NCBI GenBank assembly: GCA_019973975.1 | Contig: BMAO01019611.1 | Span: forward strand, 76,564-134,802 | Reading direction: 5' to 3' | Length of the DNA: 58,239 bases | DNA from: Trichonephila clavata | Taxonomy: Eukaryota | Shown: piece by piece, positions 1 through 58,239 of the stretch | Numbering within the stretch: the stretch's first letter is position 1 | Layout of the letters: each line of letters opens with the position of its first letter | Notes under the pieces: generated by a model | Databases searched by the model: none | What the model was told of the DNA's origin: nothing | Seen by the model: the letters and a program-made list of their open reading frames with translations, nothing else | Program-made: the position numbers and the translations under genes

Positions 1-779
1 TTAGATATGATTTTTTTTTAATCAGGTCCATATTTTGTGCTCCCCTTTGTATAAATATCACGTTCCCTCAAATAAATTATAAGACTTTTTTTTATTCCTC
101 TAAAGCACACACTTGAAGGTAATTCCATTACCATCACATTAAAGTAGAAACAATATGTTAAAGTCTCTTAAGTTATCAAGAAAACTATAGTTGAATTCCT
201 CTACTTGCTTTCCCCCACAGAATAGTTATAATTATTCAAAAACTGGAGAAAAAAAAGGAAGGTACCCACACAGTGAGAATGGTATCCATAACTCCCTTAC
301 ATAAAATTTGCCTGTTAATGCTGTAGTGTACTTTCATAATATCGGATCATCATAAATCACTCATTTCATATCATCATATCGGATTCTTACTAACGGTGTA
401 GATTCTTGATCCCTTGCATCTCATTGGTCGGAAGAATGTCTTCTGGCATTTCTTCTGTCCTCCCATAATTCCCTCTGACGAAGGGAATATATATATCCGA
501 ACATTTTATTTTGATTGTTGTGTTGGAAATAAAGTTATTTTTTTATAATCCTGCCATTTTTACTTTGCCACACCAGCACACCCATCCTCCTAAAATGCAA
601 ACAAATTTTTTTAATATCTGTATTCTGCACCTATTACCCAGATTAACAGAAAAACATATAGAATACTTCTCTTTTCTAAACAAAGTCGAAACTCCTTAAA
701 CATTAAAGCTGACACCCTATTCTCACGTTAGACTGCATTTCCAAAATTTTTATGCAGTATAAGTCCTCATACATACAGT

Positions 780-1000
780 GCCGATTTAAGCTAATTTCGG
801 GACTTGGGCGCAAAAAGACCGCCTTTGACACTGGCGGATCGAAATTTATTTCGAGAAAACCTAATTAAGTCCAGCTTATACGAGCCCCACGCCCTTGGGC
901 GCCCGCCCCATGCGCCCATTGGATCCCTGTCCTCATAAATTGAATTGAGAGCCGTACAAATTTTTGTGGACAAGGATATCCGCCAAAGTCATATTGTCGA
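780..1000. other. Isolated GC-rich island in AT-rich DNA with internal GGGCGC(C) repeats and a CCAAT-like element. Function unknown.
   Basis: …CTTGGGCGCAAAAAGACCGCC…CACGCCCTTGGGCGCCCGCCCCATGCGCCCATTGGATCCC…. Confidence 0.25.
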
Positions 1001-1662
1001 AAACTTCTAAGCGTAGTGTATACCTTTGCTGAAGAAATTAATTTTAAAAAAATCATTAACATAATTTTTCTATCTATTCAAAAAAGCCTTAGAACGCTTT
1101 CTTTTAACACAAAATGACTACTTACTTATAAAGTGATTTAATTTCAATTCCTAAAAATTTTCTTAGACACGGGACATTTTAAAGTTAAATAAGGATTTTT
1201 ATACATGAGAATTATACTACACTTACTTTTGAGAGTAGTGATGCCAGTGTGTCTTTTACAGTTTATGCACTTATGATTTATCCAGTGTCAACACCAGTGC
1301 ACTCTTTTGCTAATATGAATTCAAGCATATACTCACATTGAAATTGGATGTACATTTACAAACTTATTTAAATATTGTTACGTATATCGGGTTTGTGGAT
1401 TTTATGATTATCAGTCTCAAAGAGCAAAACAGTTCTCTAAGAGCGATGAAAACTTATTTTGAAAAAACAATCCTTAAAATACAGATACAGCACTAAAATT
1501 CGCCAATAAATCTCAGAAGATTTTCACACCTTCTACAGCGCTCAAACACGACTATCAGTGTCTAAAACACAAGTAACTAATGTTAAAGAATATCCGCAAG
1601 CATCCTTTCGTTTTCTTCAACAGCCGCATTAATACTGACCCAGTTTCCGCGAGCGATTGCTA

Positions 1663-1960
1663 TTCGGCCGCGGTGGCCAAGTGGTCTAGGCATCGGATCA
1701 TGTCTAGCGTGTCATGAGTTCGATCCCAGTACCACTTAAGTTCCGCCATGTAGGGGAGCGATGCACGTTAAATCTGTCGAAAGCTCAAACGTCATCCCGT
1801 TGGTGTGGTGTGATAGTTAGGAGAGGGGGGTGCCAGCTCAGGTGTCGTCCGCGTCACTTGACCATGGTTCAAACTTACGCGGACCGTCGCCAAAAGCCCT
1901 CGTGTTGCTAATCAGTGCGACGTTAATATTCACTCACTCACTCACTCCCTCGCGACTTCT
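1663..1960 (+). mobile_element. tRNA-derived SINE-like element or tRNA pseudogene. It has a Pol III A box (TGGCCAAGTGG) and B box (GAGTTCGATCCC) ~45 nt apart, then a body and a (CACT)n simple-repeat tail.
   Basis: A/B box motifs read directly. The sequence does not fold into a canonical cloverleaf, because the acceptor stem GGCCGCG has no 3' complement. A CACTCACTCACTCACTCC tail lies at ~1930-1950. Confidence 0.4.
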
Positions 1961-2974
1961 ATTTATAGTCTGCGTGGGTGCTTTCTAGCTCTTTCTCGAA
2001 AAATCCACTTTCGTCAAGGTCGTGATGTTAAAATATTTCTTCGGTAGTTTTTAGAAGCATCTATACCAGGGATGGCGAACCTTTTTGAGACGTGGGTCAA
2101 ATTTTGTTCATATTTTTTTTAAGTACTAGCTGGTGAGTCACTAATGCCCATTTGCATAAGTTATGTTTTAAAATTTTTAACTAAGTATTTTTAAAACTGA
2201 TCATCTTTAAAATTCAATTGGCTTAACGAGTAAAATAAGCGAGGTTTGATGATTTAAAATTATTTAGTAGGGTTAAAAGTTCTTAAGTGTTTGGTGCAAA
2301 TGGCAATGGTGTTTGAATGAACAAAGAGTAACGAAAATTACATTCTATATATATTGTGAAGTATTATTTTTTAGTGTATATACGTATATTTATATATATA
2401 TATATATCACTAATAATATTATTCGGGCTCCAAGTGCCACCTTCCCTTGAATATTTTCTGGCAGAGATATTTATAAAAAAATATATATTTCTGCCTTTTT
2501 TTGATAAAATGGCAAAGTCTAGCTCTATTAAAGTTGTATGCAGTCACATTCCATATTCTATCAAATTATTTTAAAAGTCAAAAATGAAGAAATTTTTACA
2601 GGGATTAATAACATGTCTGTTTTTAGAAATACTTAAGGTGCTTTTATAATTGAAGGAAAAAAAATTACTATGAACTAAATTCATGTGACGTCATAGTCAC
2701 GATAAATGCAATTATCTGTTTTCAGAAAATCAGTTCATGCACTTCGTTGTTGCCAAATTACGCTTTTTACAGAAACTTTTTTTTTTAAAAATAATATTTG
2801 TCACTTTATTTAAAAGTACATGTATAAAACAAGACTTTTTTTTCTTTAATTTAAAAATATTTTTGCAGAAATTTTCTTTTTATAACTCTTGAGCATCTTT
2901 ACCCAATTATGCAATTTGAAAATTTACCTAAGTTTTACAAATAGAATAAAAAATACGAGCTAGTTTATTGTACG

Positions 2975-3208
2975 TGTTGCATCTCTATTTATATAATATC
3001 TTTGTTTTTGTAACTTTAGTTCTTCTGATCTGGCAACAAAAGAGTTGTCAATATTGTGGCTGATGTAAGAATGTAAGAACACGAATAAAAAGCTTACGAT
3101 CGAGAATAGTTTTCTTCTGTTATTTTTAATCATTTTAAAGAGATTAATCAATTCTAAAAAATATTTTTATTTATTCCGTATATTATTCGCGACTACTCAT
3201 CTACAAAC
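2975..3208 (+). repeat. 5' LTR of the gypsy-like element
   Basis: Repeated at 7332-7568. It differs by an 8-bp AATGTAAG duplication plus a few substitutions. Confidence 0.85.
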
Positions 3209-3235
3209 TGGTGACCCAAAGATATTCAAAATCTG

Positions 3236-4060
3236 ATGGATGAGAATAATGAAATGGCCGTCGCGAATTCGAACGAGCAAAAATTTGAAGCTAATAAGGT
3301 AAGCCTGAAAATTCCTCCTTTTTGGGAAGAAAAGCCTGAAATATGGTTTTTCCAAGTTGATGCTCAGTTTTCTATTGCTAATATAAATCAAGAAGAAACT
3401 AAATTTAATTACCTTGTAGCTAGCTCAATTAGATCCAAAATTTATAGAAATATATGGGATATAATTCAAAGCAATGAGAAGAATAAATATTCTTGTGCTA
3501 AAAATAGACTTTTGAGTGCTTTTAAAGAAAGTGAAGAAAAAGGCATTAAAAAATTGCTTACTGGAATTTCATTAGGGGACATGAAACCCAGTCAACTTTT
3601 GAGGAAAATGAAATCGTTGGCTGGAGATAGTATCACAGAAAAAGTTTTAAGGACTTTATGGCTAGATAAATTACCGGACTCCATCAAAAATATTTTAGTT
3701 GTTAGTTTGGAAAATTTAGAAAATTTGTCCGTTATGGCAGATAAAATTTTTGAAATAAATTCATCGCCAGAAATTTATTCTGCTACTGCAGATAATTCTG
3801 CTATGAAAAATATTCTTGAAAAAGTAAGCCTTTTGGAAAAACAGATTTCAGAATTATACATCAACAGAAGAAAATCAAGAAGCGAATTTAGAAATTCCAG
3901 TCAAACACGAAATAAAAGTCGAAGTCGATCTCGAAAACGCTTCGACCCCAAAGGAAAATATTGCTATTTTCACTTCCATTTCGGTGCGCGATGCAAATCT
4001 GAAAAATGCAGTCCGCCTTGTGCATGGAATAGAAATACGGAAAACTTCAGTCTGCAGTAA
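3236..4060 (+). CDS. Gag-like capsid/nucleocapsid protein of the LTR element. It has a basic RS/KR-rich tail and a Cys/His cluster.
   Basis: ATG at 3236, 23 nt after the PBS. The C-terminus reads RRKSRSEFRNSSQTRNKSRSRSRKRF…CYFHFHFGARCKSEKC. Confidence 0.65.
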   Translation: MDENNEMAVANSNEQKFEANKVSLKIPPFWEEKPEIWFFQVDAQFSIANINQEETKFNYLVASSIRSKIYRNIWDIIQSNEKNKYSCAKNRLLSAFKESEEKGIKKLLTGISLGDMKPSQLLRKMKSLAGDSITEKVLRTLWLDKLPDSIKNILVVSLENLENLSVMADKIFEINSSPEIYSATADNSAMKNILEKVSLLEKQISELYINRRKSRSEFRNSSQTRNKSRSRSRKRFDPKGKYCYFHFHFGARCKSEKCSPPCAWNRNTENFSLQ

Positions 4061-4140
4061 ATATTGCGACAAATTCTGCTGCAGAACATTAAAAAGCCTG
4101 TCGCAAATTTCGATTATTCGTTAAAGATCGAACGACAAAT

Positions 4141-4677
4141 TTGCACTTCCTGGTAGATAGTGGAGCTGATTGTTCAATAATACCAGCCACATCTAAAAAT
4201 AAACAATCATCTGATTATAAATTATTTGCAGCAAATGGGACAGAAATTCCAACCAATGGAATTAAAGTGCTAAAGATTGATTTGGGACTCCGCAGAGAAT
4301 TTTTATTTCCATTTATTATTGCAAGAGTTAGTAAAGGAATCTTGGGAGCTGATTTTCTACACAAATTTAATTTATTGATTGATATCAACAAAAGAAGATT
4401 AATTGATGGAATAACACAACTCAGTATTCCGGGTGAAATTTTCTCCATCACAAATGATCTTAATGTTACAACTTTAAATAAAGGTGAGAAATTTTCTAAT
4501 TTACTTTTACAATATTCTGAATTAACTAAGCCTAATATTCTACCTACTCAAGTGAAATACGATGTCAAACATTTAATAGAAACAAAAGGTCAACCAATTC
4601 ATTCTAAAGCACGACAACTTGATCCTAAACGTCTAGCAATAGCTAAGGAAGAATTTAAATTTATGCTTGATAATTAA
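4141..4677 (+). CDS. Retroviral-type aspartic protease (pol, -1 frame relative to gag)
   Basis: LVDSGAD active-site motif. There is no ATG, since the TTG 'start' is an ORF-finder artefact. It is expressed by frameshift or readthrough. Confidence 0.7.
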   Translation: MHFLVDSGADCSIIPATSKNKQSSDYKLFAANGTEIPTNGIKVLKIDLGLRREFLFPFIIARVSKGILGADFLHKFNLLIDINKRRLIDGITQLSIPGEIFSITNDLNVTTLNKGEKFSNLLLQYSELTKPNILPTQVKYDVKHLIETKGQPIHSKARQLDPKRLAIAKEEFKFMLDN

Positions 4678-4679
4678 GT

Positions 4680-5806
4680 TATTCGTCCATCTAGCTCACA
4701 ATGGGCGATTCCATTGCATCTTGTAACCAAGAAAGATGGAACATTCCGTCCATGTGGAGACTATAGACAACTTAATGCTCAAACATTTCCTGATAGATAC
4801 CCAATACCACGAATAGAAGATTTCCACCATATTTTAAAAAAACACTACAATATTTTCTAAGATAGATTTAATTAAAGCCTATTATCAAATACCTATCGCA
4901 GAAGAAGATAAATGCAAAACTGCAATTATAACACCTTTTGGTCTATACGAATTTAACGTAATGAGTGTTGGCTTAAAAAATGCTCCTGCCACATTCCAAA
5001 GATTCGTACATGAAGTTTTTAGAGGATTAGATTTTGCATTCCCTTATTTAGACGATATTCTTATTGTGTCAACTAATGAAATGCAACATGAAGATCATTT
5101 AAAAATAGTTTTTGAACATTTAAACACTTATGGATTAAAAATAAATATTTACCAATCTGTGTTTGGAGTTGAAGAAATTGAATTTCTAGAATATCTTATT
5201 TCGAAAGAAGGTTCTAAGCCTCTCCCAGAAAAAGTCAAAGCCATTACAAATTATAAAAAACCAGAAACTCTACATAATCTTCGTATTTTCCTCGAAATGA
5301 TAAATTTCTACAGAAGATACTTAAAAGATGCGGCGAAAAACCAAGCCTTATTACACGATTATTTAAAAGGAGCCAAAAAAAGAGACAAGAGAAAAATACA
5401 GTGGACAGAAGAAGCCGAAAAACAGTTCGAAAATTGTAAAAATGACTTGAGCAATACAGCACTGTTATCATTTCCAAATCCCGATTTACCTCTTGCATTA
5501 TTCACAGATGCTAGTGATACTGCTATAGGTTCAGTTCTACAACAATTTGAAAATGATACATGGAAGCCAATTGGATTTTATTCAAAAAAACTAAACCCTA
5601 CACAACAAAATTATAGCACATACGATCGTGAACTTCTAGGTATTTATCTTTCCATTAAATATTTTAAACATTTGCTAGAAGGAAGAAAATTTACAGTATA
5701 TACAGATCACAAGCCTTTAACCTACGCATTTTTACAAAAACCTGATAAAGCATCCCAAGGCAACTACGACAACTTCAATACATTTCTGAATTTACAACAA
5801 ATATAA
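4680..5806 (+). pseudogene. Reverse transcriptase + RNase H of the LTR element, with one frameshift near 4850-4960
   Basis: RT motifs [13 protein letters not shown]…[11 protein letters not shown]…[13 protein letters not shown] (frame 3), then FAFPYLDDILIVS (YLDD box) and TDASDTAIGSVL…YSTYDRELL (RNase H) in frame 2. A poly-A run at ~4838-4848 shifts the frame. Confidence 0.75.
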
Positions 5807-7202
5807 CTTATATTAAAGGAGAAGATAATATAGTTGCAGATGCATTTTCAAGAATCGAAACAGTTACAATAATCGACTATGATGCAATAGCAGATGAACA
5901 AATCCAAGATATAGAATTGCAACAGTTAATGAAGAGTAACTCTTCTATAAAATTCAAGTCATGCACATTACCATCAGGTAAAACACTCTGGTGTGATATT
6001 TCCACACCAATATAAGACCCTACATTCCAAAACAGTTTCAGCAACAAATATTTCAACAAATTCATGGTTTTTCACACCCTGGAATTAGATCAACTATTAA
6101 ACTAATGACTGAAAAATTTATCTGGCCAAATATGAAAAAAGAAATAAGATTATGGGCAAGAACATGTATTCCCTGTCAAAAATGTAAAGTCCACAGACAT
6201 ACTAAATCAAAATTTGGAGAATATGAAGTACCTGATGCTAGATTTAGTGTGATACACATTGATTTAATTGGTCCACTTCCACCATCGCAAGGCATGACAT
6301 TTTGTATGACCTGTATTGACCGTTTTTCGTGTTGGATGGAAGCAGTTCCCTTGCCTGATTGTAAAGCAGAGACAGCTAGCAAAGCCTTTTATGAACACTG
6401 GGTTTGCAGATTTGGAGTACCTGTGAAAATAATTACAGATCAAGGAAGGCAATTTGAATCCCAGTTGTTCAGAAGTTTAGCTGCTATTTGTGGAGCTAAA
6501 GTAGCTCATACAACTTCCTATCACCCTCAATGCAATGGGAAAGTGGAAAGGTTACATAGGACCTTAAAAGGGGCAATCAAAGCTCATAACAACATCAAAT
6601 GGACACAGACTTTACCAACGGTATTGTTAGGATTACGATCGGCTCTACGTGGTGACACAAATTACACCATTGCACAAATGGTTTATGGACAAACTATCCG
6701 ATTACCAGGAGAATTTTTCGAGAAACCGAAAAACATCTTGGATACAGATACGTTTGCGGAAGAATTACAGAAACAAATGGATCAGTTACAACCACTGAAA
6801 ACTCGCCGACAACCTTCTCAAAAACACTTTGTCCATAAAGACTTGCATACCAGTACACACGTGTTCATTCGCGTCGACAGAGTAAATAAACCACTTGAAA
6901 CTCCTTACGATGGACCGTTCCTAGTGGCTAAAAGATACGACAAATATTTTACTGTGACAATTAAAGGCAAGGACATCAATATATCTGTAGACAGATTAAA
7001 ACCTGCATATTTGTTGTTAACTGATGGTGATAATCCTGATCATCTCAAACAATCAGAACATGCACCAACCCTGCCCGACAAAAAACTGATTGTGCAGACA
7101 AAAATTGAAAAACAGCCACCAGATTTGCTGGAAAAAGGTGTCCAAAAAACAACTACACGCTCTGGTAGACACATAACGTTTCCATCCCGTTACAGAAATT
7201 AG
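5790..7202 (+). CDS. Integrase (HHCC zinc finger, DDE core, GPF module). The N-terminal linker TNITYIKGEDNIVADAFSR is in frame 3 before a stop/shift, and the ATG ORF is 6105-7202.
   Basis: HGFSHPG…H…CIPCQKCK (HHCC); IHIDLIGPL / ITDQGRQF (D,D); YDGPFLV (GPY/F-type motif typical of Ty3/gypsy IN). Confidence 0.8.
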
Positions 7203-7331
7203 TTGCATATTATTTTGTATGATTCTCATTTGTTGTATTTTTACCTTATTTGTATGTATTGCATGTCAATTTAAAATTTTACTACTTTTATTGCATATTG
7301 TATCGTAACTATGTTACTGGGGAAGGAGTAA

Positions 7332-7568
7332 TGTTGCATCTCTATTTATATATTATTTTTGTTTTTGTAACTTTAGTTCTTCTGATCTGGCAACAAAAGA
7401 GTTGTCAATATTGCGGCTGATGTAAGAACACGAATAAAAAGCCTACGATCGAGAATAGTTTTCTTCTGTTATTTTTAATCATTTTAAAGAGATTAATCAA
7501 TTCTAAAAAATATTTTTATTTATTCCATATATTATTCGCGACTAACTCATCTACAAACGTTTTGAATG
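7332..7568 (+). repeat. 3' LTR of the gypsy-like element
   Basis: Matches 2975-3208. It is preceded by a PPT-like GGGGAAGGAGTAA. Confidence 0.85.
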
Positions 7569-10500
7569 CAATGTAGAACACGTGTTTATATTATCATGTG
7601 ACCGTCATGAATTTAGTTCATTGCAATGGGTCGATTCATCACTAGAGGGCGCTGCGATCGTGGCCATCATCGCGTGATTAACAACGTGCGATCATGTAAA
7701 CAAATAACAGTTGATCGTATGACACTTGTGGTTGCGCGCTAACTTTCGAATTTTCAAACATTATTATTTTATATTCTTTAAATTCTTTTTAGTACTTTAA
7801 AATAGTTTTATAATAAATTTTCTACTTTTTTTAGTTTTTGTATTGTGACCAAATATATATATATAGTTTTAGTTTATAGTATTAGATTTAAGTGTTTAGT
7901 TTATACTTCTATCCTTTGGCTTCGAATTTTTGTATACTTTTAGGTTTAATAATTATTTTTTTATTAGTGCCAGCCATATTGTGATTAATAAATTATGCAA
8001 CGCTCTTTTGAACAAATTGCTTCTTGAAATTGGATAAATCTACTAATATCGCGAATCATTATGTAAGCGAGTTTTTCCGAGAAAAATTCGTGCAGACTGT
8101 AAATAGAAAGTAGCTCGCCAAAACAAAACATTGTTATGTCTTCTGTCAGCAAGAGCGATTAGTTAATACTTCGGCTGTTGAATAGGACCAAAGACTGTTA
8201 ATCAACTTATTATGATGATTGGATAATAGAGATTCCATGTAAATGTATAACCGTTACCTGAATACATTACTTATTTGTATTCCTAGACACTGTTAGTTGT
8301 GTCTGAGTGCTGTGAAGACCTCCTGGGATTTTGTGAATTCTAGCGTTGTGGCGTTTCTAAGGATTGTTTTAAGTTTTCATTGCTCCTGACCCATTCTTTG
8401 TAAGCGCAGGTATTTATTTCTTACCGAATTTGTGACATTGACTATATTTTTTTACATAGAAACTTCTTATAATTACAAAAAAGCTTGTGAATTTAACTGT
8501 TATTTTCTAATATTCATATAAAGTTTCCTTTTTGCTGTTCTTGAAAATTCATTTCGGTATTATTATTAGGACATCAAAGTTTTTAATGTTAATAATTCTT
8601 TTATTTTTTTAAAATTGTAAGGAAATATTTGTTTGCTTTACATCTATTGGACAATTTATATGCAATTCAATAACTCATTAGAAATAATTTGTAATAAAGA
8701 ATAATCCAATAAAATTTAATCATTATTCCTAAAAAAATTATGTATTAATATGATTCCTTTCTTTAACTTAATAGTGTAAGAGTATTTTCTTTTTTAAACT
8801 TTGAAGACAGTCTAAAGGGAAATTTCTAAAAGAAATTTCAAACCTTTGTAAATGATAATTACTAAGTAAAGTCAGACAATCAAAACTGGCAAATGTGTTA
8901 TTTCATTATAGATTCATCATATATTTCGAAAAATCTTACTATGTCTTGGGAATTTTTATAGAACAGTTGTTTAAAAAATTAATATACAATAACAATGTTT
9001 CAATTTTATGTATCCATATTAATGCAAATAAAGATTGAAACTGACAAAAAAAAATACTCTTTTGGAATACATCTTAAAAAAATACTCTTCATAAATACAT
9101 AATGAAGCAATGTCACTGATAGTCTTTCAAAAGAATATGAAAATGCATTTTTTAAATTACAATGGATTTCTTAATTAAAAAAAATAAAATTTTCACATGC
9201 TTCACTTGTATAAAATCATGTAATATTAAAATTAAATGTTGATAAATGATGCAAGTTAAATAATTTTAATTACTAATTTAAACTAGCTAACAAAAATTTT
9301 GTATGCTCCAAAATGTAAAAATTTTCATGAAAATAATTTAGCATGTTTCAAACAATTTCTAAAATTAATCCTATATTTTAGTATGATTCGTTTTTTTTTT
9401 TTTTCATGGGGACAATGATTTATATAAAAAAAATTCAAACATTTGTAGGTGATAATTCTAAATGTTATTATTTTACAACATATCTTTAAAGGCTTCATAA
9501 TGTATTGGTACAAATCATACTATTTTAAGGCCACACAATGTGCTAAACATTTCACAAACAATTTTGACATTTTCTTATGGCCAATATCATTGAGAAGCTT
9601 GCCACCAAATTTCAGATTTGATAATAAATTAGTTTTAAAGATATTTGAAGAGCTTAGGTTTTGGTTTCAGTTTCATTTTAAAGCAGTTTTCCACTTTTAA
9701 ATTGAATTAAAAATATTTTTGAGCCCAATCAACTCTTGCAGTGTGAAATGGTTAATTATTTCAGTTCTCATTACTAAAAGCATTTCTGCTTGATAATGTT
9801 TTGAGTTCTCATTGTTACTTAATTAAGATTGTTTTCAAGGCTAATTTTTGTTTTAAAAATAGTTTATATAACTTGAAAGCTTTATCATTAATTTTTTCTT
9901 GTTGGCCCAAACATTCTCAGGTTGCTGTGAGAAACAATATTTCGAAGAGATGGACACTACTGAAAAGGATGTATCTAAAAATCACCCTCAATTAATACTG
10001 CAATAAGACTTTTGAATTCAAGTATTGCAGATAAAACTGAATATTCCCATGATGTACTTAACTACATGATAATATATTGTCGTACTATATTTTAAAATTT
10101 ATTGCGTAATAAAGTTGTGCAATAAAACTCAAACTTGCTAAACTGTGCCCCAATTTAAAACTGATTTTTTTTTTTTTTTTTTACAAACCTGGTGATTTTT
10201 ATAGCTAAAGTTAGTATCATTATTTTATACATAAATACTTTGTATTTCAAACAGTGCTGGTTTAAGCTCATTTCAAGCACTGGGTACAGAAGATCCTCAA
10301 TTTTTAATAACAAATTCAATACTTTTTTAAACTTGCCTTTGTGTAAAATGCCTATAACATGTTGATCTACTTTTAAAAAATTATTATACAACATTAAAGG
10401 AATGTTTCATCAGAAAAGGTGCAAATATTTTAAAAAATTCAATTTAATTATCCTTAGTTTTAAATGTATTTTTCTACTTATTAAATTATATATAATTTAT

Positions 10501-12121
10501 AAAAATAGTATAATTTATCAATAAACAATAGATGGCTCCAAAATATAAGTTAAACTTGTAAAATAGAAATTAGCATATTGGATCGACTTAATATGAAAGT
10601 TTTTGAATAATAATAAATATTTATCCATGGTGAAAATGAATTTTATTTTTACAACACAATGAATTGTAAAAAAGAAAAAATTCAATACAATATATATAAA
10701 AATGAATAGTTGCATAAAATTTCCATTCACAATTTCTACTGGTTATGTATCTTGACCGGGTATTGTATGTGTAGTGCATGCAAACTAAAAACTTATTTGG
10801 AGAAATGTATTGACATTTCATTGTTATCACTAATATGTATCTAAAGTATCTTTTTATATATATTTATATTCACATTTTAAAAAAAATGGAAGATAAAAAA
10901 ACATCAGAGAGAGGGGAAAAAAGATACAAAATTCTCACTCTGAAGTTAAACGTGTGAAAATATATTATTAAAGATTAAAATCATTATTATACATCAAGTT
11001 ACTAAAGTTTATCATGAATAAATTGAGTTCCATTCTAATCAAAATCACAGTTTCTACTACTTATAAGCAATAACTAATTATAGCATTAGTTTACCAGGAA
11101 AATCCTAAATTTCAAGAAACTTTTCAGTTTCCTAAATTATACTTGAGCAAAATATTAAATTATTTCAAAGTTTGTCTAAGAAATGCTCAATCAGTACGCA
11201 TACCATTTAAAAACTTTGAACTTATGTATTAAACTGGCAAATAATTTTGCCAAGCCAAAACGCATCAAGAACTTTAAAAAGTATTATTATTACTACTGCG
11301 TTCATGAGCTATGATGCATATGAGCAGGAACAGTTCCAGTTATTGGCTGTACATTGCAACAACACCCCACAGAATCAAATGTCTATACATAAAGCCATAT
11401 TTGATTTCGTGATCCTAATTCTGAATAAATATACAATTGATGCAAGTACTCTTCTTGGGTCAATATTTGTAAGTAACTCAATGTAACAAATTTATTCAGG
11501 ACTTATAAGCAGGATAATATCAATATACATGTCTTTTAGACTTTTATATTTATGTAAAAATAAATCTAATGATATAAAGCAAATCTAATCTATAATGATA
11601 AATCTTCTACAAATTGTGCAAATACCTATAAATGCTTATTTGTAATACATAGTACAAAAATTTATACATCTCTGTGATTAGAGGCGGATTAAGCGGCTGG
11701 CGGCCGCCAGGGGCCCCGAGCACCAGCAGGGGCTCCAAGCTGATAGACTTCAGTTATAAGTTCAACGTGCAACAAAAAATCTTGTGATTGCAAATCCAAT
11801 GATTACCCACATTTGAATCGTATAACAATTAGTGTTGCCCTCATATATTACATGTAATTGCGGTTAAAAAAAAAAATCCGTCTTTTTTTTTTTTTTTTAA
11901 TATTTACCTAAACTTTGGTCTTTAATATATGTTTTCGGTTCCAAGTTTTTAAAAAGTTGATCCCAGATTTCTTTTTTCAATAATGATCCCAGATCTCAGA
12001 CTATAAAAAACTACCAATGTTTTTAGTTCTTTCGAAAGAATTTAGTATTTGAAGGTTCGTGATTTATTGTTATCTGGATTTCCGTGTTTATATTTTGAGA
12101 ATGTGGGGAAACAGATCGAAG

Positions 12122-12287
12122 CAGTGTCGGATTAAACGACATGGAGGCCCCTAGGCAGTCGAGTTCTCGGGGCCCTGTAGCCTGTTTTTGGAGCACTAAC
12201 AGAAAACAGAACATGCTTTTGTGGGCCCCTAAAAAGCACGGGGCCATAGGCAACTGCCTACTCCACCTAACGAGTAATCCGGCACTG
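12122..12287. mobile_element. 166-bp hAT-type MITE nested inside the hAT element. It has CAGTGTCGGATTA…TAATCCGGCACTG termini and a perfect 8-bp TSD GATCGAAG.
   Basis: GATCGAAG at 12114-12121 and 12288-12295. The termini are related to the host element TIR (…CGGATTAA…). Confidence 0.6.
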
Positions 12288-15200
12288 GATCGAAGTATTT
12301 TGTAAATTTAGTATCAGTTTTATTTCAGTCAGCATGACAGAAAAAGTGAAATATTTAAGGGAAATTGAAATTTCTCTAAATTGATGAATGAATCAAATAG
12401 TGAAATAGATGAAAGTTATTTTTTGGAAAAAACTGTAGAGGATCTTTGGCTATTGATATAATTGATCACAGGAATATTTGCATACTTTCATAAGGTATGA
12501 ATTTTGCTGGCATTTTTTACCATTGGTCAACTTAAATTTGATTAACTTTTAAAGTTAAAATTTCAGGTAATGTGCATCTTGTTCTTTAATTTTTTTATTG
12601 TTTTGGTTTCATAGGATCATTTTTACACCATTTGCTTTCATATGTTCGATTTTGTGTGTTTCTAGTTTGATAATGTTTTCCTTTTAGTATTTCTACATTT
12701 TAAATTTTTGTAATATAGAGAAAGGGAACTATGTACAGGGCCAGCCATGTTGGTGGTGTGGCGGATGCTGTGCGCAGGGGCCCCAGAATAATCAAAAACT
12801 AAAATGTACTCTTGCATATGAAAACTTGACAATATTCCTATCGTAAGAAATGTGAATTTTGTCGTAAACATTACTATTGTAGATCTCTGAAATTCAACAA
12901 TCTGCAAACTAATTCTTGAAATCATGCAGACTTTAACGTTTCGCACCATCACAGATGAAGCATATAATAAGAAAGGATTTTAAATTCTGAGAAACATTCC
13001 TGAACAACATTTCTTCTTATCAGGGGCGTAGCTATCACCGTATCAATGATACGGGCTCCCCTAGAGGCTCTGGACGTGTGTAAGCAAAAAGTCGTAAAAT
13101 ATTATCAATGGTCATATTAAGAGTTCCTTTTTACGTTTATAAAATAGTATGTCACTGGCATAAAACGATATAAGTTTTCGGTGTGAATTCTGAATCTCAG
13201 GAAACGCAATAAGAAAAGTTTAAAAGCTGGTAAAATTACTCAAAATAATGAGAAGACAAGGAGTGGTGTGATCTTTGAATGTAGGAAAAACTTCTCATTC
13301 AAAGTAGATCAACAGAAAGATCGTTTGAAGTGAAATACAGATAACACTTATTAGGATGGAAAAAATCCATTCTCAGAATGTCATTTGCCTGTAAATGACA
13401 ATAACCCTTTCGTCTATTGATTGATTGACTGTAATAAACGTCGCACTAAGAAGCTACAGGAATCCCTTAGTCGGAATTTTTTTCATAGATGGTCCAGTGA
13501 AGGAAAGTATTATATTATATTTATCCCGGTTCTCTTTTTTTTTTATTTCTGTAACAACTAAGAGACTGGATATGCATTCATGGTGAGCAAGGGCTGGATA
13601 ACTGCTTCCCGTTCCGATAAAAGATAGGACCATAAGCGCCTGAAGTCTTCTGTCACCCTCCAAGTCTATAGTTAATTATTTTTCAATTAGTATCAATGAG
13701 TTCTCAACGTTGGTTCTCTGGGGAGAGGGGGGAGAAGCGCGTTAAAGAAGAATTTCGGCACATTGGACAAAGCACGATCAAGATTTATGACTGGCTTAAG
13801 GACGAATGAAAAGAATGGGACAGAATGACCCTGAGAAAAAGACCCCTTTTCGAAGTAAACTGAGGAAATTTTGCATCAATTTGACTTCCGAACTAATTTC
13901 TTTTAGCTTCCTGCGCTTATACAGACAAATCGGAGAACCGTGTTTAAACAACAAAAAAAGGTAACTATATTTTCATTTTCAAATTCTCTTTTAGATTTTT
14001 AAGATTTAATGCGCAGGTATTTTAATCAGTGCGTAAGATAAAGTGAAAAAAATATTTTGTTGCATTTGTGTCATTACTATTTTATTTATTTATTTATTTT
14101 TCGATTTACATACATAAATATAAATAACTGCCATCAGTTTCTTAGAACATTTTTATGATTATTAATATATTTAAATGTGTTTTCGTAGCTTGAATCTTAA
14201 AACATTTTCGATTGGCATTGTTATTCAAATGAAAAAATATTATTTGCCTCTCTTATAAAAATAATTTCTTGAGTCAGTTATAAAAAGCGATAATAGTTCA
14301 TTTAAAATACAAAACATTAATGAGATTTTGAGTACATTCATTAATTATTTACCATACTTAAAAGAATCCTAACAATAACTCGAAATTGAAATAAAACGTT
14401 ATTATATTTATTGTGATTTTTTGTTTGTAATCCTAACGTATTACGATAATTTTGTTTAGTAATATATGAGCCAATCTATAATTTCTAAATATTTCATTAA
14501 AATTGTTTCAAACTGTTAAAAGAATTTTCAAAGAAAGAAAGTATATTAAGTTTACTTAAAAATACACTTTTCTTTCTTTTTATTGAGCGACGTGAAATAA
14601 ACACATAATTTTTCTAATATACTTTAAAACTGCTAAGAGAACCATTATTTTGTAAGATTAAATTTGAAAAGCATAAATTCTTTTTGTCTTTTTTGTATTT
14701 ATTGTCATTTTAAGAGTGATTTGCTCACGATACTTTTTTGATTAAGATCTTTTGTCCAGACAACTTGAAGGGATATTCAGTGCAATCTAATAATTAAATA
14801 TATGTGTATAACTAATTATAAAAATACATAAAAATCGTATAATTATTTTAAAATGCATAATTTCTTTAAAATATTGTATAACATTCTGTATGCTTCTAAT
14901 AAAGTTAATCAAAATTCTGATCTATAACTATATTTAAAATCTTTAAAAAAGGCAACAATGCCAATACTATAGCAGAAATTTCTTTAAAAAAGCATTTAAT
15001 GAAATGTTTATTTTTACAGAACAATTATAAATGTTGAAAAATATAGGTACTATATTTATAGGTAATTGCTCCTAGTTTAAAACTATTTAAAGTGGTTGCA
15101 AAATGTATTACAGAAATAAAAATATGATAAACTCAATTTATAAAGTAGATAAGAGAGAGAGAGAGAGTGATTTCAAACAAAATAGAAATGTGAAAAGTTA

Positions 15201-15873
15201 TTCAATATGTTGTAAGATTGCTTAATTTTGAGAAATGGAACTTTGAATGTAGATATAAATTTACTTGAAAAATTGTAGATTTCTTTTGTGATATTGTGGC
15301 ATTTGTGTATGTCAAACAGTTTTGAGTTATCTCAGAAATTTCAAGTTATTTTGGAAATGTTTTATTGTTCTGTTTAGTCACAAAGTATTAAGATTTTTGA
15401 AAAAACAAACAAGTATAGTAATAATACTAAACTAGAATGTGTAAAAAATATTTGTATTCAGTTAATGTTTTATTAACTTATATTTGGAAACTTTAAAAGG
15501 AAACTTTACAAATCAAGAGTATTATAATTGTTTTTCCAGTTTTTAAAAGAAAACCTTAGAATTTTGGAATGCTTACTTTTGGTTGAGACATTTTAATAAT
15601 TTTGATTATAAGTAATCCGGAAGCTAAGCTATGTTTTGTTCTAGAAATTAAACTATGATTTCTGTAAAGAATAAAAAAATTAAACAAAATATGTGTGTAT
15701 TAAATCGGAAATTTCATACTTCTATCACACAGAAAATTTGAAAATAGATAAAATGTAATTTTATGAGAGTTTGGGGGGGGGGGGATTTAATGCTCTTTAG
15801 AAATTTTAGCTAAATTTGGACTGGATATTAAAAATTGCAGAGGGGGGGGGCAATCATTTGATAATGCTCTAAT

Positions 15874-17300
15874 ATGTCCGGGCGGTACTCAGATCTACAG
15901 GCACGTATTAAAGAACACAGTTCAAGCGCAGTTTATATTCCTTGTGACAGTCGTTCTTTAAATTTAGTAGGAAATTTAGCAGCAGAAAGTTGTAGCGATG
16001 CAATTAAATGTGTTTTATGCTTGTACACACAGAAATTATTCTATTTTTTTCTGTGTCAATCCATCGCTTGCGAATTTTAAATAAAAATCTGGAAAGAAGT
16101 AAACATGCAATATCTGTGAAAAAAATTTCAGATACACGATAGTCAGCAAGAGCAGATGCCGTACGAGCTATAAGACTTGGTTATACACACATAAAAGAGG
16201 TCTTGGCTGAAATCCGTGATACAAATGAGGAGATCACAATACTGGAGACAACTTCTCTTTTGATACATGGTAGAATGGTCATTGGGGCACATGATCTCTG
16301 ATGAGGTCTTCATCCCCTATCTTGAATTTGAGGGAGCATTAAAAATTACACTTGCCATGTTTAGTGGAAGGTGGGGAAAAGTATGAAAAGTTTAAAAGTT
16401 AAAAATTTAAAAATAAAATTAAAATTAAGAAAGTATATTAGATTGCGACCTGAAATAATAATAATATAAGGAAAAATTTCTGGAGCTATTTTTGTTTGCG
16501 TTGGGGTGTTTGGTAAAAGAGTGGAATACTGAGTCGACCGCGGCTAACTCCGTTGCCGGAGGCTAGCTTACGGCCAACTTAATCATTGGGTACTTTTGAA
16601 ACACATGGAAAAGTATGAAACTTCCCTAATGACCGTGATTTGGGATACCATACTCCAGAGGGTGAGTGCTACTAGCAAAGCATTACAATCAGTTGGGTGT
16701 GAGCTATTAAAAGGATCTAATCTACTGAAATATTTAGAAAATTATATACAAAATTTCAGAAATGAATTTGGAAAAGTAGAATAAGAAGCAACTGCTTTAC
16801 AGGACTCTCATTTGAAAAGGAAGTTGGACAAGCTTGCAGGCAGCGAAAGAGAAAAAATATTTTCGGTGAAACTAAAGAAGGTCATGAATTTGAAAATAGG
16901 AAAAATTTCTTGTTCAACTCATTCTATGTCATATGCTATAGGACAAGTGCTGAACTATCCCGAAGAGCTGGAACTTATAAAACTGTTATAGAATACTTTT
17001 TTGTATTTTTTGAAGAAAGGTTTTCTGAAATTAGCAAGAAAGCTGTACAAAAATTAAAGGATATTTACAAAGACGATATTGAATCGCTTAATTTTGACGA
17101 TGAATTGGATCAGTTTTTGCTATTTTTAAAAGAAAACAAAGATACTATGAACACTCCAATAGAAATTTATTGAGTTGCAAAAGAAATGGTCTCGACTTTC
17201 CCTAATGTCGATATACTTTTTAAAATATTTTTAACTATACCGATATCAAATACATCTAGTGAGAGATCTTTTTCGGTTTTAAAGCGCGTTAAAAATTATT
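15874..17300 (+). pseudogene. Decayed hAT transposase (ZMYM1-like / DUF4371 + hAT C-terminal dimerisation domain), fragmented over three frames
   Basis: MSGRYSDLQARIKEHSSSAVYIPCDSRSLNLVGNLAAESC (DUF4371 C-end). …ARAIRLGYTHIKEVLAEIRD…. …FPNVDILFKIFLTIPISNTSSERSFSVLKRVKNYLRSS (hAT dimerisation). The N-terminal half is missing. Confidence 0.7.
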
Positions 17301-19079
17301 TAAGAAGTAGTACAGCATGTACTGAAGTACAGAAGTACTGAACAGCATGGCCATTTTATACATAGAACAAGGTGTTTTGGACCAAATAGATACTGCAAAA
17401 ATAATCGATGAATTTGCCCAAGAAAAATCAAGACGTAAAGCTATATAGCAAAATTTTAAACTTTTAAGTTAGGTGTTTTCTTTTTAATTCTTTAAAATAA
17501 AGTTAAAAGTTTTTTTTGAGCCGTTAATTTTTTTTTAGTTATACATTTTATTTTGAGAATTTAAGGTCAGCGAATTTTTTTGACTCTTCAGCCCAGGGGG
17601 CCCCAAACCTTTTACCGCCAGGGGCCTCCAACTAGCTTAATCCGCCTCTGTCTGTGATAGGTTTATACCACAGTTAAACTCTGAAAAACAAATGTTCTGT
17701 AATAGATACCACACAAATATATTACAATTATTTATTTGTAAAAGAATTATGCCTCTTTAAAATGCCTTTTTTTAAAATTTTGATCATGTAAGAGTGAGCA
17801 GGACTTTTATATTCCATAAATGGGCATAAACAAATTCTACTATACACAGATTTTAATTAAAAATTTTAATACCTTAATTTATAATCACATATTTGGAATT
17901 CAATTCTCGATAAATCATATCTTTTACCTAAAATAGCGCAGGGAGTAGGCTTTCAAAATGTTGCATAATTTTTTTACATGTAATTTTACATATGTTAAAT
18001 GATAATTTTGACTTCTAATGCTAAAAAATGGTACTTGATTCATCATCAAGTGTAAACATTAATGAAGCTGTAGTAAATTAAAATATTTTTCCATTTTTAT
18101 AGTGAATGCTTCTTGAAAATGTTTTTTCTTTTTCCCTGTAATATTCTAAAATTATTAAGTAAAACAAATTTTTGATTTATATGTATGTATACTTGTTTTT
18201 GATACGACATATATGGTTACATATCAGATTTTTGCGTCCTAATTTTTTAGATAATTAAATACTGAAGTACCTCTCCTTAATTTCTGTGAAGATGTGTAAA
18301 ATAAGTAAAATTTAGATTAACCAAACATATGTTCTATTGTTTATGTGTTGGACATACCTGTCCTTAATTTTACCAAAAACATATCAATGGGTTGCAAAAT
18401 ATTATTTTGGGTGGACATTAAGGTATTTTCAATATTTAAAACATTGAATACACTAAAAAAATCTCTTGCAATGAAACCCTCTGTTAAAGTTTTCATATGC
18501 AAATCACTTACTGTTATTTGCAATGAATTTATTTTTCTGTATAATATCCTTCTGCTTCTATTTTGTTTTGTAAAAGGCAAGCTTATCCAGGAAGGAATGG
18601 AAAAAGCTGGCTAACGTAACGTTCGCTTTTCCTGTATTAAAAGAATTTTTAAAATTTTTTTACATAATTATGCATGTATATGTAACTACTCATTAATTTT
18701 AAGCTTATAAGGACGTAAAATAAAAATTACATGAAATTTAAAATGTAGTATAGTAAAATTGATAAGTAGAAATTTTCTTTTATCATAACTGTTTTTTTAA
18801 TATTGGGAAAAGTTAATGCAATCAGTGTTTTAAGAATATAGATAGATACTTGCTTCTCAATTTCTATATGATCACGCTCAGTACTGAACTGATTTATTCC
18901 CTGATTTCTGAAAAAATAATGAAATATGAATCCCACAAATTATTAAAATATATTGTACGTTCTTCACTATAAAGCATTATACATTTATGGATGCATATTT
19001 TTTAAAGTACATATGAACTTTGTTCATTTACTTGTATTTGTAAGTGTATTGTTCTGAAAATTACAAAGCAATGACTTTT

Positions 19080-19300
19080 GTGGGCCAATTCAGTTTCAAA
19101 TTTTTATATATCATGCTTGTTAAATTAGTGAAAATAATTATACAAAGGGATAAAAGAAAAAAATGTAGGTGAGATCAACTGCATATTTACTCATCAGTTT
19201 AAAACAATTAAAATTGGTCACAGAAGTAGTACCCTGGTTTGTTTTTTCGTGTCTGCAAAATTGAAATGCTTTGAAGTCGACACAATTTATCAACATTTAG
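19080..19300. repeat. Dispersed short repeat family. Partial copies lie at 19500-19570 and 21240-21370.
   Basis: TTCAGTTTCAAATTTTT(A/C)T…TTGT(T/A)AAATT(A/G)T(G/C)GAAAATAAT shared by 19088 and 19508. TCACAGAAGT(A/G)(G/A)TACCCTG(G/A)T…TTTGCAAAATT(G/A)AAA…GAAATGCT shared by 19218 and 21308. Confidence 0.55.
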
Positions 19301-19819
19301 TACAATAAAAATTCTAATGACTGCAGCATAGAAAATTTATAATGTATTAACGTTATAAACACAGTTAGGAAATGAAACGAACAAAGTTATGAAGATATTT
19401 CTATAAATTAAAAAGTATTCTGTATTGCTACTAAATGGATGGCAAAATTTAAGATTGAGATTTTATTTCAATAAAATTTAACAGAACAAATTTCTTTATT
19501 AAGACAGTTCAGTTTCAAATTTTTCTCTATAGTACTTGTAAAATTGTCGAAAATAATCTTAAAGTAACAAAAACAAGTAATATAAAAAAATAAGTCAATT
19601 CCTTCTTAGGTAAGAAAATTTTTGTTTTATATATATAGTTGCTTTTTATCAAATAGTTGCAATTAATATAAATATGCGTATACATATGACAGAATCAAAA
19701 CATTATGTGGCAATTAATTTTTATTAATTATCATTAAAGTTTTGCATTGGTATCCAAAACAATTGTGTATATAAAATTTCAGTTCAACTTCATGTTTTAA
19801 AACATGAGAAATAAATTAA

Positions 19820-20210
19820 AAGTAAAAAACTTTTTTAAAAACAAGCTTTTATTTAAAAGCGCTAAAAAGAATAAAATAAACTTTTCCTTTAAAACTTTTT
19901 TTACTATCAACTTATAACGTCATTACACAATTTATATGATATAAAAGCTTGTCGCGAGGTTTATCTGTGTAAATAAACAAGTAAAATAAATAACTTGACC
20001 TGACTGATTTTAATTTTTTAAAATTCAAACTAAGTAAATACGAGTACTTAAATCTCGTGTGACAAGCTTTTATATCATATAAATTGTGTAACGACGTTAT
20101 AAGTTGATAGTAAAAAAAGTTTTAAAGGAAAAGTTTATTTTATTCTTTTTAGCGCTTTTAAATAAAAGCTTGTTTTTAAAAAAGTTTTTTTACTTTTTAG
20201 TTATCGCTGG
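19820..20210. repeat. Large near-perfect inverted repeat (hairpin/foldback). Arms are ~19820-19953 and ~20061-20210, with a ~107-bp spacer.
   Basis: Arm 1 …CTTTTATTTAAAAGCGCTAAAAAGAATAAAATAAACTTTTCC…ATATGATATAAAAGCTTGTC is the exact reverse complement of arm 2 GACAAGCTTTTATATCATAT…GCGCTTTTAAATAAAAGC…. Confidence 0.85.
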
Positions 20211-20782
20211 ACAGGCTTCTCAGCCTGTTCAACTCATTCAACGTTAGTTCGCCATCCCTGGTTTAGCTGAATCAGTTCTCGCAAAAAGGGTATTAGACGA
20301 AAAACACAATCTTTTTAAATCCGTAATTTTTAAGCAATATTTTCAATCTTCGTGCAGATCTTGGGTAATATTGTTCTACATACGAAAAAAAGGTTTCGTG
20401 AGATTATCTTCATAAATGACGAAGTTATTCAATGTTTAAAATTTTGACTATTTTTTGAAAAATCTTAAAGAATATATTATTTATTTGGAATATTTTGAAG
20501 GTAAGGGATATATTTCTCTAACATCTTCGAAGAAAAATCTAGTTATTTATTAAAAAACTTCAAAAGGTATTTAAAGATTTGTATTAATCAATAAAATGCT
20601 TAAAATTCAAAACGCATGTTGTAATCAAAAAAGCAAGTTTTATCAACTAATGATAATTTTTTGTTGGACATCGAATATCTTCTACGTAAGAATCTATTTT
20701 TTTAGTTGCTCATGTCATCTTTAGAAACTTGATTTTGAAAAAATAATTAACCATCGCATTATTTTTATACAGTCAGACCTCC

Positions 20783-20975
20783 ATGTATAACGAATGTATG
20801 TATGTATGTATGTATGTATGTATGTATGTATGTATGTATGTATGTACGTACGTACGTACGTACGTACATACATACGTACATACATACGTACATACATACG
20901 TACGTATATACGTACGTACATACATACATACACACACACACATACATACATACATACATACACACACACATACAG
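20783..20975. repeat. Compound tetranucleotide microsatellite (ATGT)n-(ACGT)n-(ATAC)n-(AC)n
   Basis: Read directly: tatgtatgtatg… tacgtacgtacg… catacataca… acacacac. Confidence 0.95.
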
Positions 20976-22079
20976 TGTAAGTTAAATAAAAGCTTGTAAA
21001 AACCTTTACAATTTTGGACACAAGTCGCCAAAAATTATGCCAACATGGATGTATTTATAATTCTTAGAATAATTAGTTTTAATCAATTAATTTTTATTAA
21101 TTAAAATTAAATTTCTGTATCGTCATGCAAAATAATCATGTTTTTAAATTTCAGCTCCTTCGAGCGCTTTAAAAATGTATTTTACCAACGATTGAAAATT
21201 TGAATAAGATGAATAAATATGGAGAGAGTGTAAACTAATAGTAGGAATTGAAAAAAAAAAGGTAATCAACTACATACTTAACAAATTCAGAGCATTCATA
21301 ATAGATCACAGAAGTGATACCCTGATCTGTGTATGTTTGCAAAATTAAAAATCTTCGAATTCGAAATGCTAAGAAAATATTTCAGACTCTTTTTAAAACT
21401 TTAAATATCGTCAGAGCGTATTTGATAAAAACAAAAAAATATTGAAATTGAAGTAATTAAAAAGTGGTCTTTTTTTTAAAATTTCTTTGAAAGAAATTTC
21501 TTTTGGAACATCTTTTAATTTATGTGATACTGAAGATTTATTTCTTCTCTTGAAAATTCTTTGGGTGGATGGTGGTTTGGAAAAATAAAAAACTATCTAT
21601 TCTTTAGTGGAAACCGAAAAAAGCTTTCTTACCTGCAGGCAAATTTTTCTTTTGCATTGTAGCAATTTAATATTAATTTAATTTATAGCAATTTAACCGC
21701 TACAGTATTTTATTTCTTACATCATAGTAGATGCAAATCCGAAAATTCCGCCAAAATACTCAGTCGAATCAAACACGTGGCTATTTGTTTTGTATATCAT
21801 CACGTGATTATGACGTCAGGTGTATCGAGTCCATTTTATTATAGATATTTCCTAACGATAATATTTTGTCGAGATATATATTTGTTATAAATAAGGAATT
21901 AATAATTGGTGTAAATTATTATTTGAAAGTGATTTAAAATTTCCAATTAAAAAATTGGATAATTATAAGACATTAAAGTTAAGATATATTTTTTATCACA
22001 CGTAGTTACTGCAGTGAATCCCAACAATTTATTTACTGAAAGATAATATGAGCATATTTTTATTGATAAAAAGAACAAA

Positions 22080-22620
22080 AAATAATTCAGTAATTCATTC
22101 GCAAGCGATATCCGAAGACAAAGTAAAGCGATTTTAATGCAATAAATACGTCAGCGAAAGCAGAGTAATGCTTTATAGACAATAAATACGTCAGTTTTCT
22201 AAATGAAGACGGTATCTGTAGACAAAATAAAGCTATGTGCCAGTATCCTCAGTAAGTACAGTTTCCTGATACAGGGTAAAGCTGTGCGTCAGTATCTGTA
22301 ATGAACGATGGTGTCCAAAGACAGGGTAAATGTATACGGCTACAATATAAACGTGAGCTTCAAAAGCGAGGACAGTTTTCAAGACAGGGTAATGCTACGA
22401 GTCAGCCTCCTAAATAAGGGCTCTCTCCAAAGGCAGGGTAATGCTATGAGTCAGCATCCTAAATGAGGACGGTCTCCAAAGAAACGGCAAAGCTTTGAGT
22501 CAACATCCTAAATGAGGATGATCTCCAAAGACGGGGTAAAAGTAAATTGACACAATAAAAACGTGAGCTTCTAAGGCGACGGTGGTTTCCTAAGACAAGG
22601 TAAGGCTATATTAATATAAT
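22080..22620. repeat. Minisatellite, ~10 degenerate units of ~49-55 bp (…AGTCAGCATCCTAAATGAGGACGGTCTCCAAAGAAACGGCAAAGCTTTG…)
   Basis: Successive units AGTCAGCCTCCTAAATAAGGGCTCTCTCCAAAGGCAGGGTAATGCTATG / AGTCAGCATCCTAAATGAGGACGGTCTCCAAAGAAACGGCAAAGCTTTG / AGTCAACATCCTAAATGAGGATGATCTCCAAAGACGGGGTAAAAG…. Confidence 0.8.
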
Positions 22621-24334
22621 GAAAACTTCAGATTCTACCGTTTTTACGCAGAAAGGCTTTAATGATATAATCGATTCGCTATCGTACAGTATTTGAACTT
22701 GTTTTTAGTTATTTTTAGACAGTTTTAAATGAAAAAAAAAGCTTTTGATGTATCTCAGTAGTGGTATATTTTATTATTTTATCAACATGTTTTTAAATAA
22801 AAGTAATTGAGCTATTGAAGGCTGTATATGACGTAAACTTTATCTAATTAAACAGGAACAAAATATATTTAATTCCGTACAATCAGAAGTCACTTCAATT
22901 CTCCAAGCCTTTAAGGTTCCCATGGATACTTGAGATAATAATATACCAAAATCTAGTCTTCGCTCTTTTTGTCAATTTGATTTTTTTAAGGGATTGAATT
23001 TCTTTTTTCGTACCTAGTTAAGATTTTACTTATATTTCGCCCAGTGGTAAATGTGAAAAATCTGGTAAAGACTCAGCGACTTTTTCTCAAAAAGGTAATA
23101 AATTGCGTGGTGAATTCCAACTCTGTCATGCAGAATTCTTTTTTTTAATGGTAGTAAATAGCCAATTTCTGCAGTTTTATTTCTAATAAATGATTTCCTA
23201 ATTTTTTTCACTTTTCATAATGAAGTAGCTTTTTTAGTATTTAATTCTTCTTTCAGCCTCAAATGATTTGTTTATTTATTTTTAATTTTTTATGCTTTCG
23301 CTTATTTTAATTTCTTTTTCTACAATAATTTTGAAATTCTTCCCATTCAATTTCCCTCTTCACTTTTTTGCGCCGTTTTACTTGGAAAATAAAGGGAATT
23401 TCTTCTTATTCCACTTTTTAAATCGTTTTAAATTGTTGTAATTCTACAGTTCTCAGTTGTTTCATCACGTTTCAGTAATACTTTTTATTCTTCATATTTC
23501 GCGAGGTGGCCATCTTGAATAAAATCTACATTCCATCTATAGCCTGTTGGGCGCGATTTTAATCAAGCCTAAAGCTATAACAGAATACAAAAAAATAGCA
23601 TAGATTTAGAAGAATTAAATATTGCATTTAAAAAGAAACGTGTGCACTTGAAATGAATGAAAGATCTAATATAACTACTATATTTAGATGACCAGAACAC
23701 GGTAGTTGCGTTCAAAATCGTAGCAAAAGAGTTTTACTTACGTAGATGCCACCCTATGAATACGAATAAGTACGAATCTATATGTTGTCTTGCAGTTCCG
23801 TTACGTTTCTTGTTCCGCTAAGCTCCATAGTCTTTCGGGTCCATACGTATTAGACCATATTTTTGGTAATACTTCACAGCGTTCACATTCGAAGAAAATA
23901 AGTTCCCAATTTTAATAATTTTTCGCAACGGAATAAGAAAAGAATAAAACAAAAGAATTAACCAATTAAAATAATTTTATCTTCGATCCAGGTTATAGTG
24001 TTTGAACATGTGCGAGAAAAGTACAAACAATAAAAGAAGAGTAAATTTCGAGCATGCGCTAGCAAAATTAGTGCGTTTGAATAAGCGAAGGAATGGTATT
24101 CCTTTATTGGTGGCAGATCGAGCGAATTGGCGACGTTATTTGATTCGATGTTACAATTACTTTATAGGTATTTTACTATCCATACATAATATGTATCTCA
24201 ATCATCACCATAGATATTTATCAATTTATTAATATATTTGTTGGTTTTTTGCATCAAAATTTCAATTATTTTTTTGAGCAAAACATTTTTTTAAAAATTA
24301 AATTTGGGCGACACGGTTTGCGCTAGTTTTTTTT

Positions 24335-25418
24335 TGTCAGTACAGTACTGTGCGAATTAATTGGGACAAACACAAAATTTTTTACAAATGTTGTTTTATT
24401 AGTATAGTTCGACTTATACATGCATGGTATAGCAATTTAATACAAAATATGTCCTCCTCTAGCTTTAATGAGATCCTGTACACGGTTTGGCATGGATTCC
24501 ACTAAATTAGAACATAAATTTTTCATCTCGTCATCACGAAGCCAAACTTTTATAACGTTCTCAATCGCCGTTTTCTTTGTTGGGAGTCCATTTTACTTTC
24601 TCACGTCTCTTTACAATGGTCCACAAATTTTTAAGTGGATTTACATGAGAATTACTAGGTCATTGCAGACCCGTTATTTTCTGTTTTTGAAGAAAATTCG
24701 TTGTTTTAGCTTAGAAGTATGGCATGGAGCAAGATCTTGTTGAAAGATACCAACACCACCAGCAAACGTTTGCATCATATGCACAATTTTACTTTCTATT
24801 ATAGAAAGGTATTGCTTAGAGTTCATCATCCCTTCAGCTGCTAATAAGCTGCCTGTCCTCCAGAAATAAAATAACCTCCAAAACATCTGTTTCTGAGGGT
24901 GCTTAACTGTTTGAATAAGATGTTCTCTACCACTTCACCTGATAAATCTTGGTCGAAACCTTTGAACAAAAAAATGTGTTCGTCGTTGAATACAACCTTC
25001 TTCCAATCTTGTGCAGGCCAGGATTGATATTTCCTGGCCCAATTCAAACGTTTTTTCTTCATTGCAGGCGTTAAAAACTGTTTATCGATTGGTTTTCTTG
25101 CAAATCTCCCAGCTTCAATAAGGCTTCGTCGAACTGTCTATGAATCCACACTCACACCAGTAGCTAATAATTTTCTCTGAAGATCTATACGTGTTTTGTA
25201 AGGATGCATTGTATATTTCGTGCAAGAAACTTGTCTGTTCGAAGCGTGGTCTTGCGTTTGCGTTCAAATTTATTCTTTCGGAGACACTGTTCCAAAATTC
25301 TTTTGCTGATTAACAATCCTGAAAACACTGGATTTTCCTCCTGTTGTAGCAATGCCCCTCCCAGTAATAGAAGTATGCTGACTAAGGGTAGCTAGTTTTT
25401 TCATTGATATAAAATTAT
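24335..25418 (-). mobile_element. Tc1/mariner-superfamily (Tc1-like) transposon remnant, frameshifted, with a 3' TIR-like end at 24335-24385
   Basis: Minus-strand translation gives MKKLATLSQHTSITGRGIATTGGKSSVF (HTH), …KKKRLNWARKYQSWPAQDWKKVVFNDE (first D), …FQQDLAPCHTSK (second D), …NPLKNLWTIVKRR. The terminal CAGTACAGTACTGTGCGAATTAATTGGGAC is at 24341. Confidence 0.65.
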
Positions 25419-25920
25419 TTTATAAGAAATCTTATACGCGTATAATAAAATATTTTCTATTTTTACTGTGGAATCAATATTATCTGCAGGAATTTTACGC
25501 AACTTTTCCTCTAATTCAGAAATCAAATCTTCAAATTTTATTTCCCGCGCTTCTGCTTCAACTAACTCCATTTCTAAATTATCGATACCTAGCCACATAA
25601 ATTCGGTTAACTCCATTGTTTCAAATTCTATTTTGCATGGATATAAAATAAAGTGAAATGTATTTTCCAAACTGTTAAATTGATTGAATCTCTCTTTAAA
25701 ATCTTGTTGTATTTCCAGCATATTCAATACATATTTTTTAATTGCATTTTCTTAAATGTCAACAAAGTTTTCAAAAATTGTTGTTGTTTGAAAAATTTTT
25801 TGTAATTGAGGAAAATATTTCCTGATTTTCATTTCCAAATCCTTAGTAAAGTTGTCAAGTTTCGCCATAAATATTTTAATACTTTGAAACATTATTAAAA
25901 TAATTTATCTATGTTTTTTG
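25401..25920 (-). other. Orphan ORF (~170 aa) of unknown family, abutting the Tc1 remnant and the truncated LINE. It is possibly the C-terminal part of a transposase. There is a weak resemblance to a hAT dimerisation region, but this is not established.
   Basis: MAKLDNFTKDLEMKIRKYFPQLQ…KERFNQFNSLENTFHFILYPCKIEFETMELTEFMWLGIDNLEMELVEAEAREIKFEDLISELEEKLRK…. It has one in-frame stop. Confidence 0.3.
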
Positions 25921-26099
25921 ATGTGCAACATATTATCTTTTCTCTCGGTTGCTGGATATTTGTTGGAGTGATTTCGCGAAAAGGGACGGAAATGTGTAAC
26001 AGGAAGACGGGGAAGCGTGCACTGTTTGATTTGACCAATCAGCACGCTTGGTGGTGTCTCTTCGCTACCCTCTCACGGGGTCCAACTCTAGTAGTGTCA

Positions 26100-28111
26100 T
26101 CTGCATACATGTTAATGTTAGTAAGGGAGTAATTAGGGATGTCATTAATGTATAAGTTAAACAGCAGGAGGCCTAAGAGTGATCCTTGAGGACACCCTGC
26201 GGAGATATTATGAGAATTTGAAAGAGTTTCATTGATTCGGATTTTAAAGGAGCGGTTAATAAGATAGAAGTGAATTAGATGAATGAAGGGGGGGGGGAGA
26301 TCATATGTTTATAGCTTTAATGTGAGACCAAAAATCCAAAAATGGTCGAACGCTTTCTGTATATCCAGAAAAACGACTCCCGTGCTTTTCTCTTTCTGGA
26401 AACCTTCAGAAATATTTACGGTTAGTCGAAGGAGGGGGTGTAGAGTAGAGAGTTAGTTAGTAAATCCATATTGGTTAGGGTTAAGAAGGTTTTTATCATT
26501 GATGAAGGTTTTAAGTCTATTAAGGATGATGGATTCGGTTAGTTTGCTTAGAGTGGAGAGGAGAGAGATTGGTTTATAACTATCAGGAAGATTAGCATTT
26601 TTACCGGATTTATGAATTGGAAAAATTGCTTCTTTCCAATTATTTGGAAAGTGATTAAGTTTTAGTATTTTATTCATTAGAATGGTTAGGATTAGGATAA
26701 GTTTAAAAGGAAAGTATTTAAGCATTTTATTGGTGATTCCGTTCTTGCCGGGGGCTTTTTTGGAGTTAACACGTTTAATATAATCAATAATTTCGTCCGG
26801 CAAAGCGGGCTCTGGGTGGAAGGGGGGGGGAGGAAGTTAATTACAGTAGTGATAATCTCATCATCGTTGTTGTTAAAGTCATCATTAGTATGGTTATTTT
26901 CAACAAAGTTATTTTTAATGGTTTTAGCAAGTAGATTAGCTTTTTGCAGATCAGTGACGACCATTCCCGATAAGCAGTTAAGAAGTGGCATTTTGTGACG
27001 TTTGTTTTTTAGAAATCTCTGCGCCTCTGGGAGGCGAAGAGATTTCTTCTAATTTAAGGGCTTCTAATTTTTTATTCCAGGTTTCGTTACTGTAATTTTT
27101 AGGCTCTTTTTTAAAGATTACTTTGTGCTCTGTTGTAGTAAGTTTTAAAAATTGGATTAAGAGTTTGATGGTATTGCTTGCGAAACTTATTTTTCTGTTT
27201 GATTAGATTTATGATGTGCGGTGGTGTAAAGTTCCGACGGTTGTTTCCTATTGGCTGGGAGGCGTGGCTATGCGAGTCGAGGATCGCCTCGGTGAATCCT
27301 GTGATTTTTATTTCAAGATCGTTAGTAGTATTAATATTATTAGGGTAGAAATTGAAAAGAGAAGTTTCTATTTAGGTTGTTTCTGAAATCGTTCCAATTA
27401 GTATGCACAGCTCTTGGGTTTGGGGGTCCGGTTTGAAGTCTGAAGTTAAAAGTTAGAAATACAGGATTATGATCAGAAGAGAGGTCATGCAAAGATTTGA
27501 TTGTGAAGGGGTAGTAGGAATTTCTGATTAGAGCGAAGTCAATGGTGTTAGCAGTTATGGCCAATACTAGTGGGAGAGTCAGAAAAAGCAATATTGAGAT
27601 TTAAAATTTTGGCAAAGTTAAACAGACGAATACCTCTACTAGAATTTATTCTACAGCGCCAGGCACTGTGGGTGGCATTAAACTCGTCGAAGACGACGCA
27701 GTTGCTGCTGGTTTGAATCAGATTTTCAAGGTCAATAGAAAAAGTGTATTTGTCAGATGAAGGGGAAACATAAATGAAAACAATAGAGATAGGATCATGG
27801 TTAGGGGTGTTAGGATAATATTAGTAGCTTTACAGCTTGTAGAGGGGAGAGGAGAGACAGTAATGTTTGAGAGAATTTTTAACGAAAATCAGAGTTCCAC
27901 CGGAGGCCTGTCCGTCTGTGATCCGATCATTTCTGTAGCAACAGTAGTTGGCAATGTTAAAGTTATTAGCTGGTCTCAAGTGGGTTTCTTGAATAAGAAA
28001 TAGGTTGGGGGAGTGTTTCTCTATGAAAATTCGCAATTCAACATTGCATCTTAGCAGACCGTTTGCGATCCATGAACACAAACTGAGACCTACGGGGGGT
28101 TGTCTATGCAT
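26100..28111 (-). pseudogene. LINE ORF2 fragment: AP-endonuclease domain plus N-terminal half of reverse transcriptase
   Basis: APE motifs in 27340-27591 and 27830-28111. RT motifs in 26453-26803 and 26130-26330. The frame changes at ~26800, and the sequence terminates after YADD (~26130). Confidence 0.75.
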
Positions 28112-28488
28112 TATTATTATTGGCAGGAGGCCTCTATTAAGGCGTACATTTGATTAGGATTATTGTTTACACTTTGAACCTGATTATAATTGTTCATTAA
28201 GTTTGGGGTTGTACACATTGCCTGGGTGAACTGTGAAAGTTGCATTAAGCAATTCATAGTCATTTGTAGCATATCTTGTAGATTAAACTTAGTTCCATTG
28301 TTATTAAAGTTATTATTAAAGTTATTTCCAGGCATGTTATAATTTGGAATATTCATATTGTTGGGGGAAAGGTATTTCCTGGTCTCAGTTTGTGCAAAAA
28401 AATCCAGATTTTGGTGGCGCCATCTGTTGTTTATTTTTTGAATTAGAAGTTCCGGCAGCTGCTTGAGCGTAGGAGATGTTGGGGCGAA

Positions 28489-29796
28489 TTAGGTTATTGT
28501 AAATGTTAGTATAAGAATTTCTATTATTTTAGCGGCGCCCTTAGGGGGCTTGGGGAAGCAGGGGCAACCTTTCCAGTTGGCTATATGGCCGTAGATTTGA
28601 CAATTAATACAGTAAGGGGTCTCTAGCCGTTGTTTAATGGGGCAATCTCTGGTAATGTGATCATCGCCACATTTTAAGCAACGAGGGGTCATATGGCAGT
28701 TTTCTGCGCTGTGGGAGGAAGGTATTACATGTGTAAAATTGTGTTACACCTCTTCCATCGTAACCTTCTACCCTGACGCGGAAGTAGTTAAGATTTTTCA
28801 GATCAAATATTTTAGCATTGGTGAAGTTTCTGGGGAGAGTTATCAAGAACACTGGTAAAGCTTAGTTGGTCCTACGACCTATGAGCCTGGTTGACCTTTT
28901 CAGGTGTGAAACCAAGTTCTTTCAGGTCAGCTTTAATTTCTACAGGCTTCGTTACTTTGGGTAGACCTTTGATTACTACTTTAATGGGCCGTTCGCTTTT
29001 GGGTTTAATCACAACAAATTGATATTTAAGATTTTCTAAGAGTTTAAGTAAGTCGCGGTGCTGATCAAAATCGTCAGCATAGAGTTTAAGAAGATCGCCT
29101 GTTAGGCGCATTCTGAGCTTGGGGTAGTGGGCTGTTAAAGTTTTTACAGGACTCCTGTAGGTGTCAGTAATTTTAAGCATTACAGGAGGGGGCAGTGTGT
29201 TCGCGGATAGAGTTACCTTCGGGACCGATGCGGTGGCGTCGTCGGGAATCTAGGGGCGTTAGACTTAGGTGCTTAAGAATCTGGATTTTCTTGAGAGCAA
29301 TTGGCGAGAGCCGAATATCTATTCGGAGAAAGCTGTACTGCAAAAGCAGAAAGTTGATTGAAGAGACTTCTTTTTCTTGTTTTCCTAGGGAGTTCAAATT
29401 CATTAACGTTAACGTTTAGAGTTGTTTCTTGGATTAATTTTACTAGGAGAAACTGCAGGCGAGTTTTTTGGGGTAGAAATTGGAAGTTTTAGCAGGGGCT
29501 AGGTCTTGAAAAGGGAAGCCAGGCGTAGTACAAACAGGGACGGAGTCAAAATCACTCACCGCTATTGTCAGGGAGTTTTCAATGTTCTGGAGTTCATCCA
29601 TAGCATTCTGGTAAGAGTGATCATTTTCATGGTCAGGGTAGGACTTCAGATCTTCGACGATAGCTAGCTTGTGCTTCTTGATGCGCTGCATTCGCTCCAG
29701 TTGAGTCTTTGCGTAGGCTTGTTGCTCGTATAGGGATCGTTGAAGAGGAGTGGTTGGTGATTGTTCCATGTCCGAGAAATCAGGTTGAGAGGCCAT
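28489..29796 (-). pseudogene. LINE ORF1 (nucleic-acid-binding protein with a CCHC zinc knuckle), split over three ORFs
   Basis: Minus-strand ORFs 29443-29796, 28872-29180 and 28489-28692. CCHC: C-X2-C-X4-H-X4-C twice in MTPRCLKCGDDHITRDCPIKQRLETPYCINCQIYGHIANWKGC. Confidence 0.65.
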
Positions 29797-30469
29797 TCCG
29801 AGTCGTATCCAAAAAGAGAGGGGGAGAGAGAGTAGTGTCTGCTCTAACTATAAGCCCTTAGGAGGGCTGTAGATAACAGATGTACTATAATGCAGAGTAG
29901 ATAGGGATAGGTGTCACCGAGGCGAATCCGTAGTGCTGTCGGTGTGAGGCGATCTATAGGAGAGGTCAACCTCACTAGATCCAATCAGTGAGAAATCGAT
30001 GACTGACTGTTGCGGCGAGTATTGCTCTATTTATAGCCGTAACTGAAACTTCGAGAAAGATGCACTCGCGTTATAGATCGTGAAATTAGTGGCTTTCACC
30101 ACTAATTTCTAGAAGAATACAGAGAGTTCCGAACTCGCCAAATTGGTCGCTAAAAATGATATCAACTTTGCTCTATCGCCAAGTTCCTATTCAATCGCCA
30201 TTATAACGTAAGGGACGGCGTTGCTTGTGAATATTATAATTTTAACACGAAATAAATATATCATAGATAAATATAAATGCATTGCACATCCAAATGCAAA
30301 TTATTTACATTATTTTATACAAAATTCGTAATAATATTATAAATACTCTGTTATACATTATTTACTTTGTTCACTCAGACCTTGATTGATTTTGTATTCA
30401 GTTATAAGTTTAATATGAAATATTTTATGTGATATATAAAGGTACGTTATATTACGGTTTGGCAATCAT

Positions 30470-30472
30470 TTG

Positions 30473-30500
<28 letters not shown>
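30470..30500. repeat. (TA)n microsatellite
   Basis: tatatatatatatatatatatata read directly. Confidence 0.95.
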
Positions 30501-30505
<5 letters not shown>

Positions 30506-32647
30506 TCAAGAGCCAAAACATTATGACCACCCCTACATTTTGCAATGAACTCGCCTGGATGACGTGGAAGGCACGCGATCAGGTGGAAGTGGTATTTAAC
30601 TGCTGCTGGAGAGTCTGAAGAATCATTCTTTCACTTACTTATGTGTGTGACGGGAAAGGCTGCGGATCTAAGCGACTTTGATAGAGGGCAGATTGTGTAA
30701 TGGCTCGGAACAAGTATTTCCGAAACTGCACGACTCATGGGTTGTTCGCGATCTGCACTTGTTAGTACAATAGAAGTCCGATAATCCGGCACGTTCGGGA
30801 CCGGCTCGGTGCCGGACTACCGAAAATTCCGGTCTATCGGGCGGTAATTATAAGAACAATTAGGTTAATAATTAAACTACAAATACAGTATGCAAATACA
30901 TACAACAAAGTTTATTTTACATTTCATATAATATATGTACACGTACTGTTTCATCAGCATTGTAAATCTGTTCAGGTGTTAAATCATTATCAGCCACGAT
31001 TTTCTCAAACTCGTCTTTGTATTTTTCTGCAGAGTTTGGTTTGCTGAAAGTGCTTCTCCAGTTACATCAAGTCTTCGAATTCCATGCCGAAACTTAAAGT
31101 TTCTGAGCCAACCATCAGAATAATTACATTCACTTTCAGCCAACTCCTAAATCTTGGCGGAATTTCTTTGCCTTTTCAACAATCATTGGCCCTGTTACCA
31201 ACTTTCCTTCAGAACGTAATGCACTAAACCATTTGAACAATACACTATCTACCTGTTCCAGTTTTGGTTTTTTTAATGTTTGTCTAGAAGCCAATTTTTC
31301 AGTTGTTACCGATTGAGAAGCAAACTTCATTAGTTCATCTTTTTGTTTTTTAATGTCATAAATAGTTGATGAGCCAATATTAAACTTATCCATTAAAACA
31401 TTTCAATTCTCGCCTTTTTCTAGCCGTTTGATGATTTCTAGTTTCTGATTGAGAGTCAGTGTTACGTGTTTTCGTTTCTCTCCTTTTGAACTCGAAGGCT
31501 TAGGTTTTGAAAACATGGTCACTGTACAGTTAGAACGAAAATCACTTTTTTTATAAACAGTTTCAAAAGTTACGTTTACTGCGATGTGAAAGGACACAAA
31601 ACAACAACGCACAAAAAAATGGCGAAGACGCTTCGTGATTGATTAACGGAGCTGCACTGCACATGAATTTGTTGTGACAGCTGAGACTAGCCGGCCGATA
31701 ATTGTTTCCGAACACTACCGAGCGCTTCCGGATGATCCCGAACTACCCCGAAAACTTCCGAGTAGCTCTCGAGCGTTTTTATTTGCTTTAAAGACACACT
31801 TTTGGAGAAAACCAAAATTTTTACAATTTTCCGGAGCGATGCCGGACTATCGGGCATTCCGGACTGTTGGATGCCGGACTAATGGGCTTCTACTGTACTT
31901 ATGCAAAGTGGATGAATGACGGTGAAGCCAGCAGTAGACGACATGGTGTTGGACGTCCACACGCTATCAAAGAAAAAGGTCGCCTGAGACTGTCTCGCAT
32001 GGTGAAGCAAAACCGGAGCCAGACAGTGGCTCAGTGGGAGAGAGTTGCCTGGTCAGATGAATCACGGTTTGTCATTCATCACGCCGATGGATACGCCGTC
32101 TTCCAGGCGAACAGTTGCTCCCTCAATATACAGTAGGTCATACACAGGCCGGTGGTGGAGGTATTATGCTTTGGAGGACGTTCTCTTGGGCGTCTCAAGA
32201 ACCCGTGGTTGTGGTAGAGCAGATCATGAATGCTACAGGGTATTTGAACATTATTGCGGACCAGTTGCACCCTTACATGGCCTTTTTTTCCAGCTGGAAA
32301 TGGAATCTTCCAACTGGACAACACCCCGTGTCACAAGGCTAAAATTGTGTTGGAGGGGGTTCCAGGAACATGATGCTGAATTCCAGTTAATGTCCTGGCC
32401 GCCTATCTCACCAGATCTCAATCCGATTGAACACATTCGGGATGTCATGGGACGGCAGCTCAGAGTTCAAAGACCACCAATTCACAGTATCTCGGATTTG
32501 CATGACCGTTGTTTAAACATCTGGTACAATCTGCCTCCGGCCATCTACCAAGGACTTGTGATATCCATGCCAAGGCGGGTTGAAGCTATGTTGCGCGCCA
32601 ACTCGTTATTGACAGGTGTTCATAATGTTTTGGCTCTTGAGTGTATA
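30499..32647 (+). mobile_element. Tc1-like DNA transposon with 33-bp terminal inverted repeats, a decayed transposase and a nested insertion
   Basis: TIRs TACACACTCAAGAGCCAAAACATTATGACCACC (30499-30532) and GGTGTTCATAATGTTTTGGCTCTTGAGTGTATA (32615-32647). Transposase pieces: KAADLSDFDRGQIV (HTH, 30650-30780), YAKWMNDGEASSRRHGVGRP…WSDESRF (31890-32100), GGGIMLW…, QLDNTPCHKAK, WPPISPDLNPIEHIRDV…(32045-32662). The left end lies in a (TA)n tract. Confidence 0.8.
30784..31879 (-). mobile_element. pogo/Tigger-like non-autonomous element (deletion derivative retaining only the N-terminal CENP-B/psq-type HTH region) inserted into the Tc1 element at a TA
   Basis: TA at 30782-83 and 31880-81 flank ATCCGGCAC… / …GTGCCGGAC-like inverted termini. 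The ends carry repeated GCCGGACTA(T/C)CG motifs. Minus-strand ORFs 31403-31612 (…KGEKRKHVTLTLNQKLEIIKRLEKGEN) and 31136-31393 (MDKFNIGSSTIYDIKKQKDELMKF…) are typical of the pogo transposase N-terminus. There is no DDE domain. Confidence 0.6.
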
Positions 32648-34539
32648 GTCAGTTCTCGGTAACACGAAGTTGAATGGACCAATGAAAAACTTCTAATTAT
32701 CAAGAGAATAGGAAAAAAATCCCAAAATACACGAAAAGAAATTTTTTTCTAATTTGAAACTATGTAATAACAATTGTACATATGTATAAAATTATTTAAA
32801 AATATTTTTAAAAAGTGGATATTAATGTATAGTATAAATATTATACAGAAGTTAAAAGTCCTGTATTAAAAGAATACATTTATGAATTAGAAACTATAAA
32901 AAGAATACTAACTGTACATAATTAATTTTTTTGACGAGAAAATCTGTTATCTTTTTTTGTTTTATGGCATTCAATGTAACTTTGTCAATAAATTTTTTTA
33001 GAATAAATGAAGCTTGAAAAATGTCTCCATCAACATGATTTCGAAGGGAAAAGTTGCTTAGTTTGTTTAACGACACTTTAGCTTCGGTCAGAGTTATCGG
33101 AGTCAATCAACTCCGGTGGTCATTAAGGCTACGTTAAAGGGGCTACGTTACAGGGGAGACAGCAGAGACAATACAATACAAAACATGTAAGCTCTAGCCT
33201 GTTTGCTACAGGACTCTACATGGTAGTGAGCGTTTGAACTGTTGAGAGTTTCATTTGATAACTTCGAATTATTGCGTGTTATATTCTGGTCAGTCACGGA
33301 TTTTACTTCGGAACATTGAGTGTACTAAAACGTATTGTTTTAGTTTGAAATATCAAGAGTTTTTCTAGGGACTGAGCATATACTTCGAATTAGCGAGAGG
33401 TTTGTATTATCGAAGGTTTGAATTACTGAGAGTCGACTGTATATATGTAGGATATCCCATTGAACTCTTTTTGTAAAAGGTTAGATCATATCCCTGTACA
33501 GAGGACGGTAATTTTGGTTAAAACAGAGCATTCCAGATCAACGCCATCTGGCGGGCTTATAAAACGCCGACATCAACTTTTTTCGGCAGAAGTCCACTAA
33601 CACTTGACAACGAAGCAGCACACCCGCGCCCGTTCGCGGTAACCAGGCGGTTAGTTGCAATCCCATCGCATGATGAGTTTTAAAGCCTTGGGCCCTCCGC
33701 TGTGTGGGGGTTACGGGGATGTACTTTACGCCCCTGTCTCCTACCCCCTTCTTTTTTGCCACTGAGATGGATTTTTTCCTTTACTACCATTTTTTAAGTA
33801 AATGGCATGTCACAATTTAATCAATTTTATTTCAAAACCTAAAAAGGAAATTATTGTTAAAATAATGAAGATGTTAGTTTTGTGTATAATATACTTTTTT
33901 TCCGTCAGGCGTGTTTAAATAATTTGCATAACACAGAGTGGAATGAAAAACTATAAAATTAAAATAAAATACTAAAATGTTTTTATCAGATAGTATTGTT
34001 CTTTTAATGTTTTTTTTTCAGTGAATGTAAACATATCATCCCCCATGGTTTTTTTCTTTTTTTACACTTACGTATGTTTAATCAAACACATTCAAAGATT
34101 TCAGAAAAAAATCGTTTCAAGAGCTATCTGTAGAATTTTTTTTATTATTATTTATAGATAATGGATTTAAATTATATATATTTTAAAACAAAAGGTACAT
34201 TTCTGTTATTTCATTCTAAATTAATAATTTGTTAATAAAAAGTGTATCATCTATTGTTTTGGATGAAAATACGTTTTAAAGACATTTTTAAGGTAACTGT
34301 AGGTAATGTTTGATTGATTAATGAAAGTCTGAAATCTGTTTTATTAATTTAGATTCTTAGAAACTATCTATTATTAAAAAATGATGAAAGTGTGTTTTTG
34401 TTTTACTCTCGGCATCAGAATCGTTTTAATTTTATTGCTTAAAAAATATTTTTTTTAACTAAAGCAATGTTCTTTTTTATAAATCTCTGATCAAAATTTG
34501 AGGATAAATCTTATATCGGGGGAGGGGAAATAGTTCTAC

Positions 34540-35190
34540 ACTCAAAAAAGCCACTGTAACGCCGGGCTATAGAGATAGAAAAGAAACCAGTCTGACATCG
34601 GTAAGATGTGGAAGAAATTTCGAAAAAAGGGAATTGTAATGACGTTAATATATTTATCACACACACACACCAGGAAGTTTTGACTCCAGTAGGAGAAGGG
34701 GAATTTCCATGGCAATATGTTATGCATTCGAATATGTTCGTTCGACGCCGGGTTAATGGAGGGGAAAGAAACCTGTCTCTCAATGAAAATAAGCGAACAA
34801 ATTTTAACAACGGGGATTTTAATAACATAGTTATAGAGATCAATCACATTGCGAGAGTACACACACACAGAAGTGCTATCGTTCAGAGGGAAACGGGAAA
34901 TTCCCATGGGGATTAAATTATTCACTCGGTAAAAGTCGGTGCAACGCTGGGATAAGCAGAGGGGAAAGAAACAAAGAAGTCAAAGTAATTTCGAAAAAGA
35001 ATATTGGAAGAGCTGATTTAGGGAAAATTTTAAACGAGAAAGCCCGTGCAACGCCGGGCCATGCACTCACATCGTACGCGTGCACACCCACACAAAAGTG
35101 CTGGTGTCATAAAGGAAGGAAGAAATTAACATTGGGATTAAGTTATACACTTGGTAAAAGCCCGTGTGACACCGGGCCACCTTTAATTAA
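34540..35190. repeat. Degenerate tandem repeat block (units ~110-200 bp) sharing motifs GGGGAAAGAAAC, AATTTCGAAAAA(A)G, (A)AAGCC(C)GTG(C/T)AACGCCGGGC and CACACACA
   Basis: Recurrent motifs at ~34545, 34745, 34925-34980, 35035-35060 and 35160-35185. The ORFs here are mutually antisense and low-complexity. Confidence 0.5.
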
Positions 35191-35574
35191 AATAAGTTTT
35201 TATTCACACAGCCTCTACCTTTAACTTCGCTCATAGTATACACATACTCACACGCTATCGATTGTGATAACCGTTTATGTAATGACGTTAGGTATTGTAA
35301 TAACTTTTTCATAAAAATTTTCATCAAAACGGTCCAGATGGTTAACGCTTATTCATAAAAATTTTGAATTTAAAGATGTGTGTACAGGACAACGTTTGTC
35401 GGGTCCGCTAGTATATATAAACTCATGGACAAAGAAATTAGTGCACTAATGAGTCGTCAAAATGAGACGAAATTTTAATTCGTAATGACTACTTTGATAT
35501 AAGTAAATGATTCGAAGATCAAAGAAAAAGGATCATTTATTTCAGAGAAAAAGGCAAAAGAACGGAGGATTTAA

Positions 35575-35810
35575 TACCCTGTTGAACCTCTTCTAGCGCG
35601 AATGCACGATGCGATACGATCGGGCATTGAGGCATACAAGTTCTGTATGATGTCTTGAGACATTTCATTCCATACTTGCTGTAACCTTGCCTCTAGTTCG
35701 TTCAAACTCGTGGAATGCCCAACTCACCGTCCCAAATGATCCCAGATATTCTCGACTGGAGACAAATCTGGGGATCAGGCAGGTCAAGGAAGTGGATCAC
35801 TGCAATGCTT
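35575..35810 (-). mobile_element. Tc1 transposase C-terminal fragment
   Basis: Minus-strand translation …LPAWSPDLSPVENIWDHLGR…ELEARLQQVWNEMSQDIIQNLYASMPDRIASCIRARRGSTGY*. GGTCCGCTA / TAGCGGACC inverted 9-mers sit at 35402 and 35886. Confidence 0.6.
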
Positions 35811-37742
35811 ACACAATAATATAAGCACCATCACAAGAATAGATTTTATCGCAGTTCCTTCTTCAATTAAATGTCGTTAATTAATAGCGGACCTGCTTGG
35901 AAGACTTAAGATTTGAGACACTTCAAATCCCGTTACATTACTAACAGCTCATGCAACTGGATCTTCAATTTGGCAACACTTGAAATTGATTCACATTCTG
36001 ATTCAATAACTGGATCAATTTATATACAAAAACCATTAAGTGTAGCAGAAGGACTAGATAAAGTTATCAAAGAGGTATATGCACCAATGCAATCTATTAT
36101 ATTTGGACACTGTCATCAAAAATTCAAAAAGAAATGTCTCCTTTTTTAAAATGGAGGAAGACGTGGTGACTACTTGAAAAGAACATACTCCTATTTAATG
36201 ACGATAATACCTACTAGTAAAGAATTCGAAGATGCATTTTCTACGGTAGGACAATTTGTTACAAAATAAGAAGCCGTTCCAACGATGAAACACTGAAGGA
36301 GCTGCGTTTTTATAAGGTTATTTACAAAAACACAAGAAATGAAGAAATGCTTTTTTTTTTAAAATTTCATTAAGCTTTTATTTGTTATTATTTTTATTTA
36401 TTTTTCATGATGAATTAATTTTTATTGGTTTCATTAAAATATTAAATCAATTTTTAATTATATTTTTAGTTTTATTATGCAATTTCAACTATGCTAATAT
36501 GTAAGTATTTTTAATAAATAGTTCAGTCCTAATCCCGGGATTTGGATAATGTAATACCGAAATCCCAGGATTGAAAATATGACACAGGATTGCAAACCCT
36601 ATAGTCATTGGCGTCTCGCTTTACCACACACAATGTTAAAATCTAGTCATCTTATCTTTTGATGAAGTAGAAATTCTAATGAATTGTGCTGAAAAAATAA
36701 ATTAGCTAAAGCTTTATTAATGATAGCATATGAAGAGAAATTTAAACAACTGTTGTATTCTGAAAATGCTTCCAATACAGAAAGAGAGAAAGAAGTAGAG
36801 GAGTCTGTTTCAACAGTCTGACAAACGCATCTCTTTTATTAGCACAGAGGTTCTTAATCGCCTTTTTTTGAAAAATAAGTCGAACCCATCTTCGTCTCTT
36901 GTCCTACCTCTTCAATGCCAAGACCTTTCAATTAAATTTTTCACTAACATTCCTCTAATTGACGATAGAAAGATTGAAATTTATGACCCTGATGCCTCTT
37001 TTAATCGACCAAGAAATATACTTTTATAATTCTAATTTTCATTCTATATTTCGGCAACTTTCTAGTCATCATATTTTTACTTTCTCGATAACACCCATTC
37101 TTCCCAAGTAAAACTGCCCGACCAATAGCAAGGCTATCTTTGAGGCTCTCCTCATTCCCAAAACTGAATTCACTCTTAACTTTTTCCGGCTCATAACCTG
37201 CATGACACACCCCTCAACGAGTAGCTATTCCCTGATTGGATTTCTCAATTTTTACTATCTCAAATCTAACATGACAAATTAATCAGTAAAGTCAACAACC
37301 AATTTGTGAAGATAGGGGATAAAGACCTCTTATGAATCACGTGCCCCATTCAACATCCTACGTTCTTCAATGCTAACCAAATTGCAAATTATCCCTTTTA
37401 TAGCAATCTATACTTATACTTAACTAGTTAGAATAAACTCAGTAGTATGATTCTCAACAACAATTTTCCGTGCCGCATAATGAGCAGAAATCCGCCGAGT
37501 GTACAAAAAAAGTTTTAGTGTGAATCGAACAACGAAAAAATATATACTTTCTACTCTGCCCGCATTGAGTGACCGCCTTGGTGAGAATGAGCCTTTCAAA
37601 TGATAGATTTATTTTACTGATTGCAGACAGCAGGGAATAAGGTAAATTATTATTAGTATTTTACAGATATGAGTTGGCCCAGTCCCTTGTGAAATATCAG
37701 CATATATACATTCTTACTTACCTAATAATGATGGTTATTTAA

Positions 37743-39860
37743 AATGAGTTACAAATATCAATTGCAAGCAGGGAAAAGGAAAAAGTTTGAGGAAGAGGTT
37801 AAGAAAAATTTACCAAAAATGACAACTTTTCTTGCTAAAGATACAGTTGATAAATACCAGGAAATATGATGTACTTATTTGTTAGACATAACCGAGATAA
37901 TTCCTGAATCTGCATCTTTAGTAAATAAAAGTGAAAATAAAGGGAAACCAGATGAATCAGAAAATGACAATAAATCGGATGTACTCCAAAAAATTTATGA
38001 AATACCTGTGATATCAAAATGGCCTGATATTAAGAGTGATGATTTTATTACAAATGTAATGATTCAGAAAATAAAAAGTTATCCCCTAGAAAATACTGAA
38101 CAAATTATATCATGAGGGGGATAAATAAATGATTGAAGTTTAAATGAGAGCAATTTTTTGAGAATAAAGCCTGAAGGAGACAAAGAAAAGAGAGACTAGA
38201 AAAAAAAATAGTTTAACTAATTGAGGACACACTGACGGGAAACATTTGATTATCCTGCTCAAATCTCATGAGGAAAGCAAGTCTTATTTGAATTCTATGG
38301 TTGCGCTAATAACAAGATTATCCCTTATTGGAGGAGTAGATGTTGGCTTGAAAGGAAGCGAAGCTGAAGATTTTGAGAATTGTTATCATTAAATGACTTG
38401 CTTCTCAAGAATTAGCTTTTCGGGGATCCACTGAGGATATAATTAAGTTGCCTTGTGTATTTGGCTAAATTTGATTACTTACTATCCGAGCATTTACAGC
38501 AATATGTGAATAAAGGAAAAGGGTCAGTAAGCTATCTATCTCACCAAATATGCAATTAATTCCTGAAATTGATAAAAATAAAACTTCCATAGAAGAAATT
38601 AAAGAAGCCAAATACCATTATTGTAGACTCCACCCCAGATATAAGTCATCATGACCAGCTTACGTTTATTCTTAAGTATATGAATGACAATACAGTGATT
38701 GAGATATTCTTGGGATTTATTCAGTTGGGGAGGCACACAGCGGAATATTTAACAGAAATAGTTATAAAAAATTGAATGAGTTAGGATTAGATGTTGAAAA
38801 TTGTCAAGGACAAACGTATTATAATGCCGCAAATATGTCGGTGTCACAAAGGAGTACAGGCAAGAGAGAATTGTCACCTAATGCTATTTATGTGGCATGT
38901 TCAAATCATTCATTGAATCTTGTAGTTAATTTTGCATGTGAGTCCGGCATGGAAGTAACTAACTATTTCACAACTGTATAACAATAAGTATTTACACGTT
39001 CTTCTCGGCTTCCCCTTAAAGATGGGATCTTACTGCAAAGCTGTAAAACGGTTAATTGAAATTAGATAGTCTGCCCAATATGAAGCAGTAAACGCTTTGC
39101 ATAAAAACTACAAGGCAATAAAAAAAAAATTTTCCAACTAAGCAATAATACAGAAGAGAAATCTGCAGTTAAAACAAAGCGAAGGCTCTGTACAATAAAA
39201 TGGACACTTTCAAAACAGCGCTATTAACATAGATTTGGACAAGGATTTTGGAACGAGTGAATGCAACCAGCAAAACTTTACAAACCACGGACATGGATAT
39301 ATCACTTGGAGTAGAACAAATGACATCTTAGTTGCAGAAATAAGAGAACACTTTAATGAAACTGAGATAGAAACGAAAGATTTTTTTTCGATGGCGAGGA
39401 TACCAAAAACATACATTCTAAAGATGAACTTAAAAGAGAGAAGAGGCGAAAAGTATTTTTTTCTGAAACAACTGAAAACAAAATCCCATCAAAAGTGAAA
39501 GAAAGGTTCAGAATTGAAGTATTTAATGAGATATGCGGCAATATTACTCGAGAGCTTAAAAAAAGATATAATGTTATGAAGAAGTAACATCAGCATATAA
39601 ATGTTTCTTCACCCTAGACATGGAGGAAATCAAAATATCAAATGAAATTTGTGTGAGAAATATAGATATAATATTGAAGAAACCAAAGAATATTTATACC
39701 AAAACAAAATTATTCATCTTCAAGAATTTTGCAAACATTTAAACAAAAACACAATTTATGAAAAATCTGAGTTTGTCCAGATGACGAAATCAACTTTTCC
39801 AAATATTCGAACTCTATTGCAAATTTATTTAATGATACCCATTTCTAAAGCGTGAGAACG
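37743..39860 (+). pseudogene. Second hAT (ZMYM1-like, DUF4371 + hAT dimerisation) transposase, frameshifted. It is related to, but diverged from, the one at 15874-17300.
   Basis: …AKYHYCRLHP/ISHHDQLTFILKYMNDNTVIEIFLGFIQL…, MNELGLDVENCQGQTYYNAANMSVSQRSTG…AIYVACSNHSLNLVVNFACESG, …FPNIRTLLQIYLMIPISKA(*)ERS(*)S. The spacing to the terminus matches copy A. Confidence 0.65.
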
Positions 39861-40189
39861 ATCTTAAAGTATTACGAATAAAAACATACTTAAAGTCTAA
39901 TTTGAGTAAAGAGGACGATGCATTGTCAGTATTATATAGACTATAACGCTAAGGAAACACTTAATACTGATACTATCATATATCAGTTTGCCAATATTAA
40001 GTCACAAAAGGAGTATCGTAATTTTTGTTGTGTTATATGTTATATCTTAGAATGTATATGTTTTTAATTTTACCCTTTTATGTTATATTTTAAAAAATGT
40101 TTCTATTTTAAATATTATTCAAGAAAAATACTTTTATTTTTATATGTATTTTCAGAATAAAAAATTAAATATTAATTTATATTTCATTT

Positions 40190-40261
40190 GTTAGCGGATC
40201 CAAGATCCCCTCTTTGTATCCGCCAGAGCCAAGGGCCCCAAACAAGCTTTAACCAGCACTG
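40190..40261. repeat. Right terminal region of the second hAT element (…GCCAAGGGCCCCAAACAAGCTTTAACCAGCACTG)
   Basis: Homologous to the right end of the 11679-17650 element (…GGGGCCCCAAACC…CTAGCTTAATCCGCCTCTG) and to the MITE end (…TAATCCGGCACTG). The left terminus was not found. Confidence 0.5.
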
Positions 40262-40708
40262 AACTATACAGTATACTAATAAATACATTAATATTTCACT
40301 TTTTAATGTTTTCTCATTACAAGTATAGATATTCATAATCAAATAAAAATTATATTTATTTTCACATTTTACTATAAGAAAACAATATTAAAGTTTTGAA
40401 AAAATTCTTTCTGAAAATACTGTGAATAAAATGCAAACTACATAAAAAAAATTACGAAACAATCTATGCATAAGGTTTTCTATCCATTAAAAAAGCACAA
40501 GTTTTTATTAAAGTTTAAACAAAAGAAATTCTACATTCTTCAAAGTATTCCATAGTTCATATTTTTCTCTAGTTTAAAAGTAACATGTCTGAAAGAAATG
40601 TCCTGAGAGAAAGCAATGCTGCATATTTCCCTAACATGACTTTTCCTTCCTATGTATATGTAAATATACTTTAAATGACTGGTTTAGGAAAATGCCTAGT
40701 AGCACATC

Positions 40709-41367
40709 TCACAAAGTTTTTTCCTTGGTATGAATCTGTAAATGTTTTTCTAAGCAATGATTTTGTGAAAAACCTTTTTTACACATTTGACAAACATAAG
40801 GCTTTTCATTTGTGTGAATGTGTAAATGTGTTTTTAAATTAGCACTTCGAGAAAAAGACTTTTTGCATATTCCACAAACATGAGGCTTTTCTGCAGTATG
40901 TATCAATAAATGCATTTTTAAATTACTACTTCGAGAAAAAGACTTGTTGCATATTTCACAAACATAAGGCCTTTCTTTTGTATGAATACGTAAATGATTT
41001 TTCAAATCAGAATTATATCAGAGAAACACTTATTGCACATTTCACAAACATAAGGTCTCTCCTTTGTATGAATACGTAAATGTCTAATTAAATCACAACT
41101 AACATAGAAAGACTTATTGCATATTTCACAAATGAAAGGCTTTTCTTTGGTATGAATCAATAAATGTCTTTTTAAATGACATTTTTGAGAGAAACCCTTG
41201 TTGCAGCTTATACAAACATGAGGCTTTTCCTTTGTGTGAATACGTAAATGTACTATTAAGTTACTTCTTTGAGAGAATGACTTGTTGCATGTTTCACAAA
41301 CATGAGGCGTTTTATTGCCATGAACCTTGAAATGACACCTTGAGTTATCATATAAAGTGAAAGCCAT
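40709..41367 (-). pseudogene. C2H2 zinc-finger gene copy 1 (7 fingers), disrupted by a 2-bp insertion/frameshift at ~41003-41020. It also has a small deletion at the N-terminus relative to its paralogues.
   Basis: Minus ORFs 41002-41373 and 40709-41005 are both strings of …[16 protein letters not shown]…H…IH fingers. AATTATATCAGAG here versus AATTATCAGAG in the paralogue at 47870. Confidence 0.7.
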
Positions 41368-42890
41368 TTTCACTAAGATTTTTCACAGCTGTTTAAATAC
41401 ATAAGTCTATTTAAAATCCACAATAAAGAAAATGGGTCTTGCCGTCTTGAACAAAACAGGAGTTTATATTTAAGCCTTCTGTAAAAAAACAAAGTATTCT
41501 TCAGTATGATGTTGAAAATGTAATCAGAATTTTATTCTACATTTTAATTTATGAAAGAAAAAAACCAGCTGGGTATCACAGCTTCATAGAACTGGGTAAG
41601 AATTTTTCCCCTTATATTTGAAGAAATTATTTGGTTCTTTTAGATAGGATTTTTACTGAAATGATCAAAATCTAAAAAATATATATTAAATATTAGTTAC
41701 TACAAAAATATATTCAAGTACTACTTTAGAACTATGATCAGGTTAACACAAGCAAAATGACAAGAAATTATAAGAATATCAGGATAAAATGAAAATACCT
41801 TCTTGAAGAAGAATTCAAAGAGGATATGCATTGTGTAATGGTACAAAAAAACAAGGAAAATTATAAAATTGGAAAGAAAAAAAAACACTGTAAGGCCTAT
41901 ATTTTACCTGTTTGACTTTTGATCTCAATTATGGTTCAAATTACAATTAACAAAAGCTACTTGCAATATACAACCTAATTTTTAACAATGTAACAATATC
42001 ATGGGAGAAGATGTTTGAAATTAGAAAAAGATACTCTTTGTAATCTTTTGATTTACACTTTTTTTATGAAAAGAAAATTTTACACCAGAAATTATGCAAG
42101 AATTAGACTACTCTCCTACCATGGTAACACAAAAGATATATACTCATACTTTATAACTGAAGAAACTTAAGAATAACTTTATTGAAAGAATGGGCTGGAT
42201 CCTAGCTGAGCACACTTCATGGCGACAAAATTTTTGTGATAAAAGTTTACAATATGGTAAGCCTGCAAAATTTAGGAAATAGTAACCCTATTCGGACTGC
42301 ATTTTTTCAGTTTTTCCTGATTTGGACAGCAGTCCTTTTTTTCCTGACGGTCAACTTGAAGACGTGTAAGATTTTTCTAGAAAGCTAAAATTGAAAGAAT
42401 GAGTGGATTTTTTTTCTTTTTTTTAAAAAAAATGAAACAACTGCTGAAAGAATCTTTGTTAGACAGAAAAGGAGATGTGTTGATAAATCCAATTTGGACG
42501 ATGGTTTTTCTCACTATTGCATCTTGCAAGCACTGGTTTTTCTGTTTCTTCTTGAAGCCATTATGGAAACCACGTTAATGTTTTGAAAAAAAAAAAACTT
42601 CTTCCTTAAAATATTACGAATAAAATGTCAAACTATATGAAAAAGACTTATTAAAAAACTTACATATAAGGTTTTCCAGTTGTTATTAAAGTTGAAACAA
42701 AAGAAATCCTACATTCTTCAAAATATTCCACAGCTCACATTTTTCTTTGGTTTAAAAGTAACATGTGTATGAAAGAAATGTCTCGAGAGAAAGAAATGCT
42801 GCATCTTTCCCAAACATGACTTTTCCTTTCTATGTACATGTAAATATGTAATTTAAATTACTGGCTTTGGAAAATGCCTAGTAACACATC

Positions 42891-43715
42891 TCACAAAGTT
42901 TTTTCCTTGGTATGAATCCGTAAATGTTTTTTTAAGCTATTACTATGTGAAAAACTTTTTTTACACATTTGACAAACATAAGGCTTTTCCTTTGTGTGAA
43001 TACGTAAATGTCTTTTTAAATCAACAGCTTGGGAAAACCCCTTGCTACACATTTCACAAATGTGGGGCTTTTCTTTGGTATGAATCAATGAATGTCTTGC
43101 TAAATGACCACTTCGAGAAAAAGAATTGTTGCATATTTCACAAACATAAGGCTTTTCTTTTGTATGAATACGTAAATGTCTTTTTAAACCAACAGCTTGA
43201 GAAAAACTCTTGCTGCATATTTCACAAACATAAGGCTTTTCCTTTGTATGAATGCGTATATGTCTTTTTAAATCCCAACTAACATAGAAAGACTTATTGC
43301 AGAATTCACAAACATAAGGCTTTTCCTTGGTATGAATCTTCAAATGTTTTTTCAAAGAACCAGTATGATTAAAACACTTATTGCACACTTCACAAATGTA
43401 AGGCTTTTCATTGGTATGAATCGATACATGTTTTTTTAAATCACAAAATGCTGAAAAACCCAGGTTGCAGCTTTCACAAACATGAGGCTTTTCTTTTGTA
43501 TGAATATATAAATGTTGTTTTAAATTACCAGCCTGAGAAAAACCCTTGTTGCATATTTCACAAATGTAAGGCTTTTCATTGGTATGAATCAATAAATGTC
43601 TTTCTAAATGACTTTTTTTAGGGAAAGACTTGTTGCATATCTCACAAACATGAGGCTTCTTATTGACATGAACCTGCAAATGACACCTTGAGTTATCATA
43701 TAAAGAGAAAGCCAT
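42891..43715 (-). CDS. C2H2 zinc-finger protein, ~9 tandem fingers with HTKEKPY linkers. This is the intact copy, with ATG at 43715 (the listed 43745 start is GTG).
   Basis: [83 protein letters not shown]… ending …[12 protein letters not shown] candidate 3' splice acceptor (TCTTACAG) lies 14 nt upstream of the ATG on the coding strand. Confidence 0.8.
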   Translation of the reverse strand: MAFSLYDNSRCHLQVHVNKKPHVCEICNKSFPKKSHLERHLLIHTNEKPYICEICNKGFSQAGNLKQHLYIHTKEKPHVCESCNLGFSAFCDLKKHVSIHTNEKPYICEVCNKCFNHTGSLKKHLKIHTKEKPYVCEFCNKSFYVSWDLKRHIRIHTKEKPYVCEICSKSFSQAVGLKRHLRIHTKEKPYVCEICNNSFSRSGHLARHSLIHTKEKPHICEMCSKGFSQAVDLKRHLRIHTKEKPYVCQMCKKSFSHSNSLKKHLRIHTKEKTL

Positions 43716-45587
43716 TTTACCAATTTTCACTGTAAGATTTTCCACAGATAAGTCTAGTTAAAATCCACAATAAAGAAATGGATCTTGCAGTCTTGAACAG
43801 AATAGGAGTTTTTATTCAATCCTTCTATAAAAAAACAAAAAATATTTTTCAGTAAAATGTTGAAAATGCAATCAGAATTTTATTCTACATTTCAATTAAT
43901 GAAAGAAAAAAATTAGCTGGGTATCAGATTTTTAAAGAATTCGGTAAGAGAACTCCCCCCCCCCTTATATTCGAAGAAATTGGTTGGCTTTTAGACAGGA
44001 CTTTTACTGAAATGATTAAAATCAAAAAAATATATATGAAATATTAGTTACTGAAAATATATTCAAATACTACTTTAGAACAATGCTCAGGTTAACATAA
44101 GCAAAATGACAAGAAATTATAAGAATATCATGATAAAATGAGAATACCTTCTCCCGAGAATTCAAAGAGGATATGCATTGTGTAATGGTACAAAAAAACA
44201 AGGAAAATTATAAAATTGGAAAAGAAAAAAAAAAGCACTGTAAGGCCTATATTTTATCTGTTAGACTTTTGATCTCAATTACGGTTCAGATTACAAGTGA
44301 CAAAAGCTACTGGCAATATACAACACAATTTTTAACAATAAATCACAATATCATTGGAGAAGATTTTTGAAATTAGAAAAAGATACTCTTTGTAATCTTT
44401 TGATTTACACTTTTTTTATGAAAAGAAAATTTTACACCAGAAATTATGCAAGAATTAGACTACTCTCCTAGCATGGTAACACAAAAGATATATACTCATA
44501 CTTTATAACTGAAGAAACTTAAGAATAACTTTATTGAAAGAATGGGCTGGATCCTAGCTGGGCACACTTCTTGGGGACAAAATTTTTGGTGATAAAAGTT
44601 TACAATATGGTAACCCTGCAAAATATAGGGAATAGTAACCCTATTCAGACTGGATTTTTTTAGTTTTTCCTGATTTGGACAGCAGTCATTTTTTTCCCTG
44701 ACGATCAACTTGAAGACGTGCAAGATTTTTCTAGAAGGCTAAAATTGAAGGAATGAGTGGATTTTTTTTCTTTTTTTAAAAAATGAAACAACTGCTGAAA
44801 GAATCTTTGTTAGACAGAAAAGGAGACATGTTGATAAATTCAATTTGGACGATGGTTTTTCTCACTATTGCATCTTACAAGCACCGGTTTTTCTGTTTTC
44901 TTCTTGAAGCCATTATGTAAGCCACATTTTCTTTTTTGAAGCTCAGCAAATGGATATATTTTCTTTTGAATGAAAGATGTAAGAAAGAAATGCTTGCTTT
45001 TTGAATGAGTAAACAATTGAAAATACTTCGGTAAGAATAGATGTCCAAAATATGAAAATAATTTGTTTTTGAGAGAAATGGAGATCGTTATTTCATCAGC
45101 CTAAGGCATTCATATTGGACCCCCCCCCCCCACTGTAGCGTTTTAGAAGCATTGCTTGTTCAGTTTTTCTTGTTGAAGTTGTTTTAGAAACCACATTTTC
45201 TTCATAAAAACACGACAGATGTATTTTTTTTAAATAAAAGATAAGGAATTAATGATTGTTTTTTGTACGAATGAAAGATTGATAGAATCTTGTAATAGAT
45301 GACCGAAATTTGCATTTAATTTCTTATTTTTAATTTTATGTTCCCTATGTGTCCGTCTTAGAAACCACATTTTTCGTCTCTTGATGCCACTTTGAAAACC
45401 ACATCTTCATCTCTGACACAATTTTGAAAAATGAATTTTTTTACTTGACGCCATTTAGCGAAAAACTTTTGTCGCTAAATACAGCAACGTGCTGCGCTAG
45501 GATTTTACCAAAGAATGAATAGGACCTATTAGCTAATTTATCTTGGATACAATTTCATAAGAGCCTTTGTTTCTTATGTTGCATGAC

Positions 45588-45694
45588 ATGCAGTGGTGTA
45601 ACAGAGAATATTAGGGCCCCCTGCAAAGTCAGGTTTTGGGCCAATCTAGAACCCTGGCCTCCCCCATGATGTGGGGCTATACGTTACACCACTG
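45588..45694. mobile_element. 107-bp MITE-like element with perfect 12-bp TIRs CAGTGGTGTAAC…GTTACACCACTG and an internal GGGCCCCC palindrome. It belongs to the same GGGCCCC-rich family as the 12122-12287 MITE, and degenerate relatives lie at 13023-13075 and 12730-12790.
   Basis: TIRs read directly. No TSD was recognisable. Confidence 0.45.
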
Positions 45695-45721
45695 GTGTCC
45701 AGCATCCTGTAGCCCTGTGTA

Positions 45722-46035
45722 AACCCTGCTATGTAGAAGAGACAATGCACGGTAAATCTATAAAAGCTAAAAGATTTCAAGTTCTGAGAATTGGGTGAGA
45801 GCTCAACTATTGCCCTTGTTACCTATTGTGGTTCAAAATTATAAGGTGCATTTGAAATAGTTCTTGTCTTGATTCAAAGTGTGATGTACATAAGTAGTCA
45901 AGAAAATCCAGGAAATAAAGTATGTTATTGGATCATTCTAGTCTTATTTGGGATACAAGGGTAATTTTAGCAAAAATAATAGAAATTTTCACGAACATTT
46001 TTTTAAGCTTCACTTTATAGCACTGATAAAAAAAA
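45722..46035. repeat. Dispersed ~310-bp repeat, with a second copy at 49746-50060
   Basis: …CCATGTAGAAGAGACAATGCA…CAAGTTCTGAGAATTGGGTGAGAG…GTGGTTCAAAATTA(T/C)AAGGT…GATTCAAAGTGTGATGTACATAAG…CCAGGAAAT(A/G)AAGTATGTTATTGGATCATT…TTATTTGGGATA… is shared by both copies. Confidence 0.75.
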
Positions 46036-47299
46036 ACCACTTTATGTAATGCAGTAAAAGGTCATGGTCCCTGTAATTATAATTAAGCTGAAATGATAAA
46101 TAAAATTCCTCACTATATCCAAACCAGGAAAGGTAAACTTCATTTAATAAGCAACATACCCATTTCTGGAATTGTAACTCAATTTAAAAATTTTGTTGCT
46201 ATTAACATTTAAAAAGATTCCCCATGTTATATAACTATCAATATTCCTTTGAAGTAGCCTTGAAAGAAAACCCTCTTATAATAAGAAATAATGAATTTCT
46301 GTAATAAAAAAAGTTTTAACATAACCATTATGCATCATCACACTGAAAGTACACCCACAAATTTTAGACTTAAATTTCAAATAAATTTTTTGGGGGAGGA
46401 GGGGGGGGTATAGATCACTATACATCAACTATACTCACAATTACACTTATTTTTTCTTTAATGTAACATGAGAATATTACATATAACTGTACAGTATACT
46501 TAAAAATACATCAATATTTCACTTTTTTTATGCTTTTCACTTAGTATAGATTCATAATCAAATAAAGAATATATTTATTTTCACCCTTTTACTCTAAGAT
46601 AATGTTAATGCTTTGAAGAAAAAAAACATATCTTTCTTAAAATATTGCGAATAAAATGTCAAACTATATGAAAACTTACAATATGGTAACCCTGCAAAAT
46701 TTAGGGAATAGTAACCCTATTCGGACTGGATTTTTTCAGTTTTTCCTGATTTGGACAGCAGTCTTTTTTCCCCCTGACGGTTAACTTGAAGACATGTAAG
46801 ATTTTTCTAGAAAGCTAAAATTGAAGGAATGAGTGGATTTTTTTTCTTTTTTTTAAAAAAATGAAACAACTGCTGAAAGAATCTTTGTTAGACAGAAAAG
46901 GAGATGTGTTGATAAATTCAATTTGGACGATGGTTTTTCTCACTTATTGCATCTTACAAGCACCGTTTTTTCTGTTTTCTTCTTGAAGCCATTATGGAAA
47001 CCACGTTAATGTTTCGAGAAAAAAAAACATGTCTTTCTTAAAATATTACGAATAAAATGTCAAACTATAAAAAAAGACTTATGAAAAAACCTATATATAA
47101 GGTTTTCCAGTTGTTATTAAAGTTGAAACAAAAGAAATCCTACATTCTTCAAAATATTCCACAGCTTACATTTTTCTTTGGTTTAAAAGTAACATGTGTA
47201 TGAAAGAAATGTCTCGAGAGAAAGCAATGCTGCATCTTTCCCAAACATGACTTTTCCTTCCTATGTATATATAAATATATAATTTAAATTACTGGCTTT

Positions 47300-48732
47300 G
47301 GAAAATGCCTAGTAGCACATCTCTCAAAGTTTTTTCCTTGGTATGAATCCGTAAATGTTTTTTTAAGCTATTACTATGTGAAAAACTTTTTTTACACATT
47401 TGACAAACTTAAGGCTTTTCCTTTGTATGAATACATTAATGGCTTTTTAAATCAGAATTATCAGAGAAAGACTTATTGCAGATTTCACAAACATAAGGCT
47501 TTTCCTTTGTATGAATCTTCAAATGTTTTTTCAAAGAACCAGTATGATTAAAACACTTATTGCACACTTCACAAATGTAGGGCTTTTCATTGGTATGAAT
47601 CGATATGTTTTTTTAAACCACAAAATGCAGAAAAACCCAGGTTGCAGCTTTCACAAACATGAGGCTTTTCTTTTGTATGAATATATAAATGTTGTTTTAA
47701 ATTACCAGCCTGAGAAAAACCCTTGTTGCATATTTCACAAATGTAAGGCTTTTCATTGGTATGAATCAATAAATGTCTTGCTAAATTACCACTTCGAGAA
47801 AAAGACTTGTTGCATATTTCACAAACATAAGGCTTTTCTTTTGTATGAATACGTAAATGTTTTTTCAAATCAGAATTATCAGAGAAACACTTATTGCACA
47901 TTTCACAAACATAAGGCCTCTCCTTTGTATGAATACGTAAATGTCTTCTTAAATCCCAACTAACATAGAAAGACTTATTGCATATTTTACAAACATAAAT
48001 CTTTTCCTTGGTATGAATCTTCAAATGTTTTTTCAAAGAACTAGTATGATTAAAACACTTATTGCACACTTCACAAATGTAAGGCCTTTCATTGGTATGA
48101 ATCAATATATGTTTTTTTAAATGAGAAAATGCAGAAAAACACTGGTTGCAGCTTTCACAAACATGAGGCTTTTCTTTTGTATGAATATATAAATGTTGTT
48201 TTAAATTACCAGCCTGAGAAAAACCCTTGTTGCATACTTCACAAATGTAAGGCTTTTCATAGGTATGAATCAATAAATGTTTTGCTAAATGACCACTTCG
48301 AGAAAAAGACTTGTTGCATATTTCGCAAACATAAGGCTTTTCCTTCGTATGAATCTTCAAATGTTTTTTCAAAGAACTAGTATGATTAAAACACTTACTG
48401 CACACTTCACAAATGTAAGGCCTTTCATTGGTATGAATCAATATATGTTTCTTTAAATGAGAAAATGCAGAAAAACCCTGGTTGCAGCTTTCACAAACAT
48501 GAGGCTTTTCTTTTGTATGAATATATAAATGTTGTTTTAAATTACCAGCCTGAGAAAAACCCTTGTTGCATATTTCACAAATGTAAGGCTTTTCATTGGT
48601 ATGAATCAATAAATGTCTTTCTAAATGACTTTTTCTAGGGAAAGACTTGTTGCATATCTCACAAACATGAGGCTTTTTATTGACATGAACCTGCAAATGA
48701 CACCTTGAGTTATCATATAAAGAGAAAGCCAT
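47300..48732 (-). pseudogene. C2H2 zinc-finger gene copy 3 (13 fingers up to 47587, then a 2-bp deletion frameshift; 3 more finger-coding repeats and an in-frame stop downstream). It is either truncated or a pseudogene.
   Basis: ORF 47587-48786 (GTG start; ATG at 48732) ends …KKHIDSYQ*, where the paralogue reads [16 protein letters not shown] versus ATACATG at ~47600. The downstream frame carries DLKSH* at ~47450. Confidence 0.7.
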
Positions 48733-49745
48733 TTTACCAATTTTCACTGAAGATTTTCCACAGATAAGTCTAGTTAAAATCCACAATAAAGAAATGGATC
48801 TTGCAGTCTTGAACAGAATAGGAGTTTTTATTCAATCCTTCTATAAAAAACAGAAAGTATTTTTCAGTAAAATGTTGAAAGTTGTAATCAAAATATTATT
48901 CTACATTTCAATTAATGAAAGAAAAAAATTAGCTGGGTATCAGATTTTTAAAGAATTCGGTAAGAGAATTCCCCCCCCCCCTATATTTGAAGAAATTGGT
49001 TGGCTTTCAGACAAGACTTTTACTTAAATGATTAAAATCAAAAAAATATATATGAAATATTAGTTACTAAAAATATATTCAAGTAATACTTTAGTACTAG
49101 GATCAGATTAACCTAAGCAATGACAGGAAACTAAAGGAATATCATGATAAAATAAGAATACCCTTTTTGAGAATTCAAAGAGGACATGCATTGTGTAATT
49201 GTGCAAAAAAACCATAAAAAATTATAAAATAAACATTGCAATGCCTATATTTTAACTGCTTGATAATTGGTGTCAATTACAGTTAAGATTATAATTAACA
49301 AGAAAGCTATTTGTGTAATAGACAACACAATTTTTAACAATATATCACAATATTATGGGAGAAAATCTTTGAAACTGCAAAAAAATTTTCAGCAAAGGGA
49401 TTTTTAAATTTTTCTAGAAGTATTCTAGGAAAGTTTCTTTTCTAGTAGTATCTTTTTAAATTTAGAAAAAAGAAATTTTTTTCTTTTTTTATAAATTTAA
49501 AAAGATACTCTCCACAATACTTTGATATACACTTCTTTTTATACAAAGAAAATTTTACACAAGAATTAGACTGTTCTGCAGGCAAGGTAACACAAAAGAA
49601 ATATACTGATATTTTATAACTGAACAAACTTAACAATAACCTTATTAAAGCAATGAATAGGCTGTAGTAGAGGTCTTTGACACAATTGCATGAAAGTCAT
49701 TGTTAATGCTGCTACGCTTCCTGGATCCTGTATTAACTAAAAACC

Positions 49746-50060
49746 TGCCATGTAGAAGAGACAATGCATGAAGATTCCATCAAAGCAAAAAAACTTCCAA
49801 GTTCTGAGAATTGGGTGAGAGTTCAGATGTCGTCCTTTTTACCTACTGTGGTTCAAAATTACAAGGTCTATTTAAAATAGTTCTTGTCTGGATTCAAAGT
49901 GTGATGTACATAAGCAATTGAGAAAATCCAGGAAATGAAGTATGTTATTGGATCATTTTAGTCTTATTTGGGATAAAATGGTAGTTTTGGTGAAAAAAAA
50001 CTGAAATTATCACTAACACTTTTTTAAGCTCAACTTTTATAGCATTGATTATTCTGGCTA
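49746..50060. repeat. Second copy of the ~310-bp dispersed repeat
   Basis: See 45722-46035. Confidence 0.75.
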
Positions 50061-50959
50061 AGCAATGAAGTAAATGGTCAAGGACCTTGTAACTATAACT
50101 AAGCTGAAATGATAAATACAATTCTTCACCAGTACATTAAAAGTAAAATTCCTTTAATAAACAATATACCTTTTTCTGGAATAAGAAATCAATATAAAAA
50201 TATTTGGCTAAGAATTTAATTATCCACAGCATGCAAAATTTTGAAAGCTACAAATTAATTAATTTTTTAGAAGAACTTGGATTTTAAACTAAACTGGTTT
50301 TGTAATGATAAATAAAAGTTTTTTGCAGCAGAAAAATTATTAACATATTATTCAAAATATAAGTTAAAGATATGTAAGGATGTACAGAAGTGAATTGTTA
50401 CTCGCACAGTGCAGTTCTTCTCAAATCAGTGAAATAATCTGCTGGAATGTACCTATTGAAATCCGAAAGAAGGACGTAATGTCAAGATTAATGTAATGGC
50501 CTTTTAATTGTAAAATAATTGCACTAAATCATATTTTTAAGTAATTATAAGCATCTTTTATGATTTATTTAGGATTTGAGATTTGAAAGCTTTTGTGATT
50601 CTATGGCAGGTAACAGAAAAGGGATCAATATATTATTGAAAGAAAAATCATCATAAATCTTCAGAAAATGGGGAAATTTTTAAAGAAATTGCTGGAACTG
50701 TTATCAGCAGACATTCATTGTTTCCCAAAGTGTTCATAAGCTACAAATCAACTAAAATTTTACCATCCAAGCTCCGATCCAGCCGCCCATCATCAGTGTC
50801 GGAACTGGTATAGTATATGCCCGGATCTTATGAAAAAGGATTTTTTTTACTATTAAATATGGAGAAGGAGGTATGATATTGTAGGTGCATAGGAAGCCTT
50901 TAAATTGGTAATCGGAAATTTATAGAATCCACAATATACAAAATTGAACTTATTGAAGT

Positions 50960-51310
50960 AAAATATCGGTGCAAATGAAGAGAAACTTGCGATGAGGGAT
51001 GATTTTTACTTTCAGCAGGACAAAAGTACCAAGCAAATGGCTTACATTGTGAAGCCATGGCTGCTCTATAATGTTCCAAACCTTTAAGCCATCCCAGACC
51101 AAAGCACAATACAACATTTGTGGGAATTACTCGATGAATAATCCCCCCCCAGGGAGAACATAATAACATCCAAGGAAATGTTCAAATCTGTCATAGTAAA
51201 AGAATGGAACAAAATAACCACAGATGAGACAACTAAGCTAGTTGAATCCCCGCCAAATATATTGAGAGTTATTGCAAGAATAGCTTGAAAAGTATCAATT
51301 TTTAGTTCCA
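50960..51310 (+). mobile_element. Tc1 transposase C-terminal fragment
   Basis: …RDDFYFQQDKSTKQMAYIVKPWLLYNVPNL*AIPDQSTIQHLWELLDE… (FQQD…WP.QSPDLN.IE.LW pattern), with stops and frameshifts. Confidence 0.55.
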
Positions 51311-53699
51311 ATCCATTATCGTAGAGGTTTTTTTTCCCCTTTAGGACTTTTGACGCACACGATTTGTGTCGTTCTCAAGTTATAAATATTTGTATAATTT
51401 TATGTAATAATCAGGTAATTGTTGCTTCTTATACTATTTGAACTCAGATCGTTAGAGGAATCAATAAAAAATTGTATTGATTCAGAGACTTCATTTAATT
51501 AGCAATCTTTGCATGATTATGAAAGATGATCGTCTGTACACACTTTCGAAGGCAAGTTAATATCTTTAAACACAATTGTAACAAATGACGGGGAAAAAAA
51601 ACAAAATCTTATTCGACTAGAAATACCATAGGAAAGTGAATAAGTAGTGAGAAAGATGAAACTTGCGAATGAATATGATATATCCCGAAATTGCCAGACT
51701 TACCTAACAAAGAATAAAAGAAATCAGGAAAGAGCCACATACATTGCGCCAAACTGCCATTTAAAAGCCCATAGGGACAAGGAAATCCTAATGTTAAAAA
51801 TAACTGAAATCACCAGGAGGCGCTGACATCGAGACAGACAGGGAAAATTTCCCTTAGGGAAATTTAGGGGGAAATTTGAATTATATATTTGAGTAGTGCG
51901 TCCGTGTTTTATTGTATTTTGAAAAGTAAGATTTTCTTTGGCTTGCTGTAAATAATTTTTTTACTAGCCCATTATTTAACGATTTGGCATAAGTTCGATA
52001 TAAGGAATTTTTTTTTGGCGCCTCGTTCGGGCGATTATGCGCTCGAACCCTCCCTATATGTAAGGGTTATGTTCCCTATATGTAAGGTTACTTCAAATAA
52101 GTCTGATAGATAAAAGGAACAAACAAGGCCGGACGTGTAATGCGCGATTTCGTTGGCAGCACCTATTCCTATTTTTTACAGAGTTGGAATTGAAATTTCT
52201 CTGTTTTGGGGTTGCTATATTTAGCTCGTTATGAATTATTGGCTACTTTCAAAATAATTACAATAAAAAAGTGCAATGTATTGTATTTTTTAAATATGCT
52301 GTGTTGAGTGTGTGTGAATCTAATAACCTATTATAAATATTGTGCGTTTATTGTTTATAACTTTACTACTGAACAATTTCAATGTTTTTTCAATTTTTGT
52401 TTGAATTTTAAGATATAAATATGTTTTCATTGTTTATTTGTTGTATACAAGTTCACACATTAGAAATATGGTATGTTTATAAAATAAAAATTAAGATTAA
52501 ATTTTTAAAAATATTAAATGAAACTGGAAAAACAAATGTAGAACTGTAACTATATTGTAGATTTAAAATAGAAGAGTAAAATATTTTAGTTTTTTGATAT
52601 ATTTTTGATTATTTGCAATTTTTAGTGAATTTAAATAATCCTTATAACATTTGAATCAGGTTTAGCAATTTTTTTCTAAACAGACACTTGAGGATTATTG
52701 TTACAAAATCCTCTTAACTTTTGCAGCTGAAATTAAATCATATTTTCATTTAGAGCAATTCTTATATTATATATAGTATAATAAAATGAAAAAAAATAAG
52801 ACAAAATTATACTACCCACAAAGCTAAATGATAGAAAACAGATTCTAAGAAACATAACTAGAAAAATATTGATATATATATATATATATAATAATTATAT
52901 GTATGTATTAATGATAAAAGAAGAAAATTGTGTTTTATATTTATCTATATCATATTGACTGTTATAAAATGGTAGGAATTACATGCATTGCCTTTTAAAT
53001 ACTGTTTAGAATTAAAATTATTTTCAGCTTATGCTAAACAAAAATTGACTTCAATTCCATATAATATATTTATGTTTGTTTTCTTTCTGTTTCAATTTTT
53101 CATGTTTTTGACTTTCTGTGAGTGTTTTGTTTGATAGATGTTGGATAGTATTACATCCATTCCTCATGTAATTTAACCCTACAGTGAATTTAATTTAATA
53201 GTTTATTATAATATAGGCCTATTTTAGATTTTTTTAAAAAATTTTTAGTTTGTACCAGTTGAAGGCTTCCAAATATTTTATTTATGAAAGTATTTTTGTG
53301 AAATGGTTTATCATAATTAATTTTTTTTCTTATGATTTATATATTTCAAGTTATTTTACTCACAGTTCTTGTTATAAACTGAAGCGAAATAAAAGTGCCG
53401 CTAGGCGGCGTTGTTTTTGACGTCAGTCTGCGAGCTGACGAATAGATTCAGAACTGGTTGTGCTCTCAGGAGTGGATCGAGACAGCACTTTGCAACCTGA
53501 AATTTTAGCGCCATCTGTATTATAATATGGAGACTATCGCATTTTATTTACATTTTGGATAATTTTTACTTTTGATTTCTTGTTATTTTTTGCTTTATTT
53601 TATTAATTGTTTTATTATCTTTCTTGCTATTTTAATTAGTTAATTTGTTTTTTAATTTTCTGTATTCAACTTTTTTATACTTACTGTTTTCAAAAATGG

Positions 53700-55922
53700 A
53701 GACTGAAATGAATGTACATACCACAGACTTAATCTGCTCATTTTGTGATCTAGACTTCACTCGCTCTTTCTGTTTGAAAAGGCATTTGAAAAATGTTCAT
53801 GCTCACCAACAGGGTGATTTAAATGAAGGGATTTTGAAGGAATTCAATACTTTCAGTGGTTTATATTGTTGCATTGTAAAATTTAGTTTATAAATTTACA
53901 CTGTAATAGTATGAATTTTATACATTTACGTATTAATGTTTTCTATTAAAGTTCGCGTAATTTTATATTAATAAATGTAAACTTTCTTTTAATTAACATT
54001 ATAGAATTTGTTACATGGAAAGAAAAAGAAAACAAGACCATGTCAAAATATGTTAGACAACGAGGAAGTAAAACACTTAAAAATGGAGACATAGTGATGA
54101 ATTATCACTGTTGTCGAAGTGGGACATACAAACCAAAAGGAAAAGGTGTCAAGAGTTTAAAGTCACAAGGCTCTGTTAAAATTGGAATTAGTTGCCCAGC
54201 AATAATAAAAGTTAGACAGTACTGAAAATGTAGTAGTGCAATATTTTCCGAATCATAAGAATCAGTTAGAGCACTTAGGGTTATCAGAGTCTGATAGGGC
54301 AGCTGTTGCTGGTATAGTATTTTATTTATGTAGTTTTATTATTCTTAGTTTTATTATTAGTTACTATTGTTAGTTTTGTTTATTTATTTTTCAGGACGAT
54401 TAAAAGAAGGTGTTAGTGAAAAAAAATTCTGCAGGATATTAGAGAAGAAATTACTGTTGACAGTGGCAGAAAGATGCTTATTGAAAAAAAGGATATCCAT
54501 AATATTAAAAGGGACTTCAATATTAATGGTTATATTAAAAGGCATGAAGTTGATGCAGTGAGTGTCAAGCTATGGACACAAGAAATGAAAAATAATGGAG
54601 AAAATTGTATTGTTTTTTTCAAAGAGCAGAGACAATCAGAGAATGACTATGGATTGAAAGATGAAGATTTTGTCCTCATAATCATGACAGATTTTCAGAA
54701 AAAAAATGATTACAAAATATGGAAAGGACAAAATTTGTATAGATGGAACACATGGGCTAAACAGCTATGATTTTAATTTATACTCAGTTGTGGTAGTCGA
54801 TGAACATAAGAATGGAATACCTGTGGCATTTTGTTTTTCCAACAAAAGTTCTGAAGATGTATTCAGAATTTATTTTAGTGCTATTAAAAATGCTGTGGGT
54901 ATAATTGAAACTACAACATTTATGACTGATGATGCTCCAGCATTTTATAATGCTTGGAGTTATGTGATGGGCACAGTTAAAAATGTCTTATTGTGTGCTT
55001 GGCACGTTACAAGAAATTGGCACCAAAATTTAAATAAATTAAAAATCCTGAAAAGAGAAAAATTGTTAATAAAGCATTAAAGGCATGAAAGAGGAACTAT
55101 GTTTAGAAACATTTTCTAAACTTATGAAGCAATTCATACAAGAATTGTTAAATGACTCGGACACTTGTGAATTCGGAAAATATTTCCAACAGAATTATGC
55201 TAAGAGACCAGAAAAATGGGCCTATTGCTACAGGAAGGGTCTGGGCATAAATACAAACATGTATTTGGAGTCCCAATAAAAAAATTAAATATCATTATTT
55301 TGAGGGAAAGCATGTCAAGAGACTAGACATTGCAATCAATGGTCTTTTAAAACTGGTTAGAGACTTAATATTTCAATGCCTAATAAAAATTACAAAAAGA
55401 ACCATTTCCTCTGATAAACTATCAAAAATTGTCAATAGCCACAGATTAGGCCTAGAGATTCAAAGCAATAAAATTGAAAAATTAGCAGATAGCGAGTGGA
55501 AAATTGAATCCAATCATTCTAACTACCTAATATGCAAGAAAGAAGAAGAATGCCATAGATTATGTAATATAAAATGTACTGCCTGCAAAATTTGTATCCA
55601 TTCCTATACATGCTCTTGTGTAGACAATTTAATAAGAGGAAATATTTGCAAGCACATTCATAAAGTTGCCAAAATGTTTTTAAATGATACACATAATGAA
55701 GAAATACAAGAGATTTATGTAAATCAAAATGATATTTTAAAAGAAATATTCGATGTTTTACCATGTAGCTCCAAATCTGCTAATAATGATGGTCATGAAT
55801 CCAAAAAAAGAAAAATTGAAAGCATTCTTGCTCTTTTTGATGAATACGAGCTTACACTAGAAGAAAGTAAAATTCATAGGAACCTAGATAGTATATTTTT
55901 CATTTTTTGTTACTTAAAATGA
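53700..55922 (+). pseudogene. MULE (Mutator-like) transposase: N-terminal C2H2/FAR1-WRKY-like DNA-binding region, MULE catalytic domain and SWIM zinc finger. It is spread over 4 frames (≥3 frameshifts), and the sequence is otherwise well preserved.
   Basis: LICSFCDLDFTRSFCLKRHLKNVH. YHCCRSGTYKPKGKG…GSVKIGISCPAII. DGTHGLNSYDFNLYSVVVVDEHKNGIPVAFCFSNK…FMTDDAPAFYNAWSYVMG…LLCAWHVTRNW (MULE domain). WAYCYRKGLGINTNMYLES. SWIM: CTACKICIHSYTCSCVDNLIRGNICKHIHKV. Confidence 0.75.
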
Positions 55923-55949
55923 AGAAAAGAATCAAGGTAAAATGTCTTA

Positions 55950-56244
55950 CTTTGTCAATGGAGGGCTGCCACACATCGTTTCAAGTCAAAATCCATGAAT
56001 AAAAAGTCCTTTTGTGAATTTATATGTTTTTAATTTCTACAGCACACATAACAAAAATACTCGGGATATTACACGACACTAATTAATCTAAACAAATAAC
56101 ATTTATAAACATCTATATCAATTCTAGTTTCGACCGCGTAGTTTCAGTATGTTTCTTCTACGCGTCCATTTTTAATTCTGAGTCAATTCGTTCCTTTTAC
56201 AAAGGTGGCGCTGCTGTCGCTTTAAGAAGATGGGAGTTTGTGAC
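55950..56244 (-). repeat. Putative 3' LTR of the BEL/Pao element. The start is reasonably marked, but the end is not determined.
   Basis: On the minus strand a purine tract AAAGGTGGGAGAG (PPT-like, + coords ~56245-56257) is followed immediately by TGTCACAAACTCC… (LTR-like TGT start). The 5' LTR lies outside the window, so the length cannot be confirmed. Confidence 0.3.
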
Positions 56245-56430
56245 ACTCTCCCACCTTTGGATTCGAAGATGTAGAAGAATCCAAAACAGCAGTCACAAGA
56301 GTAAGAATAAATGTCCTGAAAAAAGACTAAAAAACACATTAAAATAACTATAAGAAATAAAATTAAAGTCCATAAAAGTTCAAATATGAGTCCAAAATTA
56401 GCATGATAAAAATCATGACTTCATGATAGT

Positions 56431-58239
56431 TTATGGATTATCAAGTCTCTTGGTTTGTTTCAAAAGTCTTCCATAACGAGAACGGAGCACTCCTTGCACC
56501 TCAGGGATTTGATCTTGATCGAGGCAAGAACCATTCTCTACATCTCTTTCTGTTGATGACAAAGAGTCAGCTGTAGTCACTTCTAGCGGATAGAGTTTCT
56601 GAATTGGTCTCATAACACTTCCAAATTGTGTTTTCACTTCCGCTACACGCACTCTTCCATCTTTTCCTTTACACATCCTTGTGACTTTACCTAGAGGCCA
56701 GTTGATTCTTTTGTTGTTGGTATCACCAATTAGAACGAGATCACCTTCTTTAATGAACGACTCTCTTTTAACTTTTGAATAATCTTTCAATATCCCTAGA
56801 TACTCATTTCTGAAGCGGTTTCGCAGATCTTGACGCAATTTCAGCCTATAAGCACACCTCTTGTTCAATCTTTTTCAATCTATCATGTCCAGATCTGGAA
56901 CACCAACCTCTCTAATTTCCTGGAGAAACATAGATGGTGTAAGTGCTGATAGTTCATCAGGATCCTCTGAGTGGTATGTTAAGGGGCGAGAATTAATTAA
57001 ACTCTCTGCGTCGCATAACACAGTGACCAATTCTCCTTCGTTCAAACAAGCTCTCCCCAGAACTTTTCTCAAAATACTCTTCAATAATCCTATCAGCCTC
57101 TCCCAGAAGCCACCCCACCAGGGTGCAGCAGGAGGACTAAATTTCCAGGAAATTCTTTTTTCTGATGCAAAATTTTCGATTTTTTTTCCCAATTAATATT
57201 CTTTAAAAAATTGGCTGTGCCCACAAGATTCTTTCCTTTGTCAGAATAAACAGTGGAAGGACGTCCTCTTCTAGCTATGAACCGCCGAAGAGCCAGTATA
57301 AAGCATTCGGTGGACAAAGGTGACACCAGCTCTAAATGCACAGTTCGGTAAACAGCACAGGTGGCAAGCACTATCCAGCACTTTTTGTCAGTTTTTAGGA
57401 ACAAAGGTCCACATAGGTCAATGCCAGTAACTTCAAAGACAGCAGAATCCCTGACTCTGTCTTCTGGAAGAGGAATGCTCACGGCTTCCAATGGACGGGC
57501 AGAAAATCTTCTACACTTGGCGCATTTTCTTATCACGCCTCCCACTGTCTTTCTACTCTTAATTATCCAAAAGGATTCTCTGAGGCATGACATCAGTGTC
57601 TGAGTACCTGCATGTTCTAACTCTATGTGTTTGCTCATTATCAATTTTTCGACCATTTGATGCTTGTGGGGCAACAGTACTGGAAATCTAAAAGTCTGTA
57701 AATCTTTCCTCGATGCAATTCTAGTTTCAACTCGTAGGAGATCATCGTTGTCTTTCACAATTCGCAAGTTCAACTTCTCTCCTCCTGAAAAAACTTCTCT
57801 CTGTATTTCCTTCAAAATTACTTTTTCCGATGCTTTAATTTCGTCTGTTTCCAATTTTCCCTTTTTCCTGTCAATAGGGTTTCTTTTCACATTCTTACAA
57901 AATCGGATGACATATGCCATTATTCTTACGATTTTGTTAAAAGAAGATATTTTCTGAAAAAATGTAAATCTACAAAGGTCTAAAGCAGTAGTTGTGAGTA
58001 CAGTTCTTCTTCTCTCGGAAATGACTATTTCCATATCGGGCTTTATTTCACTAGCTGGCCATTCTTCATGGGGTAGTTTTAACCAGTCGGGTCCCTCCCA
58101 CCAATGGGATTTCAATAAGTCTTTAGGATTGCACCCCCTTGAGGGCAAATCTGCTGGATTAAATTTCCCTTGAATATGTCGCCAAGCTTCTGGATCCGTC
58201 AATTTCCGTATTTCATTGACTCTGTTAGTTATAAACGCA
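56431..58239 (-). mobile_element. 3' part of a BEL/Pao-type LTR retrotransposon pol (RNase H end + integrase). It continues beyond the window edge, and the internal region ends at ~56431.
   Basis: Minus ORFs: 57093-58202 (…NPADLPSRG…[47 protein letters not shown]…GIDLCGPL…). 56875-57192 (…[20 protein letters not shown]…). 56431-56868 (IN C-terminus). The pol frame is interrupted between these ORFs. Confidence 0.75.

Follow-up and report, generated by a model that had tools for sequence, protein, structure and literature searches.

A decayed, internally deleted copy of a nephilid-spider hAT transposon family in Trichonephila clavata

The 5,972-bp element at positions 11679-17650 of the window (the whole 58,239-bp stretch of T. 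clavata DNA that was analysed) is very probably an ordinary copy of a multi-copy hAT family of nephilid spiders, which inserted, lost about 1.75 kb and then decayed, and is now dead and non-autonomous. It lies on the plus strand as an internally deleted form of an element of ~7.4 kb, collinear with positions 9567-17154 of the Nephila pilipes copy L002 with three departures: the deletion of ~1.75 kb, an insertion of 325 bp that is private to the window copy, and one of 286 bp that is private to L002. The species is identified by exact matches to the T. clavata proteins GFR31637.1 and GFR31640.1.

The boundaries of the element, 16-bp terminal inverted repeats (TIRs) and a perfect 8-bp target-site duplication (TSD), were read directly from the letters. 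The left TSD TCTGTGAT occupies 11671-11678 and recurs as the right TSD at 17651-17658. The left TIR TAGAGGCGGATTAAGC (11679-11694) is on the plus strand and the right TIR CAGAGGCGGATTAAGC (17635-17650) on the minus strand, where the plus-strand letters GCTTAATCCGCCTCTG are its reverse complement. The two TIRs agree at 15 of 16 positions, the sole mismatch being base 1 (T vs C), and the 16-mer has no further occurrence in the window at 0 mismatches. The T at base 1 is also found in the N. pilipes copy L005 and has no bearing on age either way. The complete-ended hAT element with an 8-bp duplication that the first-pass annotation described is thus confirmed, and the duplicated 8 bp do not belong to a longer local duplication, as the sequence beyond TCTGTGAT differs on the two sides. 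A paralogous empty site was not found; the flanks of the element gave no useful match in the N. pilipes loci.

N. pilipes yielded six further copies of the family, on six different contigs. The termini are shared at both ends by L002, L004 and L005 and at the right end by L001 and L003, as well as by L007, a relative at 69% amino acid level from PRJNA271702, to whose end the last 41 nt of the window element are 93% identical. At the 5' terminus L005 opens with TAGAGGC, L002 and L004 with CAGAGGC. The TSDs differ from copy to copy (AGTGTATT in L002, 8/8; GAGAAGGC in L005, 8/8; TGCACGAA/ATCACGAA in L004, 6/8), and shared termini together with differing 8-bp TSDs identify a genuine multi-copy hAT family. 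At the right end, the same terminus is translated as ..SLIRLW in P0071, an N. pilipes gene model that runs across it. The majority consensus of the seven copies, which is dominated by N. pilipes, is 7.4 kb long and encodes, after ~4.5 kb of non-coding 5' sequence, an 846-aa transposase in an open reading frame (ORF) that needs one frameshift correction. The gene is single-exon; its product carries the Pfam domains DUF4371 (7.9e-27) and Dimer_Tnp_hAT (1.1e-11) and a TTF-type zinc finger seen by eye, and has no sequence match in the PDB. The full-length form is bounded by the 16-bp TIR YAGAGGCGGATTAAGC, has a nested 166-bp MITE already in its 5' part and ends in ~200 bp of 3' subterminal sequence.

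What is left of the transposase in the window copy corresponds to consensus residues 414-846 and was located at 15797-17448 (plus strand) by tblastn, lesion mapping and Pfam. It had been described as only the C-terminal ~40% of a ZMYM1-like (DUF4371) transposase; it is indeed the C-terminal part, and the share retained amounts to 51% by tblastn. The remnant is interrupted by three in-frame stops, several frameshifting indels and the 325-bp insertion, and its CxxH motif is damaged from CASH to CDSR (CDSRSLNL vs IPCASHSLNL in the consensus). The N-terminal part of the putative DUF4371/RNase-H-like core is missing and the hAT dimerisation domain is kept (PF05699, E=4.5e-11, 42.8 bits with a cut-off of 21.4). 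Queried as a hand-stitched pseudo-protein, the remnant matches DUF4371/hAT transposases (best E=2e-177) and is 79-87% identical to N. pilipes proteins. An autonomous element would have an uninterrupted full-length transposase ORF, which the window copy lacks; with the 5' half of its gene gone, this copy cannot make transposase and is non-autonomous. Downstream of the remnant, the 3' untranslated and subterminal region (17449-17634, plus strand), delimited by direct reading and motif enrichment, contains CCAGGGGCC motifs.

Upstream of the remnant lies a family-specific non-coding 5' region of ~4.1 kb (11695-15774, plus strand), homologous to L001, L002, L004 and L005 at ~91-92% substitution identity. 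The first-pass annotation had counted 4.2 kb of AT-rich DNA here as part of a gutted body, a view that does not hold: the same stretch is present at this identity in 7.3-7.6-kb copies that keep the whole transposase region, and so belongs to the family itself as its conserved 5' part. Its GC content (~22-36% in the non-coding part) is simply that of the window background. Subterminal CAGGGGCY motifs occur at 11708 and 11727, and motif enrichment was found. We also considered a second gene or a captured host exon in this 4.1 kb and rejected it, the consensus ORFs there being at most 105 aa; in the loci sampled, the segment has no repeats elsewhere.

Three further features record insertions or duplications within the element. 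The nested 166-bp hAT-type MITE (12122-12287, plus strand), detected by the repeat and TIR/TSD scans, has the TIRs CAGTGTCGGATTA and CAGTGCCGGATTA (12/13) and its own TSD GATCGAAG (8/8, at 12114-12121 and 12288-12295). It sits at the identical site in L001, L002, L004 and L005 with 91-94% identity, and must therefore have inserted before the family amplified. A 26-bp tandem duplication (11946-11997, plus strand; repeat family D12), whose 24 extra bases are 11969-11992, is private to the window copy, where it occupies alignment columns of its own. Likewise private is the 325-bp insertion of an interspersed repeat at 16268-16592, which is absent at this site in L001, L002 and L003. It is flanked by an 11-bp direct repeat, CTTTTGATACA (16257-16267) and CTTTTGAAACA (16593-16603), has a single partial second copy at 37309-37361, and gave no tRNA or Rfam match.

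The only gutting of the element is one deletion of ~1.75 kb, between 15774 and 15797, which removed the sequence upstream of the ATG together with codons 1-413. In the alignment to L001, L002, L004, L005 and L006, 22 nt (GGGGGGGGGGATTTAATGCTCT, 15775-15796, plus strand) stand in place of the lost segment, and the junction has the form ...GAGAGTTTGG-Gn-ATTTAATGCTCTTTAGAAATTTTAGC... with TTAG/TAAG microhomology. L001, L002, L004 and L005 run through both breakpoints and still contain the whole of the missing segment, and L006 begins inside the deleted interval and holds its 3' part. Among the seven copies compared (the other six all from N. pilipes), the deletion is private to the window copy; most probably, then, it dates from the time of this insertion or later, and no mobilised subfamily descends from it. 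As far as these copies tell, there is no sign that the deleted form was ever mobilised.

We propose the following history. In keeping with the known workings of hAT elements, a hAT transposase would have bound the TIRs and subterminal motifs and excised the element, which would have been pasted into TCTGTGAT through an 8-bp staggered cut, giving rise to the duplication. Comparison with the other copies establishes the loss of about 1.75 kb at the TTAG-microhomology junction. The type of junction fits end-joining or a gap repair that was broken off, which is how Ds elements are made from Ac. Neutral decay followed, leaving ~5% substitutions, three stops, several frameshifts, the 26-bp duplication and the 325-bp secondary insertion.

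The first-pass annotation had taken the element for a recently mobilised one. The divergence of the window copy from the consensus is 4.6-5.0% (2.9-4.7% for the N. pilipes copies), a value that may overstate its age relative to its own source, since most of the copies behind the consensus are from N. pilipes. Pairwise identity is 91-92% between the window copy and the N. pilipes copies and 92-94% among the latter, and the tree of the window copy and the six N. pilipes copies is star-like, with equal branch lengths. Near-identity to the consensus or to other copies, as a recent insertion would show, is not seen. This divergence, the three stops, the several frameshifts and the private 325-bp insertion all speak against recent mobilisation. 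The element might nevertheless be a Ds-like non-autonomous derivative, lately mobilised in trans by an autonomous copy that is still active in the same genome, and the perfect TSD (8/8), the well-matched TIRs (15/16) and the retention of both subterminal regions agree with such an origin, as does the open 547-aa ORF of a related family in another sample. We consider this improbable: the window copy looks as old as the N. pilipes copies, it has acquired a private insertion and a private duplication, and its deletion is found in none of the six other copies. The perfect TSD is uninformative on recency at this divergence, as the chance of its surviving at ~5% is ~0.44 (0.95^16).

Whether an autonomous partner exists, as the first-pass annotation expected, bears on the same point. 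Longer copies do exist: three gene models of T. clavata (P0125, P0130, P0134) span the deleted residues at 92-95% amino acid identity to the consensus, which would favour mobilisation in trans, and the N. pilipes copies with the whole transposase region present measure 7.3-7.6 kb. An intact transposase of this family, however, was not found among 5.8 billion proteins, where all close matches are fragments of at most 354 aa, and in L002, the one near-full-length copy inspected, the ORF is broken; both results argue against a still-active source. On the T. clavata side the comparison consists of annotated protein fragments, and it is from these and from the N. pilipes copies that the deletion is judged private, the copy number in this genome is gauged and an active copy is taken to be lacking. 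Another DUF4371 hAT element in the window, at 38234-40016, was rejected as the partner: its protein identity is only ~40%, and its own coding sequence is split over many frames. In principle, transposase supplied in trans might still move the window copy, its ends being intact enough.

That the deletion is not biological at all, the locus holding a full-length element of which ~1.75 kb was collapsed or mis-joined in the assembly at a homopolymer-rich spot, is very unlikely. G-runs of 12 nt (15773-15784) and 9 nt (15842-15850) do occur no more than 80 bp from the junction, where the homologous copies have A9 and G3, and G/C runs of at least 8 nt are over-frequent in this assembly (nine in 58 kb at ~30% GC). 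Against this, the sequence is continuous and free of Ns, on either side of the junction the match to the family picks up again cleanly and in frame, the microhomology is typical of real deletions, and L004 has another clean internal deletion, so that such derivatives are normal in this hAT family. The exact letters of the junction may nevertheless include assembly or polishing errors, given the adjoining G-homopolymers.

Chance resemblance or a local segmental duplication, with no transposon insertion, could call on the general AT-richness of the region and on the six occurrences of TCTGTGAT in the window (1.7 expected), but such an explanation is practically ruled out by the shuffle control (below), by flanks that beyond the 8 bp are unrelated to one another, and by the same termini enclosing homologous elements at unrelated loci of another genus, each with its own TSD. 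The scan covered the whole window for TIRs matching at 12 or more of 13 positions with a perfect 8-bp flanking repeat, and returned three structures compared with a mean of 0.07 per window in 100 dinucleotide shuffles. These are the 5,972-bp hAT element, the MITE nested in it and one unrelated MITE-like element.

The family may have entered Trichonephila and Nephila horizontally, between them or from a third source, rather than by common descent, an interpretation of the sequence comparisons that we hold tentatively and on balance somewhat doubt. Pairwise distances of 7.4-8.5% between the genera compare with 6.0-7.8% within N. pilipes, the internal branch that parts the species in the star tree is very short, and the 4 kb of non-coding sequence is equally similar between the genera. 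The Trichonephila crown has been dated to ~60 Ma and Nephilidae to ~133 Ma (Kuntner et al., PMC6568015), and neutral DNA would therefore be expected to be far more diverged. Elsewhere in the window, a Tc1/mariner-like element is similarly close to an N. pilipes copy (89-97% identity), whereas retroelement fragments are 65-73% identical. A neutral benchmark sought through a C2H2 zinc-finger gene yielded generic zinc-finger matches only, none of them an orthologue from N. pilipes. The Gemin2/SIP1 gene of N. pilipes that adjoins L002 has no Trichonephila member in its 90%-identity cluster, which is weak evidence, as this gene is single-exon, is present in two copies and may be a retrocopy.

The analysis defines, for a hAT family of nephilid spiders, the ends, the ~7.4-kb full-length structure and an 846-aa consensus transposase. 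It shows that several annotated 'genes' of N. pilipes and T. clavata are fragments of this family or of the nested MITE, among them models named as dimer_Tnp_hAT domain-containing, TTF-type domain-containing or uncharacterised (e.g. NPIL_502171). The definition is of use in repeat masking and in the cleaning of spider gene sets. Outside annotation its importance is small, and it bears on a single broader question, whether DNA transposons move horizontally between co-occurring orb-weaver genera.

The family bears the marks of DUF4371-type hAT elements: an 8-bp TSD, short TIRs starting with YAG, DUF4371 together with the hAT dimerisation domain (PF05699), as in BuT2, and multiple loci with independent, differing TSDs, accompanied by deletion derivatives and MITE-like relatives. 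The six TSDs seen match neither the target consensus reported for Ac (nTnnnnAn) nor that reported for Buster (nnnTAnnn). The family is a candidate member of the Tip group (Tip100, BuT2, hAT-4_BM) as defined by Rossato et al. (2014, PMC3942097), which is the most likely subgroup, rather than Ac or Buster, in that the BuT2 transposase likewise has DUF4371 and hATC. It differs from BuT2 in its single-exon gene (five exons in BuT2) and, at ~7.4 kb, from the 2.5-5 kb typical of hAT elements (Rossato et al. 2014, PMC3942097), a length that is due to the ~4.5 kb of non-coding 5' sequence.

As in maize Ac/Ds, part of the transposase gene has been lost internally, the TIRs and the subterminal regions that are required in cis have stayed in place, and the junction carries microhomology or filler, as interrupted gap repair predicts. 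Unlike in maize, hAT lineage and host are different, the deleted form is without sign of mobilisation or amplification, and an active equivalent of Ac was not found. The transposase remnant is also similar in sequence to the domesticated ZMYM1, THAP12/P52rIPK and ZBED family genes, and database matches accordingly bear names such as 'zinc finger MYM-type protein 1-like' and '52 kDa repressor of the inhibitor of the protein kinase-like'. In contrast to domesticated hAT genes, the window feature is bounded by TIRs and a TSD, belongs to a multi-copy family and has become a pseudogene, all of which mark it as a copy of a transposon rather than a domesticated gene.

The hAT element at 11679-17650 (5,972 bp) is bounded by an 8-bp target-site duplication (TSD), TCTGTGAT, which is read directly on its left (11671-11678) and right (17651-17658) sides. 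The left terminal inverted repeat (TIR), TAGAGGCGGATTAAGC (11679-11694), lies directly inside the left TSD, and the right TIR, GCTTAATCCGCCTCTG (17635-17650), is the reverse complement of CAGAGGCGGATTAAGC; the pair is identical at 15 of 16 positions, and no second perfect match to the 16-mer occurs anywhere in the 58-kb window. The exact coordinates, complete ends and perfect TSD assigned to the element by the first-pass annotation are thereby confirmed. The sequences flanking the two TCTGTGAT copies on their outer sides are mutually unrelated, which means that the repeat does not mark the end of a longer local duplication, the alternative that the same annotation had raised. A scan of the window for TIRs matching at 12 or more of 13 positions, flanked by a perfect 8-bp repeat and lying within 10 kb, returned three structures (mean 0.07, maximum one, in 100 dinucleotide-preserving shuffles): the 5,972-bp element, a 166-bp element nested within it and an unrelated 333-bp palindromic element (19841-20173). 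The latter, with perfect 13-bp TIRs (ACAAGCTTTTATT) and TTTTAAAA flanking both sides, is self-complementary over its whole length (80%) and is a foldback or MITE-like insertion, although its TSD is of low complexity and the 8-bp duplication correspondingly less secure. For the subterminal motif CAGGGGCY the window has five occurrences (0.62 expected); four are within the hAT element, three of them within ~60 bp of its ends.

Homologous elements were present in all six Nephila pilipes loci (assembly GCA_019974015.1) fetched with gene models as handles. The L002 element (9567-17154, 7,588 bp) has CAGAGGCGGATTAAG at both ends and the TSD AGTGTATT (8/8), the L005 element (5566-12817, 7,252 bp) starts with TAGAGGC like the window copy and has the TSD GAGAAGGC (8/8), and the L004 element (11288-16950, 5,663 bp; TSD 6/8) carries an internal deletion differing from that of the window copy; the copies in L001, L003 and L006 are partial or interrupted. 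The termini are thus shared, as the first-pass annotation had anticipated, by copies at unrelated loci with independent TSDs. L001 also contains a ~5-kb insert (3855-8936) in which part of this transposase region is present a second time, and L002 contains a 286-bp repeat (10193-10479) with many copies across the N. pilipes loci and one in the window (1711-1928).

The seven copies, one from the window and six from N. pilipes, yield a majority consensus of 7,388 bp with two abutting ORFs that, with one frameshift correction, encode a single protein of 846 aa. In Pfam this protein matches DUF4371 (residues 267-444, E=7.9e-27) and Dimer_Tnp_hAT (residues 743-822, E=1.1e-11); a C-x2-C...H-x5-H motif near residue 200, seen by eye, is consistent with the NCBI name "TTF-type domain" on T. 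clavata fragments. The ~4.5 kb 5' of the ATG has no ORF longer than 105 aa and, being bounded by the left TIR in L002, L004 and L005, belongs to the element. In the window copy this region has ~91-92% substitution identity to L001, L002, L004 and L005 and the GC content of the local background. The 4.2 kb of AT-rich non-coding DNA noted earlier is therefore no remnant of gutting but the normal 5' region of the family; the family is unusually long (7.4 kb) owing to this region, a curiosity that does not define a new kind of element.

Protein similarity in the window element is restricted to 15797-17448 on the plus strand, where the stitched translation matches DUF4371/hAT-dimerisation proteins ("zinc finger MYM-type protein 1-like") with E-values down to 2e-177; the closest named relatives are N. 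pilipes gene models (79-87% identity), and in Pfam only the hAT C-terminal dimerisation domain is kept (E=4.5e-11). Compared to the other copies there is a single large gap, in which ~1.75 kb is absent: the left breakpoint follows 15774 (...GAGAGTTTGG) and homology restarts at 15797 (TTAGAAATTTTAGC...). The 22 nt in between, GGGGGGGGGGATTTAATGCTCT, loosely resemble the sequence 3' of the left breakpoint in other copies, and TTAG/TAAG is common to both sides of the deletion. The deletion, seen in none of the six N. pilipes copies, eliminated codons 1-413 together with the sequence 5' of the ATG, making the copy non-autonomous, as proposed; residues 414-846 are kept, that is 51% of the transposase and not the C-terminal ~40% estimated earlier. 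The remaining coding sequence differs from the consensus by 4.6% substitutions and is interrupted by three in-frame stop codons and several frameshifting indels, and the conserved CxxH motif is changed from CASH to CDSR. Private to the window copy are a 26-bp tandem duplication (11946-11997) and a 325-bp insertion (16268-16592) flanked by the 11-bp direct repeat CTTTTGAWACA (10/11 identical; whole span 16257-16603). The insertion is not in L001, L002 or L003, shows no TIRs, poly-A, tRNA match or Rfam match, and has one partial second copy at 37309-37361; it may be a piece of a SINE or LINE.

G or C homopolymers of 8-12 nt (15773-15784, 15842-15850, 26288, 26822, 43955, 45120 and 48971) are far commoner than a 30%-GC sequence would give. 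The two inside the element stand where the N. pilipes copies have A9 and G3, and runs of the same kind are found in the N. pilipes assembly; such runs may have been produced by polishing or base calling in both assemblies.

The nested element is a hAT-type MITE (12122-12287, 166 bp) with the TIRs CAGTGTCGGATTA and CAGTGCCGGATTA and its own 8-bp TSD, GATCGAAG (whole span 12114-12295). Its TIR is like that of the host element at 13 of 16 positions, and the subterminal sequences also match (31 nt at 81%). The presence of the MITE at the identical position in four N. pilipes copies (91-94% identity) indicates that it inserted before the family amplified, as part of the master copy. This MITE supplies the ORF (MEAPRQSSS...) with which the N. 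pilipes gene model P0053 begins.

The window copy shows no sign of youth. Its substitution-only pairwise identity to the N. pilipes copies is 91-92% (88.8% to the partial copy in L006), while most N. pilipes copies are 92-94% identical to each other (down to 89.9% in pairs with L006). From the majority consensus it diverges by 5.0% and the other copies by 2.9-4.7%; N. pilipes copies dominate this consensus, and the window copy may be somewhat closer to its own source than this value implies. The neighbour-joining tree built on the 3' 1.3 kb and rooted with the more distant relative L007 is star-like, with a T. clavata branch that is no shorter than the rest; the N. pilipes copies form a clade in 232 of 300 bootstrap replicates. 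Neither the 5.0% divergence nor this branch length supports the claim that the element was recently mobilised. The intact TSD is no evidence of youth, since the chance that 16 TSD bases stay unchanged at ~5% divergence is, by our calculation, about 0.95^16 = 0.44, and perfect TSDs are also found in L002 and L005. L005 likewise has T as the first base of its left TIR, a family variant that is thus uninformative on age.

Three T. clavata gene models on three different contigs, P0125 (consensus residues 45-241), P0130 (228-412) and P0134 (236-406), have 92-95% aa identity to the consensus in exactly the part deleted in the window copy, and all are fragments of at most 224 aa. Longer copies of the family than that in the window are thus present in T. 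clavata. In L002, the near-full-length copy inspected, the transposase region is split into several ORFs, and protein searches found no intact protein of the family, the best long matches being at most 69% identical. The expectation that an autonomous partner should exist is therefore historically true but unsupported for the present genome, given only fragments, a broken L002 ORF and a consensus that needs one frameshift correction. A second hAT pseudogene in the window (38234-40016, plus strand), with a DUF4371-type transposase broken into many frames, was rejected as the partner, being only ~40% identical and of a different family. L007 (ENA ERZ941003, SRR1777404, a "symbiont metagenome" assembly) is a relative (161-2057, 69% aa identity) whose short contig has Nextera adapter sequence at its edges. 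It has an uninterrupted ORF of 547 aa and the same right terminus as the window element, and it may be a still-intact sister family. Over the final 41 nt of the window element, the L007 end (...TACCGCCAGGGGCCTCCAATCGGCTTAATCCGCCTCTG) shows 93% identity, whereas the coding DNA shows only 78-80%; this suggests that the terminal sequence is constrained, as would be expected for transposase-binding sites.

The window is generally crowded with transposon remains: an LTR retroelement (3236-7202, plus strand) with long open gag-like (DUF7041), RT/RNase H and integrase ORFs, a LINE (26453-29796, minus strand) with endonuclease and RT fragments, a MULE transposase fragment (54474-55080, plus strand) and a further integrase-bearing retroelement (56431-58202, minus strand). 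Two short ORFs match the T. clavata proteins GFR31637.1 and GFR31640.1 exactly, and both proteins are encoded on a single 134,802-bp contig. As candidate host genes the window has only a cluster (40709-48786, minus strand) of at least four ORFs that encode C2H2 zinc-finger arrays with the common N-terminus MAFSLYDNSRCH; their best spider matches (T. clavipes) are only 58-69% identical.

Kuntner et al. (PMC6568015) give ages of ~60 Ma (36-88) for the Trichonephila crown and ~133 Ma for Nephilidae. Decaying non-coding copies of the hAT family are only 7.4-8.5% apart between T. clavata and N. pilipes, barely exceeding the difference among N. pilipes copies. A Tc1/mariner-like element (DDE_3 match; 30470-32662) is 89-97% identical to its counterpart in N. 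pilipes L005 (14807-17931), a similarity equal to or above that of the hAT family, and retroelement fragments common to the window and N. pilipes are only 65-73% identical. Horizontal transfer of DNA transposons would give this pattern and is put forward tentatively, as a possibility and not a finding; slow neutral rates or over-old dates could also lie behind the low divergence between genera.

In the established scheme of hAT transposition, the TIRs and subterminal motifs are bound, and the element is then excised and integrates with an 8-bp stagger; the footprint of this process is seen here in the TIRs, the TSD, the multi-copy family and the transposase domains. Gap repair that is interrupted after excision classically yields internal deletions with short microhomology or filler, as in the origin of Ds from Ac and in P elements, and it restores a deleted copy, flanked by an unchanged TSD, at the original locus. 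A private deletion thus needs no movement of the deleted form, and that of the window copy may predate or postdate the window insertion. The window element is an ordinary dead transposon copy.

We found no paper on this particular family. Its 8-bp TSD, short YAG TIRs, hATC domain and multiple copies with independent TSDs place it among the hAT elements, for which Rossato et al. 2014 (PMC3942097) give a length of 2.5-5 kb, TIRs of 10-25 bp and TSDs of 8 bp; at 7.4 kb the family is longer than this range. It shares DUF4371 and hATC with BuT2, a member of the Tip group (PMC3942097), which is, by this likeness, the likely home of the family.

Follow-up and report, generated by a model that had tools for sequence, protein, structure and literature searches.

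The 166-bp MITE described here was very probably inserted once into an ancestral ZMYM1-like hAT, and was then carried as a passenger through the amplification of that hAT. The DNA analysed, referred to below as the window, is a stretch of 58,239 nucleotides from Trichonephila clavata. In the mechanism that we propose, the MITE lacks a transposase of its own and would rely on a hAT transposase acting in trans for its cut-and-paste movement, which would leave an 8-bp TSD. A single insertion would have placed it in the 5' subterminal non-coding region of the ancestral hAT, 443 bp from the left end, after which it would have become a fixed passenger and the composite hAT would have transposed repeatedly with the MITE aboard. 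The copy in the window would be one daughter, later shortened by about 1.7 kb within the transposase and disrupted by frameshifts. Nesting and passenger amplification are ordinary transposon biology, and in nephilids few DNA transposons are commoner than hAT elements: 399,282 hAT-Charlie copies make up 6.19% of the T. antipodiana genome (PMC7976613).

The MITE and its boundaries lie at the following positions:

12122..12287, plus strand: non-autonomous hAT-type MITE (166 bp) with CAGTG…CACTG termini; copies found beyond the window
12114..12121, no strand: left 8-bp TSD copy of the MITE, GATCGAAG; the same duplication is kept in six Nephila pilipes hAT copies
12288..12295, no strand: right 8-bp TSD copy of the MITE, GATCGAAG
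12122..12138, plus strand: left TIR of the MITE, CAGTGTCGGATTAAACG, 13/16 match with the right TIR
12271..12287, minus strand: right TIR of the MITE, reverse complement CAGTGCCGGATTACTCG, 13/16 match with the left TIR

The first-pass annotation had described a 166-bp hAT MITE with a perfect 8-bp TSD, and these coordinates give it exactly. The termini are CAGTGTCGGATTAAACG and CGAGTAATCCGGCACTG, and the two TSD copies in the window match at 8/8 positions. The TIRs are of the YAG…/…CTR hAT type (CAGTGTCGGATTAAAC versus CAGTGCCGGATTACTC, 13/16), and the termini are conserved across 10 copies, which range in length from 164 to 168 bp. The arms form an imperfect palindrome with GGGGCC-type motifs at 12143-12152, 12169-12175, 12223-12229 and 12240-12245, that is, two subterminal motifs per arm; they are putative transposase-binding sites. 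GGGGCCC is over-represented, with 10 matches where 0.65 are expected. As DNA, the MITE is predicted to fold into a long hairpin (-34.4 kcal/mol, z = -4.3). The entire window was scanned for perfect 8-bp direct repeats around YAG-type TIRs with at least 11/16 matches, and two configurations alone passed: the MITE and the host hAT at 11679-17650. Block shuffles gave 0.43 such configurations on average, and 0.03 when only elements of up to 600 bp were counted.

The MITE has no transposase coding capacity, and the only results of searches with its peptides were spider gene models, short and spurious, and unrelated repeat proteins. A profile search with seven MITE peptides returned four proteins and zero new copies, and P0129, P0132, P0134, P0136 and P0138, which came from the representative search, were set aside as repetitive and unrelated. 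Neither Rfam, searched at gathering thresholds, nor tRNA scanning gave a match anywhere in the window, so the MITE is neither a known RNA nor a tRNA-derived SINE. A conserved MITE 17-mer had 38 matches in a metagenome scan; none extended past 18-26 nt, and thus all are due to chance. The 166-bp sequence is a non-autonomous hAT-superfamily MITE, and it is part of a genuine MITE family.

The element in which it resides has the following parts:

11679..17650, plus strand: host element, a decayed, internally deleted ZMYM1-like hAT of 5,972 bp; TIRs TAGAGGCGGATTAAGC / CAGAGGCGGATTAAGC, 15/16
11671..11678, no strand: left 8-bp TSD of the host hAT, TCTGTGAT
17651..17658, no strand: right 8-bp TSD of the host hAT, TCTGTGAT
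15797..17445, plus strand: frameshifted hAT transposase remnant, matching residues 113-547 of the relative P0001; N-terminal half deleted
16268..16592, no strand: 325-bp segment within the transposase remnant, present only in the window's hAT copy and bracketed by CTTTTGA[T/A]ACA

The MITE begins 443 bp inside the left end of this host hAT, in the 5' subterminal non-coding region. The host is 86-91% identical to N. pilipes copies, and its transposase best matches hAT protein fragments of N. pilipes and T. clavipes (72-87% identity). Dimer_Tnp_hAT (PF05699, E = 7.1e-11) was the sole domain detected in the reconstructed pseudo-protein; the remnant aligns to arthropod ZMYM1-like proteins, the relatives carry DUF4371, and one host-family copy (L007) has a 630-aa transposase ORF. 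The DUF4371 / TTF zinc-finger N-terminal region is absent from the window copy, which begins at residue 113 of P0001, and is present in N. pilipes copies, so the window copy is a deletion derivative of the family and not an intact member. It is non-autonomous, with about 1.7 kb of transposase sequence deleted, frameshifts, and the extra 325-bp segment. We also considered the end at 10252 and the end at 17650 as the two ends of one element; this pairing was rejected, since the flanks mismatch and the true left end, with a perfect TSD, is at 11679.

The MITE also exists outside any hAT, as three stand-alone copies in two other Trichonephila species:

T. clavipes, L049 15808-15971: stand-alone MITE, 89.8% identity, TSD ATCTCTCT/GTCTCTCT, 7/8
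T. clavipes, L048 12336-12502: stand-alone MITE, 83.8% identity, TSD GTGATTTG/GTGAATTG, 7/8
T. inaurata, L050 10510-10676: stand-alone MITE, 87.4% identity, flanks GATTTAT[AT]G/GATTTATG, 8/8 with a 2-bp AT slip

All three have identical CAGTG…CACTG boundaries, unrelated flanks and their own 8-bp duplications, and the host hAT aligns to these loci only over the MITE coordinates, 443-610. The first-pass annotation had staked its reading on further copies with 8-bp TSDs elsewhere, and these are such copies. Neither the window nor about 178 kb of spider loci, largely from N. pilipes, yielded a stand-alone copy; the sample is small (about 236 kb) and biased toward hAT loci. With six nested copies from N. 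pilipes, described below, nine copies are known beyond that of the window.

Two hAT ends in the window bear on the origin of the MITE:

17589..17650, minus strand: right end of the host hAT; nothing else in the window is as closely related to the MITE arms, and GGAGGCCCCT and GGGGCCC occur in both at matching offsets
38255..40261, plus strand: second decayed ZMYM1-like hAT remnant, with right end …AAGCTTTAACCAGCACTG

The MITE termini had earlier been related both to the TIRs of the host and to the right end at 40261, and both likenesses were borne out. MITE bases 1-63 are 70% identical to 17650-17589 (E = 1.7e-4), with an alignment score of 25 against a shuffle maximum of 15, and the MITE shares a CAGTG..GGxTTAA pattern with the 40261 end (CAGTGCTGGTTAAAGC) and with the ends at 776 and 10252. 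For the 40261 remnant, no left end, partner TIR or TSD was found. In both arms the MITE resembles the right end of the related hAT, instead of having one arm like each end. The alignment supports a common ancestry of the MITE arms and the host hAT right end.

The likeness of the ends also bears on which transposase may move the stand-alone copies. Mobilisation of the MITE in trans by the host-family transposase would be allowed by this likeness, though not proven by it. The terminal bases differ, the MITE having CAGTGY and the host family CAGAGG, or (C/T/A)AG(A/G)GG over at least 15 sampled ends; the transposase that moves the MITE may thus come from outside the host family. It is quite plausible, if somewhat short of probable, that the stand-alone copies were moved by another hAT lineage with CAGTG termini, of the 40261 type or unsampled, and not by the CAGAGG-type host family. 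This reading agrees with the six termini of the three stand-alone copies, which are CAGTGY or CAGCGC, and with the terminal CAGTGC at the 40261, 10252 and 776 ends. Past base 6, however, the MITE (CGGATTAA…GGAGGCCCCT…GGGGCCC) is far more similar to the host-family right end than to the end at 40261, which counts against this reading. Besides the terminal bases, hAT transposases often need subterminal motifs.

The evidence for a single ancestral insertion comes from N. pilipes. In six copies of the host hAT from this species, the MITE occupies the internal position that it has in the window, with the same flanks and GATCGAAG duplication. These hAT copies have differing genomic flanks and their own 8-bp TSDs: against TCTGTGAT in the window we found ACCCTCAG/ACCCCCAG, AGTGTATT, CTTACAAG and ACTGAGCG/ACTGATCG, with four copies complete besides that of the window. 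The distinct flanks and TSDs indicate that the hAT copies are independent transpositions and not segmental duplicates. Since the site and the TSD are the same in all six sampled N. pilipes copies, the insertion is older than the amplification of the hAT lineage, and the combination of a shared inner TSD with differing outer TSDs indicates that an ancestral hAT took up the MITE in a single event and later multiplied with it as passenger. The first-pass annotation had the MITE inserting into the 6-kb hAT of this locus. The nesting in a ZMYM1-like hAT of about 6 kb stands, and the local event does not, as the six N. pilipes copies share the insertion.

A recent jump of the MITE into this very hAT copy is, in consequence, very unlikely. 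Taken alone, the perfect 8-bp TSD and the intact termini of the window copy would suggest a fairly young event, but the same site and TSD recur in hAT copies that lie elsewhere and have outer TSDs of their own, and divergence between copies is about as great in the MITE as in its flanks: mean pairwise identity among the nested copies is 90% for the MITE and 88% for the flanks.

No empty site, that is, a hAT with a single GATCGAAG and without the MITE, was found: wherever a sampled hAT copy includes this region, the MITE is in it. Trichonephila contributed a single hAT copy to the sample (L005, from T. clavipes); it lacks host positions 272-4118 and is thus broken before the MITE site, so it could not supply one. 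This uniform presence, together with the strong hairpin potential, is what would be expected if the palindromic 166 bp were a module intrinsic to the hAT, such as a regulatory hairpin, with the flanking 8-bp repeat a coincidence. Such a module is highly improbable in view of the three stand-alone copies, with their exact boundaries, unrelated flanks and own 8-bp duplications, and of the chance expectation of 0.03 per window for the TSD and TIR configuration.

With the single insertion and passenger amplification retained as the best explanation, the fossil MITE might in addition have been co-opted by the host hAT in Nephila, for example to supply part of the transposase transcript's promoter, first exon or splice donor. 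Co-option would account for its retention in every sampled hAT copy. In three computational N. pilipes gene models (P0121, P0126 and P0127), MITE-derived sequence is joined directly to the transposase N-terminal peptide, and other computational models from this species have an apparent GT donor in the right TIR of the MITE (GAG|GTAATCC). We consider co-option improbable, and a broader biological consequence of the nesting would follow only if it were true.

An origin of the MITE from another superfamily with 8-bp TSDs (P element, Merlin or Zisupton) is scarcely credible: an 8-bp TSD is not restricted to hAT, but the ends and subterminal motifs of the MITE are homologous to those of an element encoding a bona fide hAT transposase (DUF4371 and Dimer_Tnp_hAT), and there is no P, Merlin or Zisupton coding sequence nearby.

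The MITE resembles known non-autonomous hAT elements and MITEs, such as maize Ds1 in relation to Ac, the human MER1-group derivatives of hAT-Charlie, and library entries of the "hAT-N" kind. Like these, it has an 8-bp TSD and short TIRs beginning with CAG, is below 200 bp, non-coding and present in multiple dispersed copies with palindromic arms, and is related at its ends to a hAT that encodes a transposase. Unlike these, it represents a lineage-specific family in which both arms are like the right end of the related hAT, and it differs from the related autonomous family in its terminal pentamer, CAGTG in place of CAGAG. No description of this nephilid family was found in the general spider and Trichonephila hAT/MITE literature, searched by topic rather than by sequence. 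The host has the Dimer_Tnp_hAT domain, 8-bp TSD and 16-bp TIRs of ZMYM1-like hATs (TTF-type zinc finger, DUF4371 and hAT dimerisation domain), and is set apart from them in general by the fossil MITE that forms part of the family consensus in the 5' region. As in other nested or composite transposons, an insertion in a master copy was inherited by all daughters; the one specific point here is that a hAT MITE lies within a hAT related to it.

The main use of these results is in repeat annotation, to which they contribute a nephilid hAT MITE family of 164-168 bp with CAGTG termini and an 8-bp TSD. In Nephila, the MITE sequence is an internal part of a hAT consensus of about 7.4 kb. Automatically built repeat libraries are therefore expected to split or mis-classify it, and "MITE" counts would be inflated by hAT copies. 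The shared nested insertion also provides a clean marker for timing the amplification of the hAT relative to the activity of the MITE.

The first-pass annotation had further proposed a family of GGGCCCC-rich mini-elements, at 45588-45694, 13023-13075 and 12730-12790. We describe these segments as follows:

45591..45694, no strand: 104-bp segment with perfect 12-bp inverted termini CAGTGGTGTAAC, not demonstrably in the MITE family
12730..12790, no strand: GC-rich internal host-hAT segment with GGGGCCCC, not a separate element
13023..13075, no strand: GC-rich internal host-hAT segment, not a separate element

This family lacks support, for want of homology, TSDs and independent copy number. Aligned to the set of MITE and hAT ends, the segments score 12 (45591-45694), 8 (13023-13075) and 12 (12730-12790), inside the shuffle distribution (means of 10-11), and the positive control scores 25. 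The 104-bp segment has no TSD and no second copy, and its inverted termini are of a common type: the window contains 52 perfect 12-bp inverted repeats spaced within 200 bp. The segments at 12730-12790 and 13023-13075 are without matching 8-bp flanks and without a copy outside the host hAT; both recur in all N. pilipes hAT copies in which that region is retained.

The first-pass annotation, a reading of the window from sequence, had proposed a 166-bp MITE with a perfect 8-bp TSD inside a ~6-kb hAT, and the element and its duplication were borne out:

12114-12121: left copy of the MITE TSD, GATCGAAG
12122-12287: MITE, 166 bp, starting with CAGTGTCGGATTAAACG and ending with CGAGTAATCCGGCACTG
12288-12295: right copy of the MITE TSD, GATCGAAG
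11679-17650: host hAT, 5,972 bp, TSD TCTGTGAT, TIRs TAGAGGCGGATTAAGC / CAGAGGCGGATTAAGC

The MITE ends match at 13 of their first 16 bases, and the arms also align further in, with small indels. When the whole window was scanned for perfect 8-bp direct repeats around YAG-type inverted termini (at least 11/16 matches), just two such TSD and TIR configurations were found, the MITE and the 5,972-bp element around it; 100 block-shuffled windows gave a mean of 0.43 configurations overall and 0.03 for elements of up to 600 bp. As single-stranded DNA, the MITE is predicted to form a long hairpin (-34.4 kcal/mol, z = -4.3). Such hairpin folding is usual for MITEs, and the 166-bp element is a textbook case of a non-autonomous hAT element.

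Copies of the MITE were sought at the protein level, through chance open reading frames crossing the element. A word-indexed search in both frames returned N. pilipes gene models only (n=8), all eight in a hAT context, as judged from flanking peptides or locus sequence. An exhaustive HMMER search with a 55-residue peptide brought in five more models, whose flanks differ: four belong to T. clavipes, the fifth to T. inaurata madagascariensis. Genomic sequence was examined for three of these five loci, each of which holds a full-length copy:

L049, 15808-15971: MITE, 164 bp, 89.8% identity, TSD ATCTCTCT/GTCTCTCT
L048, 12336-12502: MITE, 167 bp, 83.8% identity, TSD GTGATTTG/GTGAATTG
L050, 10510-10676: MITE, 167 bp, 87.4% identity, TSD GATTTATG, the left copy with a 2-bp AT slip

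The boundaries of these copies are exactly those of the window MITE. They are stand-alone copies, since the host hAT matches the three loci over its MITE coordinates (443-610) only. The further copies with 8-bp TSDs that the first-pass annotation had looked to were thus found, three in Trichonephila, each with its own duplication, which supports a mobile MITE family with 8-bp TSDs. The sampling amounted to ~236 kb, namely the window and nine spider loci (L001-L009) chosen around hAT-related or MITE-derived gene models, and therefore biased to hAT loci, plus the three MITE-selected Trichonephila loci.

Within this sample, six N. pilipes loci (L001, L004, L006, L007, L008 and L009) carry the MITE at 90-94.5% identity, and in 6/6 it occupies the identical site in the same hAT, between corresponding hAT flanks and with the GATCGAAG duplication, whose left copy shows point variants among them (GAACGAAG, GACCGAAG, AATCGAAG). 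The MITE-bearing hAT copies have differing genomic flanks and their own 8-bp TSDs:

Window: hAT TSD TCTGTGAT
L004: hAT TSD ACCCTCAG/ACCCCCAG
L006: hAT TSD AGTGTATT
L007: hAT TSD CTTACAAG
L009: hAT TSD ACTGAGCG/ACTGATCG

On average, MITE copies share 90% pairwise identity and their hAT flanks 88%. The simplest reading of these sequences would be one MITE insertion into an ancestral hAT copy, followed by at least five transpositions of the composite; on this reading, the MITE in the window is a passenger and not a local arrival. The nesting within the hAT at 11679-17650 thus stands, but its interpretation as a local insertion does not. Inheritance of nested transposons as passengers is commonplace. 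An empty site was not found among the sampled hAT copies. At ~10194-10478 of L006, a tRNA-like SINE sequence (GGGCCGCGGTAGCCTAGTGGTCAAGG…GGGTTCGATCC), absent from the other hAT copies, is inserted in the hAT ~45 bp 3' of the MITE.

On sequence criteria, the 5,972-bp element is a hAT and its copy in the window is non-autonomous. About 400 transposase residues could be rebuilt from forward-frame fragments (15797-17445), and the resulting pseudo-protein contains the hAT dimerisation domain PF05699 (E = 7e-11). By identity, its best database matches are fragments from Nephila pilipes and Trichonephila clavipes (72-87%), with ZMYM1-like proteins of many arthropods as more distant matches. On this evidence the window almost certainly comes from a nephilid orb-weaver, with N. 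pilipes or a close relative the likeliest source. The window copy has frameshifts, and residues 1-112 of the related protein P0001 have no counterpart in it. At host position 4096/4119 (window ~15775-15797) it is missing ~1.7 kb present in N. pilipes copies; this loss removes the coding sequence for the N-terminal transposase half (TTF zinc finger / DUF4371) and makes the window copy a derivative by internal deletion. Conversely, the window copy alone has a 325-bp segment (16268-16592) that splits the transposase remnant; no N. pilipes copy contains it. The segment is flanked by the direct repeat CTTTTGA[T/A]ACA, has a single weak match elsewhere in the window (81% over 54 bp, 37309-37361) and is probably another small insertion or duplication. 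In L007 (13568-15460), a hAT copy also bearing the nested MITE keeps a 630-aa open transposase ORF, which argues for fairly recent activity of the host family; some copies of the composite may have been autonomous until recently.

The proposed relationship between MITE and hAT termini held for both hAT lineages concerned. The host right end (17650-17589) aligns with MITE bases 1-63 at 70% identity, scoring 25 where shuffles reached at most 15, and GGAGGCCCCT and GGGGCCC lie at the same offsets in both. Both MITE arms resemble this end, and the MITE therefore shares ancestry with the host hAT lineage. Transposase may plausibly bind at the paired GGGGCC motifs. The terminal hexamer is CAGTGY in the MITE versus CAGAGG at the sampled host-family ends, bar single-base variants. 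The CAGTG pentamer is common to the MITE and another hAT lineage in the window, with ends at 776, 10252 and 40261, the last adjoining a second decayed ZMYM1-like transposase (38255-39913):

38255-40261, plus strand: second decayed ZMYM1-like hAT remnant, right end at 40261
776-865: solitary hAT-like left end of the 40261 type, CAGTGCCGATTTAAGC
10252-10284: solitary hAT-like left end of the 40261 type, CAGTGCTGGTTTAAGC

No left end of the second remnant was found in the window, nor a matching right end or TSD for the ends at 776 and 10252. After the 10252 end comes ATTTCAAG, similar to its left flank ATTTCAAA. Given the differing hexamers, the transposase that moved the stand-alone MITE copies may have come from either lineage, and cross-mobilisation by the host hAT is a possibility.

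Three mini-elements had also been taken for MITE relatives, a view that our comparisons do not support. The sequence at 45591-45694 has perfect 12-bp inverted termini, but such repeats within 200 bp are frequent (n=52 in the window); no TSD was found there, no second copy exists in the window or in loci L001-L006, and it resembles MITE or hAT ends no more than shuffled controls do. The scores of 12730-12790 and 13023-13075 likewise fall inside the shuffle range, and both are conserved internal hAT sequence, present in every copy having that region. GGGGCCC itself is enriched in the window (10 matches versus 0.65 expected), and all matches except those at 12777 and 45614 sit in hAT ends and the MITE.

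In spiders, hATs belong to the dominant groups of DNA transposons; in T. antipodiana, for instance, hAT-Charlie occupies 6.19% of the genome with 399,282 copies (PMC7976613; see also PMC8693713). General full-text searches of the spider and Trichonephila hAT and MITE literature returned no description of the MITE family. In several computational gene models of N. pilipes, MITE-derived sequence is spliced to the N-terminal exon of the transposase. This would fit co-option of the MITE as a 5' exon or splice donor, a possibility that seems unlikely. In four models annotated as hypothetical proteins (P0121, P0126, P0127 and P0128), a MITE-derived peptide is joined to the N-terminal peptide of the hAT transposase or to further exons. 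These chimeras are probably annotation artefacts, though they could reflect a MITE-containing 5' exon.

The rest of the window has ~30% GC and contains LTR-retrotransposon ORFs, a mariner remnant and C2H2 zinc-finger arrays, in keeping with a repeat-rich spider genome. Transposon coding remnants besides those of the hATs lie at four places:

3236-7202: transposon coding remnant
56431-58202: transposon coding remnant
32045-32662: transposon coding remnant
26453-26803: transposon coding remnant

These comprise an LTR-retrotransposon gag-protease-RT-integrase series, a Pao-like integrase (minus strand), a mariner-type DDE fragment and a reverse-transcriptase fragment. At 40630-48790, the 84-bp periodic repeats represent minus-strand C2H2 zinc-finger arrays with fingers of 28 residues. 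The arrays, with ORFs reaching 399 aa, lie inside a unit of ~2.35 kb or 5 kb that is duplicated in tandem. At 19824-20190, two 130-nt arms, 99% complementary and 107 nt apart, form a very young-looking, AT-rich foldback or MITE-like element, with no TSD obvious by inspection. Most top-ranked inverted-repeat calls stem from the compound tetranucleotide microsatellite at 20780-20990, which reads (ATGT)n-(ACGT)n-(ACAT)n.

Follow-up and report, generated by a model that had tools for sequence, protein, structure and literature searches.

What is the 394-base inverted repeat at positions 19811-20204 of a stretch of Trichonephila clavata DNA: a transposable element, a source of hairpin RNA, or a by-product of DNA copying? 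The stretch analysed, referred to here as the window, comprises 58,239 nucleotides of contig BMAO01019611.1 (assembly GCA_019973975.1), and positions given below without the name of another locus are counted from its first letter. An earlier note, made from the letters of this DNA, had described a near-perfect long inverted repeat and put forward three candidates, namely a foldback or MITE-type transposon, a hairpin-RNA locus and a recent palindromic duplication. Among these options the last proved the best fit to the evidence. Our tentative preference is for a young, probably neutral local inverted duplication, which fold-back or template-switch synthesis would have produced within the decayed remains of a hAT-type element. 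The repeat has the look of something ordinary and recent that DNA copying or transposon activity left behind, and does not look like a functional element.

The repeat was confirmed and folds back almost perfectly on itself. Its parts, for which no strand is assigned, are as follows.

19811..19953, left arm, 143 nt, with the perfect-core part at 19824-19953
19954..20060, spacer (loop), 107 nt, unique and non-palindromic
20061..20204, right arm, 144 nt, with the perfect-core part at 20061-20190

A repeat search of the window recovered core arms of 130 nt (19824-19953 and 20061-20190) that are complementary at 129 of 130 positions (99%) across a gap of 107 nt, and among the long inverted repeats of the 58-kb window this was the sole one not made of microsatellite sequence. 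Outward extension of the arms to 19811 and 20204 was significant when anchored extension was compared with shuffled flanks (score 11, P=0.0035), whereas inward extension over 11 quasi-complementary nucleotides, seen in a gapped alignment, was not significant in an anchored test of the same type (P=0.19). The arms were thus set at 143 and 144 nt and the spacer at 107 nt, in agreement with the arms of about 135-150 bp and the 107-bp loop first described. Both arms contain the internal palindrome AGCGCT, so that the GCGC palindrome mentioned earlier is also present. The setting is AT-rich and non-genic, as had been proposed, with a GC content of 20-21% in the arms and 23% in the spacer and no coding signal locally; Tandem Repeats Finder detected no tandem arrays inside 19811-20204.

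Folding in silico bore out the expected hairpin: a single RNA strand is predicted to reach a dG of -204.7 kcal/mol (z = -31) and a single DNA strand a dG of -149.4 (z = -29), and in neither case did any shuffle come near. We considered whether the spacer might be the degraded centre of a once continuous palindrome and rejected this, since its central 84 nt, aligned with their own reverse complement, scored below the shuffle mean and are not self-complementary. Each arm (19811-19915 and 20099-20204) is weakly self-complementary about its AGCGCT centre, with 43-nt sub-arms that match at 72% (P ~0.03), perhaps the remains of an earlier and smaller palindrome; a single arm folded alone did no better than shuffles (z = -1.2).

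The two arms differ at four places, by three substitutions (A/C at 19815, T/A at 19817 and A/G at 19922) and one homopolymer indel (A6/A7 at 19824). The difference at 19922, a CpG to CpA change, is the single mismatch in the 130-nt core. CpG to CpA is the fastest neutral substitution, and a core whose sole difference is such a transition is what would be expected of young, neutrally decaying DNA. The other three differences (two substitutions and the indel) fall within the outermost 14 of 144 columns, a clustering with P ~0.01 over the outer 20 columns in a statistic based on just four differences. In a recently mobilised MITE the transposase-binding termini are expected to be the best conserved part. 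Here the outermost arm ends are the least conserved, the opposite of that expectation, and these outer differences sit better with error-prone copying, or with microhomology at the junction of a template switch, than with a mobilised transposon.

Arm divergence amounts to 0.8-2%, of the same order as the heterozygosity of T. clavata (1.44%; PMC9932165), and at an assumed neutral rate of ~3e-9 per site per generation it would correspond to an age of roughly 1-4 million generations. The earlier note held that a hairpin of this kind is unstable unless young or selected. Youth fits the divergence; instability was overstated given the 107-nt spacer. The fragility of inverted repeats drops steeply with spacer length, and a spacer of 52 bp between paired Alu elements is enough to abolish the stalling of eukaryotic forks (reviewed in PMC7999016); with a spacer of 107 nt, eukaryotic inverted repeats lose much of their fragility (PMC7999016; PMC10164571). 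As the spacer lowers fragility, selection is unnecessary to explain the persistence of the repeat.

The repeat adjoins mobile-element sequence on both sides, and three flanking features are needed to follow the argument.

19711..19816, plus strand, short dispersed repeat, here called R, which adjoins the left arm; its homology stops at ~19812, at the start of the palindrome
20205..20246, minus strand, subterminal segment of 42 nt between the palindrome and the hAT-type terminus
20247..20260, minus strand, hAT-type terminal inverted repeat CAGGGATGGCGAAC, 43 nt beyond the right arm, with the element interior leftward, toward the palindrome

A second copy of R lies at 21058-21174 of the window, and R forms tandem units of ~175-180 bp in Nephila pilipes (locus L002, 18882-19360). 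R is AT-rich; a small palindrome, which reads TCATGTTTTAAAACATGA in the window, marks its end. No arm homology was found in the sequence that follows R beside its other copies. The 42-nt segment on the right contains a small 7-bp hairpin at 20211-20228, and neither the rest of the window nor the 132.5 kb searched from related spiders contained a homologue of it.

The earlier note had pointed to a recurrent 16-mer near the right arm as a hint of a repeat family. The recurrence is real, although its positions had been placed 3-4 nt off: ACCAGGGATGGCGAAC occurs exactly twice, at 2065-2080 on the plus strand and at 20247-20262 on the minus strand, and no shuffle gave a match. The family is real as well, but it consists of elements that share a hAT-type terminus, here placed 43 nt outside the palindrome, and not of copies of the palindrome. 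The core of the 16-mer, CAGGGATGGCGAAC, which has an exact second copy at 2067-2080 (plus strand), forms the terminal inverted repeat in a family of hAT-type elements. One complete member was found in T. clavipes (locus L003, 14530-16043; 1,514 bp), with CAGGGCGGGCGAAC at one side, the reverse complement of CAGGGATGGCGAAT at the other and a flanking 8-bp duplication, ATATACAC / ATATATAC. The element ending at 20260 shares its YARNG-type terminus with this bona fide member. The family terminus consensus is CAGGG(A/C)(T/G)GGCGAA(C/T), and the family is non-autonomous. The flanks of all four termini are alike (A-T/G-A/C-T-A-N-A-C), which indicates a target preference around A-T-N-T-A-N-A-C; this target-site preference, and not element sequence, accounts for the few bases outside the terminus at which the window copies match. 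Elements with this terminus had nothing else in common and no long internal inverted repeats, and the terminus string had no match in a full-text search of the literature.

The element ending at 20260 lacks the pair of termini and the 8-bp target-site duplication (TSD) of a complete hAT insertion. No partner terminus with the matching flank GTTTAGCT is present in the window, so the element is a one-ended remnant; the terminus at 2067 is flanked by ATCTATAC. Both window copies of this terminus are one-ended. A single giant nested element delimited by the termini at 2067 (plus) and 20260 (minus) was considered and rejected, because the flanking 8-mers differ (ATCTATAC versus GTTTAGCT). Since the interior of the element ending at 20260 points left, the palindrome lies in its subterminal region.

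A second hAT element, 2.1 kb to the left of the palindrome, is complete-ended. It spans 11679-17650 (5,972 bp), with terminal inverted repeats TAGAGGCGGATTAAGC / CAGAGGCGGATTAAGC and a perfect 8-bp TSD, TCTGTGAT, and its ZMYM1-like transposase, frameshifted and decayed, has a Dimer_Tnp_hAT match. Four N. pilipes copies stop at the same nucleotide; they are 89-93% identical to the window element and equally similar to one another. The palindrome was considered as a part of this element and rejected, given the clean bounds set by inverted repeats and TSD and the 2.1 kb that separate the two. Just within the 3' end of the element, at 17594-17630, lies CAGGGGGCCCCAAACCTTTTACCGCCAGGGGCC, conserved in the N. 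pilipes copies, which has the appearance of either a subterminal motif or another, nested terminus of hAT/MITE type.

The remainder of the window, with a GC content of 31.8%, is rich in similar material. The published T. clavata genome measures 2.73 Gb, with 31.80% GC, 53.94% repeats and 1.44% heterozygosity (PMC9932165). Other features of the window and of the related loci are listed here.

3236-7202, Ty3/gypsy-type gag-pol in which the gag, protease, RT and integrase ORFs are long and open
~26.4-29.8 kb, minus strand, LINE
40767-48786, minus strand, C2H2 zinc-finger cluster with ORFs of 123, 284 and 399 aa and an 84-bp finger periodicity
among the window's long ORFs, fragments of Tc1/mariner, pogo-like, MULE and BEL/Pao elements
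window 1711-1928; L002 19790-20030, 20730-20960 and 31863-32030; L001 18369-18563; L003 12974-13220; L005 17372-17557, copies of a repeat with a tRNA-like head

From 17.65 to 24 kb, none of the ORFs is credibly matched in Pfam. The coding signals near the repeat are all transposon-derived, and the repeat is in non-coding, TE-derived DNA. The hAT pseudo-protein has its best match in N. pilipes and the integrase ORF in T. clavipes; the element at 3236-7202 shows only ~78% DNA identity to the closest fetched T. clavipes copy (L003). A LINE-like ORF of 117 aa (29443-29796, minus strand) is identical to the T. clavata hypothetical protein TNCT_704891 (GFR31637.1). The closest spider relatives of the zinc-finger cluster are 61-63% identical (T. 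clavipes 'zinc finger protein 112'), and its ORFs look like a fast-evolving, lineage-specific ZNF cluster. The multi-copy repeat with a tRNA-like head, 73-85% identical among copies, is present in all three spider species sampled; the head was judged by eye in an L002 copy (GGTAGTCTAGTGGT...GTTCGAGCC), and the repeat is, from its sequence, probably a tRNA-derived SINE. To the right of the palindrome, a microsatellite at 20790-20975 switches strand sense from (ATGT)n through (ACGT)n to (ACAT)n and scores as an imperfect palindrome of 70-84 nt. This is most simply explained by CpG deamination, on either strand, of an ancestral (ACGT)n array, plus slippage. At 22381-22539 a 49-bp tandem repeat (3.2 copies) lies inside a pair of 170-bp direct repeats (74% identical; 22228-22608).

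In such surroundings the main alternative to a local duplication, because such elements are common, is that the repeat is one copy of a family of palindromic MITEs or foldback-type non-autonomous DNA transposons, inserted so recently that its terminal inverted repeats are still near-identical. We regard this as possible but on the unlikely side. The size, the AT-richness and the hairpin are compatible with it: at 394 bp, the repeat has no coding capacity and forms a hairpin over its whole length, as is typical of MITEs, about 54% of the genome consists of repeats (PMC9932165), and the window is packed with DNA transposons. It thus resembles palindromic MITEs, including hAT-type ones, in being ~400 bp long, AT-rich and non-coding, in its long inverted arms and in its place within a TE-rich region by a hAT-type terminus. 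Possession of terminal inverted arms of 143/144 nt is trivial in this respect, since an inverted repeat is what was being examined in the first place.

The marks of insertion point the other way. A scan of all start and end combinations within ~40 nt of the repeat ends yielded no convincing TSD and no direct repeat of at least 3 bp at mirrored boundaries, so that no TSD directly flanks the termini. The longest match between the flanks was an 8-mer, GTTCAACT, at the near-mirrored positions 19782-89 and 20227-34, and an 8-mer match between flanks of such size arose in 232 of 500 shuffles, which is chance level. This 8-mer was weighed as the 8-bp hAT-style TSD of a 437-bp element and rejected: besides its chance-level occurrence, no inverted ends are found there, and the alignment of R copies runs unbroken through 19782-19812, across the left copy of GTTCAACT. 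Homology that continues across the supposed left junction means that GTTCAACT is not an insertion scar. A TTAA duplication of the piggyBac type was likewise rejected, as the right tetramer is TTAG and arm similarity runs on past it. A TA duplication (19812-13 and 20202-03) is formally compatible with insertion because TA is itself palindromic, and in DNA of 21% GC it is uninformative.

Nor do the termini resemble those of a mobile element. The outer ends of the repeat read ATAAATTAAAAG..., which to our knowledge is unlike the terminus of any known superfamily (not YARNG, CAGT, CCC or similar); conserved, superfamily-matching termini are thus lacking, and conservation within the arm is poorest over its outermost 13 nt. 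For the hAT-type terminus that stands 43 nt off on the right, the window contains no matching terminus on the left. Palindromic MITEs differ from the repeat on each of these counts, as it has only a trivial TA for a TSD, no superfamily-type termini, outer ends that are its worst-conserved part and a hAT terminus on one side only. Drosophila Foldback (FB) elements share with it long inverted arms and a short centre, but their arms are made of tandem subrepeats and reach kilobases, whereas Tandem Repeats Finder reported no arrays in the spider arms.

A transposon family should also be visible as further copies. In the rest of the 58-kb window, blastn, nhmmer and an exhaustive Smith-Waterman search found no second copy of arm, spacer or right flank; the best Smith-Waterman score was 27, against a null of 24.7 +/- 2.5, and a candidate diverged arm copy at 7773-7840 was rejected because its score lay inside the null distribution. 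With nhmmer, no copies or fragments of arm, spacer or right flank were found in 132.5 kb from six loci of N. pilipes and T. clavipes. Exact-pattern scans of prokaryotic-genome, metagenome and viral collections gave no match, which spider DNA would lead one to expect. The copy search covered ~190 kb in all, and in a genome of 2.7 Gb a sample of that size would overlook a family with less than ~10,000 copies, which leaves room for a MITE.

The pattern as a whole, a near-perfect inverted copy with a unique spacer, no convincing TSD, imperfect outer junctions and a single locus, is that of fold-back or template-switch synthesis; an adjacent inverted copy, a unique spacer and the lack of a TSD, by which a fold-back duplication is recognised, were all found. 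For larger inverted duplications that have spacers, fold-back or template-switch synthesis is accepted as the origin (PMC3907307; PMC10766183). The repeat is like the human fold-back inverted duplications with spacer (PMC3907307) and the products of ODIRA-type template-switch models (PMC10766183) in that an inverted copy stands beside the original, with a short unique spacer, no TSD and a single locus. It is unlike them in measuring 143 bp where they range from kilobases to megabases, and in lying within transposon debris.

On the reading that we prefer, a local inverted duplication, some 143 bp of AT-rich, transposon-derived, non-coding DNA would have been copied in reverse orientation 107 bp from the original. 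A nascent strand would have copied back along its complement and then rejoined the original template, triggered either by an error of replication or by gap repair that went wrong in the surrounding decayed hAT-type element. One arm and the spacer would be ancestral and the other arm the copy, and since the duplication the core would have gained a CpG transition only. The structure was observed directly, as were its uniqueness in the sequence searched, the TE-derived and non-coding surroundings, the lack of a TSD and the placement of the arm differences, whereas we infer the mechanism, the neutrality and the age of the duplication. The structure lies within the remnant of a hAT-type element, and from the behaviour of Ac/Ds-type elements the duplication may plausibly have arisen when a gap left by transposon excision was repaired wrongly. 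The same position counts against the preferred reading in one respect: with a hAT-type terminus 43 nt away and the repeat inside mobile-element sequence, a TE-borne origin of the palindrome is also plausible.

A different proposal is that the repeat is a hairpin-RNA (hpRNA) locus, transcribed and folded into a perfect dsRNA of 130-143 bp that would be diced to endo-siRNAs, with selection for pairing keeping the arms identical; we consider this improbable. The extremely stable predicted RNA hairpin described above would be capable of forming dsRNA, and Drosophila hairpins of such kind are made into siRNAs via Dicer-2 (PMC12553114; PMC10317233). If transcribed, the repeat would share with the Drosophila hpRNA endo-siRNA loci a long, near-perfect intramolecular duplex. 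Those loci have arms derived from target genes and yield Dicer-2-dependent 21-nt siRNAs, whereas the arms of the spider repeat are not coding-like. At 20% GC and with no match elsewhere in the window or in the six related loci, they leave no visible target, and neither a nearby host gene nor a recognisable promoter was found. The core mismatch would become a G:U pair in a minus-strand transcript, a point without weight because any transition mismatch yields G:U on one strand, and youth explains the near-identity of the arms equally well.

Searches for RNA and protein relatives also speak against an hpRNA locus. Rfam gave nothing at gathering score in the window and nothing at E<=1 in 19500-20500, so that no curated RNA family match marks a known structured RNA or miRNA precursor, and no tRNA was found in the window. 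A 69-aa stop-free translation that runs through arm and spacer, compared with 1.84 billion proteins, returned one spurious hit and nothing meaningful. The narrower version of the proposal, a newborn, lineage-specific Trichonephila hairpin-RNA gene that would have arisen by inverted duplication in a dead hAT element and would be transcribed and diced to endo-siRNAs, is at least as improbable.

An assembly artefact, in which a chimeric fold-back long read or an amplification chimera entered the consensus, is very improbable. Long-read basecalling errors can mimic homopolymer-length and CpG-site transition differences, and two of the four arm differences (the A6/A7 homopolymer and the CpG-site transition) are of these kinds. 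Fold-back chimeras, however, normally mirror all upstream sequence to the read end, and here the inverted copy is just 143 nt long, stands 107 nt away across a unique spacer and is followed on either side by sequence that is also unique, so that an artefact would need two precise mid-contig strand switches. Two independent head-to-head insertions of the same ~143-bp SINE- or MITE-like element, 107 bp apart, are the least probable explanation of all, for although the weak self-complementarity about AGCGCT might make the arm a small palindromic unit, no direct repeat flanks the right arm and those beside the left arm are just low-complexity A/T 7-8-mers, a search of ~190 kb gave no solo copy of this unit, and the arm alone, as noted, folds no better than shuffles.

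As it stands, the repeat is another young palindrome in a spider genome of 2.7 Gb and 54% repeats, and its significance is very little. As a tidy example, on a small scale, of an inverted duplication that has a spacer and lies in transposon debris, it is of modest value. It would matter only as a working hairpin-RNA locus, a structural polymorphism or a fragile site; a newborn hairpin-RNA gene, if that reading were true, would show a chelicerate RNAi locus as it comes into being. For the genus, the repeat points to a hAT-type element family, with the terminus CAGGGATGGCGAAC, that is common to Trichonephila species.

Follow-up and report, generated by a model that had tools for sequence, protein, structure and literature searches.

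The locus described here lies in a window of 58,239 nt, the whole stretch of Trichonephila clavata DNA that was analysed, and all coordinates refer to this window. The window has a GC content of 32% and is rich in transposable elements, which include an LTR retrotransposon, a reverse-transcriptase fragment, a MULE transposase fragment, an integrase-type ORF and C2H2 zinc-finger ORFs. The minus-strand ORF at 29446-29796 is identical to a T. clavata protein, and five further ORFs of the window gave no exact match.

At the end of a TA microsatellite we found an element of the Tc1/mariner superfamily that is interrupted by a second DNA transposon. The outer element, called the host in the following, comprises these features:

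30501..32645, plus strand: host element, Tc1/mariner superfamily, DD36E/Incomer-like (Pfam DDE_3, alignment to transposase P0036, copies from Trichonephila clavipes)
30501..30531, plus strand: host left TIR, 31 nt (comparison with L007 and L008)
32615..32645, minus strand: host right TIR, 31 nt (comparison with L007 and L008)
30499..30500: left TA TSD of the host, the last unit of the (TA)14 microsatellite at 30473-30500
32646..32647: right TA TSD of the host

An inverted-repeat search of the window returned an outer repeat at 30499-30531 and 32615-32647 that is 33 nt long and 94% complementary, and these two are its only copies in the window. The sequence-only reading had described a Tc1 host retaining both 33-bp TIRs. 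The repeat itself was recovered as described, but comparison with L007 and L008, two copies of the host from T. clavipes whose ends likewise consist of TA followed by TACACTCAAGAGCC, showed that the first two bases of each arm are the TA TSD and that the TIR proper has 31 nt, and the assignment to Tc1 in the strict sense was not supported. Judged by sequence comparison, the host is closest to the DD36E Incomer-type transposases and not to the strict-sense DD34E Tc1 elements (PMC6875036).

The repaired plus-strand translation of the host matched Pfam DDE_3 (2.1e-12) and was 81% identical to P0036, a transposase of 346 aa, while at the DNA level the host shared 87-91% identity with L007 and L008. 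The alignment to P0036 contains a gap between the residues QTVAQ and WERVAWSDES, corresponding to ~60 codons that are absent from the host copy, and without the insert and one TA the host measures 1015 bp. The spacing between the second D and the E is 36 in P0036, P0037 and P0043, the closest full-length relatives of the host; the count in the repaired window translation is also 36, though it runs across a frameshift, and the spacing was taken from the relatives. With its start codon mutated, several frameshifts and one stop, the host copy is dead and non-autonomous. This organization resembles the published description of Incomer, an element of ~1.2 kb with a transposase of ~346 aa, TIRs of 22-32 bp and a TA TSD that has been described in nine species of Arachnida (PMC6875036): among the relatives, L008 has a length of 1231 bp, the transposases of the relatives have 346 aa and DD36E spacing, and the host TIRs of 31 nt are flanked by TA. 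The window copy differs from Incomer in being deleted to 1015 bp and frameshifted.

The second element is located within the host and is delimited as follows:

30768..31895, gene on the minus strand: pogo/Tigger-like element with an internal deletion, 1128 bp (alignment to related copies)
30766..30767: left TA TSD of the insert (single TA in the empty-site paralogues L007 and L008)
31896..31897: right TA TSD of the insert
31872..31895, minus strand: insert 5′ TIR in gene orientation, CAGTAGAAGCCCATTAGTCCGGCA (alignment to related copies)
30768..30791, plus strand: insert 3′ TIR, CAATAGAAGTCCGATAATCCGGCA (third base mutated; CAGTAG in related copies)

We set the bounds of the insert at 30768-31895 because the alignment of related copies and the empty-site paralogues of the host both support them. 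In L007 and L008 the host sequence is uninterrupted and reads GTTAG-TA-CTTATGC, with a single TA at the insertion point, which shows that they represent empty sites and that the insertion duplicated the TA. The proposal that one transposon had entered another, and had done so at a TA, was thereby borne out, whereas the bounds originally given for the insert (30784-31879) turned out to be displaced inwards by 16 bp at either end, with the TA pair noticed there falling inside the TIRs.

The window was aligned to related copies of the insert that were reached through protein hits: L002 and L003 from Araneus ventricosus, L001 from Parasteatoda tepidariorum, L004, L005 and L006 from two environmental or Logan assemblies, and L009 from a Halyomorpha halys scaffold. 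All seven copies examined begin with CAGTAGAAGTCC and are flanked by TA on both sides; copies lacking TA TSDs, which the sequence-only reading had named as evidence that would speak against it, were not among them. The 24-nt TIRs of the insert were spotted by eye and confirmed against the other copies. Their ends match at 21 of 24 positions in the related copies, with the first 12 nt perfect, and at 19 of 24 in the window copy, in which both TIRs carry private mutations; the repeat search had missed them because point mutations break every 9-nt seed. Within the window, each of the two elements is represented by one copy.

In Pfam searches, the repaired minus-strand translation of the insert matched CENP-B_N (7.2e-15) and HTH_Tnp_Tc5 (5.2e-13), and its best protein matches, at 93% identity, were spider proteins annotated as 'Jerky'. 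At the DNA level, the insert shares 95% identity with an element of 2226 bp from Araneus ventricosus (L003:841-3066), which served as the reference. A family transposase of 549 aa, assembled from related proteins and translations, contains CENP-B_N, HTH_Tnp_Tc5 and DDE_1 (1.9e-50) with DD32D spacing, and the CENP-B DNA-binding domain 1HLV matched the DNA-binding region of the family consensus with E=2.1e-11. By these matches the insert family is assigned to the pogo superfamily. A placement in Tigger within pogo would fit the 'Jerky' annotation names, the domain architecture and the DD32D spacing, given the published ranges of DD29-36D for Tigger and DD32D/E for JRK (PMC7386202). Tigger elements, from which the JRK/Jerky genes of vertebrates derive, have a published structure of ~2.5-2.8 kb with transposases of ~492-537 aa and TIRs of ~20 bp (PMC9219625). 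The insert resembles them in its TA TSD and its TIRs of ~24 nt starting with CAGT, and its family does so through a full-length relative of 2.2 kb and a DD32D transposase of ~549 aa; the window copy differs in being a pseudogene without the catalytic domain. The earlier identification of a pogo/Tigger-like element that retains only the N-terminal CENP-B-type region, on the strand opposite to the host gene, was thus upheld by domain matches and alignment.

The insert is shorter than the reference because of one internal deletion:

30946..30949, minus strand: junction of the internal deletion, microhomology ACAG of 4 bp (4-bp overlap of the two BLAST segments; alignment)

The window insert covers positions 1-948 and 2037-2226 of the L003 element, and the deletion of 1088 bp corresponds to reference positions 949-2036. 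It took away the part of DDE_1 that follows the first catalytic D (in IYNADET), together with the C-terminal region and the native stop. Because DDE_1 with its DDD triad is incomplete here and present in the transposase assembled from the 95%-identical relatives, the window copy represents a family member reduced to a non-autonomous derivative. The deletions of other copies differ from this one: in L002 the missing stretch is 827-1191 of the reference, in L004 and L005 it is 860-2098 and filler DNA is present, and the protein P0004 suggests an in-frame internal deletion. Since the deletions differ from copy to copy, we regard them as sporadic deletion derivatives. Neither the protein matches nor a scan of JGI metagenome contigs for the junction GATGAAACAGTACGTGTACAT returned a second copy with the same breakpoint. 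In the same JGI metagenome contigs a single match to the TIR (L010) was found, which has no homology to the element and was rejected as a chance match. The term 'MITE-like', used for the insert before, is not supported for an element whose breakpoint was seen in no second copy of these collections and whose relatives were deleted differently; at 1128 bp and with a recognisable ORF remnant, the name deletion derivative fits the insert better than MITE.

The coding state of the insert is defined by the following features:

30917..31516, minus strand: remnant transposase frame, pseudogene (ATG at 31516-31514; ends with IYNADET plus 9 junction-derived codons and TAA)
about 31322-31477, minus strand: CENP-B_N in the remnant (Pfam)
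about 31066-31258, minus strand: HTH_Tnp_Tc5 in the remnant (Pfam)
31403..31405, minus strand: premature TGA at codon 38 (AGA, Arg, in most related copies)
31140..31141, minus strand: +1 frameshift, GTTGGCTG (GTT-GCTG in 6/6 related copies)
31035..31038, minus strand: −1 frameshift, A4 to A3 in CCAAAACTC (alignment of related copies)

Only 37 codons are open from the native ATG, and the largest ORF left has 85 aa and contains fragments of both HTH domains. The insert deviates by ~4% from the consensus of the other copies, a rough value since the alignment is partly misaligned around the deletion. The window insert has no protein-coding function now. The sequence-only reading had seen in it a protein-coding, MITE-like derivative whose HTH-only product could compete with, or repress, its autonomous relatives. 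In favour of such a role, the remnant spans the whole CENP-B_N plus HTH_Tnp_Tc5 DNA-binding region, and one relative, the TA-flanked L004 of 1088 bp, keeps an intact ORF of 207 aa with both HTH domains (P0002). Moreover, truncated transposases that repress their elements are established elsewhere, as with KP, a form of the P element. The likeness to KP-type deletion derivatives would extend further, as the ends are kept, the deletion occurred at microhomology and the N-terminal DNA-binding part is kept. The window copy differs from them in that its ORF is broken and no truncated protein is possible: the frame stops at codon 38, before the first HTH is complete, its continuation needs both a +1 and a −1 frameshift, and the longest ORF yields only domain fragments. 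Because of the TGA and the two frameshifts, no repressor can be made from this copy, and neither 'protein-coding' nor the competitor or repressor role can be retained for it. Since the protein matches and the JGI metagenome contigs yielded no other copy with this breakpoint, nothing points to MITE-like amplification, and the truncated proteins of the database stop at points that bear no relation to one another, a pattern that looks like decay and not selection. We consider a repressor-encoding insert highly improbable.

Still less credible is the possibility that the nesting reflects an assembly chimera or a recombination of two unrelated elements, which might come to mind in a region so dense in transposable elements, a setting where misassemblies occur. 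Both junctions lie exactly at the family termini as set by six copies from other genomes, the duplicated TA flanks them, and removal of the insert together with one TA restores an uninterrupted host as it is present in two paralogues; an assembly chimera was rejected on account of this exact empty site. That the insert is a fragment of a domesticated CENP-B/Jerky-type host gene, as the annotation of database relatives as 'Jerky' or 'jerky protein homolog' might suggest, has a negligible probability, since the criteria for domestication include the absence of TIRs and an intact coding capacity (PMC4231638, PMC7386202), whereas TIRs and a TA TSD are present here, the ORF is disrupted, and multiple near-identical copies exist at unrelated loci in unrelated species. 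The reading that we hold with high confidence is that of a two-layer transposon fossil, in which a decayed pogo-type derivative resides in a decayed Incomer-like host.

Both ends of the pogo-type insert carry, in addition to the TIRs, repeated short motifs:

31841..31884, minus strand: three 12-nt motifs of the CGATAGTCCGGC type, co-oriented (31873-84, 31858-69 and 31841-52; the outermost within the TIR)
30779..30839: three motifs at the other end (30779-90, 30811-22 and 30828-39; conserved layout)

With up to one mismatch, the motif GCCGGACTAYCG was found three times against 0.01 occurrences expected by chance. A position-weight scan gave seven matches compared with a mean of 1.05 in shuffles, a result that is partly circular as the matrix was built from the same sites, and the right-end array of motifs was also detected by TRF. 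Counted from the terminus, the sites at the 5′ end occupy positions 12-23, 27-38 and 44-55 and are all co-oriented. At the 3′ end, the site at 12-23 (30779-90) is inverted and part of the TIR, and after a gap of 20 bp it is followed by two sites in the opposite orientation at 44-55 and 61-72 (30811-22 and 30828-39), which are direct relative to the other end. The sequence-only reading had noted directly oriented motifs at both ends and called this unusual. The repeated motifs are real and the subterminal copies are indeed direct, but the terminal copies are inverted, and an end structure made up entirely of direct repeats was rejected. Nor is the arrangement unusual, as the motifs occur in every relative with examined ends and the published Lemi1/Emigrant elements have the same layout. 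The 5′-end motifs are conserved in L002, L003, L004, L006 and L009, whereas L001 is rearranged at that end; the layout is the same in the full-length L003, and both ends of L009 from H. halys show the motifs.

By analogy, these motifs are likely binding sites of the transposase. Drosophila pogo, studied by Wang et al. in 1999 (cited in PMC4231638), reportedly provides one such analogy for motifs as binding sites. A closer parallel to the layout is the arrangement described for Lemi1/Emigrant, a pogo-like transposon and MITE of Arabidopsis, in which one end consists of the TIR and two co-oriented, nearly contiguous subterminal motifs, while at the other end the subterminal pair is reversed and set apart from the TIR; the transposase binds these motifs cooperatively (PMC1636448). 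In the insert, too, the inner half of the TIR recurs twice in subterminal position. It differs in that Lemi1/Emigrant is from a plant and belongs to a different pogo family, and in that binding of the motifs was demonstrated by EMSA there and is inferred here; furthermore, Emigrant is a high-copy MITE, whereas the window derivative bears no sign of amplification.

According to the history that we propose, a DD36E Incomer-like element of ~1.2 kb inserted at a TA in or beside the (TA)n microsatellite and later decayed. A Tigger/Jerky-like pogo element then entered the N-terminal coding region of this host by cut-and-paste insertion at a TA, which was duplicated, in an orientation opposite to that of the host gene. 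Within the 2226-bp element, the 1088-bp deletion was joined at the 4-bp microhomology, removing the catalytic domain past the first D, and may have originated from abortive gap repair or slippage; the sporadic, independent deletions in the family could likewise be the product of error-prone repair of cut-and-paste elements. Because both ends with their motifs were kept and the catalytic domain was lost, mobilisation of the insert would have required a transposase supplied in trans. Since then, neutral decay has broken the remaining ORF, through the change of R38 to a stop and the +1 and −1 frameshifts, and mutated both TIRs.

At the level of the family, independent HTH-only deletion derivatives of this araneoid Tigger-like element, which keep all six terminal motifs, might titrate or repress the autonomous element through their own product, with the window copy as a decayed relic of such a derivative. 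Some of these derivatives, such as L004 with P0002, do keep an intact ORF, but we consider this broader scenario unlikely.

The object itself consists of two dead DNA transposons of known superfamilies, one nested in the other, and is ordinary; such nesting of decayed DNA transposons is commonplace in arthropod genomes with many repeats, and it matters little in its own right. For annotation it is of use that ends, TSDs and a family reference are now defined for an araneoid Tigger-like element and its Incomer-type host. Many spider proteins that go by the names 'Jerky' or 'Tc1 transposase' represent pieces of the two. The only lead of wider interest stands apart from the main finding and concerns the identity between spider and stink-bug copies: over 2226 bp, the DNA of the Araneus ventricosus copy is 94.4% identical to that of the copy on the Halyomorpha halys scaffold (ML750579.1:301,879-304,090), and this similarity between sequences from very distant arthropods indicates either horizontal transfer or contamination.

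A copy of the pogo/Tigger-like family, full-length and frameshifted, was found on a stink-bug scaffold, and its DNA is 94.4% identical over 2226 bp to that of the reference copy from the spider Araneus ventricosus (L003:841-3066). The stink-bug copy lies as follows:

L009:3496-5707, Halyomorpha halys scaffold ML750579.1, full-length frameshifted pogo/Tigger-like copy with TA on both flanks

This level of identity points either to a recent horizontal transfer across very distant arthropods or to contamination of an assembly. The family has also given rise to an independent deletion derivative of 1088 bp, which is flanked by TA and was recovered from ENA assembly ERZ28655945 (L004:157-1244) and from Logan assembly ERR14940907 (L005). 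Its deletion junction carries filler DNA, and its intact 207-aa ORF (P0002) codes for the DNA-binding region only. Proteins from frogs (P0009, P0011, P0012 and P0015) and from the turtle Pelodiscus sinensis (P0008) share 51-54% identity with the DNA-binding region of the transposase; these could be chimeric gene models or, alternatively, MRPL23 fused with a transposase-derived exon.

The left end of the Tc1/mariner host element adjoins a perfect (TA)14 microsatellite (window 30473-30500), the final unit of which is the host's TA target-site duplication. Directly upstream of the nested elements (window 26001-30000), the GC content reaches 0.45 and the GC skew is strongly positive (0.20-0.35). 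A 117-aa ORF on the minus strand (29446-29796), which is identical to the Trichonephila clavata hypothetical protein GFR31637.1, has a known 121-aa paralogue and is without a Pfam domain, is probably part of another repeat. Its exact match points to T. clavata as the likely source of the window. Features elsewhere in the window, including one within the stretch of positive skew, were the following:

3236-7202, plus strand, LTR-retrotransposon-like unit with long open ORFs (gag-like, protease-like, RT/RNase H and integrase)
26456-26803, minus strand, RVT_1 fragment in the positive-GC-skew stretch
41002-48786, minus strand, clustered long C2H2 zinc-finger ORFs (123, 284 and 399 aa)
54706-55077, plus strand, ORF with a MULE transposase-domain fragment (2.1e-12)
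57096-58202, minus strand, ORF of 369 aa that carries an integrase zinc-binding domain

The LTR-retrotransposon-like unit may be a young element, and the MULE-domain and integrase zinc-binding ORFs are additional transposable-element remnants. The N-terminal stretches of the C2H2 zinc-finger ORFs are near-identical among the members of the cluster, which looks like a set of ZNF genes or exons duplicated in tandem.

Follow-up and report, generated by a model that had tools for sequence, protein, structure and literature searches.

Three poly-C2H2 zinc-finger arrays form a recently duplicated, structurally dynamic cluster in transposon-rich DNA of the spider Trichonephila clavata

Analyses of a 58,239-nucleotide stretch of Trichonephila clavata DNA (hereafter, the window) identified three arrays of C2H2 zinc fingers on the minus strand, which we refer to as copies A, B and C and which have 7, 9 and 16 fingers, respectively. 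These counts, obtained by tandem repeat analysis (TRF) and a finger scan, bore out the original prediction of three minus-strand poly-C2H2 exons with 7, 9 and 13–16 fingers. By TRF the arrays consist of 84-bp finger units in 6.5, 9.0 and 16.2 copies. A regular expression search of all six frames found 30 intact C-x2-C-x12-H-x3-H fingers, and two further fingers, broken by frameshifts, were added by hand to give a total of 32. These repeats matched PF00096/PF13465 and are of the C2H2 (Krueppel-type) class; the E-values of the Pfam zf-H2C2_2 and zf-C2H2 matches on the arrays ranged from 1e-26 to 1e-89. The C, C, F, L, H, I and H positions, which include the zinc ligands, were identical in all 32 fingers, and the closest solved structure was that of ZNF568 (E = 1e-73); with these Pfam and PDB matches there is no ambiguity about the fold.

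Copy B (42891–43715, minus strand), defined from the ORF list, Pfam and a shuffle test, is an intact ORF of 274 amino acids with nine complete fingers, and is the only undamaged copy of the three. Its ATG is at 43715, its stop codon follows TKEKTL, and a half finger devoid of cysteines (FSLYDNSRCHLQVH) is located N-terminal to the complete fingers. There were 284 open codons in B and 399 in C, compared with a median of ~60 and a maximum of 121–169 in shuffled sequences, the ORF of B being 4–5 times the shuffle median length; the open frames of both copies are far above chance. HMMER/BLASTP-type searches with the 42891–43715 product, suggested by the original prediction, returned Pfam C2H2 domains and, as the nearest proteins, zinc-finger proteins (ZNFs) of Trichonephila clavipes with 59–69% identity.

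The other two copies are disrupted. Copy A (40709–41373, minus strand; ORF list, Pfam and finger scan) has the conserved ATG at 41367 (MAFTLYDNSR...) and a stop right after TKEKTL, and in its finger 4 a 2-bp duplication of TA (~41010) has split the array into ORFs at 41002–41373 and 40709–41005. Fingers 5–7 of A, although out of frame, can be read through in their own frame without meeting a stop, which indicates that this frameshift was recent. The open part of copy C (47587–48732, minus strand) starts with an ATG at 48732 and has 12 intact fingers and a truncated 13th, which was cut by a 2-bp deletion (CATGTATCG to CATATCG). Beyond it, the finger scan located a dead tail (47343–47586, minus strand) in which fingers 14–16 are out of frame, with two stops, one within finger 15 and one in the linker between fingers 15 and 16; the stop codon of the family has been lost (TKEKTLR). 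Frameshifts and whole-finger gains and losses between copies had both been predicted, and both were seen when the fingers of A, B and C were compared, with neither 2-bp frameshift occurring in a homopolymer. Given the damage to A and C, no more than one or two of the copies are functional.

The linkers between fingers were found to be non-canonical, as had been proposed. In the census of 32 fingers the first position was T in 29, the second K in 19, N in 11, A in one and Y in one, the third E in 29, the fourth K in 26 and R in five, the fifth P in 31, and the sixth Y in 20 and H in 10. None of the 32 had the position 2 glycine of the canonical TGEKP(Y/F) linker; T, E, K and P were otherwise kept, giving a variant, T-K/N-E-K-P, that is also present in the spider relatives. 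Such a linker is not a mark of this locus, however, as the glycine-less form was in all Trichonephila relatives inspected and was predominant in matches from damselfly, shrimp, sea-spider and brittle-star.

Comparison of the fingers revealed marked differences between scaffold and helix. Entropy across fingers peaked at positions −1, +1, +2, +3, +6 and +9, and amino-acid variation was concentrated at helix positions −1, +1, +2, +3 and +6. The pN/pS ratio was 0.37 for the scaffold (below 1, p = 1.3e-4), 1.98 for the helix positions and 3.8 for the four contact residues, values to be read with the caveat that gene conversion blurs finger orthology. Helix and scaffold ratios differed (Fisher p = 8.5e-4), and the scaffold was under purifying selection as the copies diverged. 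The original prediction had named finger positions −1, 2, 3 and 6 as those to examine for positive selection; variation is indeed concentrated there, but the excess of pN/pS over 1 at the contact residues was not significant (p ~0.1).

These data bear on whether all three copies could be relics of a once-active ZNF family, with B merely unhit so far. The frameshifts in A and C, together with the two stops and lost terminator of C, would fit such a dead array, as would the fragmentary or transposable element (TE)-fused state of many T. clavipes relatives (one locus, L002, also has a frame change). There was in addition no AATAAA or ATTAAA in the ~600 nt downstream from either B or C, and the exact B protein, with either start codon, had no match in public assemblies or Logan. 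We nevertheless consider this explanation unlikely. Disabling mutations were found in A and C but not in B, which has retained 274 open codons in DNA of ~30% GC, against ~60 in shuffles; none of the 32 fingers has lost a zinc ligand; the scaffold ratio indicates constraint while the copies diverged; and fingers 5–7 of A are still stop-free in their own frame.

Alignment of the copies with their flanks showed that the units are less alike than the identity of at least 90% originally estimated, as long BLAST alignments between units had 84.9–86.5% identity and the flanks alone had 86–95%. The 3' flank of B (42574–42890, minus strand), whose first ~100 nt past the stop is decayed finger sequence, has homologues at 40400–40708 for A (86.3%) and 47005–47321 for C (94.9%), and the 5' flank of B (43716–44925, minus strand) has homologues at 41374–42573 for A (92.5%) and 48733–49655 for C (88%). 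Tandem units of ~2.3 kb had been proposed, and a spacing of 2.35 kb does hold between A and B; that between B and C is 4.4–5.0 kb because a 1.7-kb spacer (44926–46603, hereafter X) and a gutted fourth unit of ~0.4 kb (46604–47004, minus strand) lie between them. The gutted unit has lost its array and inner flanks, and the first 70 bp of a 3' flank (46604–46674) is joined directly to the last 329 bp of a 5' flank (46676–47004). Spacer X had no domain matches. Part of it (45721–46195) recurs upstream of C (49740–50206, 80%), and its end (46485–46674) matches both the flank before A (40262–40448) and, in T. clavipes, the 3' flank of locus L002.

The 50-bp motif originally described as marking the unit junctions corresponds to a novel duplication joint at 42545–42596 (…GGAAACCAC/GTTAATG…, the joint itself being ACCAC/GTTAATG), at which the 3' flank of B meets the distal part of the 5' flank of A. 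A second copy, 96% identical, is found where the gutted unit borders copy C (46976–47027). At 44897 only the first ~28 nt of the motif are shared, after which B enters unique DNA. The junction segment ends in A12 on the plus strand, and we considered the possibility that it is a SINE that had mediated the duplication; we dropped this reading because the segment has no other copy in the window and no tRNA or Rfam match.

Identities of 96–100% were reached only by orthologous fingers of B and C. Across the copies, the finger matches (B1 and C1, 98%; B2, C2 and C12, 100%; B3 and C13, 98%; B4 and C14, 99%; B9 and C16, 99%; A4 and C10, 98%) make up a mosaic, a pattern that unequal crossing-over or gene conversion could have produced. 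Within copy C the module SQAGNLKQ / SAFxxLKK / NHTxSLKK is present three times, in fingers 2–4, 6–8 and 12–14.

From the joints and identities in the one assembly of this repeat-rich stretch, we propose the following history. An ancestral gene comprising ~0.3 kb of 3' flank, the finger exon and ~1.2 kb of 5' flank would have been tandemly duplicated, creating the one novel joint, after which the pair and upstream DNA would have been block-duplicated to give [A][B]-X-[A'][C]. A' would then have been gutted by deletion, while C probably expanded from ~9 to 16 fingers through internal duplication of modules of 3–6 fingers, and fingers may have been shuffled between copies through unequal crossing-over or gene conversion. 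The 2-bp frameshifts in A and C would have come last. Repeats at two scales (84 bp and ~2.35 kb) in one assembly could also mean that mis-assembly or uncorrected long-read errors gave rise to the observed number and arrangement of the units, and perhaps to the frameshifts as well. We regard this as extremely unlikely, as copies that differ by 5–15% and have distinct finger orders are too divergent for artefactual collapse or expansion, and the two frameshifts, each of 2 bp, do not fall in homopolymers.

The prediction that the surrounding DNA would be dense in transposons was upheld: the window has an LTR retrotransposon (2975–7558), LINE-like ORFs (26450–29800), a DDE_3 fragment, a MULE and a BEL/Pao-like integrase. 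The best match of the TE integrase in the window was from T. clavipes (73–94%). All three arrays are located in this transposon-rich DNA. Antisense frames had also been described as open, and there are antisense ORFs of 111, 150 and 83 amino acids; the best antisense frame nonetheless carries 5–13 stops and is only partly open. No credible domain was found in these ORFs, and we rejected them as genes. A PPI_Ypi1 match had no significant stretch and fell on periodic low-complexity sequence. The open antisense stretches most plausibly arise as a side effect of the 84-bp period of the finger codons.

The setting raises the question of whether the ZNF exon together with its conserved flanks is a mobile unit of ~2.3–3.3 kb, either belonging to a TE or carried along by one, or whether recombination duplicated a host gene. 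Units of comparable size whose 5' and 3' flanks can be aligned occur at two unlinked T. clavipes loci as well as here, and the relatives always adjoin TEs, with gene models fused to mariner, gag, IS1595-like and RNase H pieces. We think a mobile origin very unlikely, however: comparison of the three loci found no terminal repeats, target-site duplications, gene-strand poly(A) tail or transposase of the unit, and the junction segment is unrepeated elsewhere in the window. Moreover, the TE neighbors at each locus are of unrelated classes, which fits chance adjacency in TE-rich DNA, and one novel joint is common to the local copies, as is usual when unequal crossing-over follows a tandem duplication.

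An upstream exon encoding an effector domain (ZAD, BTB or SCAN/KRAB-like) had been envisaged. Pfam searches found no KRAB, ZAD, BTB or SCAN domain in the ORFs or in minus-strand open segments of at least 30 amino acids lying 1.5–4.8 kb upstream of each array, a scan that farther-off or shorter exons could escape. The 5' flank of B does have splice-like signals, a donor (AAG/GTATT) at ~44147 and an acceptor (YAG/AAGG) at ~43825, both conserved in two T. clavipes loci. From these signals, the interval between them may represent a candidate 5'-UTR intron of B, for which an alternative acceptor would lie at ~43729.

The closest relatives of the cluster are predicted T. clavipes ZNFs (GCA_019973935.1), for example P0069 ("zinc finger protein 233"), P0061 and P0021 ("zinc finger protein 112"). 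These share with the cluster a common N-terminus (MAFTQENSRHHLHVH) and half finger (MAF/MDF-xx-NSR-HL-VH), linkers of the TKEKP/TNEKP type and TE-rich surroundings. Their non-coding flanks can also be aligned on both the 5' and the 3' side, the alignment with two T. clavipes loci extending over ~450 bp of 5' flank. The T. clavipes genes are not orthologues of those in the cluster, nucleotide identity being ~75–79%, and both loci examined have a single array within ±10 kb, in contrast to the tandem cluster here. Many of the T. clavipes relatives are short fragments, or database models fused to TE fragments. A short N-terminal query matched only T. clavipes fragments and other ENA sequences, and a literature search for "TKEKP" or for spider or Trichonephila ZNF expansions found nothing relevant.

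The cluster combines a clear anatomy and C2H2 identity with invariant zinc ligands, a constrained scaffold and variable specificity residues, and in its finger turnover, frameshifts and contact-position variation it agrees with the original description of a recently duplicated, structurally dynamic poly-C2H2 family. We consider it probable that these poly-C2H2 genes, effector-less or of unknown effector, make up a lineage-specific birth-and-death cluster in the genome of an orb-weaver. Judged by its sequence, copy B most likely encodes a predicted 274-amino-acid sequence-specific DNA-binding protein whose nine fingers would each read ~3 bp via helix positions −1, +2, +3 and +6; we infer that B may be expressed, that its product may bind DNA and that it might have a role in transposon recognition. 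A more ambitious reading, which we regard as doubtful, is that of an undescribed spider poly-ZNF family, effector-less or with a novel effector, that is defined by its glycine-less T-K/N-E-K-P linker and N-terminal half finger and has expanded in tandem in TE-rich DNA. Its contact residues would have diversified for transposon recognition, its linker would alter DNA locking, and it would be an independent chelicerate counterpart of the KRAB-, ZAD- and FiNZ-ZNFs.

The locus is of interest as a clean textbook case of birth and death, in which tandem and block duplication, deletion, finger-module duplication, gene conversion and pseudogenization can be followed within 10 kb. Functional support for co-evolution of ZNFs and transposons comes only from vertebrates, with statistical support across metazoans, and if the spider family is active it would extend this co-evolution to chelicerates. 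An active family would also provide a natural test of the contribution of the conserved linker glycine, as the whole family has replaced it by Lys or Asn.

Among known systems, the tetrapod KRAB-ZFP (KZFP) clusters resemble this locus in their tandem genes with the whole finger array in one exon, finger gain and loss, contact-residue-focused variation (here with pN/pS not significantly above 1), pseudogenized members and TE-rich setting, and ZNF568, the nearest solved structure, is itself a KZFP. They differ in having the KRAB domain (PF01352), which was not found here in ORFs or upstream open segments, and the canonical linker glycine. KRAB/TRIM28 silencing is a vertebrate system, and the original portrayal of the locus as the invertebrate counterpart of transposon-tracking KRAB-ZFP clusters should be taken as an analogy and is overstated as a finding. 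BTB-ZF and SCAN-ZF genes are not matched, there being no BTB or SCAN exon in the same ORFs and segments. Insect ZAD-ZNF clusters are likewise lineage-specific, clustered and rapidly evolving poly-ZNF genes of arthropods (PMC7655104); ZAD (PF07776), however, was detected neither here nor in the precomputed Pfam lists of the spider protein matches, and only insect matches carry it. Lineage-specific tandem-ZNF expansions correlate with TE load across metazoans, whatever their accessory domain (Wells et al. 2023, PMC10547256), in a paper whose main text does not mention spiders, arachnids or linkers. The expansions it describes, among them the cyprinid FiNZ-ZNFs, extend to arthropods and are like the present cluster in their independence of accessory domains and co-location with TEs. 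The locus is a genuine, if unremarkable, case of a fast-duplicating gene family of a familiar sort, and not a new kind of system.

Analyses of the finger arrays indicated that poly-C2H2 genes form a tandem cluster here that is young and in part decayed, a type of locus that is already well known and not exceptional. TRF resolved three minus-strand arrays of 84-bp units (copies A, B and C; 6.5, 9.0 and 16.2 units, respectively), within which a six-frame regular expression scan identified 30 intact C-x2-C-x12-H-x3-H fingers and a further two broken by frameshifts. The arrays were matched by Pfam zf-H2C2_2 and zf-C2H2 (E = 1e-26 to 1e-89), and their closest solved structure was the KRAB zinc-finger protein (KZFP) ZNF568, followed by Aart, PRDM9 and CTCF. 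The core of the original prediction, three minus-strand finger exons, was correct, with finger counts of 7, 9 and 16.

Copy B (42891-43715, counted from the conserved ATG) has nine fingers in an intact ORF of 274 aa and is probably functional. Copy A (40709-41373), whose seven fingers lie in two ORFs split by a "TA" duplication within finger 4, is probably dead. Copy C (47343-48732) is cut down to 12 in-frame fingers out of 16, as a 2-bp deletion in finger 13 ends its ORF at 47587; its last three fingers contain two stop codons, and the terminal stop of the family is gone. The indels in A and C are both outside homopolymers, which makes sequencing error a less likely source for them than genuine mutation. 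The longest open frames of B and C (284 and 399 codons) compare with about 60 codons (maximum 121-169) in permuted array sequences of roughly 30% GC. The antisense ORFs that had been noted were real (111, 150 and 83 aa), but they open one antisense frame only in part, and a domain search of them found no credible domain. These openings are best explained by codons recurring every 84 bp, so that a frame free of stops in one finger tends to be so in its neighbors.

A 32x32 nucleotide identity matrix of the fingers of A, B and C revealed a mosaic. B1 and C1 were 98% identical, B2, C2 and C12 100%, B3 and C13 98%, B4 and C14 99%, B7 and C11 96%, and B9 and C16 99%. A4 was 98% identical to C10, even though the other fingers of A diverge more than those of any other copy. 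B6 and B8 chiefly resembled each other (85%), and the module SQAGNLKQ / SAFxxLKK / NHTxSLKK occurred three times in C. Such a mosaic is the pattern left when unequal crossing-over and gene conversion act both within and between arrays. The residues C, C, F, L, H, I and H were invariant in 32/32 fingers, and entropy across all 32 peaked at helix positions -1, +1, +2, +3, +6 and +9. Nei-Gojobori counts over matched finger pairs gave a scaffold pN/pS of 0.37, significantly below 1 (p = 1.3e-4), and 1.98 for the six helix positions, the contrast between helix and scaffold being significant (Fisher p = 8.5e-4). These data indicated that purifying selection held the scaffold while the copies diverged. 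At the four canonical contact positions, where the original prediction proposed to look for positive selection, pN/pS was above 1 (3.8), but not significantly so (p ~0.1). The specificity residues were thus, at a minimum, free of constraint and may have undergone diversifying selection, in a small sample whose counts are affected by gene conversion.

The arrangement of the copies was less simple than three 2.3-kb units at least 90% identical, as first proposed: long BLAST alignments between units were 84.9-86.5% identical, and only A and B are a true tandem pair. Their offset was 2344-2352 bp in the 5'-flank register and 2178-2180 bp in the 3'-flank register, a difference of two fingers. Flank-only identities were 92.5% (5') and 86.3% (3') for A-B, and 88.3% (5') and 94.9% (3') for B-C. 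Part of the 3'-flank conservation, which extends to the T. clavipes loci described below, is explained by the first ~100 nt after each stop being decayed finger units, into which the 84-bp periodicity continues (minus strand; 42780-42890, 40600-40708 and 47210-47342 for B, A and C), which places the origin of the family stop codon within a linker (HTKEKTL*) of a formerly longer array.

The "50-bp motif" reported at unit junctions is duplicated, at 42545-42596 and 46976-47027 (96% identical), but is really one novel joint (…GGAAACCAC/GTTAATG…), in which the distal 5' flank of one unit abuts the first bases of the 3' flank that belongs to the following unit. The joint is only half-matched at 44897, where the match stops at the breakpoint and unique DNA follows, which we interpret as ancestral upstream sequence. 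The 1.7-kb spacer between B and C, in which a domain search found none, adjoins a gutted 0.4-kb unit (46604-47004) of 70 bp of 3' flank joined to the final 329 bp of 5' flank. The spacer end (46485-46674) matches both the flank before A (40262-40448) and the 3' flank of a T. clavipes relative. In the simplest history, a single tandem duplication would have made the joint, a block duplication would then have produced [A][B]-X-[A'][C], where X is the spacer and A' the later gutted unit, and the interior of A' would have been lost by deletion. In addition, an unannotated 475-bp segment with no ORF or domain occurs twice at 80% identity, upstream of B at a distance of 2.0 kb (45721-46195) and upstream of C at 1.0 kb (49740-50206). 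It may have a regulatory role common to both copies, or may just have been carried along in the block duplication.

The transposon-dense setting was borne out by LTR, LINE-like, Tc1/mariner, pogo-like, MULE and BEL/Pao-like elements; no Rfam families or tRNAs were found in the window. A near-complete plus-strand Ty3/gypsy-like retrotransposon (2975-7558) has LTRs (2975-3208 and 7332-7558) of 94% identity and ORFs broken up by frame breaks: gag-like DUF7041 (3236-4060), an ORF without a Pfam match where the protease would be expected (4141-4677), RT/RNase H (4961-5806) and integrase (6105-7202). Its LTR divergence (~6%) is near that of the B-C flanks, so the element may have inserted at about the time of the B/C duplication. 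Fragmented minus-strand LINE-like (non-LTR) ORFs (~26450-29800), which by eye resemble an endonuclease, a reverse transcriptase start and a gag, coincide with a rise in GC content to 38-42%, where GC skew reaches +0.35. DNA-transposon ORF fragments occur at 24841-25062 (-), 31136-31393 (-) and 32045-32662 (+), the last matching Pfam DDE_3; the others include, by eye, one fragment resembling Tc1 and another with a pogo/CENP-B-like HTH. A plus-strand MULE region (~53645-55080; transposase domain 54706-55080) has a lone weak C2H2 finger upstream of that domain (53735-53800, Pfam E = 0.0016), and the two are probably one decayed Mutator-like element unrelated to the cluster. A minus-strand BEL/Pao-like integrase (Integrase_H2C2, DUF5641; 56431-58202) reaches the window edge.

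The highest-identity ZNF matches were T. clavipes predictions (59-69%), two of which begin MAFTQENSRHHLHVH or MDFTQGNSRHHLHVH, a Cys-less half finger with which A, B and C also start. The Ty3/gypsy-like integrase of the window also matched T. clavipes best (73-94%), followed by Araneus ventricosus and Nephila pilipes, which points to a nephilid or araneid orb-weaver, most likely Trichonephila, as the source of the window. Two T. clavipes loci (L001 and L002, assembly GCA_019973935.1) carry single arrays, one with a frame change, and have gag-like/RT, Pao and Mutator genes next to them, the Mutator gene being near the array in L002. Their flanks can be aligned with those of the window copies at ~73-79% identity over about 450 bp on the 5' side and several hundred bp on the 3' side. 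Donor-like AAG/GTATT and acceptor-like YAG/AAGG in the conserved 5' flank were invariant (5/5 sequences), and a candidate 5'-UTR intron is a reasonable guess. T. clavipes gene models join the ZNF exon to unrelated TE pieces (mariner, gag DUF1759, IS1595-like DDE, RNase H), and many related entries are flagged UNVERIFIED_CONTAM; spider members of this family thus seem to be poorly annotated in the databases.

The non-canonical linker was real: the canonical glycine occurred in none, position 2 being K (19), N (11), A (1) or Y (1), with T, E, K/R and P conserved. It was not unique, as TKEKP/TNEKP linkers were present in every Trichonephila relative inspected. Among the top 120 database matches, a list biased by the query, glycine-less linkers prevailed in damselfly, penaeid shrimp, sea spider and brittle star proteins, and TGEKP in most insect and vertebrate matches. 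A full-text literature search for "TKEKP" returned nothing relevant. This family-wide linker is one of two mildly interesting features, the second being that the spider family seems undescribed in the literature searched.

Pfam identified no KRAB, ZAD, BTB, SCAN or other domain in the ORFs of A, B and C, nor any in the minus-strand open segments of at least 30 aa that lie upstream of the arrays, over 1.5 kb for A, 3.4 kb for B and 4.8 kb for C. KRAB/ZAD/BTB/SCAN-type domains were likewise absent from precomputed Pfam lists of the spider relatives. The family looks to be ZNF-only, or to have an effector exon that lies far away or escapes detection by its shortness. Arthropods are among the animals with lineage-specific expansions of tandem ZNFs, which follow TE content whatever the accessory domain (Wells et al. 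2023, PMC10547256), spiders being absent from the main text of that study. By analogy, a TE-tracking role for the spider cluster is plausible. KZFP clusters have KRAB, whereas the spider cluster had none in the ORFs and upstream segments searched; with no effector domain found there, the likeness to KZFP clusters drawn in the original prediction is not one of membership or demonstrated function, but of evolutionary style and genomic setting.

Follow-up and report, generated by a model that had tools for sequence, protein, structure and literature searches.

A probable pseudogenised copy of a Mutator-superfamily transposon, cut off by a BEL/Pao element, in the spider Trichonephila clavata

A stretch of 58,239 nucleotides from Trichonephila clavata (contig BMAO01019611.1, positions 76,564 to 134,802; hereafter the window, numbered from its first letter) contains a coding region that resembles the transposases of Mutator-like elements (MULEs). 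The locus raises the question of whether it is a working or domesticated transposase gene, as an earlier reading of the letters alone (hereafter the sequence-only reading) had considered, or the remains of a mobile element. The best answer, to which we assign a probability of about 0.9, is that positions 53468–55942 form the 5′-most two-thirds of a single copy of an autonomous Mutator-superfamily DNA transposon that moves by cut-and-paste, a young insertion that became pseudogenised in a TE-rich region.

The transposase-like coding region occupies 53696–55942 of the + strand. Six-frame reading of 53600–56000 yielded nine in-frame pieces on that strand, which were joined into a conceptual protein of 667 residues. 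In Pfam, the conceptual protein matched PF10551 (MULE) with E = 2.9e-11 and 44.1 bits, against a cut-off of 27.6, and PF21056 (ZSWIM1-3 RNaseH-like) with E = 3.2e-7. A protein database search with the same sequence returned 208 homologues, of which the best 120 were distributed across arthropods and all had E < 1e-90. The best matches were T. clavata and T. clavipes proteins with 78–94% identity, named “MULE domain-containing” or “SWIM-type domain-containing”. Next, at 32–59% identity, came proteins from cockroach (59%), beetle, aphid, planthopper, locust, tick and other spiders; frogs also contributed relatives. Alignment with the homologues placed the DDE triad at D 54742–54744 (in ICIDGTH), D 54928–54930 (in FMTDDAP) and E 55268–55270 (in NMYLES), with the spacings D-62-D-114-E and a CxxH motif in LLCAWH. 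The D, D, CxxH and E positions are aligned and conserved, as befits the MULE/MURA-type DDE RNase-H-like domain that characterises the Mutator superfamily. The earlier identification of a MULE transposase at 53700–55922 is therefore correct, judged by the Pfam match, the triad and the 208 homologues. Within the 58-kb window, tblastn found this one MULE copy only.

The coding region is predicted to contain two conserved GT-AG introns (Table 1). Homologous proteins run continuously across the first junction, the acceptor of which is shared by the gene model P0002, and across the second they read AGKLKEGV without interruption. An intron at ~53890–54000 had been suspected before, close to the first of the predicted pair; the second had been missed. 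Upstream, the 5′ leader of the window copy lacks a 66-bp block that is present in the T. clavipes copies, and downstream exon 3 ends ~70 codons short of the family stop codon.

Table 1. Coordinates of the element, its neighbours and its frameshifting indels in the window
Feature	Position	Strand	Basis or remark
Segment X	53069..53368		blastn, 71–75% identity over 235–321 bp, inverted, to T. clavipes copies
5′ terminal inverted repeat, AGGAGTGGATCGAGACAG...CCATCTGT	53468..53518	+	T. clavipes copy homology starts exactly here
5′ untranslated leader	53519..53695	+	~85% identity to all T. clavipes copies
Exon 1, C2H2 finger	53696..53858	+	family-conserved start codon at 53708
Intron 1 (predicted), GT..AG, phase 1	53859..54004	+	splice dinucleotides kept in all aligned copies
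Exon 2, FAR1/WRKY-like zinc-finger DNA-binding region	54005..54311	+	2-bp deletion at 54217, in-frame 9-bp deletion at 54250
Intron 2 (predicted), GT..AG, phase 1	54312..54394	+	splice sites kept in all five aligned copies
Exon 3, MULE DDE/RNase-H-like core and SWIM-type motif	54395..55942	+	Pfam, protein and DNA alignment, tblastn
Frameshift, −2	54217	+
Frameshift, −1	54424	+	in A8 run
Frameshift, +1	54699	+	in A8 run
Frameshift, −1	55035	+
Frameshift, −1	55085	+
Frameshift, −2	55274	+	yields MYLESQ*; family reads MYLESLHKKIKY
Frameshift, −7	55921	+
Inferred BEL/Pao 3′ LTR, 303 bp, TGT...ACA	55943..56245	−	termini read from sequence
BEL/Pao pol remnant (integrase zinc-binding domain and DUF5641)	56431..58239	−	three ORFs in different frames, runs off window end

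Three modules had been proposed from the letters: an N-terminal DNA-binding region, the DDE-like core and a SWIM finger. The core stands, and so does the cysteine–histidine pattern of the third module, a C-x-C-x9-C-x-H motif (C-S-C-x9-C-K-H) at 55611–55655 with the sequence CSCVDNLIRGNICKH, which is kept in every aligned spider, cockroach, beetle and aphid homologue. UniRef names the family members P0003 and P0007 SWIM-type domain-containing proteins. The Pfam SWIM profile (PF04434) gave no match at E ≤ 10 in the C-terminal segment of the window copy, and none at E ≤ 1 in the full conceptual protein and three homologues. The N-terminal DNA-binding region was recovered weakly, with scores below threshold. 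Exon 1 encodes a single canonical C2H2 finger (C-x2-C-x12-H-x4-H, 53735–53800), for which the zf-C2H2 profile gave E = 0.0046 on the N-terminus; C2H2 fingers are found at the equivalent place in insect homologues, and exon 1 is conserved in the T. clavipes consensus. On the exon 2 region, FAR1 (PF03101) gave E = 0.014 and 16.6 bits (cut-off 28.1). Through the in-frame deletion in this exon, the conserved HxxH has lost its second His, a conserved zinc ligand, and the T. clavata protein P0001 has the same deletion.

The damage was mapped by multiple DNA alignment of the window with T. clavipes copies, six of which were fetched (L001–L004, L006 and L007). Where the sequence-only reading had counted three single frame slips, the DNA alignment gives seven frameshifting indels, all of them specific to the window copy, in addition to in-frame indels. 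The MYLESQ* break that it had noticed at 55279/55281 results from the 2-bp deletion at 55274. Once the frames are repaired, the window copy contains zero nonsense substitutions. Because of this, and because two of the seven indels lie in A8 runs, some of the indels could be assembly errors. The 3′ side is affected as well. Full-length homologues extend ~70 conserved C-terminal residues further (...KRIKMMESSTINIKKKIEKQLGYFS...FDHTY). With tblastn, the match of every homologue ended at 55897–55907, and in the DNA alignment homology ended at 55942; in consequence, the C-terminal ~70 residues are missing. Nor does the window copy have the 2.4 kb of 3′ noncoding DNA or a right terminal inverted repeat (TIR). 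To call the copy nearly intact is an overstatement: there are seven frameshifting indels and two introns, and the final ~70 codons are gone together with the 3′ region and the right end. Having seven frameshifts, and a BEL/Pao LTR where the C-terminus, 3′ region and right TIR should follow, the window copy is dead and cannot make the transposase.

The flanking minus-strand element appears to be a BEL/Pao LTR retrotransposon, with its LTR inferred, that abuts the MULE and interrupts or truncates it. A BEL/Pao LTR had already been placed downstream of the transposase, and the minus-strand LTR that we infer from 55943 agrees with it. Its boundaries were drawn from sequence signals to within about 3 bp, and a purine-rich tract on the strand of the BEL/Pao element adjoins it at 56246–56258. 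In the pol remnant, Pfam detected DUF5641 (E = 7.7e-18) and Integrase_H2C2 (E = 2.4e-6). The remnant shares 67% nucleotide identity with an element in the T. clavipes locus L004 that carries PF05380 (Pao_retrotransp) and DUF1759. We looked for a second copy of the LTR and found none; the window ends inside the BEL/Pao element, and the RT domain lies beyond it. The BEL/Pao element may be a nested insertion, with the MULE resuming on its far side, or it may mark a deletion of the MULE.

The ends of the family were set at the points where copy-to-copy homology breaks. The termini begin AGGAGTGGATC in the window (at 53468) and in L001, L002, L003, L006 and L007, each with different flanks, and the right end reads ...GATCCACTCCT in L004, L002 and L006, the three copies in which both TIR arms are present. 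L006 is complete: it measures 5,278 bp, has TIRs of 68–70 bp at ~93% identity and is flanked by an 8-bp direct repeat, CTGCTTTG, as a target-site duplication (TSD). The family thus has, through L006, a TSD within the 8–11 bp range of Mutator elements, the right end of the window copy being outside the window. The window contains a single occurrence of the terminus motif, L006 one at each end. Compared with the 68–70-bp T. clavipes TIR, the left TIR of the window copy has lost 17 bp from its interior. Directly to the left of this TIR, the 8 bp at 53460–53467 (GTGCTCTC) would be the expected target-site copy.

When the window alone was scanned for inverted repeats, no TIR came up, since the window does not include the right arm (the TIR is only ~70 bp). 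The same circumstance explains the earlier statement that no long TIRs were found, which overlooked the 5′ TIR and is hence not evidence against mobility. A clean TSD was not obtained in the first four T. clavipes copies: L001 is truncated at its right end, L002 is internally inverted and has non-matching flanks, L003 runs off its contig, and the left end of L004 is degraded. We also considered a 47–56-bp inverted repeat of L001 as the whole TIR and rejected it, since L004, L002 and L006 place the true terminus 21 bp further out.

As reconstructed from the T. clavipes copies, the intact element would be ~5.3 kb long and bounded by the 68–70-bp TIRs and the 8-bp TSD. It would carry a three-exon gene for a transposase of ~780 aa, followed by 2.4 kb of 3′ noncoding DNA. 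The predicted layout of the transposase is a C2H2 finger, a FAR1/WRKY-like finger, the DDE/RNase-H-like core, the SWIM-type motif and a conserved C-terminal tail. The N-terminal zinc fingers would bind the TIRs, and the DDE centre would be used to excise and reinsert the element.

How old is the family, and how has it evolved? Positions 53539–55897 of the window are 87–89% identical in nucleotides to L001–L004, and the flanks are unrelated. The family has at least six copies in T. clavipes, and the six examined are all disrupted, by frameshifts, by an inversion in L002 and by a Tc1/mariner insertion in L007; their mutual identity reaches 96–97%. In the majority consensus built from five copies, all three exons regain their reading frames except for two breaks, which we attribute to alignment at variable sites. 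In T. clavata there are at least 32 annotated fragments on different contigs, forming a single 90% cluster; the family copies sit at non-syntenic sites. One T. clavata protein, P0128, has exon 3 uninterrupted through FDHTY and lies 0.8% from the T. clavata consensus. The conceptual protein of the window differs from that consensus at 18 of 490 residues (3.7%), five of the 18 in the scrambled tail, which is inside the range of T. clavata's own copies (0.8–8.6%). On this measure alone the window would probably be assigned to T. clavata or a very close relative.

Between the window copy and the T. clavipes consensus, dN/dS was 0.23 (dS 0.21, dN 0.047) over 628 codons, a set that includes 8 mis-framed codons with one artefactual stop per sequence, which leave the result unchanged. 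This value suggests that most of the between-lineage divergence arose under selection for a working transposase. Purifying selection is expected for a transposon lineage that persists through activity. Given the dN/dS of 0.23 and a difference of only 3.7% from the T. clavata consensus, the family is young and could still be active, and the window insertion is young as well. Recent activity, suggested earlier for this locus, is therefore plausible for the family, in view of the 18 differences in 490 residues and the exon 3 ORF of P0128, but not for the window copy, which is dead.

These data bear on three other accounts of the locus. The apparent frameshifts might be assembly-level indel errors in a functional, currently active transposase gene. 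Two indels in A8 homopolymers (54424 and 54699), the lack of any nonsense substitution after frame repair, a private amino-acid divergence of only ~3–4% and an adjacent BEL/Pao pol that is also broken beside T-runs would all be in keeping with such errors. The deletions of 2, 2 and 7 bp are, however, not homopolymer errors, and a BEL/Pao LTR stands in place of the last ~70 conserved codons, the 3′ region and the right TIR. Moreover, six T. clavipes copies, from a separate assembly, are disrupted too, and we consider a functional gene very improbable. At the other extreme, the copy might be very old and long dead, left over from a family that has become extinct in this genome. All copies with examinable DNA are broken, and among the matches listed there is no full-length Trichonephila protein of ~780 aa. 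This account is nevertheless unlikely: the window copy is within 3.7% of the T. clavata consensus, the T. clavipes copies resemble one another at up to 96–97%, P0128 combines a 0.8% distance with an uninterrupted exon 3, and the TIR is still recognisable.

Domestication, which the sequence-only reading had raised, needs a different comparison. ZSWIM1-3 of vertebrates and FAR1/FHY3 of plants are domesticated MULE transposases, single-copy host genes without TIRs. The protein studied here resembles them in its RNase-H-like core (the PF21056 match), its SWIM-type motif and its sub-threshold FAR1-like N-terminal finger, and a between-lineage dN/dS of 0.23 and the presence of introns could also be expected of a MULE-derived host gene. 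Unlike these genes, the Trichonephila family is multi-copy, with unrelated flanks at each non-syntenic locus, and it has kept TIRs and an 8-bp TSD. The ORF is disrupted in the window copy, a pseudogene, and in every T. clavipes copy examined, and purifying selection is predicted just as well by an active transposon lineage. Domestication is accordingly the account to which we give hardly any credence, and a young pseudogenised copy of a mobile family is the reading we retain.

The family can be compared with known animal MULEs. The sequence-only reading had described MULEs as rare in animals, which no longer holds for arthropods (PMC6446971, PMC13359780). Complete MULEs were reported from 222 arthropod species, Araneae included, by Chen et al. 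2026 (PMC13359780), so that MULEs are not rare in arthropods; their TIRs are typically 20–95 bp, and spider elements measure 5.5–7 kb. Two arthropod clades, Spectre and Ghost, were described by Dupeyron et al. 2019 (Mobile DNA 10:12, PMC6446971). According to these authors, Spectre (group 8) has a C2H2 finger, the only finger listed for it in their table, 74–76-bp TIRs and an 8-bp TSD, and its hosts include aphids, bugs, beetles, a scorpion and spiders. The type element, on Myzus persicae scaffold 1342, is 9.5 kb long with 74-bp TIRs (PMC6446971). In the supplement of that paper, the cluster that holds the type element also contains Repbase MuDR-1x_AP, LOC111035218, LOC103312776 and LOC111517119, and the Ghost sequences form another cluster. 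The three LOC entries of the Spectre cluster are among our matches as P0045 (LOC111035218, M. persicae), P0072 (LOC103312776, T. castaneum) and P0096 (LOC111517119, L. decemlineata), with E values of 5e-114 to 3e-97 against the window protein. The best 120 of the 208 matches include none of the Ghost-cluster proteins given in an extract of that supplement.

Taken with the architecture, these strong shared homologues suggest that the closest described relatives of the Trichonephila family are in the arthropod Spectre clade. Both have arthropod hosts that include spiders, and in both an N-terminal C2H2 ORF or exon precedes the MULE DDE transposase; the TSD is 8 bp in each, and the TIRs are of similar length (68–70 bp in L006, 74 bp in the type element). 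The Trichonephila family differs in being only 35–45% identical to the aphid and beetle members, in its conserved CxCx9CxH motif, whereas the Spectre table lists C2H2 only (PMC6446971), and in its size, 5.3 kb with a 2.4-kb 3′ noncoding region compared with 9.5 kb for the type element. Ghost (group 7), for which a SWIM finger is listed, is likewise known from arthropods, spiders among them, but TIRs and TSDs were not detected in it (PMC6446971), whereas the Trichonephila family has both. The D1–D2 spacing differs too, 62 residues here compared with 84 in Ghost (PMC13359780). The insect MULEs Muta1 and Phantom (Liu and Wessler 2017, PMC5225508), of which Muta1 has experimentally demonstrated activity, are likewise cut-and-paste elements of the Mutator superfamily in animals, with a DDE transposase and TIRs; by their description they are set apart as a separate clade (group 20). 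To judge from shared homologues and matching architecture, the Trichonephila MULE is probably a new family-level member of a known clade.

In practical terms, the copy in the window is an ordinary transposon relic and a routine item of repeat annotation. With a description of its family, the many fragmentary gene models labelled “MULE domain-containing” or “SWIM-type” can be masked when T. clavata and T. clavipes are annotated, and the hosts listed for Spectre-type MULEs are extended to orb-weavers. Should there be intact copies, the family would become a candidate for an active MULE in animals.

The DNA around the element has the composition of AT-rich animal DNA. One part of it, segment X (53069–53368), is situated beyond the 5′ end of the element, at a distance of 100 bp. 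Over ~240–300 bp it matches, inverted and at 71–75% identity, a stretch within the 3′ noncoding region of every T. clavipes copy. We considered segment X as a long TIR and rejected it, for the family termini lie inside X, which all T. clavipes copies have as an internal segment. Capture of foreign sequence by Pack-MULEs is well known in plants; to our knowledge, it is hardly documented in animals. That a spider MULE lineage, possibly still active in T. clavata, captured or transduced flanking DNA in a Pack-MULE-like manner is a distinctly doubtful explanation of segment X. The segment may also be an unrelated dispersed repeat or what remains of an older inverted fragment.

The copy in the T. 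clavipes locus L006 spanned 5,278 bp and was complete, with TIRs and an 8-bp TSD (CTGCTTTG); its ORF was broken. Within the 3′ region of the MULE copy at L007, we observed a nested Tc1/mariner element, whose 257-aa DDE_3 ORF appeared intact. The annotated T. clavipes protein P0002 derives from a model that fuses the acceptor of MULE exon 2 to a THAP-domain exon located ~4 kb upstream, beyond the MULE TIR; the model reflects either chimeric annotation or a fusion transcript of host and transposon. Moreover, genes with the unrelated Pfam PF20700 'Mutator' domain lay within a few kb of two T. clavipes copies (L001 and L007), which suggests that a second Mutator-type family shares the same repeat-rich regions.

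Relatives outside Trichonephila (P0005, P0006, P0022, P0087, P0090 and P0110) were noted among the matches listed, i.e., the best 120 of 208. The closest of these were a Periplaneta americana protein and a Logan contig protein, both 59% identical; the proteins of other araneid spiders were more distant (Argiope, 39%; Nephila pilipes, 40%). A protein of the frog Ranitomeya imitator was also present, with 40% identity. The distribution across hosts, among the matches listed, is patchy; horizontal transfer, old paralogous lineages or contamination could account for this.

Just outside the 5′ end of the window MULE, we also observed a segment (segment X) with an inverted counterpart, 71–75% identical, inside the 3′ noncoding part of each T. 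clavipes MULE copy. We detected no further copies of segment X, either in the window or in the rest of the retrieved loci.

Features in the window and in the T. clavipes loci
Feature	Location	Strand or orientation
Ty3/gypsy-like LTR retrotransposon interior, four ORFs	window 3236-7202	+
Tc1-like DDE_3 remnant	window 32045-32662	
Long C2H2 zinc-finger ORF	window 42891-43745	-
Long C2H2 zinc-finger ORF	window 47587-48786	-
Segment X	window 53069-53368	
BEL/Pao retrotransposon	window 55943-58239	-
BEL/Pao 3′ LTR (inferred)	window 55943-56245	-
P0002 gene model	L001 10001-16935	
Segment X counterpart (example)	L001 17923-18229	inverted relative to window
PF20700 gene	L001 22740-24277	
PF20700 gene	L007 1-56	
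Complete MULE copy	L006 6252-11529	
Nested Tc1/mariner element	L007 13115-14739	

The ORFs of the Ty3/gypsy-like element encoded a DUF7041 gag-like protein, an aspartyl protease (weak match), RT-RNaseH and integrase. Each of the two zinc-finger ORFs contained 8–12 tandem C2H2 fingers, and the two probably represent exons from paralogous host poly-zinc-finger genes. Downstream of the MULE, the BEL/Pao pol was broken into three ORFs in differing frames (56431-56868, 56875-57192 and 57093-58202). The frame changes adjoin T-runs, and pol is either decayed or hit by homopolymer assembly errors.
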